Assembly: GCA_016180815.1 (NCBI GenBank)
Contig: JACPAN010000010.1
Coordinates: 15,913-79,912 of the forward strand
Reading direction: 5' to 3'
Origin: Elusimicrobiota bacterium
Lineage (GTDB): Bacteria > Elusimicrobiota > Elusimicrobia > JACQPE01
DNA: 64,000 bases
In this document: positions 1-64,000 of the stretch, piece by piece
Layout: each line of letters starts with the position of its first letter
Position numbering within the stretch: the stretch's first letter is position 1
Program-made: the position numbers and the translations under genes
Notes under the pieces: model-generated
Told to the model about the DNA's origin: nothing
The model's database searches: none
The model's input: the letters and a program-made list of their open reading frames with translations, nothing else

Positions 1-1920
1 TGTCGGCACCACGTCGGCCAACATGTCCCCCGTCAAAAGCCGGGGCAAAGCGGACATAATGGCGAAACAAGGCGGCCGGACGCGCACGCGGTAGGCGCAT
101 TCACTGCCGTCGCTGACCACATAAAAACCCAATTCTCCGTTGGCGCCCTCAACAGGAAAATAAGATTCGCCTTTGGGCGGCCGAACGCCGTGGCCCTGCA
201 TGACCAGCTTAAAATGCCGCATCAGGCCTTCGATGTTGCCGTAGGTGTCTTCTTTGGGCGGCAAAACCACGCGTTTTTCCTCCACGGCAATTCCTAGATG
301 CTGAGGCCTGGCCGAGCCGCCCAGCGTCGGATCAGTGACAGCCACCGCTCTGGCAATCACCGGGATATCCCCGATTTTCGCGCTATCCACCATTTCCGCG
401 GCCGCCATCGGGCGTCCTGTTTCAGGGTCCACCAGAACCGGTCCCGGGGGTATGGTTTTAAGCGCGGCCTCGATAATGCGGATGGATTGGCGCATCTCTT
501 CCATGCGCACATAGTAGCGATCCAGATTGTCGCCTTTGGCGCCCACCGGCACGTCGAAATCAAAACGGTCGTAAACGCTATAAGGGCAGTCTTTGCGCAC
601 ATCATAGGGCGTCCCGCTCGCGCGCAAAAACGGCCCGGTGATGCCGTAAGCAATCGCTTCCTGGGCGCTGATAACGCCGGTACCCGACATTCGATCCACA
701 AAAATACGGTTGCGGGTCAACAGCGCGTCCGCCTCTTTCAAAACTTTTTTGGTTTCCTCCAAGGCCTTTTGGCATCGGTCCTCAAAATCCTCCGGCAAAT
801 CGCCTTTGACGCCGCCGACCCGGCAATAAGAAATGGTCAGACGCGCGCCCGTCACCATCTCAACGAGCTCCCAGAGAAACTCGCGGGCTTTGATCAAATA
901 AAGAAAAACGCTGAACGCGCCCAACTCCATTGCGCTTGCGCCCACGCAGGTCAAATGATCCGAGAGGCGCGAAATTTCGGACATGATGACGCGGATGTAA
1001 TGGCAGCGCTCCGGCACATTCAAACCCAAGAGTTTTTCCACGGCCATGGAGTAGCCCATATTGTTGATGAGCGGAGAAACATAATTCAACCGGTCCGTAT
1101 ACGGCATGACGCCGTTGTAATCCACGACCTCAGCCATTTTTTCAAAGCCCCGATGCAGGTAGCCGATTTCAACGTCCACCTCCTTGACCCGCTCGCCTTG
1201 AAGCTTCAACACAAGGCGGATAATCCCGTGCATGGCCGGATGCGCGGGTCCCACGTTTAACAGCATTTCTCTCGTTTCAAGATCACCGGAACCTTTTGAA
1301 TGAGCGGCCGGCGCGGAGGGTGTCGCCGAGCGTTTAACGGCTCCGGGCCCGGCCAAAGGCTGGCGTTGATTGACCGGATAATCTTTTCTTAAAGGATGGC
1401 CGATAAATTCTTCGTACATCAAGATGCGTTTTAAATTCGGATGGCCCTTGAAACGAATTCCGTACATGTCCCAAACCTCGCGCTCCAGCCAATTCGCCGC
1501 CGGCCATAACGAAGTCAAGGAATCCAGCTCAGCCGCTTTTTCTTCCACGGGCACGTGAAGCCTGATGCGGTGCCGAAGCGAGGAAGAATAGAAATGATAA
1601 ACCACGACAAAACGTTCCTTCTCCGGGCCCCCCGGCCAAGGCGTATCCGCGGGAATCTCAGGCGCCGGCGCCACGTCGACGCCGGAAGATGGGAAAAAAG
1701 CCCTGGGCGGCCGCTGCCCGAAGGTCAAATAATCCACGGCCGTCACATCCATCAAAAAATCCATTTGAAACGCCGGGTCTTCTTTTAAAGTCCGCGCAAC
1801 TTTGACAAGCGATTCACGGTTGATACGCGCGGTCTGGTCACCCCGCCACGAATGAGCGGCGCGAACAGCATCCGGGCAGCGTTCTTTCAGGAGGGCGGTT
1901 AGGTCAGCGTTCGTCATCAT
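1..1920 (-). CDS. nuoCD: NADH-quinone oxidoreductase subunit C/D fusion (NuoCD), C-terminally truncated by window edge
   Basis: Minus-strand translation from the ATG at 1920-1918 gives MMTNADLTALLKERCPDAVR... with NuoC motifs (DPAFQMDFLMDVTAVDY) followed by NuoD motifs (NVGPAHPAMHGIIRLVLKLQGE ... TGDMLADVVPT). The start overlaps the nuoB stop as TGATG. The ORF track omitted it because no stop codon lies inside the window. Confidence 0.85.
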   Translation of the reverse strand, partial: MMTNADLTALLKERCPDAVRAAHSWRGDQTARINRESLVKVARTLKEDPAFQMDFLMDVTAVDYLTFGQRPPRAFFPSSGVDVAPAPEIPADTPWPGGPEKERFVVVYHFYSSSLRHRIRLHVPVEEKAAELDSLTSLWPAANWLEREVWDMYGIRFKGHPNLKRILMYEEFIGHPLRKDYPVNQRQPLAGPGAVKRSATPSAPAAHSKGSGDLETREMLLNVGPAHPAMHGIIRLVLKLQGERVKEVDVEIGYLHRGFEKMAEVVDYNGVMPYTDRLNYVSPLINNMGYSMAVEKLLGLNVPERCHYIRVIMSEISRLSDHLTCVGASAMELGAFSVFLYLIKAREFLWELVEMVTGARLTISYCRVGGVKGDLPEDFEDRCQKALEETKKVLKEADALLTRNRIFVDRMSGTGVISAQEAIAYGITGPFLRASGTPYDVRKDCPYSVYDRFDFDVPVGAKGDNLDRYYVRMEEMRQSIRIIEAALKTIPPGPVLVDPETGRPMAAAEMVDSAKIGDIPVIARAVAVTDPTLGGSARPQHLGIAVEEKRVVLPPKEDTYGNIEGLMRHFKLVMQGHGVRPPKGESYFPVEGANGELGFYVVSDGSECAYRVRVRPPCFAIMSALPRLLTGDMLADVVPT

Positions 1921-2417
1921 CAGGCTTTCTGCTGGCCTGCTTTGGAATGCTGGGCCTGAATTTTTTCTTGAAGTTTCATTAAACCATCCAACACGTATTC
2001 AGGGCGCGGCGGGCAGCCTGGGATGTAAATGTCCACCGGCATAATCGTGTCGATGCCCATCACCGTCGCGTAATTGTCGTAAAAGCCGCCGGTGCAGGTG
2101 CACACGCCGAAGGCCACCACCCATTTGGGATCGGCCATCTGTTCATAAATGCGCAGAAGCACGGGCGCCATTTTGTGACTGATCGTGCCCACCACGAAAA
2201 GAACGTCCGCCTGTCTCGGTGAAAATCGCGGAAGCCCGGCGCCGAAACGGTCAAAATCATAGTGGGAACAAGCCGCGGCCATATATTCCATGCCGCAGCA
2301 AGCCGTCACAAAAGGGTATTGGAAAATGGAGTATTTTCTGGCCCAGCCGATGGCCTCATCCAATTTGCTGGTTAAAAAGCTGGCGTCTTCAAGCTGTTGG
2401 CTCATGGTTACTCCCAA
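1920..2417 (-). CDS. nuoB: NADH-quinone oxidoreductase subunit B
   Basis: 165-aa product with the cysteine motifs that bind Fe-S cluster N2 (CCGMEYMA ... GCPPRPE), typical of NuoB/NQO6. Confidence 0.95.
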   Translation of the reverse strand: MGVTMSQQLEDASFLTSKLDEAIGWARKYSIFQYPFVTACCGMEYMAAACSHYDFDRFGAGLPRFSPRQADVLFVVGTISHKMAPVLLRIYEQMADPKWVVAFGVCTCTGGFYDNYATVMGIDTIMPVDIYIPGCPPRPEYVLDGLMKLQEKIQAQHSKAGQQKA

Positions 2418-2761
2418 TCCAAAGCGCCGTTATCCAAGGCATAGTAAAATCCGGCCATCAAAATCCCTAAAAAAACCGCCAAAGCCGCGAAACCGCCGGC
2501 ACCCAACTGGGTGCAGACCACCGCCCAAGGGTAAAGAAAAACCAACTCCACGTCAAAGAGAATGAACAAAATCGCGATCAGGTAAAAATGGACATGAAAC
2601 CTGCCGGAAGGCAAAGCAAAAGGCTCCTGGCCGCACTCAAAAGGCTCACTTTTAACCGCCGAAGGCCGCTTGCGGCCAAGACAAGAGGCGAGCAGCAGAA
2701 AACCCCCCGCCACGACGGCAGAGATAGCTAGGAAGATCACCAACCCGATATATTCGGTCAT
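2408..2761 (-). CDS. nuoA: NADH-quinone oxidoreductase subunit A
   Basis: 117-aa three-TM protein with PFECG and the YPWAV motif, typical of NuoA. It overlaps nuoB by 10 nt. Confidence 0.9.
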   Translation of the reverse strand: MTEYIGLVIFLAISAVVAGGFLLLASCLGRKRPSAVKSEPFECGQEPFALPSGRFHVHFYLIAILFILFDVELVFLYPWAVVCTQLGAGGFAALAVFLGILMAGFYYALDNGALDWE

Positions 2762-2789
2762 ATTTTGTTACTCATAAATTTTACGATTA

Positions 2790-4190
2790 TCAAGGCTCAA
2801 AGGGGACCATCGCCGATGTGGACATGCGGCCCCATTCGGAAAAACTTTCCGGAAAAACGCCCGACAAGAGGACGACGCCGGCGGCGATGCCCAGCGCCAG
2901 GGCGACCGGTGCGCTAAGACGATCGGGGCGATCCCGGAGGGCAGGCTTCATGTACATCAGAACAGCCACGCGCAAATAGAAAAAGGCGGAAATGACGCTG
3001 CAAAGGACGCCTAAAACCGCAAGCAAAGTGTAGCCCGAGGCCAAGGCGCTTCTAAAAACCAAAAACTTGGCGGCGAAACCGGCCGTCGGCGGAATGCCGG
3101 TCAATGACAGCAGAAAAAGAAGCATGAGCCCGGCGGTCCAGGGTGATTGCTCAGCCAAACCCTCATAGCCGGTTAAGTCCTCACCTCGCTCACCCAAGCG
3201 TATGACCACGGCAAAAGCCCCCAACGTCATAAAAGCATAGGCAAAAAGATAAGAGGCCGTTGACGCAAAATCCATCGGAGTTCCCCCCAGCACGCCCAAC
3301 AGCGCGTAGCCTGCATGCGCGATCGATGAATAAGCAAGCATGCGTTTGACATTCTTCTGAGGCAAAGCCAGGAGATTGCCGATCACCATGGATAATACGG
3401 CCAGGATGGAAAGAATTAAAGACCAGGCGTTCCAGAAATCAGGGAAAGCCGTCAAGCAAACTCTGCCCAAAACAGCGAAGCCCGCGATTTTGGAGCCGAC
3501 CGCTAAAAAGGCCGCGATCGGAGCGCCCGCGCCCTCATACGCGTCCGGCGCCCAGGCGTGAAAAGGCACGGCTGAAATTTTAAAGGCCAAACCCCCGATC
3601 ATGAGGGCCACGGCCACGCCGATCAGCGGCTCAGTGGTCAACGAACGCCCGGACAAAGCATCGGCAATCGCGGCGAATTCCAAATGACCGCCGGAGAATC
3701 CCCAGGCCAAAGCCGCACCGTAAAGAAGAACGGCCGAGGCGAATGAGCCGAGCACAAAATATTTAAATGCGGCCTCCGTGGCCTGAGGACGGTCGCGCTC
3801 GATGCCGACCAGGATATAGGAAGACAGCGCCATCAGCTCCAGGCCCAGATAAAGCATCAGCAAGTCCTTTGCCGAAGCGGCCAGCATCATGCCGGTGGTG
3901 GCCAATAGAAGAAGGCTGAAGTACTCGGACCAGGGAACATGCTCTTCGCTTAAGCGGCGCAAACTAAGCATCGCGGATAAGGCCAAAGTAGCCGAGAAAA
4001 GAATTTTAAAAAAACGCGCGAATTCATCCGCGACAGGGGCCCTGAAGGCCAAGCCGGCGGACAACACCGAGGCGAATAAGACGGCGGCCAAGGCGAATGA
4101 AGGCGAAGAGATGCGGCGGGCGAAGAGGATAAGGATCAGGGCAACCCCGGCCAGGGCGAGCTCGGGGAAATAGGGCGCTATTAAGGGCAT
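2790..4190 (-). CDS. nuoN: NADH-quinone oxidoreductase subunit N
   Basis: Motifs FHAWAPDAYEGAGAPIAAFLAVGSKIAGF and MLAYSSIAHAGYALLG. The ORF in the track extends to 4235, but the NuoN-like N-terminus MPLIAPYFPELALAG begins at the internal Met at about 4190. Confidence 0.88.
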   Translation of the reverse strand: MPLIAPYFPELALAGVALILILFARRISSPSFALAAVLFASVLSAGLAFRAPVADEFARFFKILFSATLALSAMLSLRRLSEEHVPWSEYFSLLLLATTGMMLAASAKDLLMLYLGLELMALSSYILVGIERDRPQATEAAFKYFVLGSFASAVLLYGAALAWGFSGGHLEFAAIADALSGRSLTTEPLIGVAVALMIGGLAFKISAVPFHAWAPDAYEGAGAPIAAFLAVGSKIAGFAVLGRVCLTAFPDFWNAWSLILSILAVLSMVIGNLLALPQKNVKRMLAYSSIAHAGYALLGVLGGTPMDFASTASYLFAYAFMTLGAFAVVIRLGERGEDLTGYEGLAEQSPWTAGLMLLFLLSLTGIPPTAGFAAKFLVFRSALASGYTLLAVLGVLCSVISAFFYLRVAVLMYMKPALRDRPDRLSAPVALALGIAAGVVLLSGVFPESFSEWGRMSTSAMVPFEP

Positions 4191-4269
4191 TGCAGGACTC
4201 CTGCCAAAACATAGAGAGGGCCTGGGTTCCCGCATTCGCGGGAATGACGATGGGATAGCGAAAACTTTC

Positions 4270-5742
4270 TCATAACCCCGCCCTCAGACCAGCGCCGTTT
4301 AATTGCATCAGCAAATGTTCGACGGAAACGCGCAGAAAACCTAAAACGGAATCAGGGTAAAGCCCGATCACCAGCGCCAGCGCGGCCAAAGGAGCCAGGG
4401 TCGCCATTTCGCGCCAGTCCAGGTCCTTTAAATTGGGGTGGCGGTTGTCCCCCAGGGCCAACCGGTAAAACAGCCAGACCATATACATGGTCCCTAAAGC
4501 CACACCCAAAACGCCGGAGAGCCCGAGCCAAGTCCGCATGGTAAACGCGCCGTTTAAGATTAAAAATTCGCCGACAAAGGAATTCAAGCCAGGAAATCCG
4601 GTGGCTGCCAAGGAAAACAGCGCCAGAAAAACCGTGTAGACCGGAAGGGCCTTAAAAAGCCCGCCGTAACGCGCGATATCGCGGGTATGCGTTCGTTCAT
4701 AAAGCATGCCCACGCATAAAAACAAGGCGCCGGTGATAATGCCGTGATTAATCATTTGAAGAATCGCGCCTTCCAGGCCGCTCGCGGTAAAAGAAAAAAT
4801 GCCCAGCGTCACAAAACCCATGTGGCTGACGCTCGAATAAGCGATCAACCTTTTGACATCGGTTTGGGTCAAGGTCACGCACGCCCCCCAAATAATGGCG
4901 GCCACCGATAAGGCGAGCATAGGCTTCAAGAAATACAACGAGGCGCCGGGCAAAACCGGCAGGCAAACCCGGAGGAATCCGTAAGCGCCCATTTTAAGCA
5001 GAATCCCGGCTAAAATCACGCTCCCGGCCGTCGGCGCTTCGGTATGCGCGTCCGGAAGCCAGGTATGCAGAGGAAACATCGGCACTTTAACCGCAAACGC
5101 GGCCGTGAAAGCCCCGAACAGCCAATACTGAAGCGTGGGCTCGATCATGGTTCTGGACAAAGCGTCGAATTCCAGAGTTCCTCCGCCCAAATTGTAAAGC
5201 GCGATCATGCCCAAGAGCATCAAGACGCTGCCCGCTAAAGTGAACAGTAAAAATTTAACCGCGGCGTAAACCCGCTCCGTGGAGCCCCAAACCCCGATCA
5301 AGAGAAAAATAGGCACAAGAATAAGTTCCCAAAACACGTAAAAAAGCAAAAGGTTCGCGGCCGCAAAAAGCCCGATCATGGCGGTCTCGGAAACAAGGAG
5401 CGCGCCGTAAAACGCGCGCGTGCGCGTTTCAACCGCGCGCCAGGAAACGGCCACGCACAAAATGGAAAGCAAGGCCGCCAGGAAAATAAACGGCAGGCTG
5501 ATCCCGTCCACGCCCACGGAATACGCGATATTCCAGGAAGGAATCCAAAGCGCCTGCTCCGTAAATTGCAGTTGGGCCATCTGCTTGTCGAACAGAAAGA
5601 ACAAGGGCAAGGACAAAACGAATGTCGCGACCGTCGTCAACAGCGCGATCCAGCGCGCGGCCCTGGCGCTAGGGAAAAGCATAATGGCCGCGGCCCCGGC
5701 CATGGGCAGAAAAATAATGGAACTCAGCATATGGTCCATCAT
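4270..5742 (-). CDS. nuoM: NADH-quinone oxidoreductase subunit M
   Basis: Motifs WLPDAHTEAPTAGSVILAGILLKMGAYGFLR and LIAYSSVSHMGFV. The likely start is ATGATGGACCAT (MMDHMLSSIIFLP), which overlaps the upstream stop as ATGA. The longer track ORF reaching 5838 overlaps the upstream gene. Confidence 0.9.
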   Translation of the reverse strand: MMDHMLSSIIFLPMAGAAAIMLFPSARAARWIALLTTVATFVLSLPLFFLFDKQMAQLQFTEQALWIPSWNIAYSVGVDGISLPFIFLAALLSILCVAVSWRAVETRTRAFYGALLVSETAMIGLFAAANLLLFYVFWELILVPIFLLIGVWGSTERVYAAVKFLLFTLAGSVLMLLGMIALYNLGGGTLEFDALSRTMIEPTLQYWLFGAFTAAFAVKVPMFPLHTWLPDAHTEAPTAGSVILAGILLKMGAYGFLRVCLPVLPGASLYFLKPMLALSVAAIIWGACVTLTQTDVKRLIAYSSVSHMGFVTLGIFSFTASGLEGAILQMINHGIITGALFLCVGMLYERTHTRDIARYGGLFKALPVYTVFLALFSLAATGFPGLNSFVGEFLILNGAFTMRTWLGLSGVLGVALGTMYMVWLFYRLALGDNRHPNLKDLDWREMATLAPLAALALVIGLYPDSVLGFLRVSVEHLLMQLNGAGLRAGL

Positions 5743-7502
5743 TGCAAGACTGCCGCCATCATCATGGCCACAATGAGTCCGGCGGCCATGGCCAGGCCAT
5801 AATCCTGGGCATTGCCTGTTTGCATGGGGCGAAGCCAACGGGAAGCGGCTTGGGTCAAACGCCCGACGCCATTGGCCGCTCCGTCGACGACGACTTGATC
5901 CAGCTTGCGTAAAATTTTAGAAACGCCCAGGACAAGGCCGGTTGTGAAAAACTCATAAATTTCCCCGACAACGCGCTGCTCAAAACGCAGCAGAGGGGCC
6001 GCCCCCCAGCGCATAAAGGCGCCGGCGCCGCGCCGATAAAACCAATCCGTATCCAAACTAATCGTGGGTTTGGGATCGAGCTGAGGCAGAAGAAGAAAAA
6101 ATCCCAGCGCGGTAAAGCCAAGAAGCCCCAAAGTCGCGATGACGTGATGGACCGTATACGGCGCGTAATCCACGGCAAAAGGCAAATGCCGGTAAAGAAG
6201 TCCCGGAGCCACGCCGATCAAAATACAGGCCCCCGCGGCTAAGGCCATGGCCGCAAGCATATTCGACGGCGGCTCTTGAGCCGCGATGCCTTTATCCTTG
6301 CCGAAAAACATGTAATACGGAAGTTTGAGTCCGGTATGCAGGAACGTTCCCGCAGAAGCCATGGTTAATAAGAGAAATAACGCGGCCCGATGCGATTCCC
6401 CCGCCGCTGAAACAACCATGGCCTTGCTCACGAATCCGCTGAACAGCGGCACCGCTGAAATGGCGAACGCGCCGATCATGTACAAAAACATGGTGCGCGG
6501 CATAGTTTTATAAAGGCCGCCCATTTCGCTGAGATTTCTTAATCCGGTCATTTGCAGCACGGCCCCGGCGCCCATAAAAAGCAGCGCCTTGTAAAGAATA
6601 TGGGCGAAGGCATGCGCCGTGGCTCCGTTTAAGGCCAGTTCCGTCCCCAGGCCGACCCCGCAGACCATGTAACCCACCTGGCTGATGATGTGATAAGCCA
6701 ACAGGCGGCGCGCGTCGTTTTCAAGAACGGCGTAAACAACGCCATAAAGGGCCATGGCTGCGCCGAGCCAAGCTAAGAGTTCGGTGCCCGGATAGCCGCG
6801 GATTAAAGCGTATACCGCTGATTTGGTGGTGAAGGCCGTCAAGAAAACCGCTCCGGTGGGCGTGGCCTCCGGGTAAGCGTCCGGCAGCCAGGCGCCTAAA
6901 GGCGGCACAGCCGCGTTTAATAAAAAGGCGATCAGAATTAAGAAAAAAGCCGGGCTGCCCGCGAAAGCGCCCATGTTGTCAAAAGCCAAAGAGCCGGTAT
7001 CATTCCAATGAATCGCAGCTCCGGCCAAAAGGCATAAGCCGCCGACGACATGAACCAAAAGATAACGGAAACCAGCGGCTGTGGCTCGGGGATCACGCCT
7101 CAACCAAACAATCAAGACAGCGGCAACCGCCATCAATTCCCAAAAAATAAACAGCGCGAGGAAATCCCCGGCCAAGGTCACGCCAAGCGCTCCCCCCACG
7201 TACGTAAGGGCCGAGACGTGCTGAGCATCGTCGTTAACGTGAAGCGCGTACACCATCCCGATCAACGCCATGAGCGAAAAAACGTAACAGAAAACCAGGC
7301 TTAATTGATCCACCCGCCCGAAAACAATTTCCATGTCCAGGAACGACACCGCGCCATAAACGCCGGGTTGAAGCGACAGGCAGACAATGAAAGCCGCGGC
7401 CGGCAAAAGCACAAGATAGGTCTTTTGAACGCGCCCCTTAAGAAAAGGGACAAGCCAAGCGCCCACGATCAGCAACAAGCCGGGGTGGAGCCAGTTCATC
7501 AT
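5739..7502 (-). CDS. nuoL: Divergent NuoL/MrpA-like antiporter-like membrane subunit (587 aa)
   Basis: Polytopic membrane protein with WLPDAYPEATPTGAVF and AYHIISQVGYM. Its C-terminus (LDTDWFYRR ... DQVVVDGAANGVGRL ... NAQDYGLAMAAGLIV) resembles the NuoL/MrpA long C-terminal helix. The usual TPVSALIHAAT histidine region is replaced by VFLTAFTTKSAVYALIR. Confidence 0.75.
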   Translation of the reverse strand: MMNWLHPGLLLIVGAWLVPFLKGRVQKTYLVLLPAAAFIVCLSLQPGVYGAVSFLDMEIVFGRVDQLSLVFCYVFSLMALIGMVYALHVNDDAQHVSALTYVGGALGVTLAGDFLALFIFWELMAVAAVLIVWLRRDPRATAAGFRYLLVHVVGGLCLLAGAAIHWNDTGSLAFDNMGAFAGSPAFFLILIAFLLNAAVPPLGAWLPDAYPEATPTGAVFLTAFTTKSAVYALIRGYPGTELLAWLGAAMALYGVVYAVLENDARRLLAYHIISQVGYMVCGVGLGTELALNGATAHAFAHILYKALLFMGAGAVLQMTGLRNLSEMGGLYKTMPRTMFLYMIGAFAISAVPLFSGFVSKAMVVSAAGESHRAALFLLLTMASAGTFLHTGLKLPYYMFFGKDKGIAAQEPPSNMLAAMALAAGACILIGVAPGLLYRHLPFAVDYAPYTVHHVIATLGLLGFTALGFFLLLPQLDPKPTISLDTDWFYRRGAGAFMRWGAAPLLRFEQRVVGEIYEFFTTGLVLGVSKILRKLDQVVVDGAANGVGRLTQAASRWLRPMQTGNAQDYGLAMAAGLIVAMMMAAVLQ

Positions 7503-7565
7503 TGTTTATCTTGCTGCATTAAAGCTAACCGGGGCACACGCTAATGTCTTCGCCCTTTTCATTTC

Positions 7566-8504
7566 TTATTTCTCTACCGAAGAACTTTCCTTCGTAATTC
7601 CAGAATTCAATCTGTATTTATAAATGTTGCCCTCGTTGTCATGGCCTGAATCATCAAGAACAGCCCATTGCTCATCAGGGGAAATGTCAAACTTGCGGCC
7701 GCTGTCAAAAATAGGGCCCCAGTCAAGAACTTTCATTGGGGGCTCTGACCCATCAGCCTTGATTTTCCAGAGGCTCGGATGAGTGCTGTAATAAAAATAT
7801 TGGCCATTTTTGGACCACTGAACATCCTCAACCTTTGTTTCCTGAGAAAACCGGCGTTGATTTTCCCTATTTAAGCCGATTAGCCAAATTCTCCGATACT
7901 CTTTCCAGGGCTTGCGAACTTCCTCGACGGCAATATAGGCCAAGGTGTCCTCTTTAGGTGACCAGTCACAGCAACGCTCCCACTTATTAGCCGGCAGGGG
8001 TGTAAATGGAAATTGATTTTTCCCGTCGCTATCCATGACCCAGAGCCGCGCATCGCGCGTAAACACCATCTGCTTGCCGTCAGGGGACCAGCAGGGATGC
8101 TGAGCCCTTTCTCCTAACGACTGGGCATTGGTCAATTGCCGTAGATCGGTGCCATCGATGTTCACCACAAAAATATCAAAAAGCCATATATTTTTTTTTG
8201 CATCCTTAGGACCAATTCCATAACTTTGAAAAGCGATCTTTTTGCCGTCAGGGCTCCAGGCGGGCGCCGAGCTGTTACGCAGCTTCTTGGTAATTTGCTT
8301 CTGCCTTTTGCCATTAACATCCATAACCCAGATATTCGTATAGCCTATCTTGTTGCTTGAGAAAGCTATCTTTGTCCCATCAGGGCTAAAAACAGGGTCC
8401 CTGCATCCTATGTCTCCCTTTACATCGGTGATGCGAATTCCCTGGGCAGAAAGAGGGGAGCATGAGAGGATAATGAATAGACCAAGAAAAGAGCACCTGG
8501 TCAT
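7566..8504 (-). CDS. TolB-like beta-propeller (PD40/WD40-like repeat) protein, probable lipoprotein or periplasmic protein
   Basis: Signal peptide with a possible lipobox (ILSC). Repeated PD40-type units: SPDGTKIAFSS...NIWVMDVNGK, SPDGKKIAFQS, SPDGKQMVFTRD...LWVMDSDGKNQ. GC is about 43-45 percent against about 60 percent in the flanking nuo genes. Confidence 0.75.
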   Translation of the reverse strand: MTRCSFLGLFIILSCSPLSAQGIRITDVKGDIGCRDPVFSPDGTKIAFSSNKIGYTNIWVMDVNGKRQKQITKKLRNSSAPAWSPDGKKIAFQSYGIGPKDAKKNIWLFDIFVVNIDGTDLRQLTNAQSLGERAQHPCWSPDGKQMVFTRDARLWVMDSDGKNQFPFTPLPANKWERCCDWSPKEDTLAYIAVEEVRKPWKEYRRIWLIGLNRENQRRFSQETKVEDVQWSKNGQYFYYSTHPSLWKIKADGSEPPMKVLDWGPIFDSGRKFDISPDEQWAVLDDSGHDNEGNIYKYRLNSGITKESSSVEK

Positions 8505-11350
8505 AAGGTCGCTGCCAACCGGGACCAGGAGCCAATACGCTGGTTCTCCCTGGCTTTGCGGGCATTCTCAAGTTTTTGAATGAGGCTCTTGAGAATGCCG
8601 TCATTATCGATAAGATTAAGTTGTCTTGCCAGGCGCAGGTCAATTTCCAAACTTTGAAATGAAACAGTTTTAATTACAGATGAGGGTTGGCCTGGGATTG
8701 GGCTGTAAGATACTTGATAAACATCAATTTTCCCTGCCATTGTGAGGCCGGAAAATTGGGTGTCCAAGCTAGTTTGAGCGTTGGAATCAGTATTAATCAG
8801 ATTTAAATGATAGCTCCCTTCCCCTGTGCCAACAACCTGAATGCTATAGAGACCTGGAGGGGCCGGGGTTAGCTCAAGATAAGCAAAACGTTCTTCATCA
8901 TTGCCTTCCCCGGTGTCATCTCCCAACGAGGTATCGGACTCGTATGCGGCTCCAGGGATTTGCGTAACAAGAGAAGAAGCTAAAGGATCAAACCCTGTTT
9001 TTCTTCCTAGAGAATCAATCAGCAAAAGCTCGATGGGGGAGCGGCCTAATATATTGACGCTGCTGCTGTCGCCTGACTCTGGGGTCAAGACTCTTAAAGA
9101 AATGATCTTACGTTTTAGGGGATCGGAGATTCTGTTGAAGTATTCGGTTAATGTTTCGATATCGCTATTCCCTGGATCATTGATGGCGTAGGTTTCCCCT
9201 TGTTTGCCTTTGATCACCAAAAAATGGGTTTTGTCGGAAGTACCAATACTGTAAACCTTGACAATAACAGGCTGTTCTTTTAGCTCAAGGTCAACTTGTT
9301 CATTGGTGGGCTGGTCAATTCTGGTGTAGTGAAATGGCCGGTCTTGAGTATCAGTGTAGGCAGGGATTTTGGGGAAGATAAGATCAGCGCCATCAAAAGC
9401 ATCGGCTTCTTTGAGGCCATTATTGAGGGTAAGGGGATTAACGTCAAAGCCATAGAATCTCAATATATTGCTGACAGTAACAACGGCGCAGCCGATGTTT
9501 CTAAACATCTGATTTTCCCCGGTACCATTGCCAACGAATTCGCCAGCCCAATCAACGTCTTCTCCAAATTGTTTATCATCATCTACCTCATGCGCTATGT
9601 CGCCGGATGCTCCCCCCACCGTCACGCTGGCTAAATGAATCTCCTGGCCCGGGTTAATCGTATAGTGGAGGACGGCCTGTCCGACGACGGTTCCGGTTGG
9701 GTCTCCGATATTGACGTCGGCCTGCACAGGGATGGATTGGCCGGGAGCGCGATAGAAAAGCCACATGCCGTAGGTGCCCTCAAGGGGTGTCGTGGAAGCA
9801 ACGACAAAGCTGCCCTCGCCGCAACCTAATCCGAAGTTAAGCGGCTCTCCGGAACTCGCCAAAAAAGAATCGGAACGCATGTCGCTTCTGGCATCGCCTG
9901 AAACATTAACGAGACTAAACCGTTGGAAAAGAGCTTGAGAGGCAAGCCGCTTGAGTCGGCATTGATAATGAGAAACTTGACTGCCGTCGGGAGAAACTTC
10001 AACAACATCAGTCTCGGCGATAATCGTTCCAGGGGCATCGGCAAAATCCAAGACCTCATCGCTGCCGGGCTCTTGGATGCCTAAAGCCAGGTCGCCGATT
10101 GAGACCGGGTTGACTGCAGGGCTTTCAACAAAAGTAAAGTCTGTGAAATGAAGAACGCCTCCTTGATTGGCTGCAAAAACCTTGGGTTCATCAGGAGGCG
10201 CAATGTGAGAGCCGGGACCCATCAGATGCGCAAGCTGGGTCAACAGCCTGGCTTTAAGCTCTTTTGGAAGCTGAGATCGTTCGATAAGAAGTTCTGGGGT
10301 TGAGGCCTGACCCTGAACCTGGGCTTGGGGAAACTCCTGGAAGGTTTTAATGGAACGGTTTTTAACTTGTTTAGCCTCATCGCCGATTAAGTTTAAGCCT
10401 AAATTGCCCCTGAGGGTTAAACCTTGGGTGTTATCAGGATCAACGATCAAGGCGAATTCTGAGCCCCTGCCGTCATTATTGATAAGGATGTTGTTTTGGG
10501 AACCTGGGTCAAAAGAAGAGTCTCCGCAGCATTGATTGGTCAGCCAAATGCCCACACCTGCTGATGGGGTAGTCGGGTTGTCCGGGATGGATGTTTTGTT
10601 GTTCTCTACGGCGGTGTTATCGGCATTTAAAAGAAAAATGCCGGACATGGAAAAAAGGGTTAAAGAATCGGGGATTTGGCCGGAGATCGCGTTGTGGGCG
10701 ATGGTGTTGTTCTGGGGTCTTGAGCGCAATTGGCTTTGGACAACAGCGCCTCTCCATAGTTGGGCCACAATACCCACGCCTCCCCCGCAAAGTTTGGCTC
10801 CCGTTTGGCAGTCAAAAACAGAGAGATTTTCGATGACGTTGTGATGGATATTCCAATTGTCTCCGCCGTTATTGGTGATGGCTTGAACCGTGCCCAGGAC
10901 TTTGATGTGGCTGATTTCAACGTCGTTGATTTTGTCATTGCCGTTGATCAAGTCTCTGGAAAAAATAGCGGCTCCAAGGGGATCAAGATTGCTGTTTGAA
11001 ACGCCTTGTCCGTCAAAGGTCAAGTGATGGATTTTGCTGCCGCTTGCTTCCTTTCTTGAGAGCCAGAGGCCGACTTTAAAACCGGAAGGATGTTTGGGCG
11101 AATCGCAGCCGATAATCACGGCCCCTTCCCCGGTAATTTCCAGACGCTTGGAAACAAAAGCGCCGCAGTGACGGCCGGGCGAGAGCCTGATTGTGTCGCC
11201 TGGGCCGGCAGCATTAACGGCTGCCTGGAGGGTTGGCTGGTTTTTGGGAACTTCAACGACGGCAGCGCTAATAAATGGAATAAAAATACTGCCGATTAAA
11301 AAAAGAAACAAAAAGAAACTGCCGTAAAAAATTCTCGATCTCCGTATCAC
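8501..11350 (-). CDS. Large secreted multidomain protein: signal peptide, right-handed parallel beta-helix, C39-like cysteine peptidase domain and PPC-like beta domain
   Basis: 949 aa with a hydrophobic N-terminal signal. Beta-helix Asn-ladder repeats (NNTIAHNAISG, ENNKTSIPDN, NNILINNDGRGSE). The C-terminal half matches the C39-like peptidase pattern (QMFRNIGCAVVTVSNILRFYG ... THFLVIKGKQGETYAINDPG). A PPC-like segment follows (PAPPGLYSIQVVGTGEGSYHLNL). Low GC (about 46 percent). Both ends overlap their neighbours as ATGA. Confidence 0.6.
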   Translation of the reverse strand: MIRRSRIFYGSFFLFLFLIGSIFIPFISAAVVEVPKNQPTLQAAVNAAGPGDTIRLSPGRHCGAFVSKRLEITGEGAVIIGCDSPKHPSGFKVGLWLSRKEASGSKIHHLTFDGQGVSNSNLDPLGAAIFSRDLINGNDKINDVEISHIKVLGTVQAITNNGGDNWNIHHNVIENLSVFDCQTGAKLCGGGVGIVAQLWRGAVVQSQLRSRPQNNTIAHNAISGQIPDSLTLFSMSGIFLLNADNTAVENNKTSIPDNPTTPSAGVGIWLTNQCCGDSSFDPGSQNNILINNDGRGSEFALIVDPDNTQGLTLRGNLGLNLIGDEAKQVKNRSIKTFQEFPQAQVQGQASTPELLIERSQLPKELKARLLTQLAHLMGPGSHIAPPDEPKVFAANQGGVLHFTDFTFVESPAVNPVSIGDLALGIQEPGSDEVLDFADAPGTIIAETDVVEVSPDGSQVSHYQCRLKRLASQALFQRFSLVNVSGDARSDMRSDSFLASSGEPLNFGLGCGEGSFVVASTTPLEGTYGMWLFYRAPGQSIPVQADVNIGDPTGTVVGQAVLHYTINPGQEIHLASVTVGGASGDIAHEVDDDKQFGEDVDWAGEFVGNGTGENQMFRNIGCAVVTVSNILRFYGFDVNPLTLNNGLKEADAFDGADLIFPKIPAYTDTQDRPFHYTRIDQPTNEQVDLELKEQPVIVKVYSIGTSDKTHFLVIKGKQGETYAINDPGNSDIETLTEYFNRISDPLKRKIISLRVLTPESGDSSSVNILGRSPIELLLIDSLGRKTGFDPLASSLVTQIPGAAYESDTSLGDDTGEGNDEERFAYLELTPAPPGLYSIQVVGTGEGSYHLNLINTDSNAQTSLDTQFSGLTMAGKIDVYQVSYSPIPGQPSSVIKTVSFQSLEIDLRLARQLNLIDNDGILKSLIQKLENARKARENQRIGSWSRLAATL

Positions 11351-11595
11351 TTTTTGCCTCTGCCGCTTTCCTCATAATAATTTTCAGGGCGCATCAGCCA
11401 AAACTGCCCGATGAATTTGGACACGACGATAATGAGGACGCAGGACACCAAACCATAAAGCGAGCCCCAGGCCGGAAAATGCTCAAAATCAAAATGAACA
11501 TGCCCGTGGAACAGGCGCGGAGCGATGATTTCAACCAAAGCGATAACGCCCAGGCTGATATAAAACCACTGCTTCGCTTTCGCAGAGAATTTCAT
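11347..11595 (-). CDS. Small two-TM His-rich membrane protein (82 aa), translationally coupled between antiporter-like subunit and beta-helix protein
   Basis: Two predicted TM helices (FYISLGVIALVEII; LYGLVSCVLIIVVSKFI) flank HGHVHFDFEHF. It overlaps each neighbour by 4 nt. GC is host-like. Confidence 0.5.
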   Translation of the reverse strand: MKFSAKAKQWFYISLGVIALVEIIAPRLFHGHVHFDFEHFPAWGSLYGLVSCVLIIVVSKFIGQFWLMRPENYYEESGRGKK

Positions 11596-13082
11596 GGAAG
11601 CGCTCTACCGGCCAAACCGAGCAGAAAATTCGGATAAAAACCGAGCGCCACCGAGGCCACGGCGCTTAAAACCAAAGGCACAACCATCCACGGAATTTCC
11701 CGCGCATGTTCATGGCCATGAGCGGCCTCGGCAACCTGTTCTTTTTCAAAGTAGGCCTTATAGACGACAGGCCCTAGGTACGCTGCCGTGAAAAAAGACG
11801 AAAGCAGAAGCACGGCCATCAGCGCCAAACTTCCGCGCTCCAAGGAACCGAGGACCAAATTCCATTTGGACACGAACCCGCCTGCAGGCGGCACGCCCAC
11901 TAAACTCAACGTTGCGAGCGTGAAAGCGGCCATGGTCCAGGGCATGCGCTTGGCGAGCCCGGAAAGCTGGCTCACTTGCGTTTTATGCGCCGTGACATAG
12001 ATAGAACCGGCGCAGAAAAACAGAGTGATTTTGGCGAAGGCGTGATTCGTGATATGAATGATTCCGCCCAAAGCGCCCCTCGAGGTCAACAGCGCGCCGC
12101 CTAAAAGAATATAAGAAAGCTGGGAAATGGTTGAAAAAGCGAGCCGCGCTTTTAAATTATCCGCCCCAAGGGCCAGCACCGAGGCCACGAGAATCGTAAT
12201 GGCCGCGGCCCAAAGCGTCAACTCATCGGCGCCCACGATGCTCATGGCTTCCGGGCCGAAGACGAACAGCATCACCCGCAGCATGGAGAAGACGCCGGTT
12301 TTAACGACGGCCACGGCATGCAGCAGGGCGCTGACCGGCGTAGGCGCCACCATGGCCGCGGGCAGCCAGCTATGCATGGGCATAATCGCGCTTTTGGCAA
12401 ATCCGAACAGAAACATCGCAAAAATACCCCAGAAAAACGCCGGCCGCGCATAGAGAATTTCCAGAGGCAGAATGCCTCCTTTTTGGAATTCCAAAGTTCC
12501 GGTGGTCGTATAAATCAAGACAATCGCGGCCAGCAAAAAAACTTTAGCCGCGCCCAAAAGATAAATCGCGTATTTGCGGGCGCCGGCCTTGGCTTCCGGG
12601 GTTTCCTTATGCGCGACCAAAGGATAGGTGGCCAATGTCAGCGCTTCGTAAAAGATAAAAAGCGTAAAAAGATTGGCGGCAAAGGCCACGCCCATAGTCG
12701 CGGACATGGCCAGGGCAAAACAGGCGAAGTAGCGGGTTTGAGCGTGCTCCGAGAGCGCGCGCATGTAACCCACGGAATAAAACGAGGTTGCGATCCATAA
12801 AAGCGAGGCGCCCAGCGCGAACAAAAGCCCGAACGCATCAGCGCGAAAGGCGATTTCCACCCCGGGCAACAGGCGGAACAAAACGCATTCGAGGTTCAGG
12901 CCCGACCAAACAGCCGGAATCATGGACGCCACAATCAAAAACTTCAAAATCCCGGCTCCGACCGACCAAAACTCCCTAAGATTCCGGCGTTTCGAGCCCG
13001 TCGCCATGACAAGAAATGCGGCGATCAGGGAAACCGAAACAGCGCAAACAGGTTTCAAAGAAAAGGCCGTTGTCGTCACCAT
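11592..13082 (-). CDS. NuoL/M/N-family (MrpD-like) antiporter-like subunit, positional nuoL after nuoK (496 aa)
   Basis: Motifs HSWLPAAMVAPTPVSALLHAVAVVKTGVFSMLRV and ARKYAIYLLGAAKVF. The usual LPDAH/M aspartate is replaced by Ala. It lacks the long C-terminal horizontal-helix region. Confidence 0.8.
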   Translation of the reverse strand: MVTTTAFSLKPVCAVSVSLIAAFLVMATGSKRRNLREFWSVGAGILKFLIVASMIPAVWSGLNLECVLFRLLPGVEIAFRADAFGLLFALGASLLWIATSFYSVGYMRALSEHAQTRYFACFALAMSATMGVAFAANLFTLFIFYEALTLATYPLVAHKETPEAKAGARKYAIYLLGAAKVFLLAAIVLIYTTTGTLEFQKGGILPLEILYARPAFFWGIFAMFLFGFAKSAIMPMHSWLPAAMVAPTPVSALLHAVAVVKTGVFSMLRVMLFVFGPEAMSIVGADELTLWAAAITILVASVLALGADNLKARLAFSTISQLSYILLGGALLTSRGALGGIIHITNHAFAKITLFFCAGSIYVTAHKTQVSQLSGLAKRMPWTMAAFTLATLSLVGVPPAGGFVSKWNLVLGSLERGSLALMAVLLLSSFFTAAYLGPVVYKAYFEKEQVAEAAHGHEHAREIPWMVVPLVLSAVASVALGFYPNFLLGLAGRALP

Positions 13083-13381
13083 TTAAGTTTGGTCAGTTCA
13101 TCAATATGAGCCGCGGGCTGGTTGCGTTGAAGGGCGAGCAAAAGGCCGAGCCCGACCGCGACCTCGGCCGCGGCCACGGCAATGACAAAGATGGCGACGA
13201 CCTGGCCGCCTAAATTTTGAAGATGAAAACCAAAACCGGCCAAACTCACATTCACGGCATTGAGCATAATCTCCACCGAAACCAGCATCAAAATAAGGTT
13301 GCGGCGGATCAAAAAGCCCGTCATGCCGATTCCAAAAAGAATCGCGCTCAACATCAGATAAGAAGATAAAGGAGCCGCCAT
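13076..13381 (-). CDS. nuoK: NADH-quinone oxidoreductase subunit K
   Basis: 101-aa three-TM protein. LMLVSVEIMLNAVNVSLAGF is the NuoK/ND4L signature. Confidence 0.9.
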   Translation of the reverse strand: MAAPLSSYLMLSAILFGIGMTGFLIRRNLILMLVSVEIMLNAVNVSLAGFGFHLQNLGGQVVAIFVIAVAAAEVAVGLGLLLALQRNQPAAHIDELTKLKW

Positions 13382-13953
13382 TAAACGTTTGTCCCCGAAA
13401 GAGCCCTTGTTTGCCGCGCCGCCGGACCGGATGATTGAGCAATTTTTCCGTTGGCCGGCTGCGCCCGGCGTTTCCCCAAGACAATGGCGCCCACGATCGC
13501 GGCTAAAAGAATCAAGGAAGCGATCTCAAAATGAACGGCAAAATCGCCGAAAAGCGCCGTGCCAAGGTCGGCGACCGTGGGCTGCCAGAGGACGCCCTCA
13601 GGCAAGGGCCCGTCAAACGCCAGACCCTTCAACGAGCGCAGCGCCGTCGCAGCCAAAACCACGAAACCCAATCCCGCGGCAACGCCGAAAATCCAATGCG
13701 CGCCGTAACGGGGCTCGTTCCCCTCGACTTTTAAATCCAACAGCATCAAGATGATCAAATAAAACACAAGGATGGCCCCCGCATAAATAATAATTTGAGT
13801 GGCGGCCAAAAATTGAGCTCCGGCTAAAAGAAAAATTCCCGCCACATGCAAAAAAAGGGCCAAAACCCAAAGGACGCTATGGATCGGATTGCGGCGAGTG
13901 ACGGCTAGAAGGGCCGAGGTTACGCTTGCGGCCGCAAGATAAGCGAAGGCCAT
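13381..13953 (-). CDS. nuoJ: NADH-quinone oxidoreductase subunit J
   Basis: 190-aa membrane protein. RNPIHSVLWVLALFLHVAGIFLLAGAQFLAATQIIIYAGAILVFYLIILMLLD is typical of NuoJ/ND6. Confidence 0.9.
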   Translation of the reverse strand: MAFAYLAAASVTSALLAVTRRNPIHSVLWVLALFLHVAGIFLLAGAQFLAATQIIIYAGAILVFYLIILMLLDLKVEGNEPRYGAHWIFGVAAGLGFVVLAATALRSLKGLAFDGPLPEGVLWQPTVADLGTALFGDFAVHFEIASLILLAAIVGAIVLGKRRAQPANGKIAQSSGPAARQTRALSGTNV

Positions 13954-13994
13954 AAACGACCTAACTCAGGACCGGGCCCGAATCGCGCAGGTCC

Positions 13995-15023
13995 TTAATG
14001 TTTATGCTTCTCGATTTCTTTGACGGCCAATGGAATAAATTCATATAAATCCGCCTCAATGCTGAAGGTCGCCAGTTTCATCAGCGGGCAATCGGGATCT
14101 TTATTGACGGCGATAATGACTTCCGCCTGGCCCATGCCGGCTAAATGCTGCACCTGACCGGAAATACCGCAAGCGATGTAAAGCTTGGGCCGGACCGTCC
14201 GTCCGGTCAGACCGACCTGATGCCGGTAAGGAATCCATCCGGAATCAACCGCCGCCCGGGAAGCGCCGACAGCCGCCCCCAAAACTTTGGCCAGAGCGCG
14301 GATCGTCTCAAAGCCCTCGGCTTTGGATAAGCCCCGGCCGCCGGAAACGATTTTATCCGCGGAACCGATATCAATCTCGGTGTTCTGTTCGGGAACAAAA
14401 TTCACGAATTTTGTTTTTGAATTCCAGGAAGAAGGGTCCACGGCGACTTTTACGGTTTCGCCGGTTTTCCCGGCGCTGCGTGCGGCTCTCGAAAAAACCA
14501 TGGGCCGCACGGTCACGATCTCGGGACGGCTGCGCTCGCACAAAACAGTGGCGATCAGATTGCCGCCGTAGGCCGGGCGCATCGCTTTTAAGACGCCATT
14601 GGCCACGCCGTTATTGCCTGAGCTGACGGACAAATCCGTCACATCCGCCATGGCTCCGGTTTTTAGACGAACGGCCAAGCGTCCCGCGATGGAACGGCCG
14701 ATCGTGGACGCCGGCAAGAGAAGCTTATTAGGCTTCTCTTTTTCAATCAAATCAGCCAAAACTTTGACGTAAGCTTCATCGATGAAATTAGCCAATTCAG
14801 GATGATCGGCCAAGTAAACCTTGGCCGCGCCCGCTTCAAAAAGTTCCTTCGCGTATCCATCAAGTTGATGGCCGACCAGCACCACGGACAACGGCTCGCC
14901 CAAATCTCCGGCAAGCTTGCCGCCGATGGACAAGAGCTCGTAAACGGTTGGGACCAATTTACCGCGGCGAATTTCGCCGACGCACCAAACGCCTTTATAT
15001 TGACCGAGATTTGTTTCGGACAT
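13995..15023 (-). CDS. etfA: Electron transfer flavoprotein alpha subunit
   Basis: 342 aa. It has the EtfA N-terminal domain and a C-terminal FAD-binding region (PKLYIACGISGQVQHLAGM...VIIAVNKDPDCPLM). Confidence 0.9.
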   Translation of the reverse strand: MSETNLGQYKGVWCVGEIRRGKLVPTVYELLSIGGKLAGDLGEPLSVVLVGHQLDGYAKELFEAGAAKVYLADHPELANFIDEAYVKVLADLIEKEKPNKLLLPASTIGRSIAGRLAVRLKTGAMADVTDLSVSSGNNGVANGVLKAMRPAYGGNLIATVLCERSRPEIVTVRPMVFSRAARSAGKTGETVKVAVDPSSWNSKTKFVNFVPEQNTEIDIGSADKIVSGGRGLSKAEGFETIRALAKVLGAAVGASRAAVDSGWIPYRHQVGLTGRTVRPKLYIACGISGQVQHLAGMGQAEVIIAVNKDPDCPLMKLATFSIEADLYEFIPLAVKEIEKHKH

Positions 15024-15037
15024 GGTATTTTTCCTTC

Positions 15038-15847
15038 CTATAGAAGTTTCAGCTCTTTAAGCTTTTCGACGAATTTTTGCGCCTTTTCTTCGATGGTGGC
15101 GCCTTCGATGCGCACGCCGCCTTGCCTTCTGGCCGGCGCGTCTTTTTTCCACACCTTAGTCGGGCTGCCCGTCAACCCCAAGTGCGCGGCATCGGCGCCG
15201 ATATCAGCGGCCGACCATTTGGCGACGACCGCTTTTTTAGAGGCCATTTTGCCTTTAAGCGAAGGCAGGCGCGGCTCATTGATCTCTTTGACGACGGAAA
15301 TCAAGGCCGGCAGCTTCATTTCCAGAACATCCATGCCGTCTTCCATCATGCGCTCCACGCGCACGATTTGATCGTTGATTTCCTCGACCTTCTTGACGAA
15401 GGCGACATTGGGCCAATCCAGCCAGGCGGACAAACCGGGGCCCACCTGGCCCGTATCGCCGTCATTGGTCTGTTTGGCGCAGATAACCACGTCCACTTTG
15501 CCTTTTTCCTGCTGAATTTTCCGAATGCCCATGGACAGCACGTAGGCCGTGGCGTAGGAATCGGAATCATTGAACGCCTCGTCCGAGAGATGGTACACGC
15601 TGTCGATGCCGCGGGCGATCGCCTCGCGCAGGATTTCTTCCGAGCGCGCCGGACCCATGGTCACGGCCGCGGTCCACGAGCCGGGAACGCGCTCTTTCAA
15701 ACGGATCGCTTCTTCCAAGGCGTATTCATCAAACGGGCTGATCGCATAGGTCAACCCGGTGGACATCAACTCCCCGGTATGGGGATCGATCTGGACGGAT
15801 GAGGAAGCCGGCGTTTGTTTGATGCAGACGACAATATTCAAAGGCAT
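15038..15847 (-). CDS. etfB: Electron transfer flavoprotein beta subunit
   Basis: 269 aa starting MPLNIVVCIKQTPASSSVQIDPHTGEL, the typical EtfB N-terminus. Confidence 0.9.
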   Translation of the reverse strand: MPLNIVVCIKQTPASSSVQIDPHTGELMSTGLTYAISPFDEYALEEAIRLKERVPGSWTAAVTMGPARSEEILREAIARGIDSVYHLSDEAFNDSDSYATAYVLSMGIRKIQQEKGKVDVVICAKQTNDGDTGQVGPGLSAWLDWPNVAFVKKVEEINDQIVRVERMMEDGMDVLEMKLPALISVVKEINEPRLPSLKGKMASKKAVVAKWSAADIGADAAHLGLTGSPTKVWKKDAPARRQGGVRIEGATIEEKAQKFVEKLKELKLL

Positions 15848-17109
15848 TAGACGCTCAGAGCCTCCTTGGTGTTGGCCTTGGAAGCATACTCTTTAATGGT
15901 CATCATGGCGATTTCGTTTTTCTGAATCTGGCTCGTCCCCTCGTAGATTTGCGTGATTTTCGCGTCCCGCATAAATTTCTCGATGGGGAAATCCCGCATG
16001 TAACCGATGCCGCCGCACATCTGAACGCAGTCGGTGGTCACAGCCATCGCCGTCTCCGAACAAGAGAGTTTGACCATGGCCGAATATTTCGTCAGGCGGG
16101 CGCCGCTCAAAGCCGTCATTTCCTCGTAAACCGTTTTACCGGAAGCTTGACTCCGGCTGAAGGCCTCTTTGAGAGTTCGATCCATGACGCGGTTGACCGC
16201 ATAGAGCAGAGCCCTGGATGTTTCGATCTTGGTGGCGCAATCCGCGAGCATGTGCTGGAGAGCCTGGAAATGAATGATGGCCTGGCCGAATTGTTTGCGC
16301 ACGCGCATGTACTCGATGGCCTCATTCAAGGCGCCCTGAGCGATGCCCACGGCCTGGGCGCCGACGCCGGGACGGGAAAAGTCGAACGTCGCCTGCGCGA
16401 CGAACAACCCGCGCCCCTCTTCCCAAAGCAGGTTCTTGGCCGGCACTTTGCAGTTATTGAGCACCAGTTCGTACGTGGGGCTGGCGCGAATGCCCATTTT
16501 GGTTTCTTTCTTGCCGAAGGAGAAGCCCGGAGTTCCTTTTTCAACGACAAAGGCCGAAATACCCCGCGCCCCTCTCTTTGGGTTGGTCGAAGCGAAGAGC
16601 GTATAAATTTCCGCAACCTCGCCGTTGGAACAGAAGTTCTTCATGCCGTTGAGGATATAGTAATCCCCCTCGCGCTTAGCCGTAGTCCTGGTGGCCGTCG
16701 CCTCGGAACCGGCTTCAGGCTCGGTAATGGTGAAAGCGCCCAGGCGCTTGCCGCTGGCTAAATCCGGCAGCCAGCGCTTCTTCTGCTCGTCCGTGCCGAA
16801 AAGAAGAATCGGAATCGCGCACAAGCCGCACGCCGCGATGCAAAGAGCGATACCGCCGCAGACTTTGGATATTTCCTCCGTGACCAGGCAAAGCTCCGTA
16901 TTGGCGCCGCCCAAACCGCCGTACTCCTGCGGCAAATACACGCCGAAAAGATCCGCGCGCCGGAACTCTTCGATGACTTCCCAGGGGAATTTTTCCGTTT
17001 CATCGTGATGGGCGCGGACGGGCTTGACCTTTTTTTCGGCGATTTCCCGCGCCAGTTTGATGATTTCCCTTTGTTCGTCCGTAAATTCGTGGTCCAATGT
17101 CAACAACAT
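15847..17109 (-). CDS. Acyl-CoA dehydrogenase (butyryl/short-medium chain type)
   Basis: 420 aa with ACAD motifs (LTEPEAGSEATATRTTA; YYILNGMKNF; QMCGGIGYMRDFPIEKFMRDAKITQIYEGTSQIQ). The RBS is AAGGAG. Confidence 0.9.
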   Translation of the reverse strand: MLLTLDHEFTDEQREIIKLAREIAEKKVKPVRAHHDETEKFPWEVIEEFRRADLFGVYLPQEYGGLGGANTELCLVTEEISKVCGGIALCIAACGLCAIPILLFGTDEQKKRWLPDLASGKRLGAFTITEPEAGSEATATRTTAKREGDYYILNGMKNFCSNGEVAEIYTLFASTNPKRGARGISAFVVEKGTPGFSFGKKETKMGIRASPTYELVLNNCKVPAKNLLWEEGRGLFVAQATFDFSRPGVGAQAVGIAQGALNEAIEYMRVRKQFGQAIIHFQALQHMLADCATKIETSRALLYAVNRVMDRTLKEAFSRSQASGKTVYEEMTALSGARLTKYSAMVKLSCSETAMAVTTDCVQMCGGIGYMRDFPIEKFMRDAKITQIYEGTSQIQKNEIAMMTIKEYASKANTKEALSV

Positions 17110-17128
17110 ATTGATCTCCTTTTTTCTG

Positions 17129-17857
17129 TCATTCTTCCTGCTTCAAGATCACCTTGAAGCTGCGCAGCGCCTCTTTGGCTGCGACCTGCTCGGCTTCCTT
17201 CTTATTCTTGCCGATGCCCCGGCCCAAGATTTTCCCCTCAAAGCATGCCTCCACCTCGAACGTTTTTGCGTGCTCGGGCCCCCAGCATTGATGGACGCGG
17301 TACTCCGGAATTTTCTTGTACGTTTTTTGGATGACTTCCTGAAGCCGGCTCTTGTAATCCCTGATCACTAGGCGCTTTTTCTTCATGACCCAACGCGTCA
17401 CCACCAATTGCCGGCAAACTTCAAGGCCGGCTTCAAGGTACAAGGCGCCGATCACCGCTTCCGCGCAATTAGCCAGGATATTGTCGCGTTCCCTGGTCAC
17501 CAATTGCTTGGCGTCGAGCGTTTCCTTTGAACTGACGCGCACATAAGCTTCGAGGTTTAAGTGCTGCGCCAATTCCAAGAGGCTCTTTTTGGCGACCAGC
17601 ATTGATTTGAGTTTAGAGAGCTTCCCCTCGTCCGCATCCGCGAATTTGCCGTAAAGATACTCGGCCACCAGCATGTTGAACACGCTGTCGCCTAAGAACT
17701 CCAGGCGTTCGTTGGAAACCCCGAGGTTATGCTCCGACCCGAACGAGCTGTGCGTCAACGCCAGCTCCAGGAGCTGTTTATCTTTAAATGCGTAACCGAG
17801 CGCGCGTTCGAGTTCGCTCAAGCGCTGTTCGGCAGCAAGGCCTTCGGCCGTGACCAT
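17129..17857 (-). CDS. rnc: Ribonuclease III
   Basis: 242 aa with the RNase III signature ERLEFLGDSV and a C-terminal dsRBD. Confidence 0.9.
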   Translation of the reverse strand: MVTAEGLAAEQRLSELERALGYAFKDKQLLELALTHSSFGSEHNLGVSNERLEFLGDSVFNMLVAEYLYGKFADADEGKLSKLKSMLVAKKSLLELAQHLNLEAYVRVSSKETLDAKQLVTRERDNILANCAEAVIGALYLEAGLEVCRQLVVTRWVMKKKRLVIRDYKSRLQEVIQKTYKKIPEYRVHQCWGPEHAKTFEVEACFEGKILGRGIGKNKKEAEQVAAKEALRSFKVILKQEE

Positions 17858-17865
17858 GAATCACA

Positions 17866-17892
17866 ACAAGGCGGACACCAAGGCCGCCTTGT
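17866..17892 (-). promoter_or_regulatory. 9-bp-stem hairpin in the acpP-rnc spacer, 9 nt upstream of the rnc start, with no U-tract
   Basis: ACAAGGCGG-acaccaagg-CCGCCTTGT is a perfect inverted repeat. The flanks are not T-rich on the transcribed strand. Confidence 0.3.
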
Positions 17893-17921
17893 CGACAAGA
17901 TATTAAAGCGAAACAGATTCG

Positions 17922-18170
17922 CTATTTCTTGCCGTGCGTTCTAATGTACTCGACCGCTTGGCCGACGGTTTGAATCTTCTCTGCGTCTTCGTCCGGAATC
18001 TCGGCGTTAAACTCTTCTTCCAGAGCCATGACGAGCTCAACGGTGTCTAGAGAGTCTGCGCCCAGGTCGTTGACAAAGTGGGAATTCTGACTGACTTCCC
18101 CTGCGTCCACGCCTAACTGCTCCACGATGATTTTTTTTACGCGCGCCTCAACGTCGTTTGTTACGGCCAT
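17922..18170 (-). CDS. acpP: Acyl carrier protein
   Basis: The product has the [20 protein letters not shown] motif with the phosphopantetheine-attachment serine. The start at MAVTNDVE is preceded by a GGAGGA RBS. Confidence 0.9.
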
Positions 18171-18318
18171 GAGAGTTCCTCCACTGCTCATTTTCATTTG
18201 GAGCCCGGCTTTAAGACGCTAGGAGACAGGGAAGGGATTTCCCCTTCACTAACTCCTAACTCTTTCGGTCCAAGGCCCTTTAGCATTAAACACGCCTTAC
18301 TTTTAGGCATGTCAAAAT

Positions 18319-19059
18319 CTACATGTACAATCCGCCGTTAACCCCGATGACTTGTCCCGTCACATAACTGACGTCGTCCGAGGCCAAGAACAGGCAGACT
18401 TTGGCCACTTCCACGGGTTCGGCGAAACGCCCCAAAGGCGTCCAGGTCATAAATTGCTTTTTGATCTCCTCCGGAAGCACCTCGGTCAGGCGCGTGCGCA
18501 CGAATCCCGGAGCAATGGCATTGCACAAAATGTTGCGGGAGGCCAATTCCTTGGCCACGGTCTTGGTCAGGGCGATCAACCCGCCTTTGCTGGCCGCATA
18601 ATTGGCCTGGCCGGGATTGCCGTATTGACCCACGACCGAGGCGATATTGACGATGCGCCCGTAGCGCTGCTTCATCATCGGGTGGGCGCAAGCCTTGATC
18701 AAGTAAAAGGCGGCCTTTAAGTTGACGTCCATCACCGCGTTCCACTGATCATCAGTCATTCGCATGATCAAATTATCTTTGGTAATGCCGGCATTGTTGA
18801 CCAAAATATCGATGCGCCCGAACGTTGCGACGGCTTTTTGGACCGCGGCTTCGCAATCCTCTTTCTTGGTCACATTGCCCGCGGCCGTGGCCACGGAATC
18901 GCCCGATCCGGACACTTCCTTGGCCGCGGACTCAAGAGCGGCGGCATCCAAATCGCAAAGAACGACTTTCGCGCCCTCCGCGTGGAAAAGCTTGGCCGTG
19001 GCCCGGCCGATGCCTTGGGCCGCGCCGGTGATTAAAGCTACCCTATCCTTTAATCTCAA
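18319..19059 (-). CDS. fabG: 3-oxoacyl-ACP reductase
   Basis: 246-aa SDR with TGAAQGIGRA, NNAG and the YxxxK motif, closely resembling FabG. Confidence 0.9.
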   Translation of the reverse strand: MRLKDRVALITGAAQGIGRATAKLFHAEGAKVVLCDLDAAALESAAKEVSGSGDSVATAAGNVTKKEDCEAAVQKAVATFGRIDILVNNAGITKDNLIMRMTDDQWNAVMDVNLKAAFYLIKACAHPMMKQRYGRIVNIASVVGQYGNPGQANYAASKGGLIALTKTVAKELASRNILCNAIAPGFVRTRLTEVLPEEIKKQFMTWTPLGRFAEPVEVAKVCLFLASDDVSYVTGQVIGVNGGLYM

Positions 19060-19147
19060 TCTTGATCATTGCTCGGTTTTCTGAGATGCCACTTCTAGCA
19101 TAATTCATCCCCTCCGCTTGCAGTCTAGGCAAAAAACCCCGTCAAAA

Positions 19148-20209
19148 TCAAGAGAGCTTGCCCGCTGCCGCCACGCCTCCTGGGTTGGCGATCAAAGCCG
19201 CGTAATGTCTCAGGTACTCTTCTTGGATTTTTGCCGTTCCTTCGATGGCCGCGAATTGCCCGCAGCGAACAAGCCCGCTGGCGATCGCGGCCGGAGAAGA
19301 ACGCCCGTGCCCGATAAACAAATTTCCGCGCGCGCCCAATAAAGGCGCGCCGCCGATGGCTTCCCAGGAAAGCTTCTTTTTGAGTTTCTTTAAGCTGGGC
19401 AGCATTAACAGGCCGCCTAATTTGCCCAGCCAGTTTAAATTTTTCTTGAGCATGCGCCCGGCTTCCTCAATAAAGCCCTCGCCTAATTTGAGCGCAATAT
19501 TGCCGACGAATGCGTCGCAAATCACCACATCCACCCGGCCCAAGGGCAAATCCTTGCCCTCGACCATGCCCGCGAAATCATTGGGGATCAACTTTTCGAT
19601 CAAACGATAGGCTTCCTTAATCTTTGAATTGCCCTTAGTGCGCTCTTCGCCGATGGACAACAGCCCGACCCTCACCGATTCCCTGCCCAGCATGGCTTTA
19701 GCATAGAGGCTGCCCAGCACCGCGAAATGGGCCAATTGCCGCGCGTCCGCGTCTGGAGTCGCGCCCGCATCCATGAGATAAGTGGCGCCCCGGCTATTCG
19801 GCCATGGAATAGGAAGGCCGGGTTTTAACGACTCATCCGGGTACGTGCCAAGAATCTCCAGCGCCCAATACACGCTGGCCGTGGTCGAGCCCGCGCTCAT
19901 GACCCCGGCCACTTCGCCCGCTTTCAACAATTCGAGGCATTTGGCGATGGAGGAATCCTTGCGCCGCTTGGCGATGGCGAACGTGCCCTCGCCCATGCCC
20001 ACGGCTTCGGACGAAACCACGATTTTGATGGCCCGGTTTCGCCAACCGGGTTCGAATTTTGATAAGGCGCTCTCCAAATCTTTGGGAACGCCGGCTAAAT
20101 GAACCTCGAGGTTCGGCTCTCGATCCAGGGCTTCCAGAGCGCCCTTGACCAGGGGTTCACAGCCGAAATCTCCCCCCATGGCATCCAGAGCGATGGGGAT
20201 TCTTTTCAT
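19148..20209 (-). CDS. plsX: Phosphate acyltransferase PlsX
   Basis: MKRIPIALDAMGGD ... typical PlsX. The start overlaps the rpmF stop as TAATG. The longer track ORF reaching 20329 is an upstream extension. Confidence 0.9.
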   Translation of the reverse strand: MKRIPIALDAMGGDFGCEPLVKGALEALDREPNLEVHLAGVPKDLESALSKFEPGWRNRAIKIVVSSEAVGMGEGTFAIAKRRKDSSIAKCLELLKAGEVAGVMSAGSTTASVYWALEILGTYPDESLKPGLPIPWPNSRGATYLMDAGATPDADARQLAHFAVLGSLYAKAMLGRESVRVGLLSIGEERTKGNSKIKEAYRLIEKLIPNDFAGMVEGKDLPLGRVDVVICDAFVGNIALKLGEGFIEEAGRMLKKNLNWLGKLGGLLMLPSLKKLKKKLSWEAIGGAPLLGARGNLFIGHGRSSPAAIASGLVRCGQFAAIEGTAKIQEEYLRHYAALIANPGGVAAAGKLS

Positions 20210-20427
20210 TATTGCTGCCCGCCCTGTTCGCCTTTCTTGGACTTTTCCATTTTGGGAGTGATGACGAGCCGTCCGCCGTAAAACCCGCATTTGCCGCAAA
20301 CGCGATGCGGCAGCTTCATTCCCTTGCAATTAGGGCAAGGCACGGCAGCCACCGGCTCCACGCGCCAATTGGACGCCCGCCGTATGCCGGTGCGATGCCT
20401 TGTATGTTTCTTCTTTGGATTGGGCAT
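20209..20427 (-). CDS. rpmF: 50S ribosomal protein L32
   Basis: 72 aa with a basic N-terminus (PKKKHTRHRTGIRR) and a CxxC...CxxC zinc ribbon. Confidence 0.9.
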   Translation of the reverse strand: MPNPKKKHTRHRTGIRRASNWRVEPVAAVPCPNCKGMKLPHRVCGKCGFYGGRLVITPKMEKSKKGEQGGQQ

Positions 20428-20432
20428 AGCTT

Positions 20433-20909
20433 TTATTGCTCCTTTCTCTTATAGATATCCTTAAGTTTACCAAATGGATTTGAGATTGCAGGCCGGCAGG
20501 AACAGGCCTCTTTATTGCGGTTAACCCCGCAGGTGGGGCACAAGCCACGGCAGTCCCCCCGGCATAAAGGCTTGACCGGCAAAACAAGGACCAAAGCTTG
20601 GCGGATTTGCTCCCCGACGTCGATTTCAGGAGCGCTTAAAGGATACGTTTCCTCAAGCTCCTGGGTAAAGGACTGCTCGAATTCATCCCCACAGCGCGAA
20701 CAAACGAGCTTAAAACCGCCCTCGATTTGCCCCAGCAGCAAAAGCTCTTTGGATCCGATGGAAATCTCGAATTCGGCTTCCAGGCGCTCATTGAGGCGGG
20801 CCGTCGGGCTCGCGATATCCTCGGCAAAGGACTTGGTCTCTTCAATCGGGCCTGAGAAGGAAAGGCCGCCTTCGCTGACGATTTCTTCGGTTCGATAGAT
20901 CAGGGGCAT
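20433..20909 (-). CDS. yceD: YceD/DUF177 family protein
   Basis: 158 aa ending in a C-terminal 4-Cys cluster (CRGDCRGLCPTCGVNRNKEACSC). It sits upstream of rpmF-plsX, the conserved yceD position. Confidence 0.85.
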   Translation of the reverse strand: MPLIYRTEEIVSEGGLSFSGPIEETKSFAEDIASPTARLNERLEAEFEISIGSKELLLLGQIEGGFKLVCSRCGDEFEQSFTQELEETYPLSAPEIDVGEQIRQALVLVLPVKPLCRGDCRGLCPTCGVNRNKEACSCRPAISNPFGKLKDIYKRKEQ

Positions 20910-21007
20910 GGGTTTAGCTTACTAATATCAGGAGCGTTTTTTAAGGGCGTTGAAGGTTTTATTTCTGTAAAATGAGTCATCAATTATAAAAATTTCTCGG
21001 AGGCTTC

Positions 21008-22381
21008 ATGGGTCAATATCAAAAAGTAAAGGTCCCCGCCGGCGGCGCGAAAATTCAATTCAAAAACGGCAAATTAGAGGCGCCGGAGCGCCCCATCATT
21101 CCCTTTTTCGCCGGAGACGGCACCGGGCCCGATCTTTGGAAAGGCACGCAGCCCGTTTTAGATGCCGCTGTTGAGAAAGCCTACGGCGGCAAAAAGAAAA
21201 TCGTCTGGATGGAAATTTACGCGGGACTCTCCGCGCTCATGCACTACGACAAGGACACCGTGCTCCCCCAAGAAACTTTGGATACGATTTCTGATTTCCG
21301 TGTGGCCATCAAAGGCCCGCTGACCACGCCTGCCGGCGGGTTTAAATTCGTCTGCCTCGTCTGCGCGACGGAACAAAACGAGACGAACGGCAAACGCCCG
21401 GCTCAATGCGCGAAATGCGAGTCCGAATGGGTCACGCCGCGATTCCGTTCCGTCAATGTGGGCCTGCGCCAAAAACTCGACCTTTACGCCTGCGTGCGGC
21501 CCGTGCGCTGGTTTAAAGGCGTTCCCTGCCCGGTCAAAGCTCCTGAAAAATTCAACATCGTCATTTTCCGCGAAAACACGGAAGACGTTTACGCGGGCAT
21601 TGAATTTGAGAACGGAACGCCGGAACAAAAAAAGGTCTACGAATTTTTGACTAAAGAGATGGGCAAAAAATTCCGGGCGGATTCGGGCATCGGGATCAAG
21701 CCGATCTCGGCCACCGGCAGCAAGCGCCTGGTGCGCATGGCCATCCAATACGCCTTGGACCATCAAAAGCCCTCGGTGACCTTGGTTCATAAGGGCAATA
21801 TCCAAAAATTCACGGAAGGCGCCTTCCGCGACTGGGGCTATGAGGTGGCCAAAGGAGAATTCCGCGACAAAATCGTCACCGAGCAGGAACTTTGGGATCA
21901 ATATGAGGGCAAAATGCCCTCGGGCAAACTCCTCGTTAAAGACCGCATCGCCGACCAGACATTCCAACAATTGCTCCTGCGACCTGATGAGTACAGCGTG
22001 CTGGCCACTCCCAATTTAAACGGCGACTATATTTCAGACGCGGCCGCCGCCCAGGTGGGCGGCCTGGGCATCGCCCCCGGCGCCAACATCGGCGACGGCG
22101 TGGCCGTATTCGAGGCCACGCACGGCACCGCTCCCAAATACACGGGCAAAGACATGGTCAATCCGGGTTCGCTGATTCTCTCCGGCGTCATGATGCTGGA
22201 GCATCTAGGCTGGCAGGAAGCCGCGGACCTGGTTGTACACGGCCTTGAGGCCACGATTCAAGCAAAAACCGTCACCTACGATCTCGAGCGCCAAATGCAA
22301 GGAGCCAAAAAACTCAAAACGTCCGAATTCGGCGCAGCCATCGTAAAGAACATGGGCCGCCGCACCGCCGCCGTCGCTTAA
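21008..22381 (+). CDS. icd: NADP-dependent isocitrate dehydrogenase (homodimeric type) with a ~34-aa Cys4 insertion
   Basis: Collinear with homodimeric NADP-IDH (AIKGPLTTP ... [10 protein letters not shown] ... [11 protein letters not shown]). A GGAGG RBS sits 6 nt upstream. Extra segment [35 protein letters not shown] (nt 21341-21445). Confidence 0.93.
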
Positions 22382-22501
22382 AAGCGACGCCGAACTGCCT
22401 CGACTAATTAGACAGGTATTTTCCCTAAGCTTCCCTCTTGTCTAAAGAGTATTGTGCCCCGGTTAACTTCGAGGCAGCTAAAATAGGTTAAGGAGGACAC
22501 A

Positions 22502-22933
22502 ATGGAAACATCAAAATCAGCTGTCCGAGGCCCCCAAAAGCGTCGATGGTTGAGCGAACAGAAACTCGGTACCACCGAGCGCAGTCGCGTTGCCGCAAAG
22601 TACGCCCCGGACGATTACGCTCAACTACTCAAGCCTGTCCCGCCGAGCGTTGTTTTCGAGAAGAAGGTCTCCCAGCGTACGGATATCGTCCACGTCTTCA
22701 GCGACAAGAAATCATCTCTAAAAGCGGAACTCGTGGCTCTGCGTAAATCCATCAAGAGCGATGCTGTGGTGTGGGTTTCCTGGCCGAAGAAGGCATCGAA
22801 AGTGCAAACTGACATCATCGAAGACACAGTTCGCGAATTGGCGCTCCCGCTTGGGTTCGTAGACGTAAAGGTTTGCGCCGTGAGCGAAGTTTGGTCGGGC
22901 TTGAAGTTGGTCGTCCGCAAGGAGCTTCGCTGA
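22502..22933 (+). CDS. DUF3052-like protein of unknown function
   Basis: 143 aa. The C-terminal VVWVSWPKKASKVQTDIIEDTVRELALPLGFVDVKVCAVSEVWSGLKLVVRKE matches the DUF3052 pattern I recall (WIAWPKKSSGV...LVDNKVCAIDDTWSGLRLV). An AAGGAGG RBS is present. Confidence 0.55.
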   Translation: METSKSAVRGPQKRRWLSEQKLGTTERSRVAAKYAPDDYAQLLKPVPPSVVFEKKVSQRTDIVHVFSDKKSSLKAELVALRKSIKSDAVVWVSWPKKASKVQTDIIEDTVRELALPLGFVDVKVCAVSEVWSGLKLVVRKELR

Positions 22934-23035
22934 AAATGCGGCCTAACCACCGCATCGAGGCGGACCGTCGCCAGCGTCGCTTCGCGACCCCGGCTCCGTC
23001 CGCTCATGCGGGACGTTAGGGCGCCAATAGAACTC

Positions 23036-23347
23036 CTACCAGACGTATACCTTGTACTTTTTGTCCGCGACCTTTTTAGAAGTAATCCTGAGCGTCCGGG
23101 CTTTTGCTAGACGAAACAATGCCACGGCCACACGCCCAGCATCGCATGGATACTTTGTTTGGACTTTGGCAAAGACTTCGCCCGCGACACGCGGAGTGGA
23201 AAAGAAGCGAGCATCCCTCAGCTCAATCAGGGCATCGGACAGCGAATTCTTGCCCGCTTTGAGCGGAGGCCCTTTCTTTTTCGAAATGATGGCCTCGAGA
23301 GCAGCTATTCGCTTTTCATGGTCCTTTAACATCGTTGCTTGGTCCAC
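23036..23347 (-). CDS. Hypothetical small basic protein (103 aa), paralog 3 of the cassette
   Basis: Last gene of a translationally coupled four-gene operon. Its C-terminal module RDARFFSTPRVAGEVFAKVQTKYP...RITSKKVADKKYKVYVW is shared with the 147- and 138-aa proteins. Confidence 0.5.
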   Translation of the reverse strand: MDQATMLKDHEKRIAALEAIISKKKGPPLKAGKNSLSDALIELRDARFFSTPRVAGEVFAKVQTKYPCDAGRVAVALFRLAKARTLRITSKKVADKKYKVYVW

Positions 23348-23349
23348 TC

Positions 23350-24141
23350 TTATTTCCTCACTTCTGGCGCACCGGCACGCCGAATGATTCCTTCCGCCTC
23401 TTCCATTCCAAGCGCACGCAGGCGAAGAGAGTTCCCATCGTCATCTACAACACTAGCGAGTCGTCTGACCGCCAGCTTCGCATTATTGATGGAAAACTGA
23501 TGACGACAGATCGTATCAACAAGAGTATCCACGGTGACTCGCCGTGGGTGCCGATACCACAAGGTCAGCAGGCCGACCTCGCGCGCGCTGATTTTCTTGA
23601 TGTTAAAATACGGACGTCTATCAATTTCCTCAGTGAGCGGGTATTTCTTCTCCATCAATTCCGCGACGAGATCGCTGGCATCCTTTAGGCTCAAAGCGCC
23701 GCGGCCAGAATAACGCACGAGCTCGGCCATTATCCAAGAACATAAAACTACGATAACATCGGCGTCCATTTCGTTTGGATCGACCTCACCCGGATCGTGG
23801 CGAGCACCGCGGTTACTGGCGATTTCATAGCCAAATCTGCATGCACGCGGGATCACGAGCCTAATCGTGTCATCGAGGCTGGTCCGCGGCATGGCAAACA
23901 GGTCGTTAATAACCTTATCAACCTTGAAATCTCGTGAAGCAGGCAACGTCTGTCCGGCATACAAGGATACGGCCTTCATGATCGCTTCAATAAACTTGCC
24001 ATCCTTCACGATCGCGCCCTCCCAGTCCTGGTGCTGAAACTTCTCAATCGCCGCAATATGGTGATCAATGGCCGCCACGACGTGCTTCTTCTCAAATTTA
24101 GTCGCGATCTGAGCTTCGATAACCTTTGCCGGTGAACTCAA
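23350..24141 (-). CDS. Hypothetical protein (263 aa), no recognisable catalytic motif
   Basis: Start overlaps the upstream gene as ATGA. Soluble and largely helical by composition. I see no Walker A motif and no canonical HEPN Rx4-6H motif. Confidence 0.5.
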   Translation of the reverse strand: MSSPAKVIEAQIATKFEKKHVVAAIDHHIAAIEKFQHQDWEGAIVKDGKFIEAIMKAVSLYAGQTLPASRDFKVDKVINDLFAMPRTSLDDTIRLVIPRACRFGYEIASNRGARHDPGEVDPNEMDADVIVVLCSWIMAELVRYSGRGALSLKDASDLVAELMEKKYPLTEEIDRRPYFNIKKISAREVGLLTLWYRHPRRVTVDTLVDTICRHQFSINNAKLAVRRLASVVDDDGNSLRLRALGMEEAEGIIRRAGAPEVRK

Positions 24142-24554
24142 TTAAGTATCTCCGACCAGCGCGGAAGAAGAACATACACGCCCTTCTTGGGTGAATCCGC
24201 CCAACCGTTGTCCTTCGCCCTGTTGGAGTAGGCCCGATTATAGGCGCCCCCCATCAAGCCGACCATCTTGCTCCAGGCGTCCTCAACCGATTTAACCGGG
24301 ACCGTCGCATTTCCAGTTTTACCTTTTGCAAGATAGGCCAGCAGAAGCGTAAATTTCTCGGGGCCCTTAAGAGAACGCGCGTGCGTCTTCATGAAGAAAC
24401 GCATCGGCGCGTTGAAATCAATCTTGGGCGCCCGGGCAGGCGCCAGCGCCTTACGCGCAACAGTTACCTTAGATTTAGTTCCCAACTTCTCCAGAACAAC
24501 CTCACCCTGATAGATGTTTTCGGCATCATCAATGAAACGAATTTCCAGTTTCAT
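24138..24554 (-). CDS. Hypothetical small basic protein (138 aa), paralog 2 of the cassette
   Basis: A GGTGAGGA RBS sits 7 nt upstream. C-terminal KSVEDAWSKM...AKDNGWADSPKKGVYVLLPRW aligns with the other two small proteins. Confidence 0.5.
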   Translation of the reverse strand: MKLEIRFIDDAENIYQGEVVLEKLGTKSKVTVARKALAPARAPKIDFNAPMRFFMKTHARSLKGPEKFTLLLAYLAKGKTGNATVPVKSVEDAWSKMVGLMGGAYNRAYSNRAKDNGWADSPKKGVYVLLPRWSEILN

Positions 24555-24564
24555 TTCTGCATCC

Positions 24565-25008
24565 TCACCAGTTCGAATACACGAATATTTTTCCCTTACC
24601 CTTTCGAACTTCCTGGGTCCGGCGCAACACTCTACGCCGCGTTTGCCGGACCAGAATCGGGCTTAACGTCGTAATCGGATATGAATGACCCGCGACGCGC
24701 AATGCCTCACGCACATCGAAAATCGACTTTGCGTTCTTAAAGAACCCTTCACGCGCTAAATCCGAGACTCGCTCAGTCGGCCCGCCCTTTCCTGATCCCT
24801 TTGCGGTGCGCGCGGGTACAGCCAGGGCTTGCTTCTTATGGGTAGAATTGGCCACGAAACCCACATTGGATCCACCCCCGGAGAGCAGGTGGCCCAATAT
24901 GACCTCAAAGGCCTTTTCCTTCAGCTTTTGATCCTGCATATCGCTGACGGATTCTTCAGCCTTCTTGCGGGCGGCGCGGATATTGGCAATTGGGTTATTT
25001 TGTTTCAT
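24565..25008 (-). CDS. Hypothetical small basic protein (147 aa), paralog 1 of the cassette, first gene, apparently leaderless
   Basis: C-terminal AREGFFKNAKSIFDVREAL...RRTQEVRKGKGKIFVYSNW. Its ATG lies 8 nt downstream of a consensus -10 box. Confidence 0.5.
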   Translation of the reverse strand: MKQNNPIANIRAARKKAEESVSDMQDQKLKEKAFEVILGHLLSGGGSNVGFVANSTHKKQALAVPARTAKGSGKGGPTERVSDLAREGFFKNAKSIFDVREALRVAGHSYPITTLSPILVRQTRRRVLRRTQEVRKGKGKIFVYSNW

Positions 25009-25016
25009 TGGTAGAC

Positions 25017-25046
25017 ATTATAAGGAATTGCAATATTTACTGTCAA
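25017..25046 (-). promoter_or_regulatory. Consensus sigma70 promoter (TTGACA-N18-TATAAT) driving the four-gene cassette as a leaderless transcript
   Basis: On the minus strand: TTGACA (25046-25041), an 18-nt spacer, then TATAAT (25022-25017). The ATG at 25008 starts 8 nt after the -10 box, so there is no room for an SD. An AT-rich upstream tract contains the palindrome ATAAATTTAT. Confidence 0.55.
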
Positions 25047-25575
25047 CTCACCGTCGGAGATTTTATTATTGATAGACTTAGCATATGAATATAAATTTAT
25101 TATCCGAGCTTTGGGACGGGATCGGTGACGTAGAGCACCGAAAAGAGTGCGCCCTAACCATTGGCTTGTGCCGCCGCGTTGCGCGCGCGGCACAGCCTCG
25201 GCGATGCCGATCAGGTCACAATGCCAGAGCCATTAACGCCAATCCCAAGCCTCATGTCAGAGTACCTTGGCAAGTGGGGGCAGTTAGAAAATTACCGGCT
25301 CCAGGAGGCTTCGCTGCGCCTCCTCTTTCACAGCCTCTGCTCCGAAAACAAAAAATTGAGCATGTGCTGCTAAAAGTAAGTGCCCTTAACGATTTACAGC
25401 ACCAATATTTTCGACACATATTCAGTAGCCAAGCATACCCTCAAAAAAGACATAGATGAGAGTTCAAGGATTCCCTCTTTATGGCCAATGACTCAATAAG
25501 GCCATGGGATGAACCAGTCTTCTCTTCCGGGGACATTTTGCGGCCTCGAGAGTATTCGTACAGGTAGATCTCGGA

Positions 25576-26022
25576 TTATGCCTTCGGCAAAACAAAACCT
25601 TCAGACCTAAGGCCTACGGCTTGGGCGGCAAGACCCTGCCGGACATCATGGGTGGCAAACAGCAGTTCCCTTTTTTCATGCTCGAGTAAATGTAGGGCTG
25701 AAGCGAGATGAATGGCATCAAGCGTTCCAATAACGGTTGGAAAACTTGCGGCGGCTCGATCAAGTATGGAAGCGCTTAAGACGATAAGATTGAAAGCCTG
25801 CAAGGCCTTTACCAGGGTCTGCGTTTTATCCGCCATTTCAAAATCGTTGAGCTTACCTTCAAGACGATAACGATCCAAAACCCTCAAAGCTTCCACTCTT
25901 GTAAGTTCGCTGGTATAAAGATTCACATCAGACCCCAAGAAAGAGCTCGCACCGCCGGAGTCGAGTATCTTGCGAAGGATGACCGAAGAGTCCAAGTAAG
26001 CGATCAATGGGGCGGAACTCAC
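25576..26022 (-). CDS. vapC: PIN-domain toxin (VapC family)
   Basis: 148 aa. The N-terminal YLDSSVIL and the acidic residues (D..E..D) fit the PIN fold. It overlaps the upstream antitoxin by 4 nt. Confidence 0.8.
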   Translation of the reverse strand: MSSAPLIAYLDSSVILRKILDSGGASSFLGSDVNLYTSELTRVEALRVLDRYRLEGKLNDFEMADKTQTLVKALQAFNLIVLSASILDRAAASFPTVIGTLDAIHLASALHLLEHEKRELLFATHDVRQGLAAQAVGLRSEGFVLPKA

Positions 26023-26303
26023 CGCCTATCTCTATCTTCGCGCAGATCGGCGACGACATCAATTTTGTGTCGTAAAGGACGGGTTTTTAAACGTAAAAAT
26101 TGCTCGGGGCTTGCCTTAGCTGGAATGACTTTGAAATCACTCACCGACTTAGGTGAGGCCAAAATTTTAGCAATCGGTGTTTTTCGATCTAAAACCAAAA
26201 CTTCTTCTCCCCTCTTAACCAAATTAAGGTAATAACTTAAACGCGCCTTAAGATTAGCAATATTAGCTGATATCATGACTATATTATAGTCATAAGTAGT
26301 CAT
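26019..26303 (-). CDS. Phd/YefM-type antitoxin partner of VapC
   Basis: MTTYDYNIVMISANIANLKARLSYYLNLVKRGEEVLVLDRKTPIAKI resembles the Phd/YefM N-terminal fold. The longer track ORF reaching 26447 would overlap the upstream gene. Confidence 0.65.
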   Translation of the reverse strand: MTTYDYNIVMISANIANLKARLSYYLNLVKRGEEVLVLDRKTPIAKILASPKSVSDFKVIPAKASPEQFLRLKTRPLRHKIDVVADLREDRDRR

Positions 26304-26320
26304 ATTTTCAACAGCCTGGA

Positions 26321-27052
26321 TCAAATCATTCGAAACAACGCCAAACTGTTTAGCCTTAGCCAAACTCTTCGGGATTTGTAGTCGGGCAAAACGGATTGCA
26401 CCATCCGCCAGAACCGGTCCGAATGATTGGGGTGCTTCAGGTGGCACAATTCATGGACCACCACATATTCCAAAACCGGCGCAGGGGTCATGGCCAGACG
26501 CCAATTAAATCTTAGATTTCCTTTGCCGGAGCAGCTTCCCCAGCGGCTTTTTTGATTGCCGACCCGGCACTTTGCCGGTGTGACGCCTAGGATAGGCGCA
26601 TACTGTTGCATGTGTTCTTGTATTTTCTGCGCGGCCAAGCCCTTATAAAAGTCCATCAGAGCGCGCCGCGCCGCCTCTTTCAAATCGTTTTGCTTGCCGG
26701 CGGGCAAAACCATTCTTAGGCAGCCATCTTCGATACCGCAAAAATTACGTTTAACCGCTTCGGATATCGCAAACTGAAATCTGTAATTTTTCCCCAGCAC
26801 CGGGAAGGATTCTCCGCTGACGAATTCCCTGGGCGGATGCTCCGCGAGCCGGTTGCGGAAAAAATCGGTCTGTCTAAATATCCAATCCGCATGTTTGAGC
26901 ACAAAGGCTTCAATGTCCTTTTGCCGGGCGGATTTGGGCGCACTGACCGCCACTTCCCCCTCTTGATTGATGCGCAAGGTCAACCTGCGCTTCCAGGCTC
27001 TAAATTTCAAGGAATACTCAATTTTCTTGTCTTGATGCAAAATTTCCGGCAT
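26321..27052 (-). CDS. DUF45/YgjP-like zinc metallohydrolase (HExxH)
   Basis: 243 aa with HELCHLKHPNHSDRFW (HExxH plus a downstream H). Sits 18 nt upstream of the antitoxin gene. Confidence 0.8.
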   Translation of the reverse strand: MPEILHQDKKIEYSLKFRAWKRRLTLRINQEGEVAVSAPKSARQKDIEAFVLKHADWIFRQTDFFRNRLAEHPPREFVSGESFPVLGKNYRFQFAISEAVKRNFCGIEDGCLRMVLPAGKQNDLKEAARRALMDFYKGLAAQKIQEHMQQYAPILGVTPAKCRVGNQKSRWGSCSGKGNLRFNWRLAMTPAPVLEYVVVHELCHLKHPNHSDRFWRMVQSVLPDYKSRRVWLRLNSLALFRMI

Positions 27053-27107
27053 TGAAACAGATGATCATTATATCGGCATTTGTCGGCAACGAATCACGCT
27101 ATTGCAA

Positions 27108-27131
27108 AATCGTACGACTTCTGGTACGATT
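27108..27131. promoter_or_regulatory. Palindromic putative YefM operator in a divergent promoter region
   Basis: AATCGTAC-gacttctg-GTACGATT is an inverted repeat with a GTAC core, 5-14 nt upstream of the yefM start codons. Confidence 0.4.
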
Positions 27132-27135
27132 CATT

Positions 27136-27378
27136 ATGATCACAATGACGGTGAGCGAAGCCAGGACGAACCTATACCGCCTGATCGACCGGTCGGCGGC
27201 CTCCCATGAACCCGTGCACATTACGGGGAAACGGACGCATGCCGTATTGATTTCAGAAGAAGATTGGCGCTCTATTCAAGAGACGCTTTACCTGCTTTCC
27301 ATTCCCAAGATGCGCCGATCCATCAAAAAAGGTTTAAAAACTCCGATCTCCCAGTGCGCTAAAAGCCTTAAGTGGTAG
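27136..27378 (+). CDS. yefM: YefM antitoxin
   Basis: MITMTVSEARTNLYRLIDRSAASHEPVHITGKRTHAVLISEEDWRSIQETLYLLSIP is a classic YefM/Phd sequence. The start is either the Met at 27136 or the one at 27145. Confidence 0.85.
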   Translation: MITMTVSEARTNLYRLIDRSAASHEPVHITGKRTHAVLISEEDWRSIQETLYLLSIPKMRRSIKKGLKTPISQCAKSLKW

Positions 27379-27638
27379 TTTGGCGCCTAGTCTATACTAA
27401 GGACGCCCAGAAGGATGCTAAAAAACTTGCCCAAGCCGGGCTAAAAACGAAAGCCCAAAAACTGCTGGATATTATCGCTAAAAACCCTTTTGCCAACCCG
27501 CCCCCTTTTGAAAAACTGGTAGGCGACCTTGCCGGAGCCTATTCACGCAGAATCAATATTCAGCACCGTTTGGTGTATCAAGTCCTCAAAGACATAAAAA
27601 CCGTCAAAGTCCTTCGGATGTGGACTCATTACGAATAA
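27372..27638 (+). CDS. yoeB: YoeB/Txe toxin
   Basis: LVYTKDAQKDAKKL ... RRINIQHRLVYQV...RMWTHYE matches YoeB. It overlaps the yefM stop. Confidence 0.85.
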   Translation: MVVWRLVYTKDAQKDAKKLAQAGLKTKAQKLLDIIAKNPFANPPPFEKLVGDLAGAYSRRINIQHRLVYQVLKDIKTVKVLRMWTHYE

Positions 27639-27651
27639 ATAAACGATTGAT

Positions 27652-28065
27652 TTACTCGCCCAGGATTTTAACGATGACGCGTTTTTTTCTTTGGCCGTCG
27701 AATTCCGCGTAAAAGACCTGTTCCCAGGGGCCTAAGTCGAGTTTGCCTGCGGTCACGGGCAAAACAGTCTGGTAATGGATCAGCGTTCTTTTTAAATGCG
27801 CGTCGCCGTTATCTTCTCCGGTTTGATGGTGGCGGTAATCGCCGACCGGCGCCAGGCGCTCAAGCAAATCCATTAAATCCTGTTTCAACCCCTCCTCTTC
27901 ATCATTGACCCAAATGCCGGCGGTGATATGCATGGCGCTGACCAGGCACATGCCCTCTTGAATCCTGCTTTTGGTGACCAGCTCTTGAATGGTTTGGGTG
28001 ATATTGGTCAAGTCCTTGCGTTTCTTGGTGTTGAAATAAAGATATTCGGTGAAACTTGTCATGAT
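27652..28065 (-). CDS. yjbQ: YjbQ/UPF0047 family protein
   Basis: [23 protein letters not shown]...[20 protein letters not shown] is typical of UPF0047. The start is taken at the internal Met to avoid overlapping the upstream gene. Confidence 0.75.
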
Positions 28066-28796
28066 TTTAACGCGGCCGCGATTTTTTCCCGGCAAGCCTT
28101 TTGATCGTTCATGATTTCCCCCTCCGACAACCTTAAAATACGCCAACCCAAAACGCTCAGATCAGCGTCTTTTATTTTGTCTTTTTGTTTCTGATCGGCA
28201 CGGCGATGGGAACGGAACCCGTCGCATTCAATGCCCAAACGGCTGGTTTTCAGAAATAGCGCAAAATCAAGGCGCCATCGTTTTTTAGGAGTCAGGCGAA
28301 TCGTGTATTCTCTTCGATAAGGAAAACCGGTTGCCTTCACATACTCCTCGACCATCTCTTCGATAGGCGGCAAATCAAAAAGCTCTTTAACTTCCCGACA
28401 GTTTTTGAGTTTTCCCAAAGTGGTGAAGCCGAAGGTCACGCGCATGCGGCGCTGATTAAGAATAGGTTGAGGCAACGTGCGGCAAGGACCTAAATGTAAA
28501 AGATAATACGGCTCATTGGCTCTGGGATGTTCCGGCTCATCTCTAACGATATCGCGGCGCTTTACGGTTTCTATTTTCCGAACACTCGCCCAGTATCTGA
28601 TTAAACCATCAAACCCCTGGGGCCGCATTTTAATAAGGCCCAAATTTTCTTGGGTAGACACCGGCTGATAAAAAGCGACATAACGGAGTTTTCGTTTGGG
28701 GGCATGGGATTGGGGAATGCGGTAGAGACGCGAACGAAGAATCATGTTTAAGTCTTTGGGGGATTTGACGACGCAGATTAAAACGTTGCGGGTCAT
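28059..28796 (-). CDS. DUF559 (Vsr-like endonuclease fold) domain protein with an unknown N-terminal domain
   Basis: C-terminal [55 protein letters not shown] matches the DUF559 endonuclease domain. Its start overlaps the GT4 stop by 4 nt. Confidence 0.6.
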
Positions 28797-29959
28797 AGAC
28801 GTGTTGTGATTGGAGAAAAAAGAGAGGAATAAAGCTTTTCCTGGCGGCGGACCATGGCATCGATATCGAAATCCTCATTAATCGCGGCCTTGGCTGCCGT
28901 AGACAGGGATTTGCGCTGACCGGCATCTTCAAGCACGGCCTTGAGCCTGCGTTCCATGGCATCAAGGTCGCCCGAAGTCAAAAGAAAGCCGTTCTTGCCG
29001 TTTTGAATCACTTCCCTTAAACCATCCGCGGCATAAGCCAACACAGGCAAGCCCAGGCGCAAGGCTTCCACCGAAGATCTCGGCAGTCCTTCCCATAAAC
29101 TGGTCATAACGAAAATATCCGAAGCATTGAGGATTTCCCGGACATCTTCGCGCCAACCCAAATATTTAAGATTGGGCGGCGCTTGCTGAAAAATCGTTTC
29201 CCGCGCTCCGCCCCCCTCCCAGCCGCCAATGAATAAAAAGACAGGCAGTGAGGCATGATTCTTGAAGCGCCGGGCAAGCTCGATATAGTGCTCCGGGTTT
29301 TTCTGAGCCTTTAAATTGCCGACCGTGGCCACAACCAAAGCGTCGGTGGACAAATTCAACTCTTTGCGTTTTTTATTGCGATGATCCGCGCTCAACTGAT
29401 CCAGAGACTTGAGCGCCACCCCGCTGCGGATAAGAACCGGGGGCTCTTTAGCCGTAATATTCCAACGCTTGGCGTATTCTTCATTGCTTTTGGAAACGAA
29501 AACAAACTGGGTCGTGATTTTTCCGGTGATGCGCTCGGAAAAAGCCAGGAGGCTGCGGGTTAAGGGCTTTTGAAAATCATGAAAACCGAATCCGTGGAAA
29601 GTGTGGATGACAACGGGAACGCCGGCCAGTTTCGCGGCCCATCGGCCTAAAATGCCGGCCTTGGAAGAATGGGTATGGATGATATCGGGCCGAATGCGCC
29701 GCAAATAAACAATCAGCTCAAACAAAGCCAATAAATCCCACCAAGGCCGAATTTGACGCTTCATGAAGCGCAGCCAATGAATCTGAATTCCCTTGGGAAG
29801 CAACAGGGCTTCTTTATCCAAATATCCGCCCACGCCGCAGACCAGATGGACGTCGAAGCCTTCCCTGTTTAAATGGCCGACAGTATAAAGGGTATTTTGC
29901 TGAGCGCCCCCGAATTCAAGTTTGGTGATTAAGTGAAGGACTCTGATCTTGCCTTGCAA
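28793..29959 (-). CDS. Glycosyltransferase family 4 (GT-B)
   Basis: 388 aa starting RVLHLITKLEFGGAQ, with an EGLPRSSVEAL-type EX7E region. Confidence 0.85.
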   Translation of the reverse strand: MQGKIRVLHLITKLEFGGAQQNTLYTVGHLNREGFDVHLVCGVGGYLDKEALLLPKGIQIHWLRFMKRQIRPWWDLLALFELIVYLRRIRPDIIHTHSSKAGILGRWAAKLAGVPVVIHTFHGFGFHDFQKPLTRSLLAFSERITGKITTQFVFVSKSNEEYAKRWNITAKEPPVLIRSGVALKSLDQLSADHRNKKRKELNLSTDALVVATVGNLKAQKNPEHYIELARRFKNHASLPVFLFIGGWEGGGARETIFQQAPPNLKYLGWREDVREILNASDIFVMTSLWEGLPRSSVEALRLGLPVLAYAADGLREVIQNGKNGFLLTSGDLDAMERRLKAVLEDAGQRKSLSTAAKAAINEDFDIDAMVRRQEKLYSSLFSPITTRL

Positions 29960-29960
29960 T

Positions 29961-31271
29961 TTAAACCGTGGAGGCTGACAAGACTTTTTCCGCGGCTGCT
30001 TTGCCGTCTAAAATCGCTTCCTCCATAAAGGAATACTTCCACGCTCCGTAGCGGCCCGTTGACAGAATATTGTTTTGCTCAAGGAATTTGAAGGCTTCGG
30101 GCAGGAAATTCCTGCGCTCCTTGGTGAAAATGACATAGGCCGGGGCAATGCGTATCCACTTGGTCATGGACACCTCGTCTTTAGGCCGCATCCAGCCCAA
30201 ACCGCGAAGAGCCGAAATCGTGTGATTGAGCATTTTCTTATAGTCGAAATGCTCCCGTTCCCAGGCCGCAAATTCCACGTAAAAAGAGCTCATGCCCGGC
30301 GGCGCCAGGGCCGGAGCGAAATTGCTCGATGTGCCGATGCGGTAAAAACGAAACTTGCCTTCGGGAAAATAGACCCAATGTTTTTCGCTGGGTTTGGGAT
30401 TAGTGATGCCCAAATTCAGGTTATAAACCACGGTGTAATTTAAAGCCTTGGCTCTGGCTGCGTCGAGCGCTTTGGGCAGGCGCGGGGTCAATCGCTCCAA
30501 AAATTGGTTCAAGGGAGCCGTATTGATCAGCCAGTCGTAAGAATAGCGGCGGCCCTGGCTGGTGGTGAGCTCTTTTTTCTGCCAATTGATTTCAACGACA
30601 TCAACGCCCATGTAAAGGTCCGCGCCCTCTAGACAGGAAGCGATCGCGTCCGGAAGAGCCTGGATGCCCCCTTGCTTGGGGTAATAAAACGTGGCGTTAT
30701 AGCCGAAGAATTTCTTCTGATCAACGAGAGCTCCGTAGAGAACTTCTTCGCGAGAAGGCACGGGGACGAAATTCCTGATCCACTCCGTCGTCATTTTTTT
30801 CAAATCAACGCGCCAAAGCTTGCGGTTGTAAGGAAACATGAAATGATTGGAGATGCCCGCGCCGAAGGTTTCCAGGCACCAATCGTGGAAACTCGGATCC
30901 GGGGAAGGCTTGGCCATTTTGTCCCTGGTTTTTAGAAAGGAAACAACGCAGTCCGCGACGATTTTAGGCGGCAGGCCGTAAGTATTGGCTTGGTAAGGGA
31001 AACGCGTGAAAACATTCTTGGAATAAATCCAGGAATCCCGTTTCAAGAGCGCCAATTTGTCTTTAAGCAGATTGTCGATCAGCCAGCCTTTGGTGTAAGG
31101 ATTGTGCATATGCAGCAAATGGCCGGTTTTGTCGAAGGTGAATCCGGCCTCATGCTCGGACGCGGCCAAGCCTCCGACCTTTGTGTCTTTTTCAAAAATA
31201 ACCCAATCGCGCTTTAAGTGATAGGCGGCTGAAAGCCCGGCCAAGCCTCCGCCGATAATGACCGTCGTCAT
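29961..31271 (-). CDS. FAD-dependent oxidoreductase, UDP-galactopyranose mutase-like
   Basis: N-terminal GGGLAGL dinucleotide-binding motif and a C-terminal GRYGAWKY (Glf-like GRxGxYxY). Confidence 0.55.
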   Translation of the reverse strand: MTTVIIGGGLAGLSAAYHLKRDWVIFEKDTKVGGLAASEHEAGFTFDKTGHLLHMHNPYTKGWLIDNLLKDKLALLKRDSWIYSKNVFTRFPYQANTYGLPPKIVADCVVSFLKTRDKMAKPSPDPSFHDWCLETFGAGISNHFMFPYNRKLWRVDLKKMTTEWIRNFVPVPSREEVLYGALVDQKKFFGYNATFYYPKQGGIQALPDAIASCLEGADLYMGVDVVEINWQKKELTTSQGRRYSYDWLINTAPLNQFLERLTPRLPKALDAARAKALNYTVVYNLNLGITNPKPSEKHWVYFPEGKFRFYRIGTSSNFAPALAPPGMSSFYVEFAAWEREHFDYKKMLNHTISALRGLGWMRPKDEVSMTKWIRIAPAYVIFTKERRNFLPEAFKFLEQNNILSTGRYGAWKYSFMEEAILDGKAAAEKVLSASTV

Positions 31272-32296
31272 GAGATTGGTTTGGGCTTAATTTTAGTCAA
31301 ACCCCAGGCAATAATGAATAAAGTGGCGATTAAAGCGCCGTAAATCAGCGCGGCGACAATGGGTTCAGTGACCTGCGTAATCAAATAAGCGACCATGGAA
31401 AAGGCCAAGGTTGCGGCTCCCATGACCAAAACGATTTTTTCCTCGGAAAAACCCAGGGCCTGAAGCCTGTGAGCGATATGATCCCTGCTGCCGCGAAAAG
31501 GCGAGAGCCCTTGCTTGGTCCTGATATACATCAGAAAAAAAGTCTCGAAAATCGGAACCCCGAGGATCAAGATCGGCGCGTAAACAGCGTAGGGATTGTA
31601 TGTCGAATAAGAGGAGCCCAAGGCCAGAACAGCCAGCAAATAACCCAAGGTCAGGCTGCCGGCGTCGCCCATGAAAACCTTTTTGCGCGAGGATAAATTA
31701 TGGGGCAGGAATCCGATTGTGGACCCTAAAATGGCGGCGGCCAAAATATTAACCAACACATCCTCGGATGGAAAACTGATGGCTAAAAAACTCGCGGCGG
31801 CGATGGCCACCTGGGTTGCGGCCAAGCCGTCGAGGATATCGATGAGGTTGATCGAATTGGCCACGCCCACGACCCAAAGCAGCGAAAGAAAAACGGCCAA
31901 ATAATTGGGGTGCAGGAATTGAATGTGGATCGAGGCGACCATCAGCACGCCAGCGGCCAGAAATTGAAAAATAAATTTCCAGCGATAAGGCACGCCGCCG
32001 GGCCGGGTGTCGTCAATCAAGCCCAAGGTGAAAATAATCACCGCGCCTAGAAGAATGTAGCGGAAATTGCTGATCGTGCCCGTCGGGTAATGGGTTAAAA
32101 AACGCGCGGCCGCCAGCACCAGGACAATGGAACAAAAAATAGCGACGCCGCCTAAACGGGGCGTGGGCCGGGCATGGCTTTTCAACTGATGATCCGGCAA
32201 ATCGAAAAGCCCGGCCCGAAAAGCCAGCCAGCGCACCACGGGCATCAGGCACAAAGACAACAGAAACGAAGCGACGGCGATGCTTAAATAAACCAT
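31268..32296 (-). CDS. Polyprenyl-phosphate N-acetylhexosamine-1-phosphate transferase (WecA/MraY family)
   Basis: 342-aa polytopic protein with the LIDDT..G motif, NSINLIDILDGLA and FMGDAGSLTLGY. Confidence 0.85.
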   Translation of the reverse strand: MVYLSIAVASFLLSLCLMPVVRWLAFRAGLFDLPDHQLKSHARPTPRLGGVAIFCSIVLVLAAARFLTHYPTGTISNFRYILLGAVIIFTLGLIDDTRPGGVPYRWKFIFQFLAAGVLMVASIHIQFLHPNYLAVFLSLLWVVGVANSINLIDILDGLAATQVAIAAASFLAISFPSEDVLVNILAAAILGSTIGFLPHNLSSRKKVFMGDAGSLTLGYLLAVLALGSSYSTYNPYAVYAPILILGVPIFETFFLMYIRTKQGLSPFRGSRDHIAHRLQALGFSEEKIVLVMGAATLAFSMVAYLITQVTEPIVAALIYGALIATLFIIAWGLTKIKPKPIS

Positions 32297-32297
32297 C

Positions 32298-34409
32298 TCA
32301 GCTTTCCATTAGACGAAATACATGTTTTGATGGGCAATCAATTTCCAAACGAACCTGAAGCCTGGGCGTTGGGATGGAAACGCCGAAGGCCGGGGAATAG
32401 CGGCCCTGGGTTGCGCTCAGGGGAAACGGCGCTTCCAAAACAAATCGCCGGCCGCTCGGCGTTTTAAATCGAGCGGTCCCGCCCGCCAATTCCAAAAACC
32501 CGATATCAGGGGCCAAAACAAAAGACCAAGCGGCTGAGATACGCGCCGGCGAACCAGGAGCGCCAAGAAGAATTTCATCTTCGATCTCCAAGGAAAACAA
32601 CGCTTGAGATAGAACTGTTTTGAAGCTGCGGCGATGGATCACCGGCGGTTTCAAGCGTTTGTATCCGTCATGCTCGCCGGTAAAAACGAAACGGCCGTCG
32701 AAAGCATTGAATGTACCGGCCAAAACCTTGGGCGCCGAAACATCGGGGCGCAGCCCGAACGGGCCCACGTCCATGCGGTTCTGCTCCTGTCCGCCGAGCA
32801 TTAAGGTGTTGTGATGGCTGGTTGAACGAAACTGATCGCGCGCGGCCCGGTCGCGCAAATAAACGCCGGTTCCGGGATCGACACAAATATCTTCGCCGTA
32901 AAGCGTCAAATGAAAGCCCAGTCGGTCGTTATGCGCATGCCCGCCTTGCCCGCCCTGGCCGTTGTTAGAACAACTGATCGCCAAAAAATGCTTGCGCTCA
33001 TTGTCGCGCACGCTGTAAATGCCGCCTTGCGGTAGTTGATGATGCTCAAGGCTCGCGGGCCGGACCGGTTTTTGTTGACGCCGGGCAGCCCAGCGATCAA
33101 GGGCGCTCGGCCCGAAAAACCACAAGGCCTCGGGCGTCAGATGCCCTTCCGCCATGGAAGGCGCGTGCTCAAACGCCAGCTCGCCCAAACCGTAAAGATA
33201 AGAACAATCCAATGGAGCCCGTTCCGGAGCCAGGTTCAGAAGCCGGCCCGAATCATTATCCCCGAATTGAACCATTTGCCCGCCGGGCTTCATAAAGACG
33301 CGCAGGGCTTCGAACATGCGGGCCAGTTTTTTTCCGTAGGACTTGAGCAAGGGCCGCCCCGTCTTATCGCAGACGACCCAGGCCCCCAGAAAAAATTCGG
33401 CGGCCAAGCGGTGGTAGCAAGTGGAGCTTTCAAAATCCATCCCATCCTCGTAAACCTGGACATCCATCTGCTCGCCGAAACTTTTCCTGGCCAATTCCCC
33501 CCACTGGCCGGAGGCCTGAAAATGCGGGTAACATTCGGCTAAAAACAGCAGGCCGATTAAATCGCCGAGCAAATGATTATTAGGAGCTTCCAAATTCTTA
33601 ATGATATGAAGGGCATGGTTGAAAACAAAAGACGGCAAAATTTTGTCCAAGCGGCTTGCCAAGTCGCCATGGCGCTGGAGCTTGGCGCCCGACAGGCCCA
33701 AGGCGAACAACACATTGACCGCGCGCAGGCCCACATCCATGGCGCAGGCCCAATTGACCCCGTATCCGGGAGGATTCAAACGATGCCAATCTTCAAGCTG
33801 CCGGACGATTTCTTCCAAAAACCTTGGATCGGATGTCAGGCAAAACGCCTGGGCCAAGGTGACCAAATGATGAAAACGGGAAAGTTCCCAAGGAAGCTTC
33901 ACATCAACCCCGTCAAGCTCGTTAAACGGACAATCAAGGTAAGTTCCGGCGGGATCCCAACGGTAGGGATGAATCCAATCATAATGCCACGGCAAATAAG
34001 TCGGCTCATGACTGAAGCGCGAAGCAAAGTCCGCGCTCAAGGCGCGCAGGTTCCTCGGCTGAGGCTCTAAAATCTGATAGTCGCCGGCTAAATATTGCTC
34101 GGCTTTCCGGCGAATCTCAGCCGCATGTTCAGGGAAAAGTTCCAAAATCATGGCTTTAAGTTTATCGACCTCCGCGTTCGCCCAGAAAGGAAAAATAAGC
34201 TCAAGATGCCCCGGGAATTGATCGCGGCGTTCGGGTTTGAGCGCAAAGCGCAAATGCCGCTCGCCCGCCCAAGACGGACGGCCCAAGAGGGACTTGGCGC
34301 GCAGGTATTGATTGCGGCCATGGGCGCGGATTTTTTTTAAGGCTTTTTTCGCGAGAAGATCCAACGGCAGATTTTTAACTTTACGAAAATTCTCCCTGAT
34401 GCCTGACAC
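32298..34409 (-). CDS. Heparinase II/III-like (polysaccharide lyase/epimerase-like) protein
   Basis: 703 aa. The WELSRFHHL and NHLLGDL regions match the heparinase II/III-like family that I recall from capsule and O-antigen clusters. Confidence 0.7.
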   Translation of the reverse strand: MSGIRENFRKVKNLPLDLLAKKALKKIRAHGRNQYLRAKSLLGRPSWAGERHLRFALKPERRDQFPGHLELIFPFWANAEVDKLKAMILELFPEHAAEIRRKAEQYLAGDYQILEPQPRNLRALSADFASRFSHEPTYLPWHYDWIHPYRWDPAGTYLDCPFNELDGVDVKLPWELSRFHHLVTLAQAFCLTSDPRFLEEIVRQLEDWHRLNPPGYGVNWACAMDVGLRAVNVLFALGLSGAKLQRHGDLASRLDKILPSFVFNHALHIIKNLEAPNNHLLGDLIGLLFLAECYPHFQASGQWGELARKSFGEQMDVQVYEDGMDFESSTCYHRLAAEFFLGAWVVCDKTGRPLLKSYGKKLARMFEALRVFMKPGGQMVQFGDNDSGRLLNLAPERAPLDCSYLYGLGELAFEHAPSMAEGHLTPEALWFFGPSALDRWAARRQQKPVRPASLEHHQLPQGGIYSVRDNERKHFLAISCSNNGQGGQGGHAHNDRLGFHLTLYGEDICVDPGTGVYLRDRAARDQFRSTSHHNTLMLGGQEQNRMDVGPFGLRPDVSAPKVLAGTFNAFDGRFVFTGEHDGYKRLKPPVIHRRSFKTVLSQALFSLEIEDEILLGAPGSPARISAAWSFVLAPDIGFLELAGGTARFKTPSGRRFVLEAPFPLSATQGRYSPAFGVSIPTPRLQVRLEIDCPSKHVFRLMES

Positions 34410-34412
34410 GGG

Positions 34413-36572
34413 TCAGGCGGGCTCGGGCTTGCTGCGAAGGCGTTCATCGACTAAAAAAGAAAGCTCGGTGATGGCAGCCGCTTCCTCAAACGATACCGGC
34501 GGCGTTCCCCGGCGGCCCGTCACATATTCGGCGAAGGAGCGCCATTCTTCCTCAAAACCCTTGGCCGGGGCCGCGCGATTTTCCCGGAGAACGACCTCGC
34601 CGTTATCGACGATGGTCAGGCGCTTAAAATCATCCAAAATCATCATGCCCGACGGCGTCAAAATTTCGAAGCGTTCTTTGCCGAAGCCCTTGGCCGGGCT
34701 GGCGCCGTAAACAATGGTGGCCATGGCGTCTTGCGGATAGCGCAGTACCGTGACGCAGGAGTCTCCCGGCGCAAGCTCAGGCGAGGATAAAGCGGACGCC
34801 TGAACCTCCACCGGCATCCAAGGCCCTTCGGCGCCGGCGGGCTTAAGAAGATGCGAAGACAAATCAAGCATATGGCAGAGCTCGCCGATGACGCGGCCCC
34901 CGCCTTCCGCGCTTAATATCCAATGATTGGCGGGCACGACTTCCGCGGCCACCCGGTATTGAAGCATCCAAGGCTTCGGGCTTTTGTCAAGGCGCTCCTT
35001 GATTTTAACGGCCAACGGTGAAAATCTTCGATTAAACCCGACATGGAAAGGCGCGGGGCGCCGCTCATAGGCTTGGCGCAAATTCCCCAATTCTTCCATG
35101 TTCAAGGCCATTGGTTTCTCAAGAAAAACGGCTTTACCCGATTCCAATGCCGCCGCGGCCAAGGCCGCATGAAGATTGTGCCGGGTGCCGATTAAAACCA
35201 AATCCACATTCCGGTCGCCTAAAACCTGATTGTAATCCGCGGTCGAACGCGCGCCGTACTGCCCGGCGATAAACGCCGCTTTTTCGGAATGTTTGTTGCA
35301 AATCATGGTGATTTGAAAATCACCCAGGCGCGCCAGAATCGGCAAATGCACCGAGGACGTGAAGCCGCCCGCGCCGATGACGCCCACGCGGATTTTTCCC
35401 GTCCTGGCGCTCCAGGACACGGGCGCGGCGGGCTTCTCCCCTGATTTGTGCTCACCGTTGGCTTTAGGCTCATAAGTCAACAGCGTCATAATCGGCCCCC
35501 CGCCTTTACCGAGATTTTTATAGGCGGCTTCGGCTTTCTCCACGGGATAAACGGCTTGAATCAAGCCCGCGACATCTAATTTCCGGCGGGCGATCAAATC
35601 AAGATAACAGGCCATATTGCGCTCGCTGGTCCAGCGGACATAAGCTCTGGGATAATCCAATCCCCGCTCCTCATAATCGGGATCATAACGGCCGGGGCCA
35701 TAGGCCACCGCGATATTGACGCTTAAATCTTTCTCATAGAGAAGCTCGCGCGGGATCGAGGTTTTGGTATCCCCTAAAATAGTGATGCGCGCGCGTTTCG
35801 CGCAAGCGCGCGCCGCCAAATCCAGCGGGCCTTCGTCTCCGGGAGCATGCACGGCCAGGAGGGCCCCATCCACCCCCTGTCCGTCCGTCCATTCCATGAT
35901 CCGACGCAGGGACTCTTTCGAGGATTCCGCGCTCTGCCACAGCCACCCTCTTGATTTGGCGAATTCCAAACGCGCCGGATCGCGGTCCATGCCGATGACT
36001 TTGGCGCCGGCCGTAGTGAGCAGTTGAGCGACCAATTGCCCCACGGCGCCTAAACCCATCAACAAGACGGTCTCTCCGAGCGCAGGAGACAGCCGGCGCA
36101 CGGCTTGCATGGCAATGGAACCTAAGGTCACGGTCGCCGCTTCCTCCAGGCTCACGCCCATGGGCACTTTGACCGTCAAACGGTTCGACGCCAAAATTTC
36201 TTCGGCATGATTGGCGAATTGGGCGCCCGCGCACGCGACCAGATCGCCGACCGCAAAACCATGGACTTGCCGGCCGCAGGCTTCCACGATGCCGGCCGCC
36301 GAATAACCGATCGGGCGCCCTTGCCGGAACGCTTCATCGAGCTTTTTCAAAAAAGCGCCGACGCCGCGCTCCTTGGCGAACCTGAGCGCTTTGCCGACTA
36401 AGTGCGGGTTCCTTCCGATGTCAAAACCGACTGAAGCCACGATGGCTGATTCCGTGCCCGGGGACACGGCCGAGGCCAAGATACGCACCCGCAGCTCATG
36501 ATCGCCCGGCGCCCCGGGAGAAGGCACGTCCGCCACCACGATTTTTCCGCGCTTGAGCAGCAACTTTTTCAT
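34413..36572 (-). CDS. Bi-domain oxidoreductase (MDR/zinc-ADH-like N-domain fused to Gfo/Idh/MocA C-domain)
   Basis: N-terminal GLGAVGQLVAQL Rossmann fold follows an ADH-like domain. C-terminal IRVGVIGAGGFTSSVHLP...EKPMAL is Gfo/Idh/MocA-like. Confidence 0.8.
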   Translation of the reverse strand: MKKLLLKRGKIVVADVPSPGAPGDHELRVRILASAVSPGTESAIVASVGFDIGRNPHLVGKALRFAKERGVGAFLKKLDEAFRQGRPIGYSAAGIVEACGRQVHGFAVGDLVACAGAQFANHAEEILASNRLTVKVPMGVSLEEAATVTLGSIAMQAVRRLSPALGETVLLMGLGAVGQLVAQLLTTAGAKVIGMDRDPARLEFAKSRGWLWQSAESSKESLRRIMEWTDGQGVDGALLAVHAPGDEGPLDLAARACAKRARITILGDTKTSIPRELLYEKDLSVNIAVAYGPGRYDPDYEERGLDYPRAYVRWTSERNMACYLDLIARRKLDVAGLIQAVYPVEKAEAAYKNLGKGGGPIMTLLTYEPKANGEHKSGEKPAAPVSWSARTGKIRVGVIGAGGFTSSVHLPILARLGDFQITMICNKHSEKAAFIAGQYGARSTADYNQVLGDRNVDLVLIGTRHNLHAALAAAALESGKAVFLEKPMALNMEELGNLRQAYERRPAPFHVGFNRRFSPLAVKIKERLDKSPKPWMLQYRVAAEVVPANHWILSAEGGGRVIGELCHMLDLSSHLLKPAGAEGPWMPVEVQASALSSPELAPGDSCVTVLRYPQDAMATIVYGASPAKGFGKERFEILTPSGMMILDDFKRLTIVDNGEVVLRENRAAPAKGFEEEWRSFAEYVTGRRGTPPVSFEEAAAITELSFLVDERLRSKPEPA

Positions 36573-37789
36573 GGCATGACCCCTTTGAAATCAAGAATAT
36601 TCTCAGCGCCCTTTCGGGATCGAAGGCCCGGCCAATCCAACGATAAAAATTCTTTATGGTCCACCAACAAGGCAATGACGTCGGCTTTGCTCAAGCCCTC
36701 ATTAAGAGCGACCGAGGGAATATTGTGATTGAGGTTTTTAGCATGAGCATCGGCGACCATGAACGTCAAATCCCGGCGTTTCGAAAAATGCTCGATGATG
36801 TGCAAAGCCGGGCTCTCGCGTATATCATCGACATTGGCTTTATAAGTGGCGCCCAGGCAAAGCAACGCGGGTTTGGCCTTGCCCGTATTCTTGAGGGTCT
36901 GTTCGATCTCGGCAATGACGCGCAGGGGCTTGGCATCGTTGATTTCTCGGGCCAAGCGCGTCATTTTCGCTTCCTCAGGCGCGGCCTCCACCAAAAACCA
37001 AGGATCGACCGCGATGCAATGCCCGCCCACACCGGGCCCCGGACGCAGAATATTCACCCGAGGGTGCTTGTTCGCCAAGCGGATGACATCCCAGGCATTG
37101 ATGCCTATTTTCCGGCAGACGGCCTCCACTTCATTGGCGAAAGCGATATTGACGTCGCGGAAGGTATTCTCGATGAGCTTGACGGTTTCAGCGGTCGTGC
37201 AGTCCGTCAGGTGAATCTCGCCTTGGACGAAACGCCCGTAAACGGCTTTGGCCCGTTCGCGAGATAATTCGTCGATGCCGCCGACGATGCGGTCGTTGGT
37301 GACGAGTTCCGTCAGGATATTGCCGGGCAGCACGCGCTCCGGGCAATGCGCCACAAAAACATCGCCGGGAATTTTTTGGCCGCTTCCGGCTAAGATCGGG
37401 ATTAAAATTTTTTCAACCGTGGACGGCGGAACCGTGGATTCCAAAATGACCAAATTTCCCGGCTTCAACCGGCGCGCGATGCTCTGGGCCGCTTCACGCA
37501 CGAAGGAGAGATCGGCCCGGGCGTTTTCATGCGGGGTCGGCACGCAAATCATGAAAACATCCGCCTCCTGAACTTCATCGTTTAAGCTCAGATGGTTTGA
37601 TTTTAAGGCGGCCTCGACCAGGGTGTTTAACCCCGGTTCCTCAATAGGCGTTCGCCCTTGGCGCAAATGATCGATGACGGCTTTTCGCTTATCGACACCG
37701 ACGACATCAAACCCATGCGTAGCCAAAATACTGGCCGTGGGCAGGCCGATATAGCCTAGTCCTAGAACACAAATCCGCTCGGTTGCCAT
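36569..37789 (-). CDS. UDP-N-acetyl-D-mannosamine/UDP-sugar dehydrogenase (WecC/Cap5O-like)
   Basis: ICVLGLGYIGLPTA nucleotide-binding start with the catalytic Cys region typical of UDP-glucose/ManNAc dehydrogenases. The start is taken at MATERICV. Confidence 0.85.
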   Translation of the reverse strand: MATERICVLGLGYIGLPTASILATHGFDVVGVDKRKAVIDHLRQGRTPIEEPGLNTLVEAALKSNHLSLNDEVQEADVFMICVPTPHENARADLSFVREAAQSIARRLKPGNLVILESTVPPSTVEKILIPILAGSGQKIPGDVFVAHCPERVLPGNILTELVTNDRIVGGIDELSRERAKAVYGRFVQGEIHLTDCTTAETVKLIENTFRDVNIAFANEVEAVCRKIGINAWDVIRLANKHPRVNILRPGPGVGGHCIAVDPWFLVEAAPEEAKMTRLAREINDAKPLRVIAEIEQTLKNTGKAKPALLCLGATYKANVDDIRESPALHIIEHFSKRRDLTFMVADAHAKNLNHNIPSVALNEGLSKADVIALLVDHKEFLSLDWPGLRSRKGAENILDFKGVMP

Positions 37790-38862
37790 CAACTCTTGAT
37801 TGTAGCCTTTTGAGAATTCCCGAATAAACCGCGCCATAACTCGACCAAAGAATTTTCACGCGCAATCACGAGAAAGGAAGCGGCGAAGAGAAGAACGTAA
37901 GTAAAGCCATGCGCGGCCAACAGATAGGCCAAGGCTTGATCCGTTGCGAAACCCAGGGACTCCAAAACCCAAGAGCCCATAAGCTCGTAAAGCCCCAAAG
38001 CTCCGGGACTGACCGATGAGGCGTAAGCCAATGAAAGAGTCACCTGAAGAAACAAAAGCTGAAAAAACGAAAGGTGAATTTGGAATCCCTCGGCCATGGA
38101 CCAGACGAAGAATAAGTCCGCCAGCCAAATGAGCAAAGCCGCGGCCATGGCCGCGGGCAAACGCTTGGCCAAGGCCCGCGCAATTTCCCTGAGTTGCCCC
38201 AACAAAGCGCTCGCCAACAGCCATAGACGGCGCCTCAAACCGCCGATATCAAAGGCCAACACCGCCATGGCCGCGACAAGCAAACAGCAAACGGCGATCA
38301 ACGGCCACGGTAAGCCTTGGGAAGAATCAGTTCCTGGGCCGGATAATTTTTCCAGCCAAACTAAGAACAGGGAACTGTTGCCGATGAACGCCAACCCCAT
38401 CAACAACAAAAGGCTGATGACATCCAGGACGCGCTCGGCAACGATCACCATCGATGATTTTAAAAACCCCAAGCCCGCTCTTTTGGCCAGATAATAAATT
38501 TTCAGCAGTTCGCCGACTCTCAACGGGATGAAATTATTGACGGCCAAGCATAGAACGGCGCCGCTGGCATAGGGTTTGGGCACCGAGGCGCGGCCTTCGC
38601 CCAGATAAGCGATGCGCAAACCCCGCAGCCATAATCCCGTTAAAAAAATGAAACCCGCAGGAAGAAGCCACAACGGCTGCGCCCGGCGCAAGGCGCTCGA
38701 TATCTGGCTCCACTCGACATGGCGGAAAGCAAAATAAAAAAGCGCAGCGCCTAAGCCCAGGCTCATCAAACCCTGTAAAAGGCGCCTGCCGTTACCCAGC
38801 CCTGAAGCAAATTTTTGTTGAGGCACCGGTGCTTTAGCGCTAGAGCTCGCGTTTGGAAGCAA
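37789..38862 (-). CDS. Flippase-like / lysylphosphatidylglycerol-synthase-TM-region (UPF0104) family membrane protein
   Basis: 357-aa polytopic protein. It sits downstream of a GT2 polyprenyl-phosphate glycosyltransferase, the conserved pairing for this family. Confidence 0.65.
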   Translation of the reverse strand: MLPNASSSAKAPVPQQKFASGLGNGRRLLQGLMSLGLGAALFYFAFRHVEWSQISSALRRAQPLWLLPAGFIFLTGLWLRGLRIAYLGEGRASVPKPYASGAVLCLAVNNFIPLRVGELLKIYYLAKRAGLGFLKSSMVIVAERVLDVISLLLLMGLAFIGNSSLFLVWLEKLSGPGTDSSQGLPWPLIAVCCLLVAAMAVLAFDIGGLRRRLWLLASALLGQLREIARALAKRLPAAMAAALLIWLADLFFVWSMAEGFQIHLSFFQLLFLQVTLSLAYASSVSPGALGLYELMGSWVLESLGFATDQALAYLLAAHGFTYVLLFAASFLVIARENSLVELWRGLFGNSQKATIKS

Positions 38863-39814
38863 GGTGATAGGATTTGTAATTTTGATGCGCCATAAAACTG
38901 CGGGCCATCAAGTCGGCCATGACGCCTAGGAAGAAAAACAGCAGCGCGCCGCAGCCCAAAAAAAGACCTAAAAAGAACAACGGAGAAAGCCAATCGCCGC
39001 CCATGGCCAAACGGCGAAAAACCACGAAAGCCTCCAAGCAGAACGCGATCCCCAAGAGCCCCAGGCCGGCCATGCCGAAAAAATGCATGGGCCGCGTGAT
39101 ATAGGAAAAATAAAAATTGAGCAAAAAAGCGTCAAGCACGACCTTCCACAAACGCGTCATGATGGAATACTTCGAATAACCGGCCGTCCGGGGGCGATGC
39201 GGCACCGGCATCTCCGTTACTTTAAGCCCCATCCAGGTCAAATACGCGGGCAGCAAACGATGCATATCCCCCATCATGCGAAAATCCTTAAGCGCGGCGC
39301 GCCGGTAAGCCCTCAGCGTGCACCCGTAATCATGAATGGGCACGCGGGTAATGGCGCTGATCATTTTATTGGCCAGACGGCTGACCCAAACGCGCAGAAG
39401 GCCGTCATGGCGGTCCCTGCGCCAGCCGCAGACGACGTCGAAGCCCTCGCCAAGCTTGGCCAGCAATCCGGCGATGGCCGAAGGGTCGTTCTGACGATCC
39501 CCGTCTAACGTCACCACGATATCCCCCTGCGCATGCTCGAACCCGCAGGCCAGCGCCGCTGATTGGCCGAAATTTCTCGTCAACTTGAAATATAAAACGC
39601 GCGCGTTGCCGTCGGAGCAGCTTTCAACGGCGGCTTGCGAAGCGTCCGAACTGCCGTCATCCACCCACAAAATTTCCCAATTCATACCCAAACGTTTGAG
39701 GGCCTGTTGAAGCTCATCAAACAGCGGCCGGATATTGCGCTCCTCGTTAAAGACCGGGATGACGATGGAAAGCTTGGGTTCCTCTGTCACGGCTTGGCCT
39801 CCAGACGGCTCCAA
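38840..39814 (-). CDS. GT2 polyprenyl-phosphate glycosyltransferase (ArnC/DPM1-like)
   Basis: LSIVIPVFNEE ... DGDRQNDP (DXD) followed by two C-terminal TM helices. Confidence 0.85.
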   Translation of the reverse strand: MEPSGGQAVTEEPKLSIVIPVFNEERNIRPLFDELQQALKRLGMNWEILWVDDGSSDASQAAVESCSDGNARVLYFKLTRNFGQSAALACGFEHAQGDIVVTLDGDRQNDPSAIAGLLAKLGEGFDVVCGWRRDRHDGLLRVWVSRLANKMISAITRVPIHDYGCTLRAYRRAALKDFRMMGDMHRLLPAYLTWMGLKVTEMPVPHRPRTAGYSKYSIMTRLWKVVLDAFLLNFYFSYITRPMHFFGMAGLGLLGIAFCLEAFVVFRRLAMGGDWLSPLFFLGLFLGCGALLFFFLGVMADLMARSFMAHQNYKSYHLASKREL

Positions 39815-41301
39815 TGATTAAGCGTGCGCCAATATTCTTTGCGCCAGGGTTCCAGCGCAGCGGCCCGGCGTTCGGCCCAAAAGGCGCGGGGCAAGCGCGC
39901 GGGCGCCTCCCGGCTTAACGTAAATTCCAAATGAGCCAAATCATCCCAAACGGTTTGATTGCGCAAATCCCAACGCAATGATCGCGCCAGCGAACGGCGC
40001 ACTTCGGCCCAAACTGCGGGGCTTGACTCCACCAAGCTCAGCCACAGCCCGCCCCTTAAAAGATGATACCGCGCCATGAACAGCTCGCCGGCAAGAGCCA
40101 GGGCGGCCGCGGCCGCAAACACAAGCGCAACCTTCATCGGACCTGCCCCGAATGATAGGGCCGGGCCCCTGATATCGGCGCGGCGGTAAGATAAAGCCAA
40201 GGCCGTGACCGCCGCGGCATTGGGCAATAAAAAAACGGATGAATCATAAAAACCGCTCAATAAAATAACGGCGAACACTGCCTGGCAATCAGCAGGTAAA
40301 GGGCGCGGCCACTGTTTCCATAATGAATAGGCCGCGCCCAAAAGCAACGATGCGCCGATTAAGCCCCAATGACTTAAAAACTCGATATACATATTATGGC
40401 TGTAATTGGACCTCAGAGGCACATCCGGTGACCGGTAAATAGGATATAGGGCGCCATAGCCTCCCTCCATGGCCGTGCCCCACAAGGGAGAATCGAAAAA
40501 CATGGCCGCACCTGCGCGCTGCCACTCAAAGCGATGACTCAGCGATTCCGGATTCCTGAAGGCTTTCAAAGCGACAATCGCCAGGCCGGCGCCCAGAACC
40601 GGATAAATCCAACGGCGCTTTCCAAACAACAATGCAACCGCCAAAAAGCCCGTGAAACAAGCCCCCCATGAACGGCTGACGATTAAAGCCGCGGCTAACG
40701 CGGCCATGATAAACGCATAAAAATACTTCTCGCTGCGATCGCCCGAACGCAGCCGCTGATAGGCGGCGATCGGAAATGCGCAGCTTAGATGAAATCCCAA
40801 AACGTTGGGGTTGCCCATCGCCAAATCCTGAAGCCCGGATCGGGCAAAAAAAAGGCGGCTGCCCAAGGCAATGGCCGCGGTCACCCACGCCCCCGTCAAA
40901 ACCGCGAATCGAATTTTTTCGCCGAAGCCGCGTTCCCGGCCCGAGCGAAAAATCAAGGCTAAAGCATAAACGCCCACCGCAGCCAAGCCGAGGCCTTTCT
41001 CCCAAACAAAACTGGTGCCGCCGCAAGAAAAAACCGCCAAACAAAGACCCAAGGCAACCGCAAACCCGGATAAAGCCACCGGCGGCATCGGCAGCCGTTC
41101 CATCGATAGAAAAATAAGCAAGCTGGTTAAAACCAAAAAAATCATGCCGAGAGAGCCGGTAAATTGAGGCGCCAAACCGTAAACCGGGGCCAAGGCCATC
41201 AGCGGCCACAAGGCCAAAAGATCGCTTTTCGACCAGTGGAGCGCCGATAAACGGTTCAAGCGAAGGGGCTTGAGCTTATGCAGAAGCAACAACCGGGTCA
41301 A
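39787..41301 (-). CDS. O-antigen ligase/polymerase family membrane protein
   Basis: 504-aa polytopic protein. NYSHNMYIEFL matches the O-antigen ligase (Wzy_C) signature. Confidence 0.7.
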   Translation of the reverse strand: MTRLLLLHKLKPLRLNRLSALHWSKSDLLALWPLMALAPVYGLAPQFTGSLGMIFLVLTSLLIFLSMERLPMPPVALSGFAVALGLCLAVFSCGGTSFVWEKGLGLAAVGVYALALIFRSGRERGFGEKIRFAVLTGAWVTAAIALGSRLFFARSGLQDLAMGNPNVLGFHLSCAFPIAAYQRLRSGDRSEKYFYAFIMAALAAALIVSRSWGACFTGFLAVALLFGKRRWIYPVLGAGLAIVALKAFRNPESLSHRFEWQRAGAAMFFDSPLWGTAMEGGYGALYPIYRSPDVPLRSNYSHNMYIEFLSHWGLIGASLLLGAAYSLWKQWPRPLPADCQAVFAVILLSGFYDSSVFLLPNAAAVTALALSYRRADIRGPALSFGAGPMKVALVFAAAAALALAGELFMARYHLLRGGLWLSLVESSPAVWAEVRRSLARSLRWDLRNQTVWDDLAHLEFTLSREAPARLPRAFWAERRAAALEPWRKEYWRTLNHWSRLEAKP

Positions 41302-43136
41302 TCGAGAATTTTAGGAGTGACGAACACCAGGAGTTCCGAACGCGGATCATTCCTCGATGTTCTGCGGAAAAACCATCCGATTAACGGAAGGTCGCCGAGG
41401 ATCGGGACTTTGGTCGTCTGCCGGTCCTTGGTTTCACTGATTAATCCGCCGATGACGGCCGTTTCCTCGTCTTTGACGATCAGGGTCGTGCTGGCCGTGC
41501 GCGTATTGATGGCCGGCGCCACGCCCGGCACGCCGCCGGTGGAGCCCACTTGGCTGACCGTTGGAGAAATGACCATTTTGATGTAACGGTCCGAGGTGAT
41601 GGTCGGCGTGACATTCAATAAAACGCCGACGCTCAAGTAAGAGGCGCTTTGAGTGGTGCCCACGCCGGGACTGACCGTTGTCACGACGGTGGGCACCTGG
41701 CTTCCGGCCGTGATGCTGGCCGCCTTGTTATTAAGCGTTACGATTTTAGGATTGGAAAGAACCTTCAGCCTGCCTTCCCTCGCGGCAAAGCTTAATGCTG
41801 AGGTCAAAAAGCTGGTATTGGTGACCCGGCCGAAGGTAAAAGCCAAAGAGGTCACCGCGGTTCCGCCCGGAGGCAGGCTCAGACGGACCGGATTGCTGGG
41901 CATGGCGCCGGCAATGCCGCCGGCTTTCGTCGTGGCATTGGGATTGGTGTAACCGATGCTGCGACGATCAAGCTGCGGTTCTGCGCCTGTCAAATTCGAC
42001 CGATCCCAGTCCTTCGCGTACTGCCACTCAATCCCATAGTCGGTGGCCTTGTCGATTTGCAGATCAATAATTTTAGCCTCGATTTGGACGGCCTTGGGGC
42101 GGATGTCCAACTGTTTGATGAGATTGGCCGTCTGAATAAGGCCATCGTCGGTATCCGTCACGATCAAAGCGTTGATGTCGTTGGCGATCAAGATACTGCC
42201 CTTGCGCCCCTCCATGCTCCTGATGGCGTTGAGGTGAGTGCTCATCTCCGCGGCCGCGACATAGTTCAAAATAAAAATGCGCGTGTTGGTGATGGCGCGC
42301 TGCTTTTCCGCCAAGTAACTGGTCTGCCCCATGATCTTGATGATATTCGATCCCGTTTGGCTCGCAGCCAATTGCTTAATGGTCAGGATGGTCTGAAACA
42401 CCTCATTGTAAGGGACCTGCTCCAACTGCAGGGTGATCGTACCGGTAACATCCGGCGCCATAATCAGGTTTAGTTTATTGCCGAGAAGGGATTCCAACTT
42501 CTCAATCAAGATAGTCAGCGCCGCCCCGATGTCAAGGTCCCTGAAATCCACGTCAATGGGCGCGGTCGGCAGCTCACGCAAAAGATCACGGTCCAAGTTA
42601 TCCGATGAACCCTGCGCCGAAGCGGCCGTTTTCGCCTGAAGCGCCTTGGGCGCGGCCCCAACGCCGGTTGCGGCCATGGCCGTTTTCTTAGCCGTCGCCT
42701 TAAAATCAAGAGTCACCGTTCCGTTCAACTGAGTCGCTTGATAAGGCGCTGCTTGAGCCAAATCCACCACCACGCGGGCGACATGCTGAGGACTGTTGCT
42801 GAACTGAGCCACCCGAACCCTGTCCACGAATGCTCCCGCGGGGCTGGGTTTTAAGCTTTCCGGAAAACCGCTGGGAATCCACGTGTCGTAAAATTCCAGG
42901 ACCACTTTAGGCGGCGACGCGATGGCGAAGGTCTTATACTTGGCCTGGACCCCTTCGGTTTTGATCTCAACCTTATCTTCCTCAAATTGTACGCCCGCAA
43001 TTTTAGTGGGCGCGCGCCATTGCTCGCCCATCGGCGAGGTCGCGGCCGGAACCGTCCTTGAGCAAAGGACGCCCAAACCCAACAACGCCGGCAGGGCCAA
43101 GTATCGGGCCGAAAATTTTCGATTGCTCATGTTCAT
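41298..43136 (-). CDS. pilQ: Type IV pilus secretin PilQ with N-terminal AMIN domain
   Basis: Signal peptide, an AMIN-like region (VVLEFYD) and a C-terminal secretin domain (VIGGLISETKDRQTTKVPILGDLPLIGWFFR). Confidence 0.9.
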   Translation of the reverse strand: MNMSNRKFSARYLALPALLGLGVLCSRTVPAATSPMGEQWRAPTKIAGVQFEEDKVEIKTEGVQAKYKTFAIASPPKVVLEFYDTWIPSGFPESLKPSPAGAFVDRVRVAQFSNSPQHVARVVVDLAQAAPYQATQLNGTVTLDFKATAKKTAMAATGVGAAPKALQAKTAASAQGSSDNLDRDLLRELPTAPIDVDFRDLDIGAALTILIEKLESLLGNKLNLIMAPDVTGTITLQLEQVPYNEVFQTILTIKQLAASQTGSNIIKIMGQTSYLAEKQRAITNTRIFILNYVAAAEMSTHLNAIRSMEGRKGSILIANDINALIVTDTDDGLIQTANLIKQLDIRPKAVQIEAKIIDLQIDKATDYGIEWQYAKDWDRSNLTGAEPQLDRRSIGYTNPNATTKAGGIAGAMPSNPVRLSLPPGGTAVTSLAFTFGRVTNTSFLTSALSFAAREGRLKVLSNPKIVTLNNKAASITAGSQVPTVVTTVSPGVGTTQSASYLSVGVLLNVTPTITSDRYIKMVISPTVSQVGSTGGVPGVAPAINTRTASTTLIVKDEETAVIGGLISETKDRQTTKVPILGDLPLIGWFFRRTSRNDPRSELLVFVTPKILD

Positions 43137-43666
43137 GGCGATCCTCCCTCTTCTTTATCTTGCGGAAAACCGACGGTAGCCATCAATGGATCCCCTTTTG
43201 TCCGGCTGATGATGACGCTGTCTTTCTGAATTTTGGCGGAAAAAACGCCCAAGACCAATCCGCTGGCCATATGACGCACGCGGGAACCACGGATCACATA
43301 ACCCTCCCCAGGATTCGAAAGGCTGGCCAAAATCGCCATATGCTCGCCACGCTTGGCGTCTTTCACCAAGGCCCGCACCACAAGATCATCCGGATTAAAA
43401 GCTTTTTCCAAATCCTCGATGGACAAGTCGGCCGCGGGCTCGCTTGAAGCCATCGCAGCGCCGGCTGAAGCGCCGCCCGCTGCCAACAACGACACGAATG
43501 GGTCGCCTAAATTCTTGGCGCGATAGGAATACTCGGCGGCCGCGGCGGTGGAAACCTGAGGCGTCTGAGCCCATAATAATGAGGAACAACAGCACAAGAC
43601 GGTCAGAACGAACAAGGGCCGGACGCCGGGATTTTTAAACCGTTGAAGCGCGACTACCATGTCCAT
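43133..43666 (-). CDS. pilP: Pilus assembly protein PilP
   Basis: Signal or lipoprotein-like N-terminus, the RAKNLGDPF motif, and its position in pilMNOPQ. Confidence 0.8.
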   Translation of the reverse strand: MDMVVALQRFKNPGVRPLFVLTVLCCCSSLLWAQTPQVSTAAAAEYSYRAKNLGDPFVSLLAAGGASAGAAMASSEPAADLSIEDLEKAFNPDDLVVRALVKDAKRGEHMAILASLSNPGEGYVIRGSRVRHMASGLVLGVFSAKIQKDSVIISRTKGDPLMATVGFPQDKEEGGSP

Positions 43667-43669
43667 CCG

Positions 43670-44236
43670 TCAACCTCCTTTGTATTGATAAGTCACCAGC
43701 GTCAACGATACGCTGACGCTGATCCACGGGGCTTCCGTCGTCGGCGACGCGCGCGATAAAGAAAGGTTCCTTGTATGAAAAATGCGCTCCATCTTGCCCA
43801 TCGTTTCCATAAAAAGGGCGACATCATGATAAGAACCGGTGATTGAAAGGCCGAAGGGAATCTCATCGTAGAGACCGGCGGAGGAGGCGCTCATGGGATT
43901 GATATTAGAGACTTGAACCCGATGTTTGCGGGCCATTTGGGTGATGACCTGCAGGATATTGGGCATGTTTTGGGTATCCGGCAGCTTGGCCCGCAGAGCC
44001 GTCCATGCCGATTCCGCTTCGGCAATTTCGGCCAGAAGCCTCTCGCGTTTTTTGGCGCGCTTCTCCAAATCCTCGACGCGTTTGGTCAGCTCGACGACCT
44101 TGACTTTATTTTTCTTGATGGATTCCAGATTCGGTTTAAGAAAATATTTGAAATAAACAAAACTCCCTAAAGCAGCCATCATGACCGCGGCCGCGATCTG
44201 TTGAATCTGCTCTTTGCTGAGCTTAATTTTATCCAT
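43670..44236 (-). CDS. pilO: Pilus assembly protein PilO
   Basis: Single N-terminal TM helix, a coiled-coil and its position. Confidence 0.8.
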   Translation of the reverse strand: MDKIKLSKEQIQQIAAAVMMAALGSFVYFKYFLKPNLESIKKNKVKVVELTKRVEDLEKRAKKRERLLAEIAEAESAWTALRAKLPDTQNMPNILQVITQMARKHRVQVSNINPMSASSAGLYDEIPFGLSITGSYHDVALFMETMGKMERIFHTRNLSLSRASPTTEAPWISVSVSLTLVTYQYKGG

Positions 44237-44257
44237 TGTCGTTTCTGTTCATCATGA

Positions 44258-44803
44258 TCATTGAGGCGTGTACACCAATGTTATGGGGAACGCGGACCCC
44301 GATGCCGAATTGGAAATCGAGCCCAGCTTGATGCCGCTGAAACCCTTGGTCGCTTCCAAACGCTCGAGCCACTTAATCACCGCCTGGATACCCACGGAAT
44401 TGGCTTGGATGGTCAATTGATATCCGCCCTCTGCGCTCTTCGCCGTCCCCACCGACGTAAACCAAATTTGATTCGGAGGCAGGCTCATCACCAATGCCTC
44501 CATGACCTTCGGGTAATCAAAACGCCCGCCCAGCAATGATTGAACGACGCCGTTCTTCGATAAAATCGCCGCTTTCTTGGCCTCCAGCGCATCGACTTCG
44601 CGGGCAATCTCTTCAAGCTGTTTGACCTTAGCCTCCAGGGTTTCGACTTCACGGGCTAAACTGCGCGATTGAAAATAGATGGTCATTGAAACGCCCACGA
44701 TCGCCAACGCCGCGACCCCGCCCACGGCGCCGCCTATTTTGACCATGACGGCTCTCGTCTGCTTTTGTATGTATTCTTTAGGGATGAGGTTGATTCTGAC
44801 CAT
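44258..44803 (-). CDS. pilN: Pilus assembly protein PilN
   Basis: MVRINLIPKEY (INLLP motif) followed by a TM helix. Confidence 0.8.
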   Translation of the reverse strand: MVRINLIPKEYIQKQTRAVMVKIGGAVGGVAALAIVGVSMTIYFQSRSLAREVETLEAKVKQLEEIAREVDALEAKKAAILSKNGVVQSLLGGRFDYPKVMEALVMSLPPNQIWFTSVGTAKSAEGGYQLTIQANSVGIQAVIKWLERLEATKGFSGIKLGSISNSASGSAFPITLVYTPQ

Positions 44804-44805
44804 GG

Positions 44806-45963
44806 TTACACCTTCACCCAATCGTTCCAACGCCGCATGGCCAATCCGCAGGCGACCGCGAACATCGGCCCGGACTCCAATCCTATGCCTGAACCGGGCG
44901 CACCCAAAAGATCAAACGGGTTCAAGAGTTCCACTTGCGTCTTTAACTGGCTCGCCGCGAAAGGAACCAAATTCTTCAGCATGGCGCCGCCGCCGGTAAT
45001 GTAGAGCCGGGAAATGGTCCGATCAACGCCGTGAGTCATGTAAAAATCAGTCGACTTGTTGATTTCCGCGAATAAATCCGAAGCCACGCCGGCAAGAACG
45101 TCGGCGGCCTGCAGCTTCTGCGGTCCTCCCTCCTGATTCTGCAGATTGGCTTTTTCGGTTTCATCGAGCATGATGCCGGAGGCTTTCTTGAATTTTTCGG
45201 CTTCCTCGGCGCCGATGCTGAACGCGTTGTCCAAGGCTCGCGTAAAAGCGCCTCCGGCGATGGCCACGTCGCGAACCACGCGCGGAACGCCTTTCTCAAC
45301 AATGGCTAAATTCGTGATCGTAGCGCCGACATTGACGACGACCACGGTCTCTTGAGCGGCGGCGGGAATCAAATCCAACAGGCTGGCCACGGCGAACGCG
45401 TCGATGTCGACGACGACCGGCCTGGCGCCGGAAGCCGTAAAAATAGACAGACGGCTCTCGATCAAATCTTTTTTGGCTGCGACCAGAATCGTTTCATACT
45501 TGTTCTGGCCTTCATCGACGACGGAGCCGATGATGTAGTAATCGAGGGTGACTTCGCGGATATCGAAAGGAATAAAAGGCTCGGCCTCGAAGCTTAACGT
45601 TTTTTCGAGCTGATCGGCGGGCAGCGATGGCAGTTTGGCTTCGCGGACGATAACGGAGGAGCCGGAAATGCTCGTTGCCGCGAGCGGATTCTTGACGCCC
45701 AAGGAACCGAGGCCGGTTTTAATTTCTCGAACAAGAAAATCTTGGCGAGCGGCCTCTTCAATGGGAATGTCTTTGAGATTGAAGGCCCGGTGAGTCAGGG
45801 ATTCCAATTTCGGAGGCGACGAGCCCTTCTTGATTCCGGCCATTTTGATGCCGGAGGAACCGATATCAATGGCAACGATGGTTTCTTTGGGCGCCGCCAA
45901 CGATGACAGCTTGACGCCCAAGGCTTTGACCTTCGCCGCAATATCTCCCTTCCCTATCGCCAT
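44806..45963 (-). CDS. pilM: Pilus assembly ATPase-like protein PilM
   Basis: Actin-like fold (VAIDIGSSGIKMAG). Confidence 0.85.
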   Translation of the reverse strand: MAIGKGDIAAKVKALGVKLSSLAAPKETIVAIDIGSSGIKMAGIKKGSSPPKLESLTHRAFNLKDIPIEEAARQDFLVREIKTGLGSLGVKNPLAATSISGSSVIVREAKLPSLPADQLEKTLSFEAEPFIPFDIREVTLDYYIIGSVVDEGQNKYETILVAAKKDLIESRLSIFTASGARPVVVDIDAFAVASLLDLIPAAAQETVVVVNVGATITNLAIVEKGVPRVVRDVAIAGGAFTRALDNAFSIGAEEAEKFKKASGIMLDETEKANLQNQEGGPQKLQAADVLAGVASDLFAEINKSTDFYMTHGVDRTISRLYITGGGAMLKNLVPFAASQLKTQVELLNPFDLLGAPGSGIGLESGPMFAVACGLAMRRWNDWVKV

Positions 45964-46077
45964 AATCCGTTACGGCCCGATACCGGCGACAACCCGCGGC
46001 CCGGGCCTGACTCTCCTCCCTTCTATAAGAGACTCCCCGCTTTTCAAGAAGTAGTGTACCAGGGAGCGCAGAGGAAT

Positions 46078-46887
46078 TCAAGGAGCAAACGGAAATTTTA
46101 AGAACGCCGGAAAGAGCATGCCGAACCAAAAGTAAACGGCGGCAGCCAAAACCAAAAACGGGCCGTAAGGAACCGGATCGAGACGGCGCAAACGGCGCAT
46201 CGCCAGCATGGGCGCGGCGTAGAGAACCCCGAAGGTGGACGATAAAAAGACCACGGAAAAAATGCTTTCGATTCCCAGGGCCGCTCCGATTGCGGCGGCG
46301 AGCTTCACATCCCCTCCCCCCATGGCTTCCATCTTGTAAAGTTTCTTACCGACGGCGGCGAATATAAAATACAAACCGCCGCCGCAGAGAGCGCCCAAGC
46401 AAGAAGCCCATAACCGCCCCAAGGCCGATGGTCCCAACAGCGGATTCCACGGCGCGAACGCAATCATGAAAAAAGCCAACCCCACGCTCAGCGCGTCCGG
46501 AATGAGGTAAGTCTCAAAATCAATGAACGCCACGGCCGTCAAAGCCGTCAAAAAAATCAAAAATCCTCCAAACGCGATCCAATCGCTCCATTGCTCGAGG
46601 CCGAGCCGCCGACACGTCAAATAAGCGGCCGCAGCCATGGTCGCCTCAACGAGAGGATAGCGCCATGAAATGGAGCCCCGGCAATAACGGCAACGGCCCT
46701 TGAGCAGAAGGAAACTCAGCAAAGGGATATTGTCCCGGGCCTTGACGCCGGCATGACAATGAGGGCAATAGGAATGGCGCGGGCTCCAGGGGAGCTCTCG
46801 GCGCGGAAGGCGCCAAATTAAAACGTTGGCGAAGCTGCCCATAATCGCTCCGAAGAGAACGCCGGCCAAGCAGTTCATTTCAGCCAC
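46078..46887 (-). CDS. pilD: Prepilin peptidase (A24)
   Basis: N-terminal CxxC...CxxC followed by the polytopic A24 domain. Confidence 0.9.
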   Translation of the reverse strand: MAEMNCLAGVLFGAIMGSFANVLIWRLPRRELPWSPRHSYCPHCHAGVKARDNIPLLSFLLLKGRCRYCRGSISWRYPLVEATMAAAAYLTCRRLGLEQWSDWIAFGGFLIFLTALTAVAFIDFETYLIPDALSVGLAFFMIAFAPWNPLLGPSALGRLWASCLGALCGGGLYFIFAAVGKKLYKMEAMGGGDVKLAAAIGAALGIESIFSVVFLSSTFGVLYAAPMLAMRRLRRLDPVPYGPFLVLAAAVYFWFGMLFPAFLKFPFAP

Positions 46888-47846
46888 CGCTCAAACCACT
46901 CGACGGCATCCGCACCGTAAAACCGATGATCGAAACGATGGCGAATAAAAGACAATCGTTCCTGGCCATGGCGGCCGTAATGCAGGGCTAATTGATTGGC
47001 CATGTGATCGACTCCCTCAAAAGATTCGGTCGGGTCTTGCTCGCCGTGCTCAATCAATATGGGCCGGGGTTTGATTAATGCCGCAATCTGATCTTTATCA
47101 CCGAAATCGGAAAGCAAGAAAGGCACATAATTGTCCGGGGACTGCAAAGGCGCATCCGGATGCAGAAGTATGGCATAAGGCGCGAAAGAAGCGCTGATGT
47201 AAACCGCCCGAAGAGCCGGTTCCAAGGCCGCCGCGTAGAGCGCGATTTGGCCTCCCATGGACCAACCCAGAATCCCCAAACGCCGGGCATCGACCCTGGG
47301 ATGGCGCGCCAGAAAATCCGCGGCGCGCAGCACATCGGCCGTTCGTTCGCCCGTAATGATCCGCCCGGATAAAAGCAGTTGAAACGTTTGACGAATCTCG
47401 TTCTTTAAATTTTGAGGCTCCCAGCGTATCTCCGGCGCCAGGACAACAAATCCGCGGCTGGCCAGCAAAGCGCCGACCGACCACAAATTGACGGAGGTGC
47501 TTAATGCCACCAATTCATCGGGATGGCTCAAATGCCCATGAAGAACGATAACGGCCGGCCGTTTTCCGGGAAAAATATCTTCGGGCGGCAGCGCCAAAAA
47601 AGCCTTTGCCGAATCCACTCCCGTCCTCATGCGCAGGGTCTTGATGCGAATAGGCGCATGCTCGCCGACAAAAGGAAAATTCGGCAAACGAAAAATATCC
47701 GGTCCTTCGATATTCACCGAGTCCCAGGCCCATGGACCCCGGATTCTTAAAAGCTTCTCCAGCCGCTCGACATCCGCCCGGCCGCACTGGTTAAGCAGCA
47801 AAGCAGCGGCCAGGATTAATGCAATTCTTCTAATTGAATCCGGCAT
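46875..47846 (-). CDS. Secreted alpha/beta hydrolase (dienelactone hydrolase/esterase-like)
   Basis: Signal peptide, a GWSMGG nucleophile elbow and the VIVLHGH oxyanion region. Confidence 0.7.
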   Translation of the reverse strand: MPDSIRRIALILAAALLLNQCGRADVERLEKLLRIRGPWAWDSVNIEGPDIFRLPNFPFVGEHAPIRIKTLRMRTGVDSAKAFLALPPEDIFPGKRPAVIVLHGHLSHPDELVALSTSVNLWSVGALLASRGFVVLAPEIRWEPQNLKNEIRQTFQLLLSGRIITGERTADVLRAADFLARHPRVDARRLGILGWSMGGQIALYAAALEPALRAVYISASFAPYAILLHPDAPLQSPDNYVPFLLSDFGDKDQIAALIKPRPILIEHGEQDPTESFEGVDHMANQLALHYGRHGQERLSFIRHRFDHRFYGADAVEWFERWLK

Positions 47847-47970
47847 AGCTCCTGCATTGCGTCATCGTGATCGCGAGAGCATCGTAACAATCTAGCAAGC
47901 CCGGTTCCATATTATGAATCGCGCGGGTGCAGCCAGCGCAACCCAAAGCCAACCCTTGATCTAATGAACC

Positions 47971-48033
47971 AAAAAAGAGACCCCCCGCCGGGAAATTTGA
48001 AATTTTGAATCTCAAATTTTCTAGCGGGGGGTC
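47971..48033 (-). terminator. Rho-independent terminator downstream of the pilin gene
   Basis: GACCCCCCGC (47979-47988) pairs with GCGGGGGGTC (48024-48033) around an internally paired AT-rich loop. An A6 run on the plus strand (47971-47976) gives the U-tract on the minus-strand transcript. Confidence 0.6.
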
Positions 48034-48050
48034 AATTCAACAGTCAGTAA

Positions 48051-48524
48051 TTATCGAGTATTCCAGACGACCGCTTTGCTGTCGTTATGCGTGCAGCCGA
48101 CATAGATATGTCCCCAGTTGGATGAGGTATTGTTGTTGATGTACTGCCACTGCCCGTTCTCCGCCGTTGAGGAGAACTCGGTTAGACCAGTCACCGCCGT
48201 TGTCTTGGCATGGCCGGGATTATTCACGTCGTTAAAGCCAGGCACCAAGGCTTCGGGCATGGCTTTCAAGTACTTCTGGTTCGATGTCAGCACACCGAGG
48301 GTGTCCGTCGGGCTTAAGCCATCGGCGTCTCCATAGTAAATGGAGAGCGCGCTGCGGACGGCGGTTAAGTTGCCTCTGGTTTTACCCTCCTGCGCTTTTC
48401 TGACTAAGTCCGCGAACTTGGGGATCGCGATTGCCGCGAGAATACCGATAATAGCCACCACGATCATAAGTTCGACCAGGGTGAAGCCCCGTTCGCTGGA
48501 CCTTTTCATTGTTTTTTTGGACAT
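48051..48524 (-). CDS. pilA: Type IV pilin (PilA-like)
   Basis: Leader MSKKTMKRSSERG then FTLVELMIVVAIIGILAAIAIP (class III signal). A GGGAGGTG RBS is present. Confidence 0.85.
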   Translation of the reverse strand: MSKKTMKRSSERGFTLVELMIVVAIIGILAAIAIPKFADLVRKAQEGKTRGNLTAVRSALSIYYGDADGLSPTDTLGVLTSNQKYLKAMPEALVPGFNDVNNPGHAKTTAVTGLTEFSSTAENGQWQYINNNTSSNWGHIYVGCTHNDSKAVVWNTR

Positions 48525-48653
48525 TCTTTTCACCTCCCTTTTCAAAGAACGCTTATTTGTGAACGCTGAGCGCCCACCTGTCAAGACTAACACAATTCCC
48601 TAAACCGCGCAATGTATGCATGGTCACAAACCGGGATGCCGACAAATTTGAAA

Positions 48654-49883
48654 TCACTCGCCCACGCCGCCGGCCATTTGGGAAATCTGGAACATGGGCA
48701 AAAACATGGCGATCACGATGGAGCCGATGACAAGGCCCATAAAAACGATCACCACGGGTTCGATCATGCTGGTCAATCCTTTAACCGCGGCATCCACCTC
48801 GCTGTCATAGAAATCAGCAATTTTGTTAAGCATGGTATCGAGATTGCCGGTTTCCTCCCCGATCGCGATCATCTGAACGACCATCGGTGGAAAAACCGAG
48901 CTTTTCTTCAACGGCTCGACTAAACGCATGCCTTCCTGAACGGATTTTTTTGAATCCAAGACCGTGCGCTCGATCACTTTATTGCCGCTCGCCCGGGCTA
49001 CGGTGTCCAAGGCGTCAAGGATATTGACCCCGGATTTAATCATGGTCGCCAAGGTCCGGCAGAATTTCGTAACCGCGACCTTTTTGAGGATATCCCCGAA
49101 CACAGGCAGTTTGAGCAGAATTTCATCGATTTTGAAGGCGTATTTTTCAACCTTTTTCGCCTTTTTATAAATCTGAAACAAGCCGGCGGGAATAACGACA
49201 AACATATAAAAATAACGCGTGCACACATCCGAAAGGCCCAAGAGCACCCTTGTCGGAGTGGGCATTTCCGAGCCGAACGATTCAAAAATCTCCTTGAATT
49301 TGGGAATAATGGCGATCATCAAAAACGCGGTGACCGCGATGGCGATAAACAACATGACCGCCGGGTAAATCATCGCTCCCTTAACCTTGTGCTTTAACTC
49401 TTCCGCCGCCTCCAGGTATGAGCACAGCCGGTCGAGAATCACATCAAGCACTCCGCCCAACTCGCCGGCGCGGATCATGGAAACATAAAGATCGTCGAAA
49501 GCGTCCGGATATTTTTTGAGCGCTTCATTGATGGCGACGCCGCTTTCAATATCGTTTTTCAGACCGTCGACCACGGTTTTAAATCGCGGGTTCTCAATTT
49601 GATTGACCATCATATTCAAGCCCTGAACGATGGGCACGCCGGCTGAAATCAACGTGGACATCTGCCGGGAAAAAATAACAAGGTCTTTGCTGCCGACCGA
49701 GGGCTTGAACGGGTTGATGGACTGCAAAAAGCCCATGATTCCGGTCGCCCCGGCCGGGCCTAGCTCCGTGACGGAATATTTCATCGCCCGCAGCTGATTC
49801 ATGGCTGCGCGCATCTCCGGAGCCTCAACCGTGCCTGAGGTCAATGAGCCGTTGGGCATCTTGGCTTTATAGGCAAAGAGCAT
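48654..49883 (-). CDS. pilC: Type IV pilus platform protein PilC (GspF family)
   Basis: 409 aa with duplicated GspF domains. Confidence 0.9.
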   Translation of the reverse strand: MLFAYKAKMPNGSLTSGTVEAPEMRAAMNQLRAMKYSVTELGPAGATGIMGFLQSINPFKPSVGSKDLVIFSRQMSTLISAGVPIVQGLNMMVNQIENPRFKTVVDGLKNDIESGVAINEALKKYPDAFDDLYVSMIRAGELGGVLDVILDRLCSYLEAAEELKHKVKGAMIYPAVMLFIAIAVTAFLMIAIIPKFKEIFESFGSEMPTPTRVLLGLSDVCTRYFYMFVVIPAGLFQIYKKAKKVEKYAFKIDEILLKLPVFGDILKKVAVTKFCRTLATMIKSGVNILDALDTVARASGNKVIERTVLDSKKSVQEGMRLVEPLKKSSVFPPMVVQMIAIGEETGNLDTMLNKIADFYDSEVDAAVKGLTSMIEPVVIVFMGLVIGSIVIAMFLPMFQISQMAGGVGE

Positions 49884-49889
49884 AAATCG

Positions 49890-50978
49890 TTACTTCTTGG
49901 CCGCAAGGCCGACTCGGTCGCCGATTAAACGCTTCAGATCATCGGGCGCGGTCGAAGCCTCCAACGCCGTATCGTAAAGAATCAGACGCCGGCGATAAAG
50001 ATCAGCCAGTGATTGATTCATAGTCTGCATCCCGAATTTAGACCCGGTTTGAATGAGGGTTTGGATCTGCTCAACCTTGGCTTCCCGGATCAGATTGCGT
50101 ATCGCGGACGTCGCCATCAAGACTTCGGCGGCGAGCACGCGGCCATTGCCCGAGGCATGAATCAACAACTGTTGACACAAGACGGCCTCAATGACGAAGG
50201 ACAATTGCACGCGCACCTGCTCCTGTTGATGCGCCGGAAAAACATCAATGATGCGGTTGATGCTCTGGGCCGCGTCATTGGTGTGCAGCGTCGCAAAAAC
50301 CAAATGCCCGGTTTCAGCCACGTTCAACGCCGTCTGCACGGTTTCCAAATCCCTTAGCTCGCCGATCAAAATAATATCCGGGTCCTGGCGGAGGATGTGC
50401 CTTAAGGCATTGCCGAACGACTGCGTGTCTTGTCCGATCTCGCGCTGGTTGATCAGGCTGCGTTTATGGGAATGGATGAATTCGATAGGGTCTTCGATGG
50501 TCACGATATGGCCCGAACGATTTTCGTTGACGTAATTGATGATGGCCGCCAACGTGGTTGATTTGCCCGAGCCCGTGGGCCCGGTGACCAACACAAGCCC
50601 CTTGGGCATTTTCGCGATGTCATAGGTCACCTGCGGCAGGCCCAATTGCTCGAAGGTCGATGTCAACTCGGGGATCAGCCTCAACGCCGCAGCCACGAAA
50701 TTACGCTGCTTAAACACGTTGACTCGAAAACGTCCGATGCCCTTAAACGTCAGTGAAGCGTCTAATTCGCTGGTTTCTTCAAAACGCCGTTTTTGCTCCT
50801 CGGTCAGGATCGAATAAACAAGGTCGTGGGTGTGTTCCGGGGTCAAGCTGTCGCCGGGCATCAAAACCAGTTCGCCGTCTAAGCGGATGGCCGGAGGACT
50901 GCCGGCCGTGATATGAATATCGCTGCCGCCTTTTAACTTGGCGTATTGAAGAATCTCGTCAATCGTCAAACGAACCAC
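49890..50978 (-). CDS. pilT: Twitching motility retraction ATPase PilT
   Basis: GPTGSGKSTT Walker A and the PilT-specific AIRNLIRE motif. The start codon is GTG. Confidence 0.9.
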   Translation of the reverse strand: MVRLTIDEILQYAKLKGGSDIHITAGSPPAIRLDGELVLMPGDSLTPEHTHDLVYSILTEEQKRRFEETSELDASLTFKGIGRFRVNVFKQRNFVAAALRLIPELTSTFEQLGLPQVTYDIAKMPKGLVLVTGPTGSGKSTTLAAIINYVNENRSGHIVTIEDPIEFIHSHKRSLINQREIGQDTQSFGNALRHILRQDPDIILIGELRDLETVQTALNVAETGHLVFATLHTNDAAQSINRIIDVFPAHQQEQVRVQLSFVIEAVLCQQLLIHASGNGRVLAAEVLMATSAIRNLIREAKVEQIQTLIQTGSKFGMQTMNQSLADLYRRRLILYDTALEASTAPDDLKRLIGDRVGLAAKK

Positions 50979-51064
50979 CCCCTCCCCGAAAAGAACCTTA
51001 GTCCCTTAATAGTGTGGCCGAATTTAACCGCCTTTGCAAGAGGAAATTATCGAAACCCGCGGCG

Positions 51065-51583
51065 TTAAAGCGTCATCAGCGCTTTGGCCACGCAAGCCGG
51101 CGCAAAGGCCTTCGGATTTTTTCCTAAACGCGCAATCTCTTTAACGAGCGACGAGGAAAGATAGATGTGCTTTTCATCCGGCATCAAATAAACCGTATCC
51201 ATCGCCGGGTTAAGCCGCCTGTTCATCAGCGCCATTTGCAGCTCGCTTTCAAAATCGGAAATAAACCGCAAGCCTCGGATGACGACCGAAGCGCCGCGTC
51301 TTCTCATGTAATCGGTGAGCAACCCATCAAAAACTTCAACTCTGACACCCTGGGTCAACCGGCGTTCGCGAAGGGACCGGATGATCAACGATTGGCGCTC
51401 ATTGAGCGAAAAAGACGGATTTTTGACCGAGTTGTTGCTGACGGCAATGGTCACCGACCCGAAAAGTTCGCGCGCGCGCCGGATAATGTCGAGATGCCCG
51501 TTGGTGATGGGATCGAAACTGCCGGGATAAACAGCCGATCCTTTCGACGCGGAGCCTCTAGCTCTACTGTGAAACATATCCAT
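51065..51583 (-). CDS. coaD: Phosphopantetheine adenylyltransferase
   Basis: AVYPGSFDPITNGHLDII (the T/HxGH motif). The start is assigned to the nearest upstream Met. Confidence 0.85.
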   Translation of the reverse strand: MDMFHSRARGSASKGSAVYPGSFDPITNGHLDIIRRARELFGSVTIAVSNNSVKNPSFSLNERQSLIIRSLRERRLTQGVRVEVFDGLLTDYMRRRGASVVIRGLRFISDFESELQMALMNRRLNPAMDTVYLMPDEKHIYLSSSLVKEIARLGKNPKAFAPACVAKALMTL

Positions 51584-51741
51584 TTCTGCTGCAATTTTGG
51601 CTTTTGGCCTGCGACTTTGCCGGATTTTTCTTACATATATTCCATATATGCTCAAAAAATCCGGCTTCGTCTCGGCTCAAAATCCAAAATTTCGCCATGA
51701 AAGCGATATGTCTCACAGTAGAGTTAGCCATCAATCATATG

Positions 51742-53973
51742 CTACGAAATATCACTCTGCAAAAAATCGCGGCCGAAACGCTCCTCGACGGCGCGGCGCA
51801 ACTGAGGATCGAGCGCAGCGTCGCCTTGAACCTGGCGATGGACCAAGGCCCGCGCCGCCGGGATCAAATCCTTGTCCTGCTTCCAATCAAAATAACCCAA
51901 ATCAAAATCGCCGTGCTGAACCCGGCCCAGCAATTCCCCGGGGCCCCGAAGTTCAAGGTCAAGCTCTCCGATCTCAAAACCACTGCGGCATTCGCAGAAA
52001 CGCTTCAGCCGGTCGAGAGACAAATCCGCTTCGCCGGCGGCCGCAGGCTCCTGGAAAAGAAGGTCCTTTGGGCGCTCCACCGCCGGAGTCCCTGCGGCGG
52101 CCTGATGCTGCGCCGATGAAAAGACCAAAACGCACAAACCTTCCTTGGCGCCGCGTCCGACGCGGCCGCGCAATTGATGGAGAGTGGCCAGGCCGAAGCG
52201 CTCCGCGCCCAGCACGATCATCGCGCCGGCCCGGGCCACATCGATGCCGACTTCGATGACCGTCGTGGCCAACAAAACATCGGAGCGGCCTTGAGCGAAA
52301 TTTTTAAGCGCCTCTTCTTTTTCCTTGGACGGCATCCGGCCGTGGATGGTTCCGATTCGATGTTTCGGGAAAAGCTTCACGAGTTCACCGCGCTCTTTTT
52401 CCAAATTATAAAGCTCGGACGATTCTTCGATCGCCGGAACCACGACATACGCCTGCTGCCCCTCCCCCAAAGCGGCGCGCAAGCGCTCCCAGGCTTCCTG
52501 TTCGGTCTTAACCAAAATAGCTTTGGCGATCGGGTGCCCCGACGGAAGCTCCTCCATCGTTGAAATATCCAAGTCGCCGTAAAGGGCCAGAGCCAAGGTT
52601 CGGGGAATAGGGGTGGCGGAGAGAACCAAACAGTCCGGCGAACTCGCCTTATTTCTCAACGTCCAGCGCTGATTGACGCCGAAGCGGTGCTGCTCATCGA
52701 TGACGGTCAAGGCCAGGCTTTGGAAGCGGACATCGGGGTCCAATAACGCATGCGTTCCCACGACCAGCTTGATATGACCGGCGGCCAAACCTTCCAAAAT
52801 TTCCTTGCGCTCCTTCGCCTGGGTATCGCTGGTCAATGACGCGATGCTGACGCCCAAAGGCTCCAAAAATTCTTTTAAATTGATGAGGTGCTGAAAAACC
52901 AAAATTTCAGTCGGCGCGATGAAAGCCGCCTGATGCCCCGATGCCACGGCTTGGCAAATCGCCGCCAGGGCGACCAAGGTCTTTCCCGATCCCACTTCCC
53001 CCTGCAACAGCCGGTTCATGGGCGCGGGCCGGTTCATGTCGCGAATAATGTCGTCGATAGCCTTTTGCTGCCCTTGCGTCAACACCAGCCCGCGATGGCT
53101 CAACAGTTTGTCGAATAAGGGCGAGCTGGGGCCGGGCAGATAGGTATGTTTTTTTGAGGCGTCGACCATCCGGCGGCGCCTGAGCTCCATGGCCAAGGCC
53201 AAAAGAAAAATTTGCCAAAAAGCGAGGGTCATGCGGGCCCGCCGGCGTGTTTCCAAATTTGCGGGGAAATGAATCTCTTCCCTCGCGTTTTTTAAATCCG
53301 TCACGCCCTCGGGAAGATGCTCGGCCCAATCCTTGGGCCAAGACCAACAGGAAGCATGCTCGCGCCAAACTTTAAGCGCCCCCCAGCGCAACTCTCTGAG
53401 CTTGCGCTGAGATACGCCTTCGGTCGCCGGATAAACCGGGATCCAGCCGCCCCAATGAGGAGAAGCTTTGGGCAGGAGCCCGTCATCCAACGCATCGTAT
53501 TCTTCAACATAAAGGCCGACACCCTGGTGCTTCGGAACGGACGAATGATCCAGGCGGCCGAACGCCAAAATTTTTCGCCCGGGGGCGATCTCTTGGCGCA
53601 AGCGGCCGAATACGTCGAAACGCGAACGCCGGCGGATCCAAAGCAAGGAAAGCCCGGGAAGGTAGCGATCCTGAGTCTTGACCGTGGCTCTGAAAAAACA
53701 AAGATTCTTGTAAGGGTTGACGCTTTCATGAACGCTCTCGATTTCGCAAACGAACGCGCGTCGGGGTTCGTTGGACGCGGGCTTGAAATCCCCGAACAGG
53801 CGGCGGTCTTCCCAAGCGCGCGGCCCGGCCAACACAAGATCGCCGACCGTGCGCACGCCCAAGCGGGCCAGCTTCTCCTCCCATCGGGGCCCCACCCCTT
53901 TGAGATAGCGCACGGACGTCTCCAAGGTCAAGCGATACTCCCCGGAAAGTTTGGTAAAATGTTCTCTAATCAT
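51742..53973 (-). CDS. recG: ATP-dependent DNA helicase RecG
   Basis: 743 aa with a wedge domain and an SF2 helicase (GDVGSGKT; DEQHRFG). Confidence 0.9.
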   Translation of the reverse strand: MIREHFTKLSGEYRLTLETSVRYLKGVGPRWEEKLARLGVRTVGDLVLAGPRAWEDRRLFGDFKPASNEPRRAFVCEIESVHESVNPYKNLCFFRATVKTQDRYLPGLSLLWIRRRSRFDVFGRLRQEIAPGRKILAFGRLDHSSVPKHQGVGLYVEEYDALDDGLLPKASPHWGGWIPVYPATEGVSQRKLRELRWGALKVWREHASCWSWPKDWAEHLPEGVTDLKNAREEIHFPANLETRRRARMTLAFWQIFLLALAMELRRRRMVDASKKHTYLPGPSSPLFDKLLSHRGLVLTQGQQKAIDDIIRDMNRPAPMNRLLQGEVGSGKTLVALAAICQAVASGHQAAFIAPTEILVFQHLINLKEFLEPLGVSIASLTSDTQAKERKEILEGLAAGHIKLVVGTHALLDPDVRFQSLALTVIDEQHRFGVNQRWTLRNKASSPDCLVLSATPIPRTLALALYGDLDISTMEELPSGHPIAKAILVKTEQEAWERLRAALGEGQQAYVVVPAIEESSELYNLEKERGELVKLFPKHRIGTIHGRMPSKEKEEALKNFAQGRSDVLLATTVIEVGIDVARAGAMIVLGAERFGLATLHQLRGRVGRGAKEGLCVLVFSSAQHQAAAGTPAVERPKDLLFQEPAAAGEADLSLDRLKRFCECRSGFEIGELDLELRGPGELLGRVQHGDFDLGYFDWKQDKDLIPAARALVHRQVQGDAALDPQLRRAVEERFGRDFLQSDIS

Positions 53974-54166
53974 GGCTTATAAATGTGAAATCTGCGGCAA
54001 AGGCCCGAGAGCGGGCAAAAGCGTCAGCCATTCCAATAAAGCGACGAACCGATATTTCCGCCCGAATCTTTTCCGGCGCAAAGTCTATCTGGAAGGCGCG
54101 CCCAGCAGAGTGTACGTCTGCAGCATTTGCGTCAAATCGGGCCGCGCAAAGTTTCAACCCGCCTAA
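53972..54166 (+). CDS. rpmB: 50S ribosomal protein L28
   Basis: MAYKCEICGKGPRAGKSVSHSNKATNRYFRPNLFRRKVYLEG...VCSICVKSGR. Confidence 0.9.
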   Translation: MAYKCEICGKGPRAGKSVSHSNKATNRYFRPNLFRRKVYLEGAPSRVYVCSICVKSGRAKFQPA

Positions 54167-55626
54167 CCCCCCATATCTTTCAGCGCCCGGCGTATGCGCG
54201 AGCGCGCTTTGGCCGTCTTAACGAATTTTAGCCAATCCTCATTGGGCCGCGCGTTCTTCCTGACCAAAACTTCGCAAATATCGCCGCTTTTTAATTCCGA
54301 GTCCAGACGCACGATTCTGCCGCTGACCTTGGCCCCAATGCAGCGGCTGCCGACATCCGTGTGAACCGCAAAGGCGAAATCAACAGGGGTGGCTCCCTCC
54401 GGCAGGGCTTTGACTTCCATGCGCGGCGTAAACACGAAAATTTGATGAACTTTCAGCTCCGTCTTTAAACTCTCCAAAAACTCGGACGGATTTTTAAGCT
54501 CCTGAAGCCAATCCAGCCACTCGCGCAGCCAGCGGATGCTGGCCTCCAAATCCTTTTCGCGGATTTTTTCGGCGCTGGCAAGCTTGTATTTCCAATGAGC
54601 CGCGATGCCGTATTCGGCGCGCTTGTGCATTTCCTCGTTGCGGATTTGGACCTCGACGACTTTATCCCCCGGACCGTAAATACTGGTGTGGATGCTTTGA
54701 TAAAGGTTCGCCTTGGGTTGAGCGATATAATCCGTGAAGCTGCCGGGCACGGGCCTGTAGCTTGAATGGGTTTCGCCCAGGATTGAATAGCAATTGCCGA
54801 CCGTGTCGGTGATGATGCGTATGCCCATGGCGTCTTCGATTTCATCAAGGCGTTTATTCTGCCTGAGCGTTTTCTGATAAATCGAATACACGTGTTTGGG
54901 GCGGAAGGTAAACCTAAAAGGAATCTCCAGCCCCTTGATTTTATCGGACAGCTCTCCGGCGAATTGCTTTAAATATTCCTCGCGCCGGGTCATACGCTTA
55001 TCGAGCTCGTTGGAAATATCCCTGAAAAGTTCGGGCTCCAAGATAGAAAACGCCAGGTCCTCGAGTTCTGATTTAACGCCGAACATGCCGAGGCGATCCG
55101 CGATCGGCGCATAAAGGGTTGCGGTCTCCTGGGCGATGCGCTTCTGATCCTCCTGCGACAGGAAGCGGATCGTGCGCATATTGTGCAGCCGGTCGGCCAG
55201 CTTGATCAAGACCACGCGGATATCCTTGGCCATGGCCAAGAGCATCTTGCGCCAGTTCTCGGCCTGAAATTCGGTCAGGCTGGAAAATTTCAAACGGTCG
55301 ATTTTGGTCACGCCGTCGACCAACATGGCGATTTCCTCGCCGAACTCTTTTTTCAATTGCTCATAGGAAACGCCGGAATCTTCAATGCAATCATGAAGAA
55401 GCCCCGCGCAAATCGTGGCCAAATCCAGCCTCAAATCGAGCAAAATATTGGAAACAGCCAGGCAGTGGATAAAATAGGGCTCTTCGCTGGCGCGCTTCTG
55501 GGTTTTATGGCATTCGCAGGAGAATCCGTAGGCGCGTTCCAGCAAAACGGTGTCGGACTGGGGAGAATAGGCTTTAAATCGATCGACGAGCTTAATCAGG
55601 TCTTCGGTGATTTCCTCCATGATCAC
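54163..55626 (-). CDS. Short RelA/SpoT-family (p)ppGpp synthetase/hydrolase (HD + synthetase + TGS, no C-terminal ACT region)
   Basis: HD motif HDCIED and the synthetase region (YRPVPGSFTDYIAQPKANLYQSIHTSI), then a TGS-like region. 487 aa against about 700-750 aa for a full-length Rel. Confidence 0.8.
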   Translation of the reverse strand: MIMEEITEDLIKLVDRFKAYSPQSDTVLLERAYGFSCECHKTQKRASEEPYFIHCLAVSNILLDLRLDLATICAGLLHDCIEDSGVSYEQLKKEFGEEIAMLVDGVTKIDRLKFSSLTEFQAENWRKMLLAMAKDIRVVLIKLADRLHNMRTIRFLSQEDQKRIAQETATLYAPIADRLGMFGVKSELEDLAFSILEPELFRDISNELDKRMTRREEYLKQFAGELSDKIKGLEIPFRFTFRPKHVYSIYQKTLRQNKRLDEIEDAMGIRIITDTVGNCYSILGETHSSYRPVPGSFTDYIAQPKANLYQSIHTSIYGPGDKVVEVQIRNEEMHKRAEYGIAAHWKYKLASAEKIREKDLEASIRWLREWLDWLQELKNPSEFLESLKTELKVHQIFVFTPRMEVKALPEGATPVDFAFAVHTDVGSRCIGAKVSGRIVRLDSELKSGDICEVLVRKNARPNEDWLKFVKTAKARSRIRRALKDMGG

Positions 55627-55633
55627 CCTTTGC

Positions 55634-56356
55634 TCATTGATGATGGAAGAACCGCAGGAAGGCGGACATGGACGCCAAGCCGCCCAAAAAATAAACGAAA
55701 CAAGAAGGATCTTTGAGCCGGTGGAGGCGCGGCAGAATATCGCTGGCGCCCACGTAAATCAGGCTGCCGGCGGAAAAACCTACGAAAAAATTCAGCACGC
55801 CGGGCTCCGACGCGGTATACGGCAAAATGAGGGATGTCAGCATGGCTCCCGCCGGCGTCGCCAAGGTGATGGCGATGACGCTGCCCAGGCTGCTCCAGAA
55901 TCCTGTCTTCAGTTCCGATTCGAATAGCGCCAGCATGGTCATGGCATCCGCAAATTTGTGGACGGCCATGCCCGCGAACACGCTCCAGAACGCCGCCTCG
56001 CCGAGCTCGCCGGAAACGCCCAGAATCACGCCGTCGAGCAAGCTGTGAAACATCAGGGCCAAAGCGGTCAAACCCGAAACCCCATGAACATGGCATTCTT
56101 CCAAGTACTCGGGGCAAGAATGCGCCACCGCGTAGCTTTCAAGCGTAAAAAAGAAAGCAAAGCCGGAAATCGCGCCCATCAAAGGCCATTTACCGACGGA
56201 AGGAACCAAAAGATTGAATCCGCTCACTAAAAGAGTGGCGCTGCCGAACGCCAGCACGCGCCACAGCTCTTTGCGGGACCACGGGCGCAGCTTATAGAGC
56301 CCCCCGGCCAATAAAGCGCTGCCGGTCAGGCTGGTGGCTAAGAGCGCGATCGTCAT
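55634..56356 (-). CDS. ZIP-family metal transporter (ZupT-like)
   Basis: Polytopic protein with HSLLDGV and HKFADAMT motifs. Confidence 0.8.
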   Translation of the reverse strand: MTIALLATSLTGSALLAGGLYKLRPWSRKELWRVLAFGSATLLVSGFNLLVPSVGKWPLMGAISGFAFFFTLESYAVAHSCPEYLEECHVHGVSGLTALALMFHSLLDGVILGVSGELGEAAFWSVFAGMAVHKFADAMTMLALFESELKTGFWSSLGSVIAITLATPAGAMLTSLILPYTASEPGVLNFFVGFSAGSLIYVGASDILPRLHRLKDPSCFVYFLGGLASMSAFLRFFHHQ

Positions 56357-58101
56357 CAGGCCCTCATCAACGCAGCCAAACGGCCGGATTCTCCGGACAT
56401 AAGTTTAGGCAGCGTCGTCTCTTCGATAATGCGGCCGCGCTCGATCACGACGATCCGGCCCGTATTGACCAGCGTTTGAATGCGATGGCTGATCACGATG
56501 GCGGTCTTGCCTTTTAAAAGATTTCCCAAAGCCGCCAGGACAAGCTCTTCGGATTCGGGATCAAGATTGCTGGTGGCTTCGTCTAAAATCAAGATCGGCG
56601 CCTGTTTCAAAACCGCGCGCGCGATGGCGATGCGCTGGCGCTGGCCGGCGGACAGTTGCATGCCCCGTTCTCCGGCCACTGTTTCAAGCCCCCGGGGCAA
56701 ACGCTGGATGAATTCCCAGGCATTGGCCGCCTTAGCCGCGGCCTCGATTTCACCGGGGCCGGCTTGAGGGTTGCCGATGGCGATATTCGCGGCAATGGTA
56801 TCGTCGAATAAGAACGCGTCTTGGGTCACGAACGCGAACAATTTTCTTAATGAAGAGATATCCCAATCCCTGATATTTCGCCCATCAATGAGAATAGCGC
56901 CCCGGGTGGGATCGTAAAATCGGGCCAACAGCATGGCCAATGTTGACTTGCCGGAGCCGCTGGGCCCGGCCAGCCCCAGAACTTCTCCCTTGCTGATTTT
57001 CAAATCGATGCCCTCAAGCGCGCCGCGCCCGTCGGGATAAATCAAATGAACATCCTCAAAAACGATGCCGGAACAAAATTCGCCATCGCGCGCAGACGGT
57101 TGCTCAAGACCGGCCACGATGCCGATGGGCGCGTTTTTGACCTGCGCCACCCGGGACCAACTGGCCAAACCAAGTTGAATAATCGAATTGACTTGCGACA
57201 AATGCTTGATGGGCTGATAAGCGGCGAACGACGCGCCTAAGAAAGCGAGGAAATCGCCTGCGCTCCAGGAACCCCGGATCACCTCAATACCGCCCCACCA
57301 AAGCACCCAGGTAATCACCACGCCGCTTAAAAACTCCATCAACGATGGAGAAAGCGCGGTCAGGCGCTGGAATTTAACCATGGCCTTGTAATAATCGTGA
57401 TTCTGCCTGCTGAAACGCCCCAGCCACGCGCGCTCGTAGAGATAAATCTTAATCATGGTCAGCCCGTCGATGGCTTCGGCGATAATCGAATAAACGCCGG
57501 CAATCAGTTCTTGGGCCCGGTAAGTCACGCGGCGCAGGCTTTTCGTAAAGGTGACGAAAATAAGCGCAAAAACCGGGATGGTAAACAACAACAAGGCCGC
57601 AAAACGCGCGTTGAGATAAAAAATCAGCGCCAAAAGAAAAACGACCGTCAAGCCGTCCCTCAAGGCGAAGAGCGGGACGTTCATGGTCATATTCGCCACG
57701 GCCGCGATATCATTGGTGGCTCGCGACAGCAAATCGCTGCTTTTGTTGCGGTTATGAAAGGCATGGTCTTGAAGCAGCAGGCGCCCGACCAACTCTTCCC
57801 GGATGTCGCGGGCGATGCCGTGGCCGATTTTGGTGATCAAATAGTTCAAAAAATAAGAAAAAACGCCTTTGGCTAAAAAAATTCCGGGCACGATCCATGC
57901 AAGATCGCGCAGCATGTCCACGTCTTTGTCGATAAAAATCTGATCGATGATGGGTTTGATCAAACCCATGGACACGGACGACAATAGAGCCACGACGCCC
58001 ATGCTGAAAGCTGCGAACGAAAAATCGTCCCATCGTCCGCGCATGTAGGGAAAGAGCTCGCGCCAATCAGACGGTTTGTGTTCCACTGATTTTTGCTCCA
58101 A
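56356..58101 (-). CDS. msbA: ABC transporter ATP-binding/permease, MsbA-like lipid A exporter
   Basis: Six-TM domain plus NBD (GPSGSGKST; LSAGQRQRIAIARA; ILILDEATS). Located in the lpx cluster. Confidence 0.85.
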   Translation of the reverse strand: MEQKSVEHKPSDWRELFPYMRGRWDDFSFAAFSMGVVALLSSVSMGLIKPIIDQIFIDKDVDMLRDLAWIVPGIFLAKGVFSYFLNYLITKIGHGIARDIREELVGRLLLQDHAFHNRNKSSDLLSRATNDIAAVANMTMNVPLFALRDGLTVVFLLALIFYLNARFAALLLFTIPVFALIFVTFTKSLRRVTYRAQELIAGVYSIIAEAIDGLTMIKIYLYERAWLGRFSRQNHDYYKAMVKFQRLTALSPSLMEFLSGVVITWVLWWGGIEVIRGSWSAGDFLAFLGASFAAYQPIKHLSQVNSIIQLGLASWSRVAQVKNAPIGIVAGLEQPSARDGEFCSGIVFEDVHLIYPDGRGALEGIDLKISKGEVLGLAGPSGSGKSTLAMLLARFYDPTRGAILIDGRNIRDWDISSLRKLFAFVTQDAFLFDDTIAANIAIGNPQAGPGEIEAAAKAANAWEFIQRLPRGLETVAGERGMQLSAGQRQRIAIARAVLKQAPILILDEATSNLDPESEELVLAALGNLLKGKTAIVISHRIQTLVNTGRIVVIERGRIIEETTLPKLMSGESGRLAALMRA

Positions 58102-59266
58102 GCAAACGGAAAACAGCCTCTTGAGCGGCCCGGCGCGGGGATTGCCCCTGCGGCAGCAACGAGTCCGCCAATCCGGAAAGATTGCCGCGCAGGGCTGCCA
58201 GGCGCTCCGGCGCTTTCAAAAGCTCGATCGCGGCGGCGGACATGTCCCGCGCCGCGCGCGCGTCGTTTTCAGGATTCATGGCCCAAGGCAGTTCGCGGCA
58301 GATCTCGCTTCCCGCCAAAATATTCGGCATGCCGATAAAAGGCGTTTTAACGATGCGCTTGACGATATGAAAGAGCCATGCCGGGCGCACCCCATAGTAA
58401 ATAACCATGGGCACCCCTAGAACCATGTTCTCCAGAGAAGCCAGCCCGCTGGCGCATAACGCCAAATCGCAGGCATGGCGGCTTTGATAAGCGGGGCCCC
58501 ACTCTGCGGCAACGCCCATGGCCGCAAGGTCGCCATCGGACGGATAGAGGCGCTCTTGACCCAGGCGTTTGTAAAGAATGCCCCGGGCCTGCGGGAACTC
58601 CTCGCAGATCAAACGCCAAGATTTCAGAAGGACATCCATGTGCCTGGCGATTTCTCCGGGACGGCTGCCGGGAAGCAACCCGATGCGCGGCCGGTCGCTC
58701 ATGGATGCCGGGCGATGGCCGTTGACCGCGACGTTCTCGGCGTGAACATCCCGAAACTCCAAGCTCAACAGCTCCACGATGGGGTGACCGACAAAAGTCG
58801 CGGGAAGCCCGTGCTTCTTATAGAAATCCGGCTCAAATGGAAAAACGCACAGAACATGATCCACCAAACGCTTCATTCTCTTGATCCGGCCCGGCCGGCT
58901 GGCCCATAATTGAGGCGAAACATAATAAACCACCGGATAACCCAATTTTTTTGCTTGCGCCGCCAGACGGATATTAAATCCATAAAAATCCACGGGAATA
59001 ACCATATCGAAAGCATGCCTCTTGAGAATGTCCCGAAGCCGCCTATTGAGATTGGCCAGGAAAGGAAGTTTTCTGATGGGTTCAAGCCAGCCCATCAGAC
59101 CGCGGGAAGCCAAATCTTCCAAAAAAACGTCCGATGTCGCCGCTAATTCAGGTCCGCCTAAAGCCCAAATTTCGACATCAGGGCGCTGCTTTTTGATCTC
59201 CCGAACCAGGTGCGAGGCGATCAGGTCCCCGGAAGGGTCGCCCGCGCTAACGAGCAGCCGCAGCAT
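58067..59266 (-). CDS. lpxB: Lipid-A-disaccharide synthase
   Basis: MLRLLVSAGDPSGD is the LpxB N-terminus. Confidence 0.9.
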   Translation of the reverse strand: MLRLLVSAGDPSGDLIASHLVREIKKQRPDVEIWALGGPELAATSDVFLEDLASRGLMGWLEPIRKLPFLANLNRRLRDILKRHAFDMVIPVDFYGFNIRLAAQAKKLGYPVVYYVSPQLWASRPGRIKRMKRLVDHVLCVFPFEPDFYKKHGLPATFVGHPIVELLSLEFRDVHAENVAVNGHRPASMSDRPRIGLLPGSRPGEIARHMDVLLKSWRLICEEFPQARGILYKRLGQERLYPSDGDLAAMGVAAEWGPAYQSRHACDLALCASGLASLENMVLGVPMVIYYGVRPAWLFHIVKRIVKTPFIGMPNILAGSEICRELPWAMNPENDARAARDMSAAAIELLKAPERLAALRGNLSGLADSLLPQGQSPRRAAQEAVFRLLGAKISGTQTV

Positions 59267-60188
59267 ACGGACTCGCCGCAGAGTAAAGATTCTTGCGATC
59301 GATGGAGTGATTCAACTGCAGGGCCAATTCCAAGGCATCCCAGGCTTCCCTAGGGTGCACCTCGTGGCCGGAGCTTTGCGTGATGGAATCGATGAAATGC
59401 TGCAATTCCTGCCTTAAGGGATTGGTGGCCGGCAGCTTTGGTTTGATGGTGGTGATATCTTTGAGGCTTTTCAGCGGCAGGCGCATGGCCTTTGAGTAGC
59501 GCAGTTTATGATTCAACAGGTCGAGCGAAAGATAGGATTCCTCTTGAAATATCCTCATCTTCCTCAAACGTTCAAATGAAAGCCTGTTGGCGGTCAGATC
59601 AACAAACACAGGATACCCAGCCTTTCGCTCTTTGAAACGCAAACGAACCTTGGCCAAGTCTTCATGAGGCGAAATCAAAGACAACCCCTGGCCGCTGTAT
59701 TCCTCCAACTGCACGTCAAGATCGGAAAGAATCCACAAAATAAGATCGAGATCGTGAATCATCAAATCCAGAATGACCCCGATGTCGTGAACTCTGGGTT
59801 CATAGGGCCCTGAACGGACAACCTCGATAAACAGCGGCCGCGCAATGAGTTCCTTGGCTTTAACGATGGTCGGGTTGAACCGCTCGATATGCCCGATATG
59901 CAAATGCGTGGATGTTCCCTGGCCGGCCCAAAGAATCTTGCTGACGGCATCCACATGTCCGAGCATCTGTTTGTAATCGGAAAAATGGCGGGCTTCGGGA
60001 TGAATGTGCTTGGCCCGGCGGATTCTTTTAGCGTCCGTATCCGAAATGCCGCGCACACAAACTTTTGGGGTCAGGGTTTTGAGGACCTCAAGATGTAGCG
60101 TCCCCATGCGTCCGAGGCCGATGACCCCGTAGCGCAACGAAGATTCTTTCCCGTTGTTTAGCAATGAAGATCCGGGTGTTTCAGACAA
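59247..60188 (-). CDS. Gfo/Idh/MocA-family oxidoreductase embedded in the lipid A cluster (GnnA-like position)
   Basis: LRYGVIGLGRMGTLH Rossmann start. The annotated ORF begins with TTG, and the true start may lie at an internal TTG nearer the Rossmann motif. Confidence 0.6.
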   Translation of the reverse strand: MSETPGSSLLNNGKESSLRYGVIGLGRMGTLHLEVLKTLTPKVCVRGISDTDAKRIRRAKHIHPEARHFSDYKQMLGHVDAVSKILWAGQGTSTHLHIGHIERFNPTIVKAKELIARPLFIEVVRSGPYEPRVHDIGVILDLMIHDLDLILWILSDLDVQLEEYSGQGLSLISPHEDLAKVRLRFKERKAGYPVFVDLTANRLSFERLRKMRIFQEESYLSLDLLNHKLRYSKAMRLPLKSLKDITTIKPKLPATNPLRQELQHFIDSITQSSGHEVHPREAWDALELALQLNHSIDRKNLYSAASPYAAAAR

Positions 60189-60282
60189 TATTCAGGTCCT
60201 GTATTTTGATTAAAAAGGGAGGATAAGAGCCCCTTTTCGACTCCATAAAAACCTGAATAATTATACCATCTGCGTTTAATGA

Positions 60283-61125
60283 TTAATCTTTCGAAATACC
60301 GTAAATAGCGATCCCCAGGCGCTCGGCCAAACTCAGGGTTTTTTCCTTTTCCATAATCAGGGTCCAGCCGGATTCGGCCGCCAGGCAGACGGCACCGGCG
60401 TCATGGGCGATTTTAATGGTTTGGACGCCCAAAACAGGCAGGTCGAAACGGGGGTCCTGGCCGGGCCTGGCGACCTTGACGATGGTGAAACTTTTCTTGT
60501 CTCCCCCGCCTCGCCGGCGAAGAATTTCCCCCGCCCGCCGGATGCATTCATCCGTCCCTTCCAAAGCCTCCGCAGCCACAACCACCCCGTTGCGCACGCA
60601 GCAAGTCAGGCCGATGTCAAGCCGGGCCAACTCTTTGGCGGACGTGAAACCGCCCTCAATGTCTTTGAGTTGATTCGCGTCCGGCTTCAGGCGGCCGGCC
60701 GGGCCGGGCTTCAACAAATCCGGCTCAAGGTAGCTAAACGCAGGCAGCACCTTCATGCCGTCTTTTTCGATTTCACCGATGATCGCGGTCAACAGCGTAT
60801 TGGCCCGTCTATTGTTGAGCGAAGCCAGCATTTTCAACGCCCGTGGATCGAGCATGAGTTTAAGTTTTTCCTTGGCGCCCAAGGCATGGGCATGATCCAC
60901 ATTGCCCGCCAAAATCACCCCTTGAACGCCTTCGTTTCGAAAAAAACGCAGCATTTTAGAAAGCTCGCCGAGGCTGACCCATAAAAAAGCGTCCGAGTTG
61001 TTCTCCATGTCCGGGGATGTCATGGATTTTAAAGCGGCCGTGACCACTTTGACGCCCCGGGCGCGCGCCCGTTGGGCCAAATGAACGGGGTAGATTCCGC
61101 CTCCGGCGATCAGGCCAAGGATCAT
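60283..61125 (-). CDS. lpxI: UDP-2,3-diacylglucosamine hydrolase LpxI (DUF1009)
   Basis: 280 aa with ILGLIAGGGIYP and a C-terminal LpxI-like region. It sits between lpxA and lpxB, where LpxI is found in lineages lacking LpxH. Confidence 0.7.
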   Translation of the reverse strand: MILGLIAGGGIYPVHLAQRARARGVKVVTAALKSMTSPDMENNSDAFLWVSLGELSKMLRFFRNEGVQGVILAGNVDHAHALGAKEKLKLMLDPRALKMLASLNNRRANTLLTAIIGEIEKDGMKVLPAFSYLEPDLLKPGPAGRLKPDANQLKDIEGGFTSAKELARLDIGLTCCVRNGVVVAAEALEGTDECIRRAGEILRRRGGGDKKSFTIVKVARPGQDPRFDLPVLGVQTIKIAHDAGAVCLAAESGWTLIMEKEKTLSLAERLGIAIYGISKD

Positions 61126-61141
61126 ACTCTTAGAAGAAACG

Positions 61142-61963
61142 CTAAGAAACGACGGCTTCAGCCGCCTGAGCCGTTTTCTCCGGACGGGTGATGCCTCGCT
61201 TCGATGGGGCTTTTAGGAAATCGATCAAAGAGTGAAGCTCAGGGCCGGGATTCCCTTGTTCCAGAAGAACCAAAGCGTCCGCCAGCGGACGCCCGGAATG
61301 GAAAAGAGTTTCATAAGCTTTATGAATGGCCGATACTTGCGCGCGATTGAATCCGCGACGGCGCAAGCCGACCATATTGAGCCCCATCAGCTTGCCGCGA
61401 TTGCCCTCGATCATGGAAAAAGGAGGAGCGTCGCGCTCGACGCCGGTGGCTCCGCCCACCATCACCAAGGTTCCGACGCGCACGAATTGATGCACCGCGC
61501 TTAATCCGCCGATCATCACATAATCACCCAGCGTCACATGCCCGGCCAAGGCCGCGCAATTGACTAAAACCGCGCCGTTGCCGACCATGCAGTCATGAGC
61601 CACATGCGAATACGCCATGAAATAACAGTCGTTTCCGATGACCGTCGCGCCGTCGCCGCCGTCCGCCAGGGTCCCCCTGTTCAACGTCACGCACTCGCGC
61701 ACCACGCAGTTGTCACCCATGATGAGCTTGGTCGGCTCGTTGTTGTATTTGAAATCCTGAGGGGGCGTTCCCACCACGGCATGCGGGCTGATCCGGCAAT
61801 TCTTGCCGATGGCCGCGAACTCGACGACGCTATGCGAACCGATGGACGTTCCCGCGCCCACGGTCACGCCTTCACCGATAACGGCATAAGGCCCGATGCT
61901 GACCCCTTGTTCGATCCGAGCAGAGGGGTGGACGATGGCCGTGGGATGAATCATTGCCGTCAT
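61142..61963 (-). CDS. lpxA: Acyl-ACP--UDP-GlcNAc O-acyltransferase
   Basis: Left-handed beta-helix hexapeptide repeats starting IHPTAIVHPSA. Confidence 0.9.
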   Translation of the reverse strand: MTAMIHPTAIVHPSARIEQGVSIGPYAVIGEGVTVGAGTSIGSHSVVEFAAIGKNCRISPHAVVGTPPQDFKYNNEPTKLIMGDNCVVRECVTLNRGTLADGGDGATVIGNDCYFMAYSHVAHDCMVGNGAVLVNCAALAGHVTLGDYVMIGGLSAVHQFVRVGTLVMVGGATGVERDAPPFSMIEGNRGKLMGLNMVGLRRRGFNRAQVSAIHKAYETLFHSGRPLADALVLLEQGNPGPELHSLIDFLKAPSKRGITRPEKTAQAAEAVVS

Positions 61964-61966
61964 TGT

Positions 61967-62437
61967 TTATTTGTCGACCAAGGCGAATGTAAATTCCGCT
62001 TCGCAGGCGAGTTGCTGCCCGTCGATATAAGCCTCGCCCTTGGCTTTGCCGGCTCGCGAGCCGGCCCTCAAAACGTCGATGCGCAGCTCAAGGTAGCAGC
62101 CCGGAAAAACAGGCTGACGGAATTTAGCCTGCTCGATGCCCATAAAATACGCCAGTTTTCCGGCCATCTGCGGCGCGCCCAGCATCAAGGCGCAGGCGGT
62201 TTGAGCCAAGGCTTCGACGATCAGCACGCCCGGCATCACGGGCCGTTGGGGAAAATGCCCCTGGAAAAACGTTTCGTTGAACGTCACATATTTATAACCG
62301 TAGGCTTTTTTCCCTTCCTCAATAATCCTGACTCGATCCACCAGAAGAAATGGCCAGCGATGCGGGATGGCTTCGCGGATCGCCTGGATATTGAGCTCTC
62401 GAACCGCGGACGGCGTCGTCTCGGTCGTTGGTGTCAT
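61967..62437 (-). CDS. fabZ: 3-hydroxyacyl-ACP dehydratase
   Basis: Hot-dog fold with IPHRWPFLLVDRV ... HFPQRPVMPGVL. Confidence 0.9.
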   Translation of the reverse strand: MTPTTETTPSAVRELNIQAIREAIPHRWPFLLVDRVRIIEEGKKAYGYKYVTFNETFFQGHFPQRPVMPGVLIVEALAQTACALMLGAPQMAGKLAYFMGIEQAKFRQPVFPGCYLELRIDVLRAGSRAGKAKGEAYIDGQQLACEAEFTFALVDK

Positions 62438-63330
62438 GGCAACCTCCTCGTGAGATGTTCGCGGAGTCTACGAATAAACTCGGTGTTGGATTTATGGCTG
62501 GGAGCCATGGCGAAACAGCTGAAACGGTATTCGCCCGGTCCGATCAGGCTGATATCTCCGAAGAAATCCAAAATTTTATGGCGGACGAATTCATCCTTGT
62601 AGCGCAAGGGCTCGTTGACTTTCACCGCCTGAGAGCCGACGACAATGGTGTTGTCGAGGCTCCCCCCCTTGGCCAAGCCCGCCCGGCGCAATTCATCCAC
62701 CTCGGACTCGAGGCAAAACGTCCTGGCCCGCCCGATTTCCGAGGGATACGAACCGTTGGCGCAATGTTCCAACTCCTGAACGCCGATCAATGTTCCGGGA
62801 AAAGAGATGCTCACGCTCACCTTAAAAGCGTCCCACGGCAACACTTTGTAGCTGGAGAGCCCGATCGTGGCGACGAACGACTCCTTGCGGGCGTATTCCA
62901 GGATGGGACGGACGGCGTTCTCCTGAATCTTGACGCCCGCCTTGCCGATGGCCTCGATATAGGCCCAAGCCGAACCATCCATAGCCGGGATTTCTTCGCC
63001 GTCCACATCCACAAACGCATTGTCCACGCCCAATCCCCGAAAGGCGCTGAGCAAATGCTCGACCGTGTGGACGGCGACGTCCCCGACGCCCAACGTCGTT
63101 CCGCGTCTGGTGCCGATGACGTGTTCGACGAGCGCCGGAATGCTGACGCCTTTGGACTTAAAAACAATCCCTGTGTCGGCAGGCGCGGGCGACAGTTCGA
63201 CCGTCGTTTTCGTCCCGCTGTGAAGGCCGACGCCGGAAACGGCGACCGAATCCTTTAAGGTGGCTTGCTTGGCGAACCCTTGGGCCTCAACTGCCACGGC
63301 GGCCTCCGGTTTTAACTTTACCGTCGTCAT
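62434..63330 (-). CDS. lpxC: UDP-3-O-acyl-N-acetylglucosamine deacetylase
   Basis: HTVEHLLSA ... HKILDFFGD. Confidence 0.9.
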
Positions 63331-64000
63331 TGTCGAGCCCGGCGGCTTTCAATAATTTCTTAACGGACTCATAAATTTCAGGAAGTTTATTATAAAGAAC
63401 CTGGAGTTTGAGCGCTTCGCGATGATTGCGTGACGGGGTTCCCCAAAGAATATCCTTTTCCTTGACGTCGCTGATAATCCCGGCTTGCCCGCCGATCATC
63501 GTGCCGCCGGCGATACGGACGTGATCCCTGACCCCCACTTGCCCGCCCATCACCACATAATCGCCGACCGATGAAGAGCCCGCAATGCCCACTTGGGCCG
63601 CGAAGAGACAGCCCTTCCCGACGACGACGTTATGGGCGATTTGAATCTGATTGTCGATTTTCGACCCGTCGTTGATTTTGGTCGCGCCCACCGTAGCCCG
63701 GTCGATGGTCGTATTGGCGCCGATCTCCACGTCATTGCCGATCTCCACCGTGCCGATTTGGGGAATTTTTTCATGGCGGCCTTCCACAGTCACAAAACCG
63801 AATCCATCCGATCCGATGACCGCGCCGGAATGAATAATGGCGCGATCGCCGATTTTGCAGCGTTCGCGGATGACGGCCTGAGGATAAATGATGCAATGGG
63901 CGCCGATGCTCACATCGCGGCCGATAAAGCACTGCGGGTGAATAACCGTGCCGTCGCCGATCTCAACGCGATCCTCAATCACGGCCAGGGCCCCTACCGA
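63287..64000 (-). CDS. lpxD: UDP-3-O-acylglucosamine N-acyltransferase, N-terminus beyond window edge
   Basis: Hexapeptide repeats and a C-terminal helical tail. The reading frame continues to the window end, so the Met at 63982 is internal. Confidence 0.85.

Follow-up and report, generated by a model that had tools for sequence, protein, structure and literature searches.

In one lineage, a pair of genes is inserted in an otherwise invariant complex I operon. The window, a stretch of 64,000 nucleotides from a groundwater Elusimicrobia genome (a metagenome-assembled genome, MAG), carries on its minus strand the gene order acd-etfBA-nuoJ-nuoK-MrpD-like (496 aa)-82-aa membrane protein-949 aa-312 aa-MrpD-like (587 aa)-nuoM-N-A-B-CD. 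The insert (3.8 kb) consists of the two genes between the 82-aa and the 587-aa gene, both on the same strand as the complex I operon. We interpret them as a promoter-less accessory cassette that was inserted precisely at the 82-aa/587-aa intercistronic junction of a conserved complex I-type operon, with a probability of about 0.78. No link of the cargo to complex I function is indicated. The locus is best seen as a tidy case of accessory genes carried along by a housekeeping operon rather than as a novel type of system. Its features are as follows.

11592..13082, minus strand: 496-aa MrpD-like antiporter subunit of the complex I membrane arm, upstream flank (Pfam Proton_antipo_M, E = 1.6e-55)
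11347..11595, minus strand: 82-aa conserved membrane protein, upstream flank (all related loci have a homologue immediately ahead of the 587-aa gene)
8501..11350, minus strand: 949-aa exported multidomain protein, first cargo gene, GTG start (ORF calls)
11264..11350, minus strand: putative signal peptide, residues 1-29 (MIRRSRIFYGSFFLFLFLIGSIFIPFISA, followed by A), read from the sequence by eye
10346..11263, minus strand: right-handed parallel beta-helix, residues ~30-335 (AF2 and Foldseek)
9701..10093, minus strand: middle beta-rich domain, residues ~420-550 (AF2 partly confident, pLDDT 37 to 85)
9080..9565, minus strand: C39-like cysteine peptidase of clan CA papain fold, residues ~596-757 (Pfam, alignment, AF2, Foldseek)
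9488-9490, 9224-9226 and 9176-9178, minus strand: catalytic codons of Cys621, His709 and Asp725, respectively
8663..9061, minus strand: beta-sandwich, residues ~764-896 (AF2 all-beta, high confidence)
8504..8662, minus strand: C-terminal helical tail, residues ~897-949 (AF2 helices)
7566..8504, minus strand: 312-aa PD40 beta-propeller, second cargo gene, ATG start (Pfam PD40, E = 1.7e-26)
7503..7565, minus strand: 63-nt spacer between the cargo and the 587-aa gene, part of the insert (not homologous to the empty-site junction of the nearest relative)
5739..7502, minus strand: 587-aa MrpD-like subunit with a NuoL-type C-terminal lateral helix, downstream flank (NCBIfam PRK12668.1, 736 bits against a cutoff of 564)

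The two genes constitute a lineage-specific insertion, since the 82-aa gene adjoins the 587-aa gene in all related loci: nothing lies between them in 80 of 80, and the genes abut or overlap there. The position of the 496-aa MrpD-like gene (NCBIfam PRK08375.1-1, 633 bits, just below the cutoff of 663) is likewise kept in 80 of 80 loci, and across the same 80 loci the homologues of the 587-aa protein are full length with 66-80% identity. The nearest relative (L054, Elusimicrobia, 80% identity) shares the synteny acd-etfB-etfA-nuoJ...nuoB and lacks the insert. In the junction alignment, the homology to L054 moves from the upstream to the downstream junction at an A-rich stretch just before the ATG; both breakpoints are located exactly in the intercistronic junction. 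The comparison of orthologous loci thus bears out the claim of an earlier note on this DNA that the genes had been inserted inside the nuo operon. The C-terminus of the 82-aa protein, PENYYEESGRGKK, matches PENYYDKAGKKS of L054, hence the gene is intact; the protein itself has no family match in Pfam, NCBIfam, PADLOC or PHROGs. As both flanking genes are intact, the operon is, as the note also held, unbroken at the coding level. The flanks of the insert revealed no mobility gene, target-site duplication, inverted repeat or attC-like site.

Both cargo genes were recovered by the ORF check at the coordinates first given for them. At the proximal junction, the stop codon of the 82-aa gene (TGA) overlaps the start of the 949-aa gene (GTG) in the sequence GTGA (11347-11350), with a Shine-Dalgarno-like motif (AGAGG) 6 nt upstream of the GTG. 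A second 4-nt overlap (ATGA, 8501-8504) is shared by the stop of the 949-aa gene and the start of the 312-aa gene (ATG). Both overlaps had been put forward as the two edges of the cargo; they exist, but the latter is internal to the cargo, and the distal edge is formed by the 63-nt spacer, without overlap, between the 312-aa stop at 7566 and the 587-aa start at 7502. In the spacer, neither a strong Shine-Dalgarno sequence nor a terminator or promoter match is present, and its RNA fold is not significant (z = +1.18). Terminator- and promoter-like matches occur at chance level only, and the insert has no detectable terminator or promoter. Given the common strand, the start codon placed on the preceding stop, and the lack of a detectable terminator or promoter, transcription starting at the operon promoter most likely reads through into the cassette, and translation of the 949-aa gene would be coupled to that of the 82-aa gene. 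Conversely, the downstream nuo genes (the 587-aa gene, M, N, A, B and CD) would now rely on read-through across 3.8 kb, and the ancestral coupling of the 587-aa gene to the 82-aa gene would be lost. Co-expression of the cargo with the nuo genes is, accordingly, a prediction from the layout of the locus.

The insert also differs in base composition. A drop in GC content from about 60 to about 45 percent had been described: the drop is real, but the contrast was overstated, as the flanks have a GC content of 0.55-0.57 and the insert one of 0.44-0.54 (500-nt windows), with gene values of 0.469 and 0.491. GC3 amounts to 0.51 and 0.50 in the cargo genes versus a window mean of 0.63 (sd 0.06), about 2 sd lower. 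The codon usage is atypical as well: among 34 long genes, the cargo genes occupy ranks 3 and 4 by distance from the rest. Gene type could account for part of the lower GC. Another low-GC tract is found in the window at 24.5-29 kb.

The 949-aa gene is annotated in GenBank with 758 aa only; the long form is supported by homologues that align from residues 7-24 onward. Its N-terminus has the appearance of a signal peptide: a basic n-region is followed by a hydrophobic core and an ISA-A cleavage motif. The subsequent beta-helix, already suspected from repeats in the sequence, is predicted with high confidence (AF2 pLDDT 90-99, above 95 over residues 30-330), and its Foldseek matches comprise the polysaccharide lyase RbmB (probability 1.00), phage tailspikes, a fucoidan lyase, a polygalacturonase and NosD. 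Pfam Beta_helix is matched by 12 of 38 homologues, the query itself having no Pfam match in this region; NCBIfam NosD matches the N-terminus weakly. A helical linker (residues 350-377) precedes the middle domain, which is common to one homologue only (P0002). The assignment of a C39-like peptidase holds: the isolated domain scores 23.6 bits with Pfam Peptidase_C39 (gathering threshold 22) and 21.5 bits with C39_2, C621, H709 and D725 are invariant in an alignment of 42 sequences, and the AF2 model (pLDDT about 90) matches the PCAT1 peptidase domain (E = 9e-4, TM 0.59), PeiR, CdiA-CT and staphopain in Foldseek. Profile matches in the PDB are all C39-like. The domain that follows had been described as PPC-like, which we do not find: no Pfam family, PPC included, matches at E <= 10, and the region is a beta-sandwich that always comes after the C39-like domain in homologues. 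The helical tail falls about 35 aa short of the FIMAH-like tail seen in homologues, which run on with an '...INE.EAQ.GKHI...' motif and match Pfam FIMAH weakly.

The 312-aa protein has a signal- or lipobox-like N-terminus (LFIILSC) and is a PD40 propeller, as had been recognized. The label 'TolB-like' applies at the level of PD40 repeats but not beyond, as the protein scores 97.5 bits against a TolB equivalog cutoff of 343; its identification as TolB itself is rejected on these grounds. It is probably an exported partner of the 949-aa protein. The two closest propeller homologues (P0292 and P0294, 42-43% identity) are each encoded directly downstream of a gene with a C39-plus-sandwich module, a neighbour found in 0 of 80 generic PD40 loci; a further close member of the subfamily, P0358, has no C39 neighbour. 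One homologous pair resides on L084, which is circular (8,490 bp, ends overlapping by 28 bp, one gene wrapping across them) and encodes Rep_1 (E = 4e-66), a tyrosine recombinase, and the C39-module and propeller pair. Because of this 8.49-kb circular Rep_1 plasmid, the gene pair looks like a mobile cassette. The plasmid copy as donor is rejected, being only 28-43% identical. Together with the atypical composition, the plasmid-borne cassette makes a horizontal origin plausible, and transfer may have occurred within the phylum, since the closest taxon-named relatives of both domains are Elusimicrobiota.

For both cargo proteins, the most likely targets are extracytoplasmic polymers of the envelope or matrix, with glycan binding or cleavage by the beta-helix and cleavage of peptide or isopeptide bonds by the peptidase as their presumed activities. 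An action on complex I is unlikely.

Other explanations of the locus were considered. That a low-GC fragment was chimerically joined into the nuo contig during assembly or binning might be suspected for a MAG, for an insert of deviating composition, and for an arrangement present in no other genome. We consider such an artefact very improbable: Logan contigs from the three sequencing runs SRR12113383, SRR12113385 and SRR12113431 are 100% identical to the window over 8205-11779, 3344-8692 and 5998-9568, respectively. As these independent assemblies together tile both junctions (3344-11779), the arrangement is not an assembly chimera; breakpoints exact at an intercistronic junction between full-length genes would also be rare for a random one. 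A real insertion might instead have disabled the operon, with polar effects and the lost 82-aa/587-aa coupling leaving a non-functional, decaying copy of complex I. The 587-aa gene indeed lacks its ancestral overlap with the 82-aa gene and is now preceded by the 63-nt spacer, in which no Shine-Dalgarno sequence stands out, and 3.8 kb of foreign DNA separates six or more nuo genes from the upstream part of the operon. However, none of the flanking nuo genes is truncated or frameshifted, their identity to the orthologues is 60-90%, and no terminator is predicted in the insert, which renders decay quite unlikely.

We also rate as unlikely that the location is not accidental, in the sense that beta-helix envelope or secreted cassettes are recurrently captured by, or selected in, complex I operons of Elusimicrobia. 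Possible reasons would be an advantage of co-expression with respiration, a service of periplasmic NosD-like beta-helix and propeller proteins to the respiratory complex, or an insertion mechanism preferring start/stop-overlap junctions of such operons. A hint in this direction comes from another groundwater Elusimicrobia MAG (L003), in which five genes (a TPR membrane protein, two secreted proteins, the T9SS-type protein P0003 and a PorV-like protein) are situated between nuoA and nuoB with overlaps at both junctions; P0003 contains a homologous beta-helix (48-58% identical). Two of seven contexts examined among relatives are thus inside nuo operons; by our estimate, chance alone would yield one or more further cases with a probability of roughly 6%. 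This is a post hoc count on small numbers, and the remaining five contexts are unrelated housekeeping neighbourhoods. The weak NosD match of the N-terminus and NosDFY among the fold matches point the same way. Yet the cargo is missing from 80 of 80 orthologous operons, including that of the syntenic Elusimicrobia relative, and the two cases differ in nuo paralogues, junctions and gene sets, with one domain in common only and a scaffold gap in L003. Insertion of an accessory cassette that is unlikely to act on complex I remains our preferred reading.

Non-nuo genes within such operons have precedents in the urf genes of the nuo/nqo operons of Rhodobacter capsulatus, Paracoccus and relatives, at least one of which, Urf1, encodes a protein serving an unrelated complex (PMC13066640). 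In both cases, the operon is intact and its nuo genes are interspersed with co-directional genes for products other than complex I subunits. Whereas the urf genes are small and show clade-wide conservation (PMC13066640), the present insert comprises 3.8 kb of large exported enzymes with atypical composition in one lineage (0 of 80 relatives). The C39-like domain shares the papain-like fold and the invariant Cys-His-Asp with Peptidase C39/C39_2, including the peptidase domains of PCAT/ComA exporters and the pseudomurein endoisopeptidase PeiR, and has its best structural matches in the PCAT1 peptidase domain and PeiR, with marginal sequence similarity to solved C39 domains (E about 0.02). It differs from them in that no ABC transporter is fused or adjacent to the protein, no double-glycine substrate is evident, and the domain shares its polypeptide with a putative signal peptide, which would direct its export, a beta-helix and a beta-sandwich. 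The N-terminal 300 residues adopt, with high confidence, the fold of RbmB (Vibrio cholerae), phage tailspikes, the fucoidan lyase FdlA and NosD, and homologues of the protein match Pfam Beta_helix and NosD. At 9-15% identity to beta-helix lyases and depolymerases, with no assignable catalytic residues, this is a likeness of fold without an assignment of cleavage. 'C39 family peptidases' of Parcubacteria and Elusimicrobiota, such as P0153 (MCR4284181.1) and P0146 (MFC1522960.1), share the module of C39-like domain, beta-sandwich and helical tail (32-37% identity), and P0153 also has an N-terminal NosD/Beta_helix domain; the 949-aa protein differs from this group by a truncated tail and an additional middle domain. 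All members are uncharacterised and have differing neighbours; pairing with a PD40 propeller is confined to a subset. The 312-aa protein, finally, resembles TolB of the Tol-Pal system in its PD40 repeats and predicted periplasmic location, but lacks the TolB N-terminal domain, as only profile positions 240-297 match, and has no tol or pal genes nearby.

The minus strand of the window carries one long same-strand gene array (ORF listing), in which two cargo genes lie between an 82-aa and a 587-aa gene of a complex I (nuo) operon. The features are as follows.

Gene array on the minus strand of the window
17109..13995, minus: acyl-CoA dehydrogenase, etfB and etfA genes
13953..13381, minus: nuoJ (Pfam and NCBIfam)
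13381..13076, minus: nuoK (Pfam and NCBIfam)
13082..11592, minus: 496-aa MrpD-like antiporter subunit (Pfam and NCBIfam)
11595..11347, minus: 82-aa membrane protein
11350..8501, minus: 949-aa ORF, cargo gene 1
8504..7566, minus: 312-aa ORF, cargo gene 2
7503-7565: 63-nt spacer from the stop of the 312-aa gene to the ATG of the 587-aa gene
7502..5739, minus: 587-aa MrpD-like subunit whose C-terminus has a NuoL-type helix (Pfam and NCBIfam)
Further downstream, minus: nuoM, nuoN, nuoA, nuoB, then a fused nuoCD gene that leaves the window at its start

Both cargo ORFs have exactly the positions given in the earlier note. The stop of the 82-aa gene overlaps the GTG start of the 949-aa gene (GTGA, 11347-11350), with an AGAGG motif 6 nt upstream of this start, and the two cargo genes are linked by an ATGA (8501-8504). 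The 4-nt overlaps described previously are therefore present at these two positions, whereas the distal junction has a 63-nt spacer instead. At the other end of the array, the fused nuoCD gene extends on the minus strand from ~1916 to past the window start; a plus-strand 320-aa ORF at 298-1260 is antisense to it and spurious.

A scan of a genome collection with the 587-aa protein as query returned 80 loci, onto each of which the window proteins were then mapped. The loci originate from Acidobacteriota, Planctomycetota, Thermodesulfovibrionia, Acidimicrobiia, a deltaproteobacterium, and one Elusimicrobia MAG (L054, 80% identity). The order of nuoJ, nuoK, the 496-aa, 82-aa and 587-aa genes, nuoM and nuoN, as well as nuoA and nuoB where covered, is identical in all 80 loci. 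In each of them the small gene runs up to or into the start of the 587-aa gene, and in none is an insert found at this site; with both flanks conserved, the proposed insertion into the operon is confirmed. L054 is syntenic with the window on both sides of the site, does not contain the insert, and also has acd-etfB-etfA upstream of nuoJ; it therefore represents a true "empty site". In the DNA alignment, homology to L054 reaches an A-rich stretch before the cargo start and restarts only ~10 nt upstream of the 587-aa gene's ATG, hence the 63-nt spacer is part of the insert, whose size is ~3.84 kb. The C-terminus of the 82-aa protein (PENYYEESGRGKK in the window) resembles that of its L054 counterpart (PENYYDKAGKKS) and the 587-aa protein aligns from residue 1-2, so that both flanking genes are intact. 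All nuo genes remain full-length and, as the earlier note had held, the operon is unbroken at the coding level.

The arrangement is not an assembly artefact: Logan contigs from three separate runs (SRR12113383, SRR12113385 and SRR12113431), obtained by exact-protein look-ups, match the window with 100% identity over 8205-11779, 3344-8692 and 5998-9568, and tile both junctions. A repeat search and sequence inspection found neither direct or inverted repeats nor an attC-like core at the insert borders, and gene calls and Pfam found no mobility gene within or adjoining the insert.

The compositional anomaly of the insert is real and moderate, about 2 sd. Its GC content ranges from 0.44 to 0.54 (500-nt windows), compared to 0.55-0.57 in the flanks and 0.54 for the window; the drop noted previously is real, but the values of 60 and 45 percent overstate it. 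The 949-aa and 312-aa genes have a GC of 0.469 and 0.491, and a GC3 of 0.51 and 0.50, respectively, versus a window mean of 0.63 (sd 0.06). Among the 34 window genes of at least 250 codons, the cargo genes rank 3rd and 4th in codon-usage distance from the other genes, with a distance of 0.345 for the 948-codon cargo gene versus ~0.19-0.22 for genes of similar length. The windowed GC and codon-usage check suggested earlier hence marks the insert as atypical. A second low-GC tract (0.47-0.49) is located at 24500-29000. It contains genes for a PIN-domain protein, a YgjP-like metallopeptidase, a UPF0047 protein and a DUF559/REase-like protein, together with several ORFs without Pfam match, and looks like another accessory islet.

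The host operon encodes an unusual type of complex I. In place of NuoL there are two MrpD-like subunits (496 and 587 aa), the longer of which carries the lateral-helix tail, and the genes follow a permuted order (J-K-D-small-D-M-N-A-B-CD). The small membrane protein between the MrpD-like subunits (64-82 aa) is conserved across loci and has no match among Pfam or NCBIfam families. The block is 60-90% identical across the 80 loci, including those from Acidobacteriota, Planctomycetota, Thermodesulfovibrionia, Acidimicrobiia and Elusimicrobia. We note that acd-etfB-etfA is located directly 5' of nuoJ, on the same strand and with a 41-nt gap, in the window (13995-17109) and in L054 (4241-7358), and in none of the remaining 79 loci; this may reflect a lineage-specific link of ETF-dependent oxidation with a complex I that lacks the N-module. 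A different junction, nuoN/nuoA, is filled by unrelated mixed-strand genes in four relatives (L009, 10.7-16.7 kb; L012, 14.6-18.6 kb; L067, 14.6-18.9 kb; L075, 14.6-16.0 kb). The fillers include a pntAB-like transhydrogenase, a VapBC-like toxin-antitoxin, a formamidase, transposases, and CBS and HEPN/DUF86 proteins. Insertions are evidently tolerated at this junction, which is probably a transcription-unit boundary.

The N-terminus of the 949-aa protein, with its basic n-region, hydrophobic core and ISA|A cleavage motif, is read from the sequence alone as a Sec signal peptide. The GenBank model HYT79_05100 (758 aa) begins at ORF residue 192 and so leaves out the signal peptide together with over half of the beta-helix, although alignments with homologues already start at residues 7-24 of the ORF; for annotators, the model needs its missing first 191 residues. 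A word-indexed search gave 3 proteins, which suggested an orphan. The exhaustive search returned 2,119 homologous proteins at E <= 1e-3, i.e. ~2,100 homologues at the domain level, and the orphan status is rejected; a metagenome scan with the protein as query gave no match. The homologues form two groups: stand-alone beta-helix proteins of ~330 aa (residues ~20-340), and proteins matching residues ~595-940. An AF2 model of residues 1-600 (38 homologues) reaches pLDDT > 95 over residues 30-330, a parallel beta-helix of short stacked strands, and is weak beyond. Foldseek matches of this domain include the polysaccharide lyase RbmB, phage tailspike depolymerases, the fucoidan lyase FdlA, polygalacturonases and NosD. 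Pfam Beta_helix (PF13229) is found in 12 of the 38 homologues. The beta-helix of the 949-aa protein itself has no Pfam match, be it to Beta_helix or to NosD (PF05048), and NCBIfam NosD scores 25.7 bits versus a cutoff of 300. Model, structural matches and homologues together bear out the beta-helix fold that the earlier note had read from the repeats.

The C-terminal part (residues 585-949; 42 homologues, pLDDT 89.9, pTM 0.86) is modelled by AF2 as an alpha/beta domain followed by a beta-sandwich and a helical tail. The top Foldseek match of the alpha/beta domain is the C39 peptidase domain of PCAT1 (7n87; E = 9e-4, prob 1.00, TM 0.59), followed by PeiR, CdiA-CT and staphopain. Pfam Peptidase_C39 (PF03412, threshold 22) scores 17.5 bits on the full protein and 23.6 on the isolated domain, on which C39_2 (PF13529, threshold 24) reaches 21.5 bits; matches to PDB profiles are all weak and all C39-like. 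The Cys-His-Asp triad, C621 (in GC), H709 (in HF.V) and D725 (in NDP), is invariant in the alignment of 42 homologues. With this triad and a papain-like fold, the C39-like assignment (MEROPS clan CA) stands. The PPC-like domain that had also been suggested does not, as the beta-sandwich has no Pfam match, PPC included. Compared with the FIMAH-like tail of the homologues, the helical tail is short by ~35 residues. Classical C39 domains process double-glycine leaders in conjunction with ABC exporters, whereas no ABC exporter is fused or adjacent to this domain in the 949-aa protein or its neighbours. Situated behind a predicted signal peptide, the peptidase would act outside the cytoplasm. Neither cargo protein matches an anti-phage or phage gene model in PADLOC or PHROGs.

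The 312-aa protein is a PD40-type propeller, as suspected (PF07676, E = 1.7e-26, 92 bits versus a threshold of 20.9, 3 significant stretches), and its gene has internal repeats at 132-168 nt spacing. Its N-terminal LFIILSC would, read from the sequence, fit a lipobox or a Sec signal. The TolB identity is rejected: the protein scores 97.5 bits against TIGR02800, far below the equivalog cutoff of 343.15, the profile matches propeller positions 240-297 alone, and the N-terminal TolB domain is not matched. Gene calls show no tol/pal genes nearby.

The two closest full-length propeller homologues, P0292 (43%) and P0294 (42%), are each encoded immediately downstream of a C39-plus-sandwich gene (L085, L086); a third member of the subfamily, P0358 (37%), has no such neighbour. 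As a control, generic PD40 proteins returned by a scan with the propeller alignment have no neighbour like the 949-aa protein at any of 80 loci (JGI metagenomes). One locus holding such a pair, L084 (1-8518; L085), has a 28-bp terminal repeat and an 871-aa gene that wraps across the ends, corresponding to a circle of 8,490 bp with 38% GC. It encodes a Rep_1 protein (E = 4e-66), a tyrosine recombinase, two ORFs without assignment and the C39-module and PD40 pair, and, with replication protein and recombinase on a circular contig, is apparently a small rolling-circle plasmid that carries the gene pair as cargo. This pair is distant from that of the window (28-43% identity). Judged from gene neighbourhoods, the C39-module gene and the PD40 gene thus form a putative cassette that is mobile elsewhere. 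The C39 module has no tblastn match in PLSDB or INPHARED. Other relatives of the module are found in unrelated housekeeping neighbourhoods with different partners, and P0153 from Parcubacteria has the beta-helix-plus-C39 architecture of the 949-aa protein. The closest taxon-named relatives of both domains are Elusimicrobiota, so the donor may be within the phylum. A further tightly embedded copy of the module, P0155 from Parcubacteria, occurs in the same sample as the population of the window (SRR12113383; L089 598-3674 / L090). Together with an overlapping 345-aa gene without Pfam match, it lies in a housekeeping array, flanked by a transketolase gene and a PfkB kinase gene at junctions of 4-5 nt.

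A possible second case within a nuo operon is found in another groundwater Elusimicrobia MAG (L003, 1-10178; GCA_016209025.1, JACQWW010000019.1), where five envelope genes are located between nuoA and nuoB. They encode a TPR/PMT-like membrane protein, two secreted proteins, a 979-aa T9SS-type protein (P0003) and a PorV-like protein. P0003, one of the three word-index matches, has a beta-helix 48-58% identical to that of the 949-aa protein. Both junctions are start/stop overlaps, the nuo paralogue differs from that of the window, and an N-gap interrupts the scaffold near 4.55-4.65 kb. Two of the seven examined contexts of relatives are inside nuo operons, a count made post hoc; by a rough estimate, at least one further nuo case among six would occur by chance with ~6%. 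The second case is suggestive. The two cases share one domain alone, the beta-helix, and the recurrence idea is weakened by P0271, a beta-helix relative (64% identity) that adjoins an archease gene outside any nuo operon. We consider it rather improbable that promoter-less beta-helix/C39 cassettes are hitch-hikers that target strongly expressed housekeeping operons at stop/start overlaps and re-establish coupling, with the complex I operons of groundwater Elusimicrobia as a preferred or selected site and the window and L003 nuoA/nuoB as two independent cases. If true, secretion of envelope- or matrix-degrading enzymes would be tied to respiratory activity.

Within the insert, matches resembling terminators or promoters do not exceed chance, nor does RNA structure of the 63-nt spacer; the simplest expectation is therefore that the cargo would be transcribed by read-through from the operon promoter. 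The 949-aa gene would be translationally coupled to the 82-aa gene, and the 312-aa gene to the 949-aa gene. In nearly all relatives the 587-aa gene is coupled to the 82-aa gene; in the window this coupling would have been lost through the insertion. The cargo proteins would work outside the cytoplasm, comparable to matrix or wall depolymerases: the beta-helix would bind or cut glycan, the C39-like peptidase would cleave peptide or isopeptide bonds, and the propeller would serve as a partner. Nothing indicates a link of these proteins to complex I, the understanding of which is unchanged by the insert.

The locus is a natural example of a highly conserved, stoichiometrically coupled respiratory operon in which 3.8 kb of unrelated genes is tolerated between two cistrons. 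The host operon keeps one gene order in 80 loci from at least five phyla, and the insert creates a new start/stop overlap while removing an old one, making it a test case for translational coupling and polarity as limits on operon invasion. It also joins two uncharacterised, widespread modules, the stand-alone beta-helix family and the C39-plus-sandwich module (together ~2,100 homologues, the latter common in Parcubacteria and Elusimicrobiota), in one apparently mobile two-gene unit. Lineage-specific accessory inserts are commonplace. Within nuo operons, the urf genes of Rhodobacter and Paracoccus are known non-nuo genes, and the product of one of them serves the LH1-RC photosynthetic complex (PMC13066640). 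The case described here is unusually clean, with an exact junction, a recreated start/stop coupling, a syntenic empty site, and a homologous cassette on an apparent plasmid.

Follow-up and report, generated by a model that had tools for sequence, protein, structure and literature searches.

The question raised by the locus at positions 23036-25046 is whether its four co-directional open reading frames (A, B, C and D, minus strand) encode an undescribed conflict system or serve another function. The window, i.e. the whole stretch of DNA analysed here, comprises 64 kb. According to our analysis the cassette is most likely an undescribed module of the toxin-antitoxin (TA) or anti-phage type and not a housekeeping operon.

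The four reading frames and their lengths, as listed in the earlier note, were confirmed from the ORF coordinates (Table 1). The junctions described there held for A and B, which are separated by 10 nt with a good ribosome binding site (GAGGA, overlapping the stop codon of A), and had to be corrected for the other genes. The stop codon of B overlaps the start codon of C as TTGA and not as ATGA, the start codon of C being TTG. Due to this overlap B and C are translationally coupled. The spacing between C and D is 2 nt instead of 0 nt; D starts with GTG and is preceded by GAGGA 8 nt upstream. The adjacent genes had been described as two type II TA modules, a DUF45 and a DUF559 protein. Pfam identified them accordingly as PIN with a Phd-like protein, Phd/YefM with YoeB, YgjP-like (DUF45) and DUF559/MTES_1575. 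The two TA pairs adjoin the cassette in the window and were counted in favour of a conflict module. A lower-GC island, also proposed before, was found for the adjoining TA genes (0.478), but not for the cassette itself (0.525 compared with 0.542 for the window; 21st percentile of 2-kb windows), and this argument was dropped for the cassette. In the Rfam scan of the cassette region no match was obtained beyond CRISPR-DR33 (sub-threshold, E 0.13), which was dismissed as chance.

Table 1. Coordinates of the genes, protein domains and promoter elements of the cassette in the window
Feature	Position	Strand	Remarks
Gene A	24565..25008	-	147 aa
Gene B	24138..24554	-	138 aa
Gene C	23350..24141	-	263 aa; predicted effector
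Gene D	23036..23347	-	103 aa; facultative extra paralog of A
HEPN domain of C	23647..24141	-	~residues 1-165; includes invariant E52-x3-K56
Putative active-site loop A108-S-N-R111-G-A-R114-H115-D116	23794..23820	-	HEPN helix 3/4 junction
Winged-helix domain of C	23371..23634	-	~residues 170-257
-35 hexamer TTGACA of the cassette promoter	25041..25046	-	sole perfect TTGACA-N16-18-TATAAT in the window
-10 hexamer TATAAT	25017..25022	-	followed by the ATG of A after 8 nt
ATCAATAATAAAAT, copy of the CAATAATA-type motif	25061..25074	-	motif enriched upstream of homologous cassettes

The perfect promoter TTGACA-N18-TATAAT (25046..25017, minus strand) claimed for the cassette was verified, including its distance to the ATG. 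It is the single perfect match in 64 kb, compared with 0.01 expected from shuffles. Because TATAAT lies only 8 nt before the ATG of A, a leaderless or near-leaderless transcript is implied for the window. As a general trait of the cassette the leaderless promoter could not be retained. In homologous cassettes the promoter, likewise of the TTGACA type, lies 60-70 nt upstream and a leader with a Shine-Dalgarno sequence is present; in most homologs it comprises 30-45 nt. Judged from these upstream regions, the leaderless arrangement is specific to the window locus and no trait of the family.

The exact sequence CTTGACA was found upstream of 17 of the 62 homologous cassettes, compared with 12 of 2679 background windows. 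AATAATA was detected equally often (17/62 upstream regions; background 33/2679). Strong promoters close to the consensus and the recurring CAATAATA motif accompany the cassette among its homologs and were counted in favour of a conflict module. The copy in the window, ATCAATAATAAAAT, overlaps the -10 region of a weaker promoter-like site at 25089..25060 and is possibly an operator or a relic of an ancestral -10 region. A search for operators at the window promoter itself yielded a weak overlapping palindrome and the 8-nt ATTGCAAT in the spacer, neither of which was convincing.

The 263-aa protein C could formerly not be assigned to any family. By its fold, C is predicted to combine an N-terminal HEPN domain, a predicted RNase, with a C-terminal winged helix. 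The N-terminal part shows the four-helix up-down bundle of the HEPN fold and in structure matches the HEPN-T/UPF0332 group best. The succession H1-S1-H2-H3-S2-S3 of the winged-helix fold was found for the C-terminal domain of C as well as for B. HEPN motifs have been defined as Rx4-6H with a polar residue after the arginine and E-x3-[K/R] as second motif (PMC3710099). The second motif is present in C; E52 is invariant in the alignments of the close clade and of the wider family, and position 56 is lysine in the close clade and mostly R/K in the wider family. Regarding the first motif, the loop A108-S-N-R111-G-A-R114-H115 is invariant in the close clade, with Rx3H spacing and without a literal Rx4-6H. 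The same columns of the wider family, which comprises 931 clusters at 50% identity, read R108-[N/S]-[K/N]-R111-G-x-x-H115 and thus Rx6H (66 members, 20-30% identity). Therefore, the statement of the earlier note that no canonical HEPN motif is present is true for the literal Rx4-6H in C of the window, but not for the fold and the motifs of the family. The missing first arginine of this protein (A108; R111-x3-H115) was counted against a conflict module, and activity in the close clade would hang on an assumed compensating R114. Among members with 20-30% identity H115, R111, E52 and D126 vary little or not at all; H115 is, like E52, invariant in the wider family. Such invariant polar residues argue for catalysis.

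Some HEPN proteins, e.g. MtlR and sacsin, are non-toxins. Hence, C could also be a regulator, an RNA-processing or a ligand-binding factor, which would work with small transcription factors in a mobile accessory operon. The lack of a literal Rx4-6H in the window clade is consistent with such a function, as is the structural match to HEPN-T/UPF0332, a group including members with altered sites; furthermore, winged helices are classic domains of transcription factors. The near-invariance of the four residues named above speaks against it, however. In addition, the cassette is mobile and patchy, no conserved target genes are located nearby, and elsewhere the HEPN protein is replaced by a PLD-like protein. 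A function outside of conflict is considered improbable.

The small proteins A, B and D had been described as three paralogs. In A, a helical module at the N-terminus is joined by a low-complexity linker to a C-terminal domain of ~70 aa (GFF...YP.T.LS...LRR...W.Y). D has the helix KRIAALEAII at its N-terminus, followed by a C-terminal domain of the A type. This domain is predicted to be a winged helix, based on the conserved sequence pattern and on marginal matches of the A family to BlaI/Penicillinase_R (E 0.04-0.64). The relationship of A and D was confirmed by comparison of their family profiles (hhalign, probability 98.7%, E 2e-16, 75 columns) and by reciprocal HMM matches (E 1e-5 and 2e-6). 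Pairwise BLASTP among A, B and D returned the A-D pair only, and weakly (E 0.072); this kinship is visible with family profiles, whereas pairwise BLASTP is insufficient. In B, an N-terminal beta-hairpin (residues 2-20) and a disordered linker (27-40) precede the winged-helix domain (51-137). B could not be related to A or D by sequence, either with BLASTP or with hhalign of the family profiles. Thus, B has a winged helix according to its modelled fold, which it is predicted to share with A and D, but it is not a detectable paralog of them. None of the three proteins was related to the winged helix of C by hhalign. Four ORFs matched the HMMs of B and D alike, solely via a common N-terminal helix, and A, B and D show shuffled N-terminal modules.

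Sequence matches beyond noise were obtained for none of the four proteins in scans of Pfam, NCBIfam, PADLOC and PHROGs. With PADLOC-DB v2, A, B, C and D remained without match at E up to 1. The same holds for C with the curated HEPN models of Pfam and NCBIfam (E up to 1, noise excepted). Scans of 55 members of the A family gave nothing useful. PDB sequence searches with the family profiles of A, B, C and D were not significant, and no HEPN chain was found in the PDB with profiles A1 and A7. No MNT/nucleotidyltransferase match or motif was detected in A, B and D (Pfam, PADLOC, NCBIfam, PHROGs). A description of the A-B-C cassette was not found in the literature either; together with the searches in these databases and the PDB, this upholds the view that the system is undescribed.

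The strong promoter and the small basic DNA-binding proteins recall regulatory cassettes of phages, and integrases account for 4 of the 146 immediate neighbours. The cassette could accordingly be a remnant of a prophage or mobile element with structural or lysogeny-control proteins. Against this origin, relatives of C or B are absent among 2.9 million IMG/VR contigs and likewise from 50,697 phage genomes (INPHARED), and PHROGs gave no meaningful match. The sole plasmid match is a distant stand-alone homolog on the Natronomonas plasmid PL131, and the flanks are mostly housekeeping genes. This explanation is largely refuted and has a very slight probability.

The cassette is present in 88 of 185,579 species, belonging to Acidobacteriota, CPR, Proteobacteria, Nitrospira, Planctomycetota, Chloroflexota and one archaeon. 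It is sparse, with sporadic occurrence among uncultured bacteria, phylogenetically patchy, self-contained and horizontally mobile. Homologs of A precede C in 64 of the 86 loci. The order A-B-C with coupled or overlapping junctions is kept in most of 76 loci, and in 72 of them at least one small winged-helix gene lies directly upstream of C. Downstream of C, D was found in only four of the 76 loci (the window, L037, L041 and L068); elsewhere, genes of the D type precede C and sometimes take the place of B. Hence, the conserved unit is A-B-C and not the four-gene cassette assumed before. No further gene family recurs in more than five of 86 loci. Most flanking genes have unrelated housekeeping functions, a few encode integrases or belong to restriction-modification systems, and defence genes are only weakly enriched among the immediate neighbours. 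In four contigs with an identical DUF3052 neighbour the cassette was found in all four; as these originate from the same population, they give no information on its presence or absence in close relatives. Adjacent coupled genes in a mobile and patchy module correspond to the generic layout of type II TA systems.

B and C are conserved to a similar degree (mean column identity 43% and 57%, respectively), and this is not usual for an antitoxin. This conservation, the lack of a PADLOC match and the weak enrichment of defence genes nearby were counted against a conflict module of the TA or abortive-infection kind.

Furthermore, an exchange of the effector was identified. In metagenome loci seeded with B, the next gene was C in 51 cases and encoded a protein with winged helix and PLD-like domain in 17. 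Thus, the HEPN effector is exchanged for a PLD-like effector beside the same partner B, which hardly fits a dedicated regulatory role. The partners might be sensors and not antitoxins. The winged helices of A, B, D and C would sense invading DNA or a phage product and activate or recruit the nuclease, which would be a HEPN RNase in this cassette and a PLD-like enzyme in its sister cassettes. For this explanation speak the winged helix in every component (predicted for A and D), the two unrelated nuclease-type effectors served by one partner family, the shuffled N-terminal modules of A, B and D, and the conservation of B, which is better suited to a sensor or adaptor than to a fast-evolving antitoxin. 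On the other hand, no ATPase, helicase or other typical sensor is encoded, a defence-island context is not clear and PADLOC found no match; moreover, constitutive-looking strong promoters and tight translational coupling are more TA-like. A defence system activated by sensors is regarded as unlikely. Less likely than not, and put forward tentatively, is a hitherto unrecognised modular immune or conflict family of prokaryotes in which interchangeable small winged-helix subunits, sensors or inhibitors, serve nucleases fused to a winged helix, of at least two unrelated kinds, and which spreads horizontally. In each subunit a short plug at the N-terminus would be connected by a flexible linker to a winged helix, and the nucleases would be the new HEPN RNase family and the PLD-like enzyme. 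The spread would proceed via Acidobacteriota, CPR and other uncultured lineages, in which known defence systems are poorly charted.

The best explanation, to which we give about even chances, is a conflict module of the TA or abortive-infection kind with a HEPN effector held in check by winged-helix partners. We infer that C would be the effector, a metal-independent RNase according to its HEPN fold, tethered by its winged helix to nucleic acid or to the partners. B would be the cognate partner holding the HEPN site inactive, a role suggested by its translational coupling to C and its near-constant presence. A, and the extra paralog D in the window, with their small N-terminal module, flexible linker and predicted winged helix, may work at the strong sigma70-type promoter, either in autoregulation or as adaptors. 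If the partners were lost or displaced, through phage infection, element loss or a specific signal, C would be released, cut cellular RNA and stop growth. The defence, abortive-infection or addiction role of an undescribed system, proposed in the earlier note, fits the lack of sequence matches, the patchy distribution, the predicted RNase with HEPN fold and the effector swap.

Several known systems resemble the cassette in part. Abortive-infection modules with winged-helix antitoxins or regulators, or with HEPN effectors, are AbiE (winged-helix antitoxin AbiEi and AbiEii), AbiD/F, AbiJ, AbiU2 and AbiV. The cassette likewise has winged-helix partners and a predicted HEPN effector, but A, B, C and D are unmatched by any Abi model of Pfam or PADLOC at E up to 1. 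In HEPN-MNT systems of TA type II/VII (SO_3166/SO_3165; HEPN-T/UPF0332, DUF86) the partner is MNT, in contrast to the winged-helix partners here; C additionally bears its own C-terminal winged helix and matches no HEPN family of Pfam by sequence. Tripartite type II TA systems (omega-epsilon-zeta; PaaR-PaaA-ParE) also comprise three co-transcribed genes and are mobile and patchy. A, B and C could correspond to their regulator, antitoxin and toxin, respectively. The protein families are unrelated, however, and all three cassette proteins have winged helices (predicted for A). Compared with Csm6/Csx1 (CARF-HTH-HEPN), C lacks a CARF sensor domain and has its domains in reverse order; a CRISPR-Cas context was found neither in the window nor in the loci examined.

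A precedent, counted in favour of the conflict module, is the type IX retron, in which the active site of a HEPN nuclease with non-canonical motif is encircled and kept silent by a winged-helix protein until infection (bioRxiv 10.64898/2026.07.14.738597). This system (Retron-Kva2) resembles the cassette in the combination of a HEPN nuclease without canonical Rx4-6H and a winged-helix protein. It is the closest mechanistic analogue for a possible restraint of C by B and A. Unlike the retron, the cassette lacks a reverse transcriptase and an msr/msd RNA; Rfam gave no match beyond chance, and the retron models of PADLOC were unmatched. The winged-helix protein of the retron comprises three domains (245 aa), whereas A and B have single winged helices with short N-terminal modules.

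As a compact three-gene system with a consensus sigma70 promoter, the cassette can easily be tested in E. coli. If the proposed explanation is true, C would represent a new sequence family of the HEPN superfamily, none of whose 931 clusters is contained in Pfam, including a HEPN clade whose catalytic arginine appears to be shifted. The small proteins would be a new class of winged-helix partners for nuclease effectors, within a new modular TA or defence architecture exchanging HEPN and PLD-like effectors. A defence or addiction module of this kind would be characteristic of soil Acidobacteriota and of CPR bacteria, groups in which most of the immune repertoire is still uncharted.

All four co-directional ORFs proposed in the earlier note were found, on the minus strand of the window. 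The 10-nt junction between genes A and B was also confirmed, with a GAGGA overlapping the stop codon of A. The other two junctions differ from those described: B and C share a TTGA and not an ATGA overlap, with TTG instead of ATG as first codon of C, and C and D are separated by 2 nt and not by 0 nt, with GAGGA 8 nt upstream of the GTG. At a GC content of 0.525 (whole window, 0.542) the cassette ranks at the 21st percentile among 2-kb windows. Thus, it forms no clear compositional island; the adjoining segment 25576-28796 (GC 0.478) does form one.

Features of the cassette in the window and sister cassettes among the B-seeded metagenome loci (L091-L170)
Feature	Position	Strand	Remark
Gene A	24565-25008	-	147 aa ORF
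Gene B	24138-24554	-	138 aa ORF
Gene C	23350-24141	-	263 aa ORF, TTG start
Gene D	23036-23347	-	103 aa ORF, GTG start
TTGACA-N18-TATAAT promoter	25046..25017	-	perfect consensus; ATG of A 8 nt after -10 box
ATCAATAATAAAAT	25061-25074		just upstream of the -35 of the window; retained copy of motif
Sister cassette	L100:3813-4562		B, then 240-270 aa protein
Sister cassette	L125:3789-4502		B, then 240-270 aa protein
Sister cassette	L132:767-1519		B, then 240-270 aa protein
Sister cassette	L147:1924-2712		B, then 240-270 aa protein
Sister cassette	L157:3821-4636		B, then 240-270 aa protein
Sister cassette	L161:2724-3536		B, then 240-270 aa protein

The neighbour identities named earlier were verified with Pfam. 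In this Elusimicrobia MAG (locus tags HYT79_05190 and HYT79_05195) the cassette is flanked on one side by DUF3052, isocitrate dehydrogenase and YceD/L32/PlsX, on the other by PIN and Phd-like, YgjP-like (DUF45), Phd/YefM and YoeB, UPF0047 and MTES_1575/DUF559 endonuclease. The 567 nt from the cassette promoter to the PIN (VapC-like) gene (25009-25575) are low in GC (0.476) and contain no recognisable gene. A plus-strand 124-aa ORF therein (25085-25459) had no Pfam match, and the sole Rfam match, a sub-threshold CRISPR-DR33 at 25382-25418 (E 0.13), is probably due to chance. Taken as its longest ORF, the Phd-like antitoxin gene shares ~125 nt with the 3' end of the YgjP-like gene (26019-26447 and 26321-27052, minus strand). 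The true start of the antitoxin is probably internal, because the Pfam match (20.6 bits, below the threshold of 29.8) begins at residue 58. The 'DUF559' protein (28059-28796, minus strand) matched the MTES_1575 Vsr-like restriction endonuclease model with E 6.5e-12, compared with E 1.9e-6 for DUF559; at its C-terminal end it runs into the long ORF of UPF0047 (YjbQ-like).

For A, B, C and D nothing above noise was obtained in Pfam, NCBIfam, PADLOC-DB and PHROGs, and sequence searches with the family profiles found no solved structure. The 189 close homologs of C (43-54% identity) are all without annotation. In a confident AlphaFold2 model of C built on 41 of them (pLDDT 91.6), residues 1-165 form an all-helical N-terminal domain and residues 170-257 a C-terminal winged helix. 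No full-length match was obtained with Foldseek against the full PDB; partial matches, all with E > 0.1, were to HEPN for the N-terminal and to MarR/IclR for the C-terminal domain. Invariant in the close clade is the block P98 R99 .. Y105 .. S109 N110 R111 G112. R114 H115 D116 .. N123. M125 D126 A127, and E52-x3-K56 is also present. An exhaustive profile search widened the family to 931 clusters at 50% identity, of which 630 reached E 1e-10 or better; almost all members have 250-260 aa. In 66 distant members (20-30% identity) R108-[N/S]-[K/N]-R111-G-x-x-H115 occupies the same columns, with E52, H115, D126 and W136 invariant. Judged by sequence, these members carry the canonical HEPN motif Rx4-6H with a polar residue after the arginine, together with the E-x3-[K/R] motif described by Anantharaman et al. 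(PMC3710099). In the clade of the window alanine replaces R108, and an invariant R114 is gained beside the histidine. Thus, the earlier note was right that the literal Rx4-6H is absent from the 263-aa protein, but not that the protein is unassignable; a HEPN domain plus winged helix is predicted.

The distribution of C was examined with one genome per species. Relatives were present in 88 of 185,579 species, all of them MAGs, mostly of Acidobacteriota/Terriglobia. Other hosts belong to Verrucomicrobia, Alpha-, Delta- and Gammaproteobacteria, Nitrospira, Nitrosomonas, Gemmatimonadota, Planctomycetota, Chloroflexota and Omnitrophota, besides many CPR/Patescibacteria and one Bathyarchaeia. Directly upstream of C, 72 of the 76 loci with enough upstream sequence have one or more genes of A/D or B type. 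The commonest order is A-B-C (30 of 76), extended in further variants by an extra A or D copy; an A/D-type gene takes the place of B in ~19 of 76. The four-gene arrangement is therefore upheld for A-B-C but not for a downstream D, which was found only in the window and in loci of Nitrosomonas (L037), Nitrospira (L041) and Phycisphaerae (L068). In all-against-all clustering of flanking ORFs, any other family was shared by at most 5 of 86 loci. Unrelated housekeeping genes make up most of the immediate neighbours (n = 146), which also include 4 integrases and a few restriction-modification or candidate defence genes. Neither C nor B had relatives in IMG/VR or in phage genomes, and derivation of the cassette from a prophage is essentially excluded. 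Patchy hosts, unrelated flanks and viral absence thus identify a self-contained, horizontally transferred module, neither core nor viral.

One distant C homolog (L086:3998-4870; 26% identity, motif IRNNRDSVH, Rx6H) is located on plasmid PL131 of Natronomonas pharaonis. It stands alone, adjoining an ISH6-like transposase and without small winged-helix genes upstream; hence, the wider HEPN family is not always part of an A-B-C cassette. At one locus (L055:4566-5732) B and C appear fused in a single ORF of 388 aa, and C is broken into two or three ORFs in several (L072, L073, L076-L079, L081, L083). Since most of these loci stem from long-read 'MFD' MAGs, genuine fusions or pseudogenes are no more likely than frameshift errors. 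On a 2.6-Mb JGI contig (L001:2433-5534) extra genes precede the B-C pair. One product of ~314-366 aa has a HEPN-like motif of canonical form, RNAPAH; the others are a protein of 231 aa and two more small proteins (201 and 151 aa) with winged-helix-like C-termini. These genes may belong to a separate system or to an expansion of this one.

Pairwise BLASTP among the small proteins gave E 0.072 for A and D and no match for the other pairs. With homologs gathered from 80 genome loci, the A and D family profiles aligned over the C-terminal 75 residues (98.7% probability, E 2e-16), and reciprocal HMM searches agreed (A family against the D of the window, E 1e-5; D family against A, E 2e-6). The B family matched neither. 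Thus, the C-terminal module formerly attributed to all three is homologous in A and D, while B shares only the fold. A and D are predicted winged helices according to the conserved pattern and marginal BlaI matches. The N-terminal modules are shuffled: some B proteins bear the D-type helix RIxRLEKAVFG, and many A proteins begin with a hairpin, MAKATIKSxxGxxITVEG, where the A of the window has a helical module. In four loci (L052, L057, L062, L065) B has the D-type helix and the upstream A starts with another amphipathic helix, IxEQIKxLVDEL, a hint that these modules vary together in the two proteins and may form pairs.

The perfect consensus promoter is the sole such site in 64 kb (0.01 in dinucleotide shuffles). 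Among 62 regions upstream of homologous cassettes, 17 have an exact CTTGACA (background windows, 12 of 2679) and 17 have AATAATA (background windows, 33 of 2679). The common layout is a TTGACA-type -35 ~60-70 nt ahead of the start codon, CAATAATAG.nATAG near -10/+1, a second CATAATAA and then a Shine-Dalgarno sequence. An ATG 6-8 nt past the -10 box was found only in the window and possibly in one homologous locus (L017). A strong sigma70-type promoter is hence a family trait, whereas the predicted leaderless start, claimed together with it, is specific to the window locus. A weaker promoter-like site (25089..25060) overlaps ATCAATAATAAAAT, and no convincing operator palindrome was found at the window promoter.

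A metagenome scan seeded with B instead of C yielded 80 loci. The gene after B encodes a HEPN-winged-helix protein in 51/80 and a 240-270 aa protein with N-terminal winged helix and C-terminal domain in 17/80; 7/80 were not assessable and 5/80 had something else. The 240-270 aa protein occurs in two subtypes; in one of them the N-terminal winged helix is clearly paralogous to B. Its C-terminal motif, LHDR[FY]xI..D..G..IKD, is HKD-like with R for K, and Pfam matches were sub-threshold only (PLDc_2, E 0.096; MIT_C, E 0.02-0.04). This domain is tentatively regarded as PLD-like. One partner family with two putative nuclease-type effectors is what would be expected of conflict systems. A regulatory role outside conflict is less likely, given this swap and the invariant catalytic-type residues in C.

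Folds and motifs, synteny, distribution and the swap of effectors are observed, and a module of TA or abortive-infection type is the model best supported. C would be the RNase effector and toxic, with B, coupled to C and rarely missing, as its cognate restraining partner. A would act as winged-helix regulator or adaptor, probably autoregulatory, with D as its spare copy in the window locus. The build of the small proteins agrees with this model: a short N-terminal module, a flexible linker and a DNA-binding domain would be expected if they both bind an operator and plug an enzyme until a putative trigger. In the main rival explanation, a sensor-activated defence system with which the computed evidence is also compatible, the winged-helix proteins would instead recognise invader DNA. 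For restraint of C within a TA or abortive-infection module, the type IX retron is a precedent: its HEPN nuclease is active without canonical motif, and a winged-helix protein encircles the active site until the phage trigger (bioRxiv 10.64898/2026.07.14.738597). The cassette is not such a retron, as it lacks RT and ncRNA; nor is it a HEPN-MNT member, without nucleotidyltransferase, or a CRISPR ancillary RNase, as C has no CARF domain. No description of the cassette was found in the literature. In its predicted working it resembles HEPN-based TA or Abi modules most closely. Thus, a module with HEPN effector is of an already known kind, but the HEPN sequence family, the winged-helix partner families and the modular architecture are, as far as sequences indicate, new.
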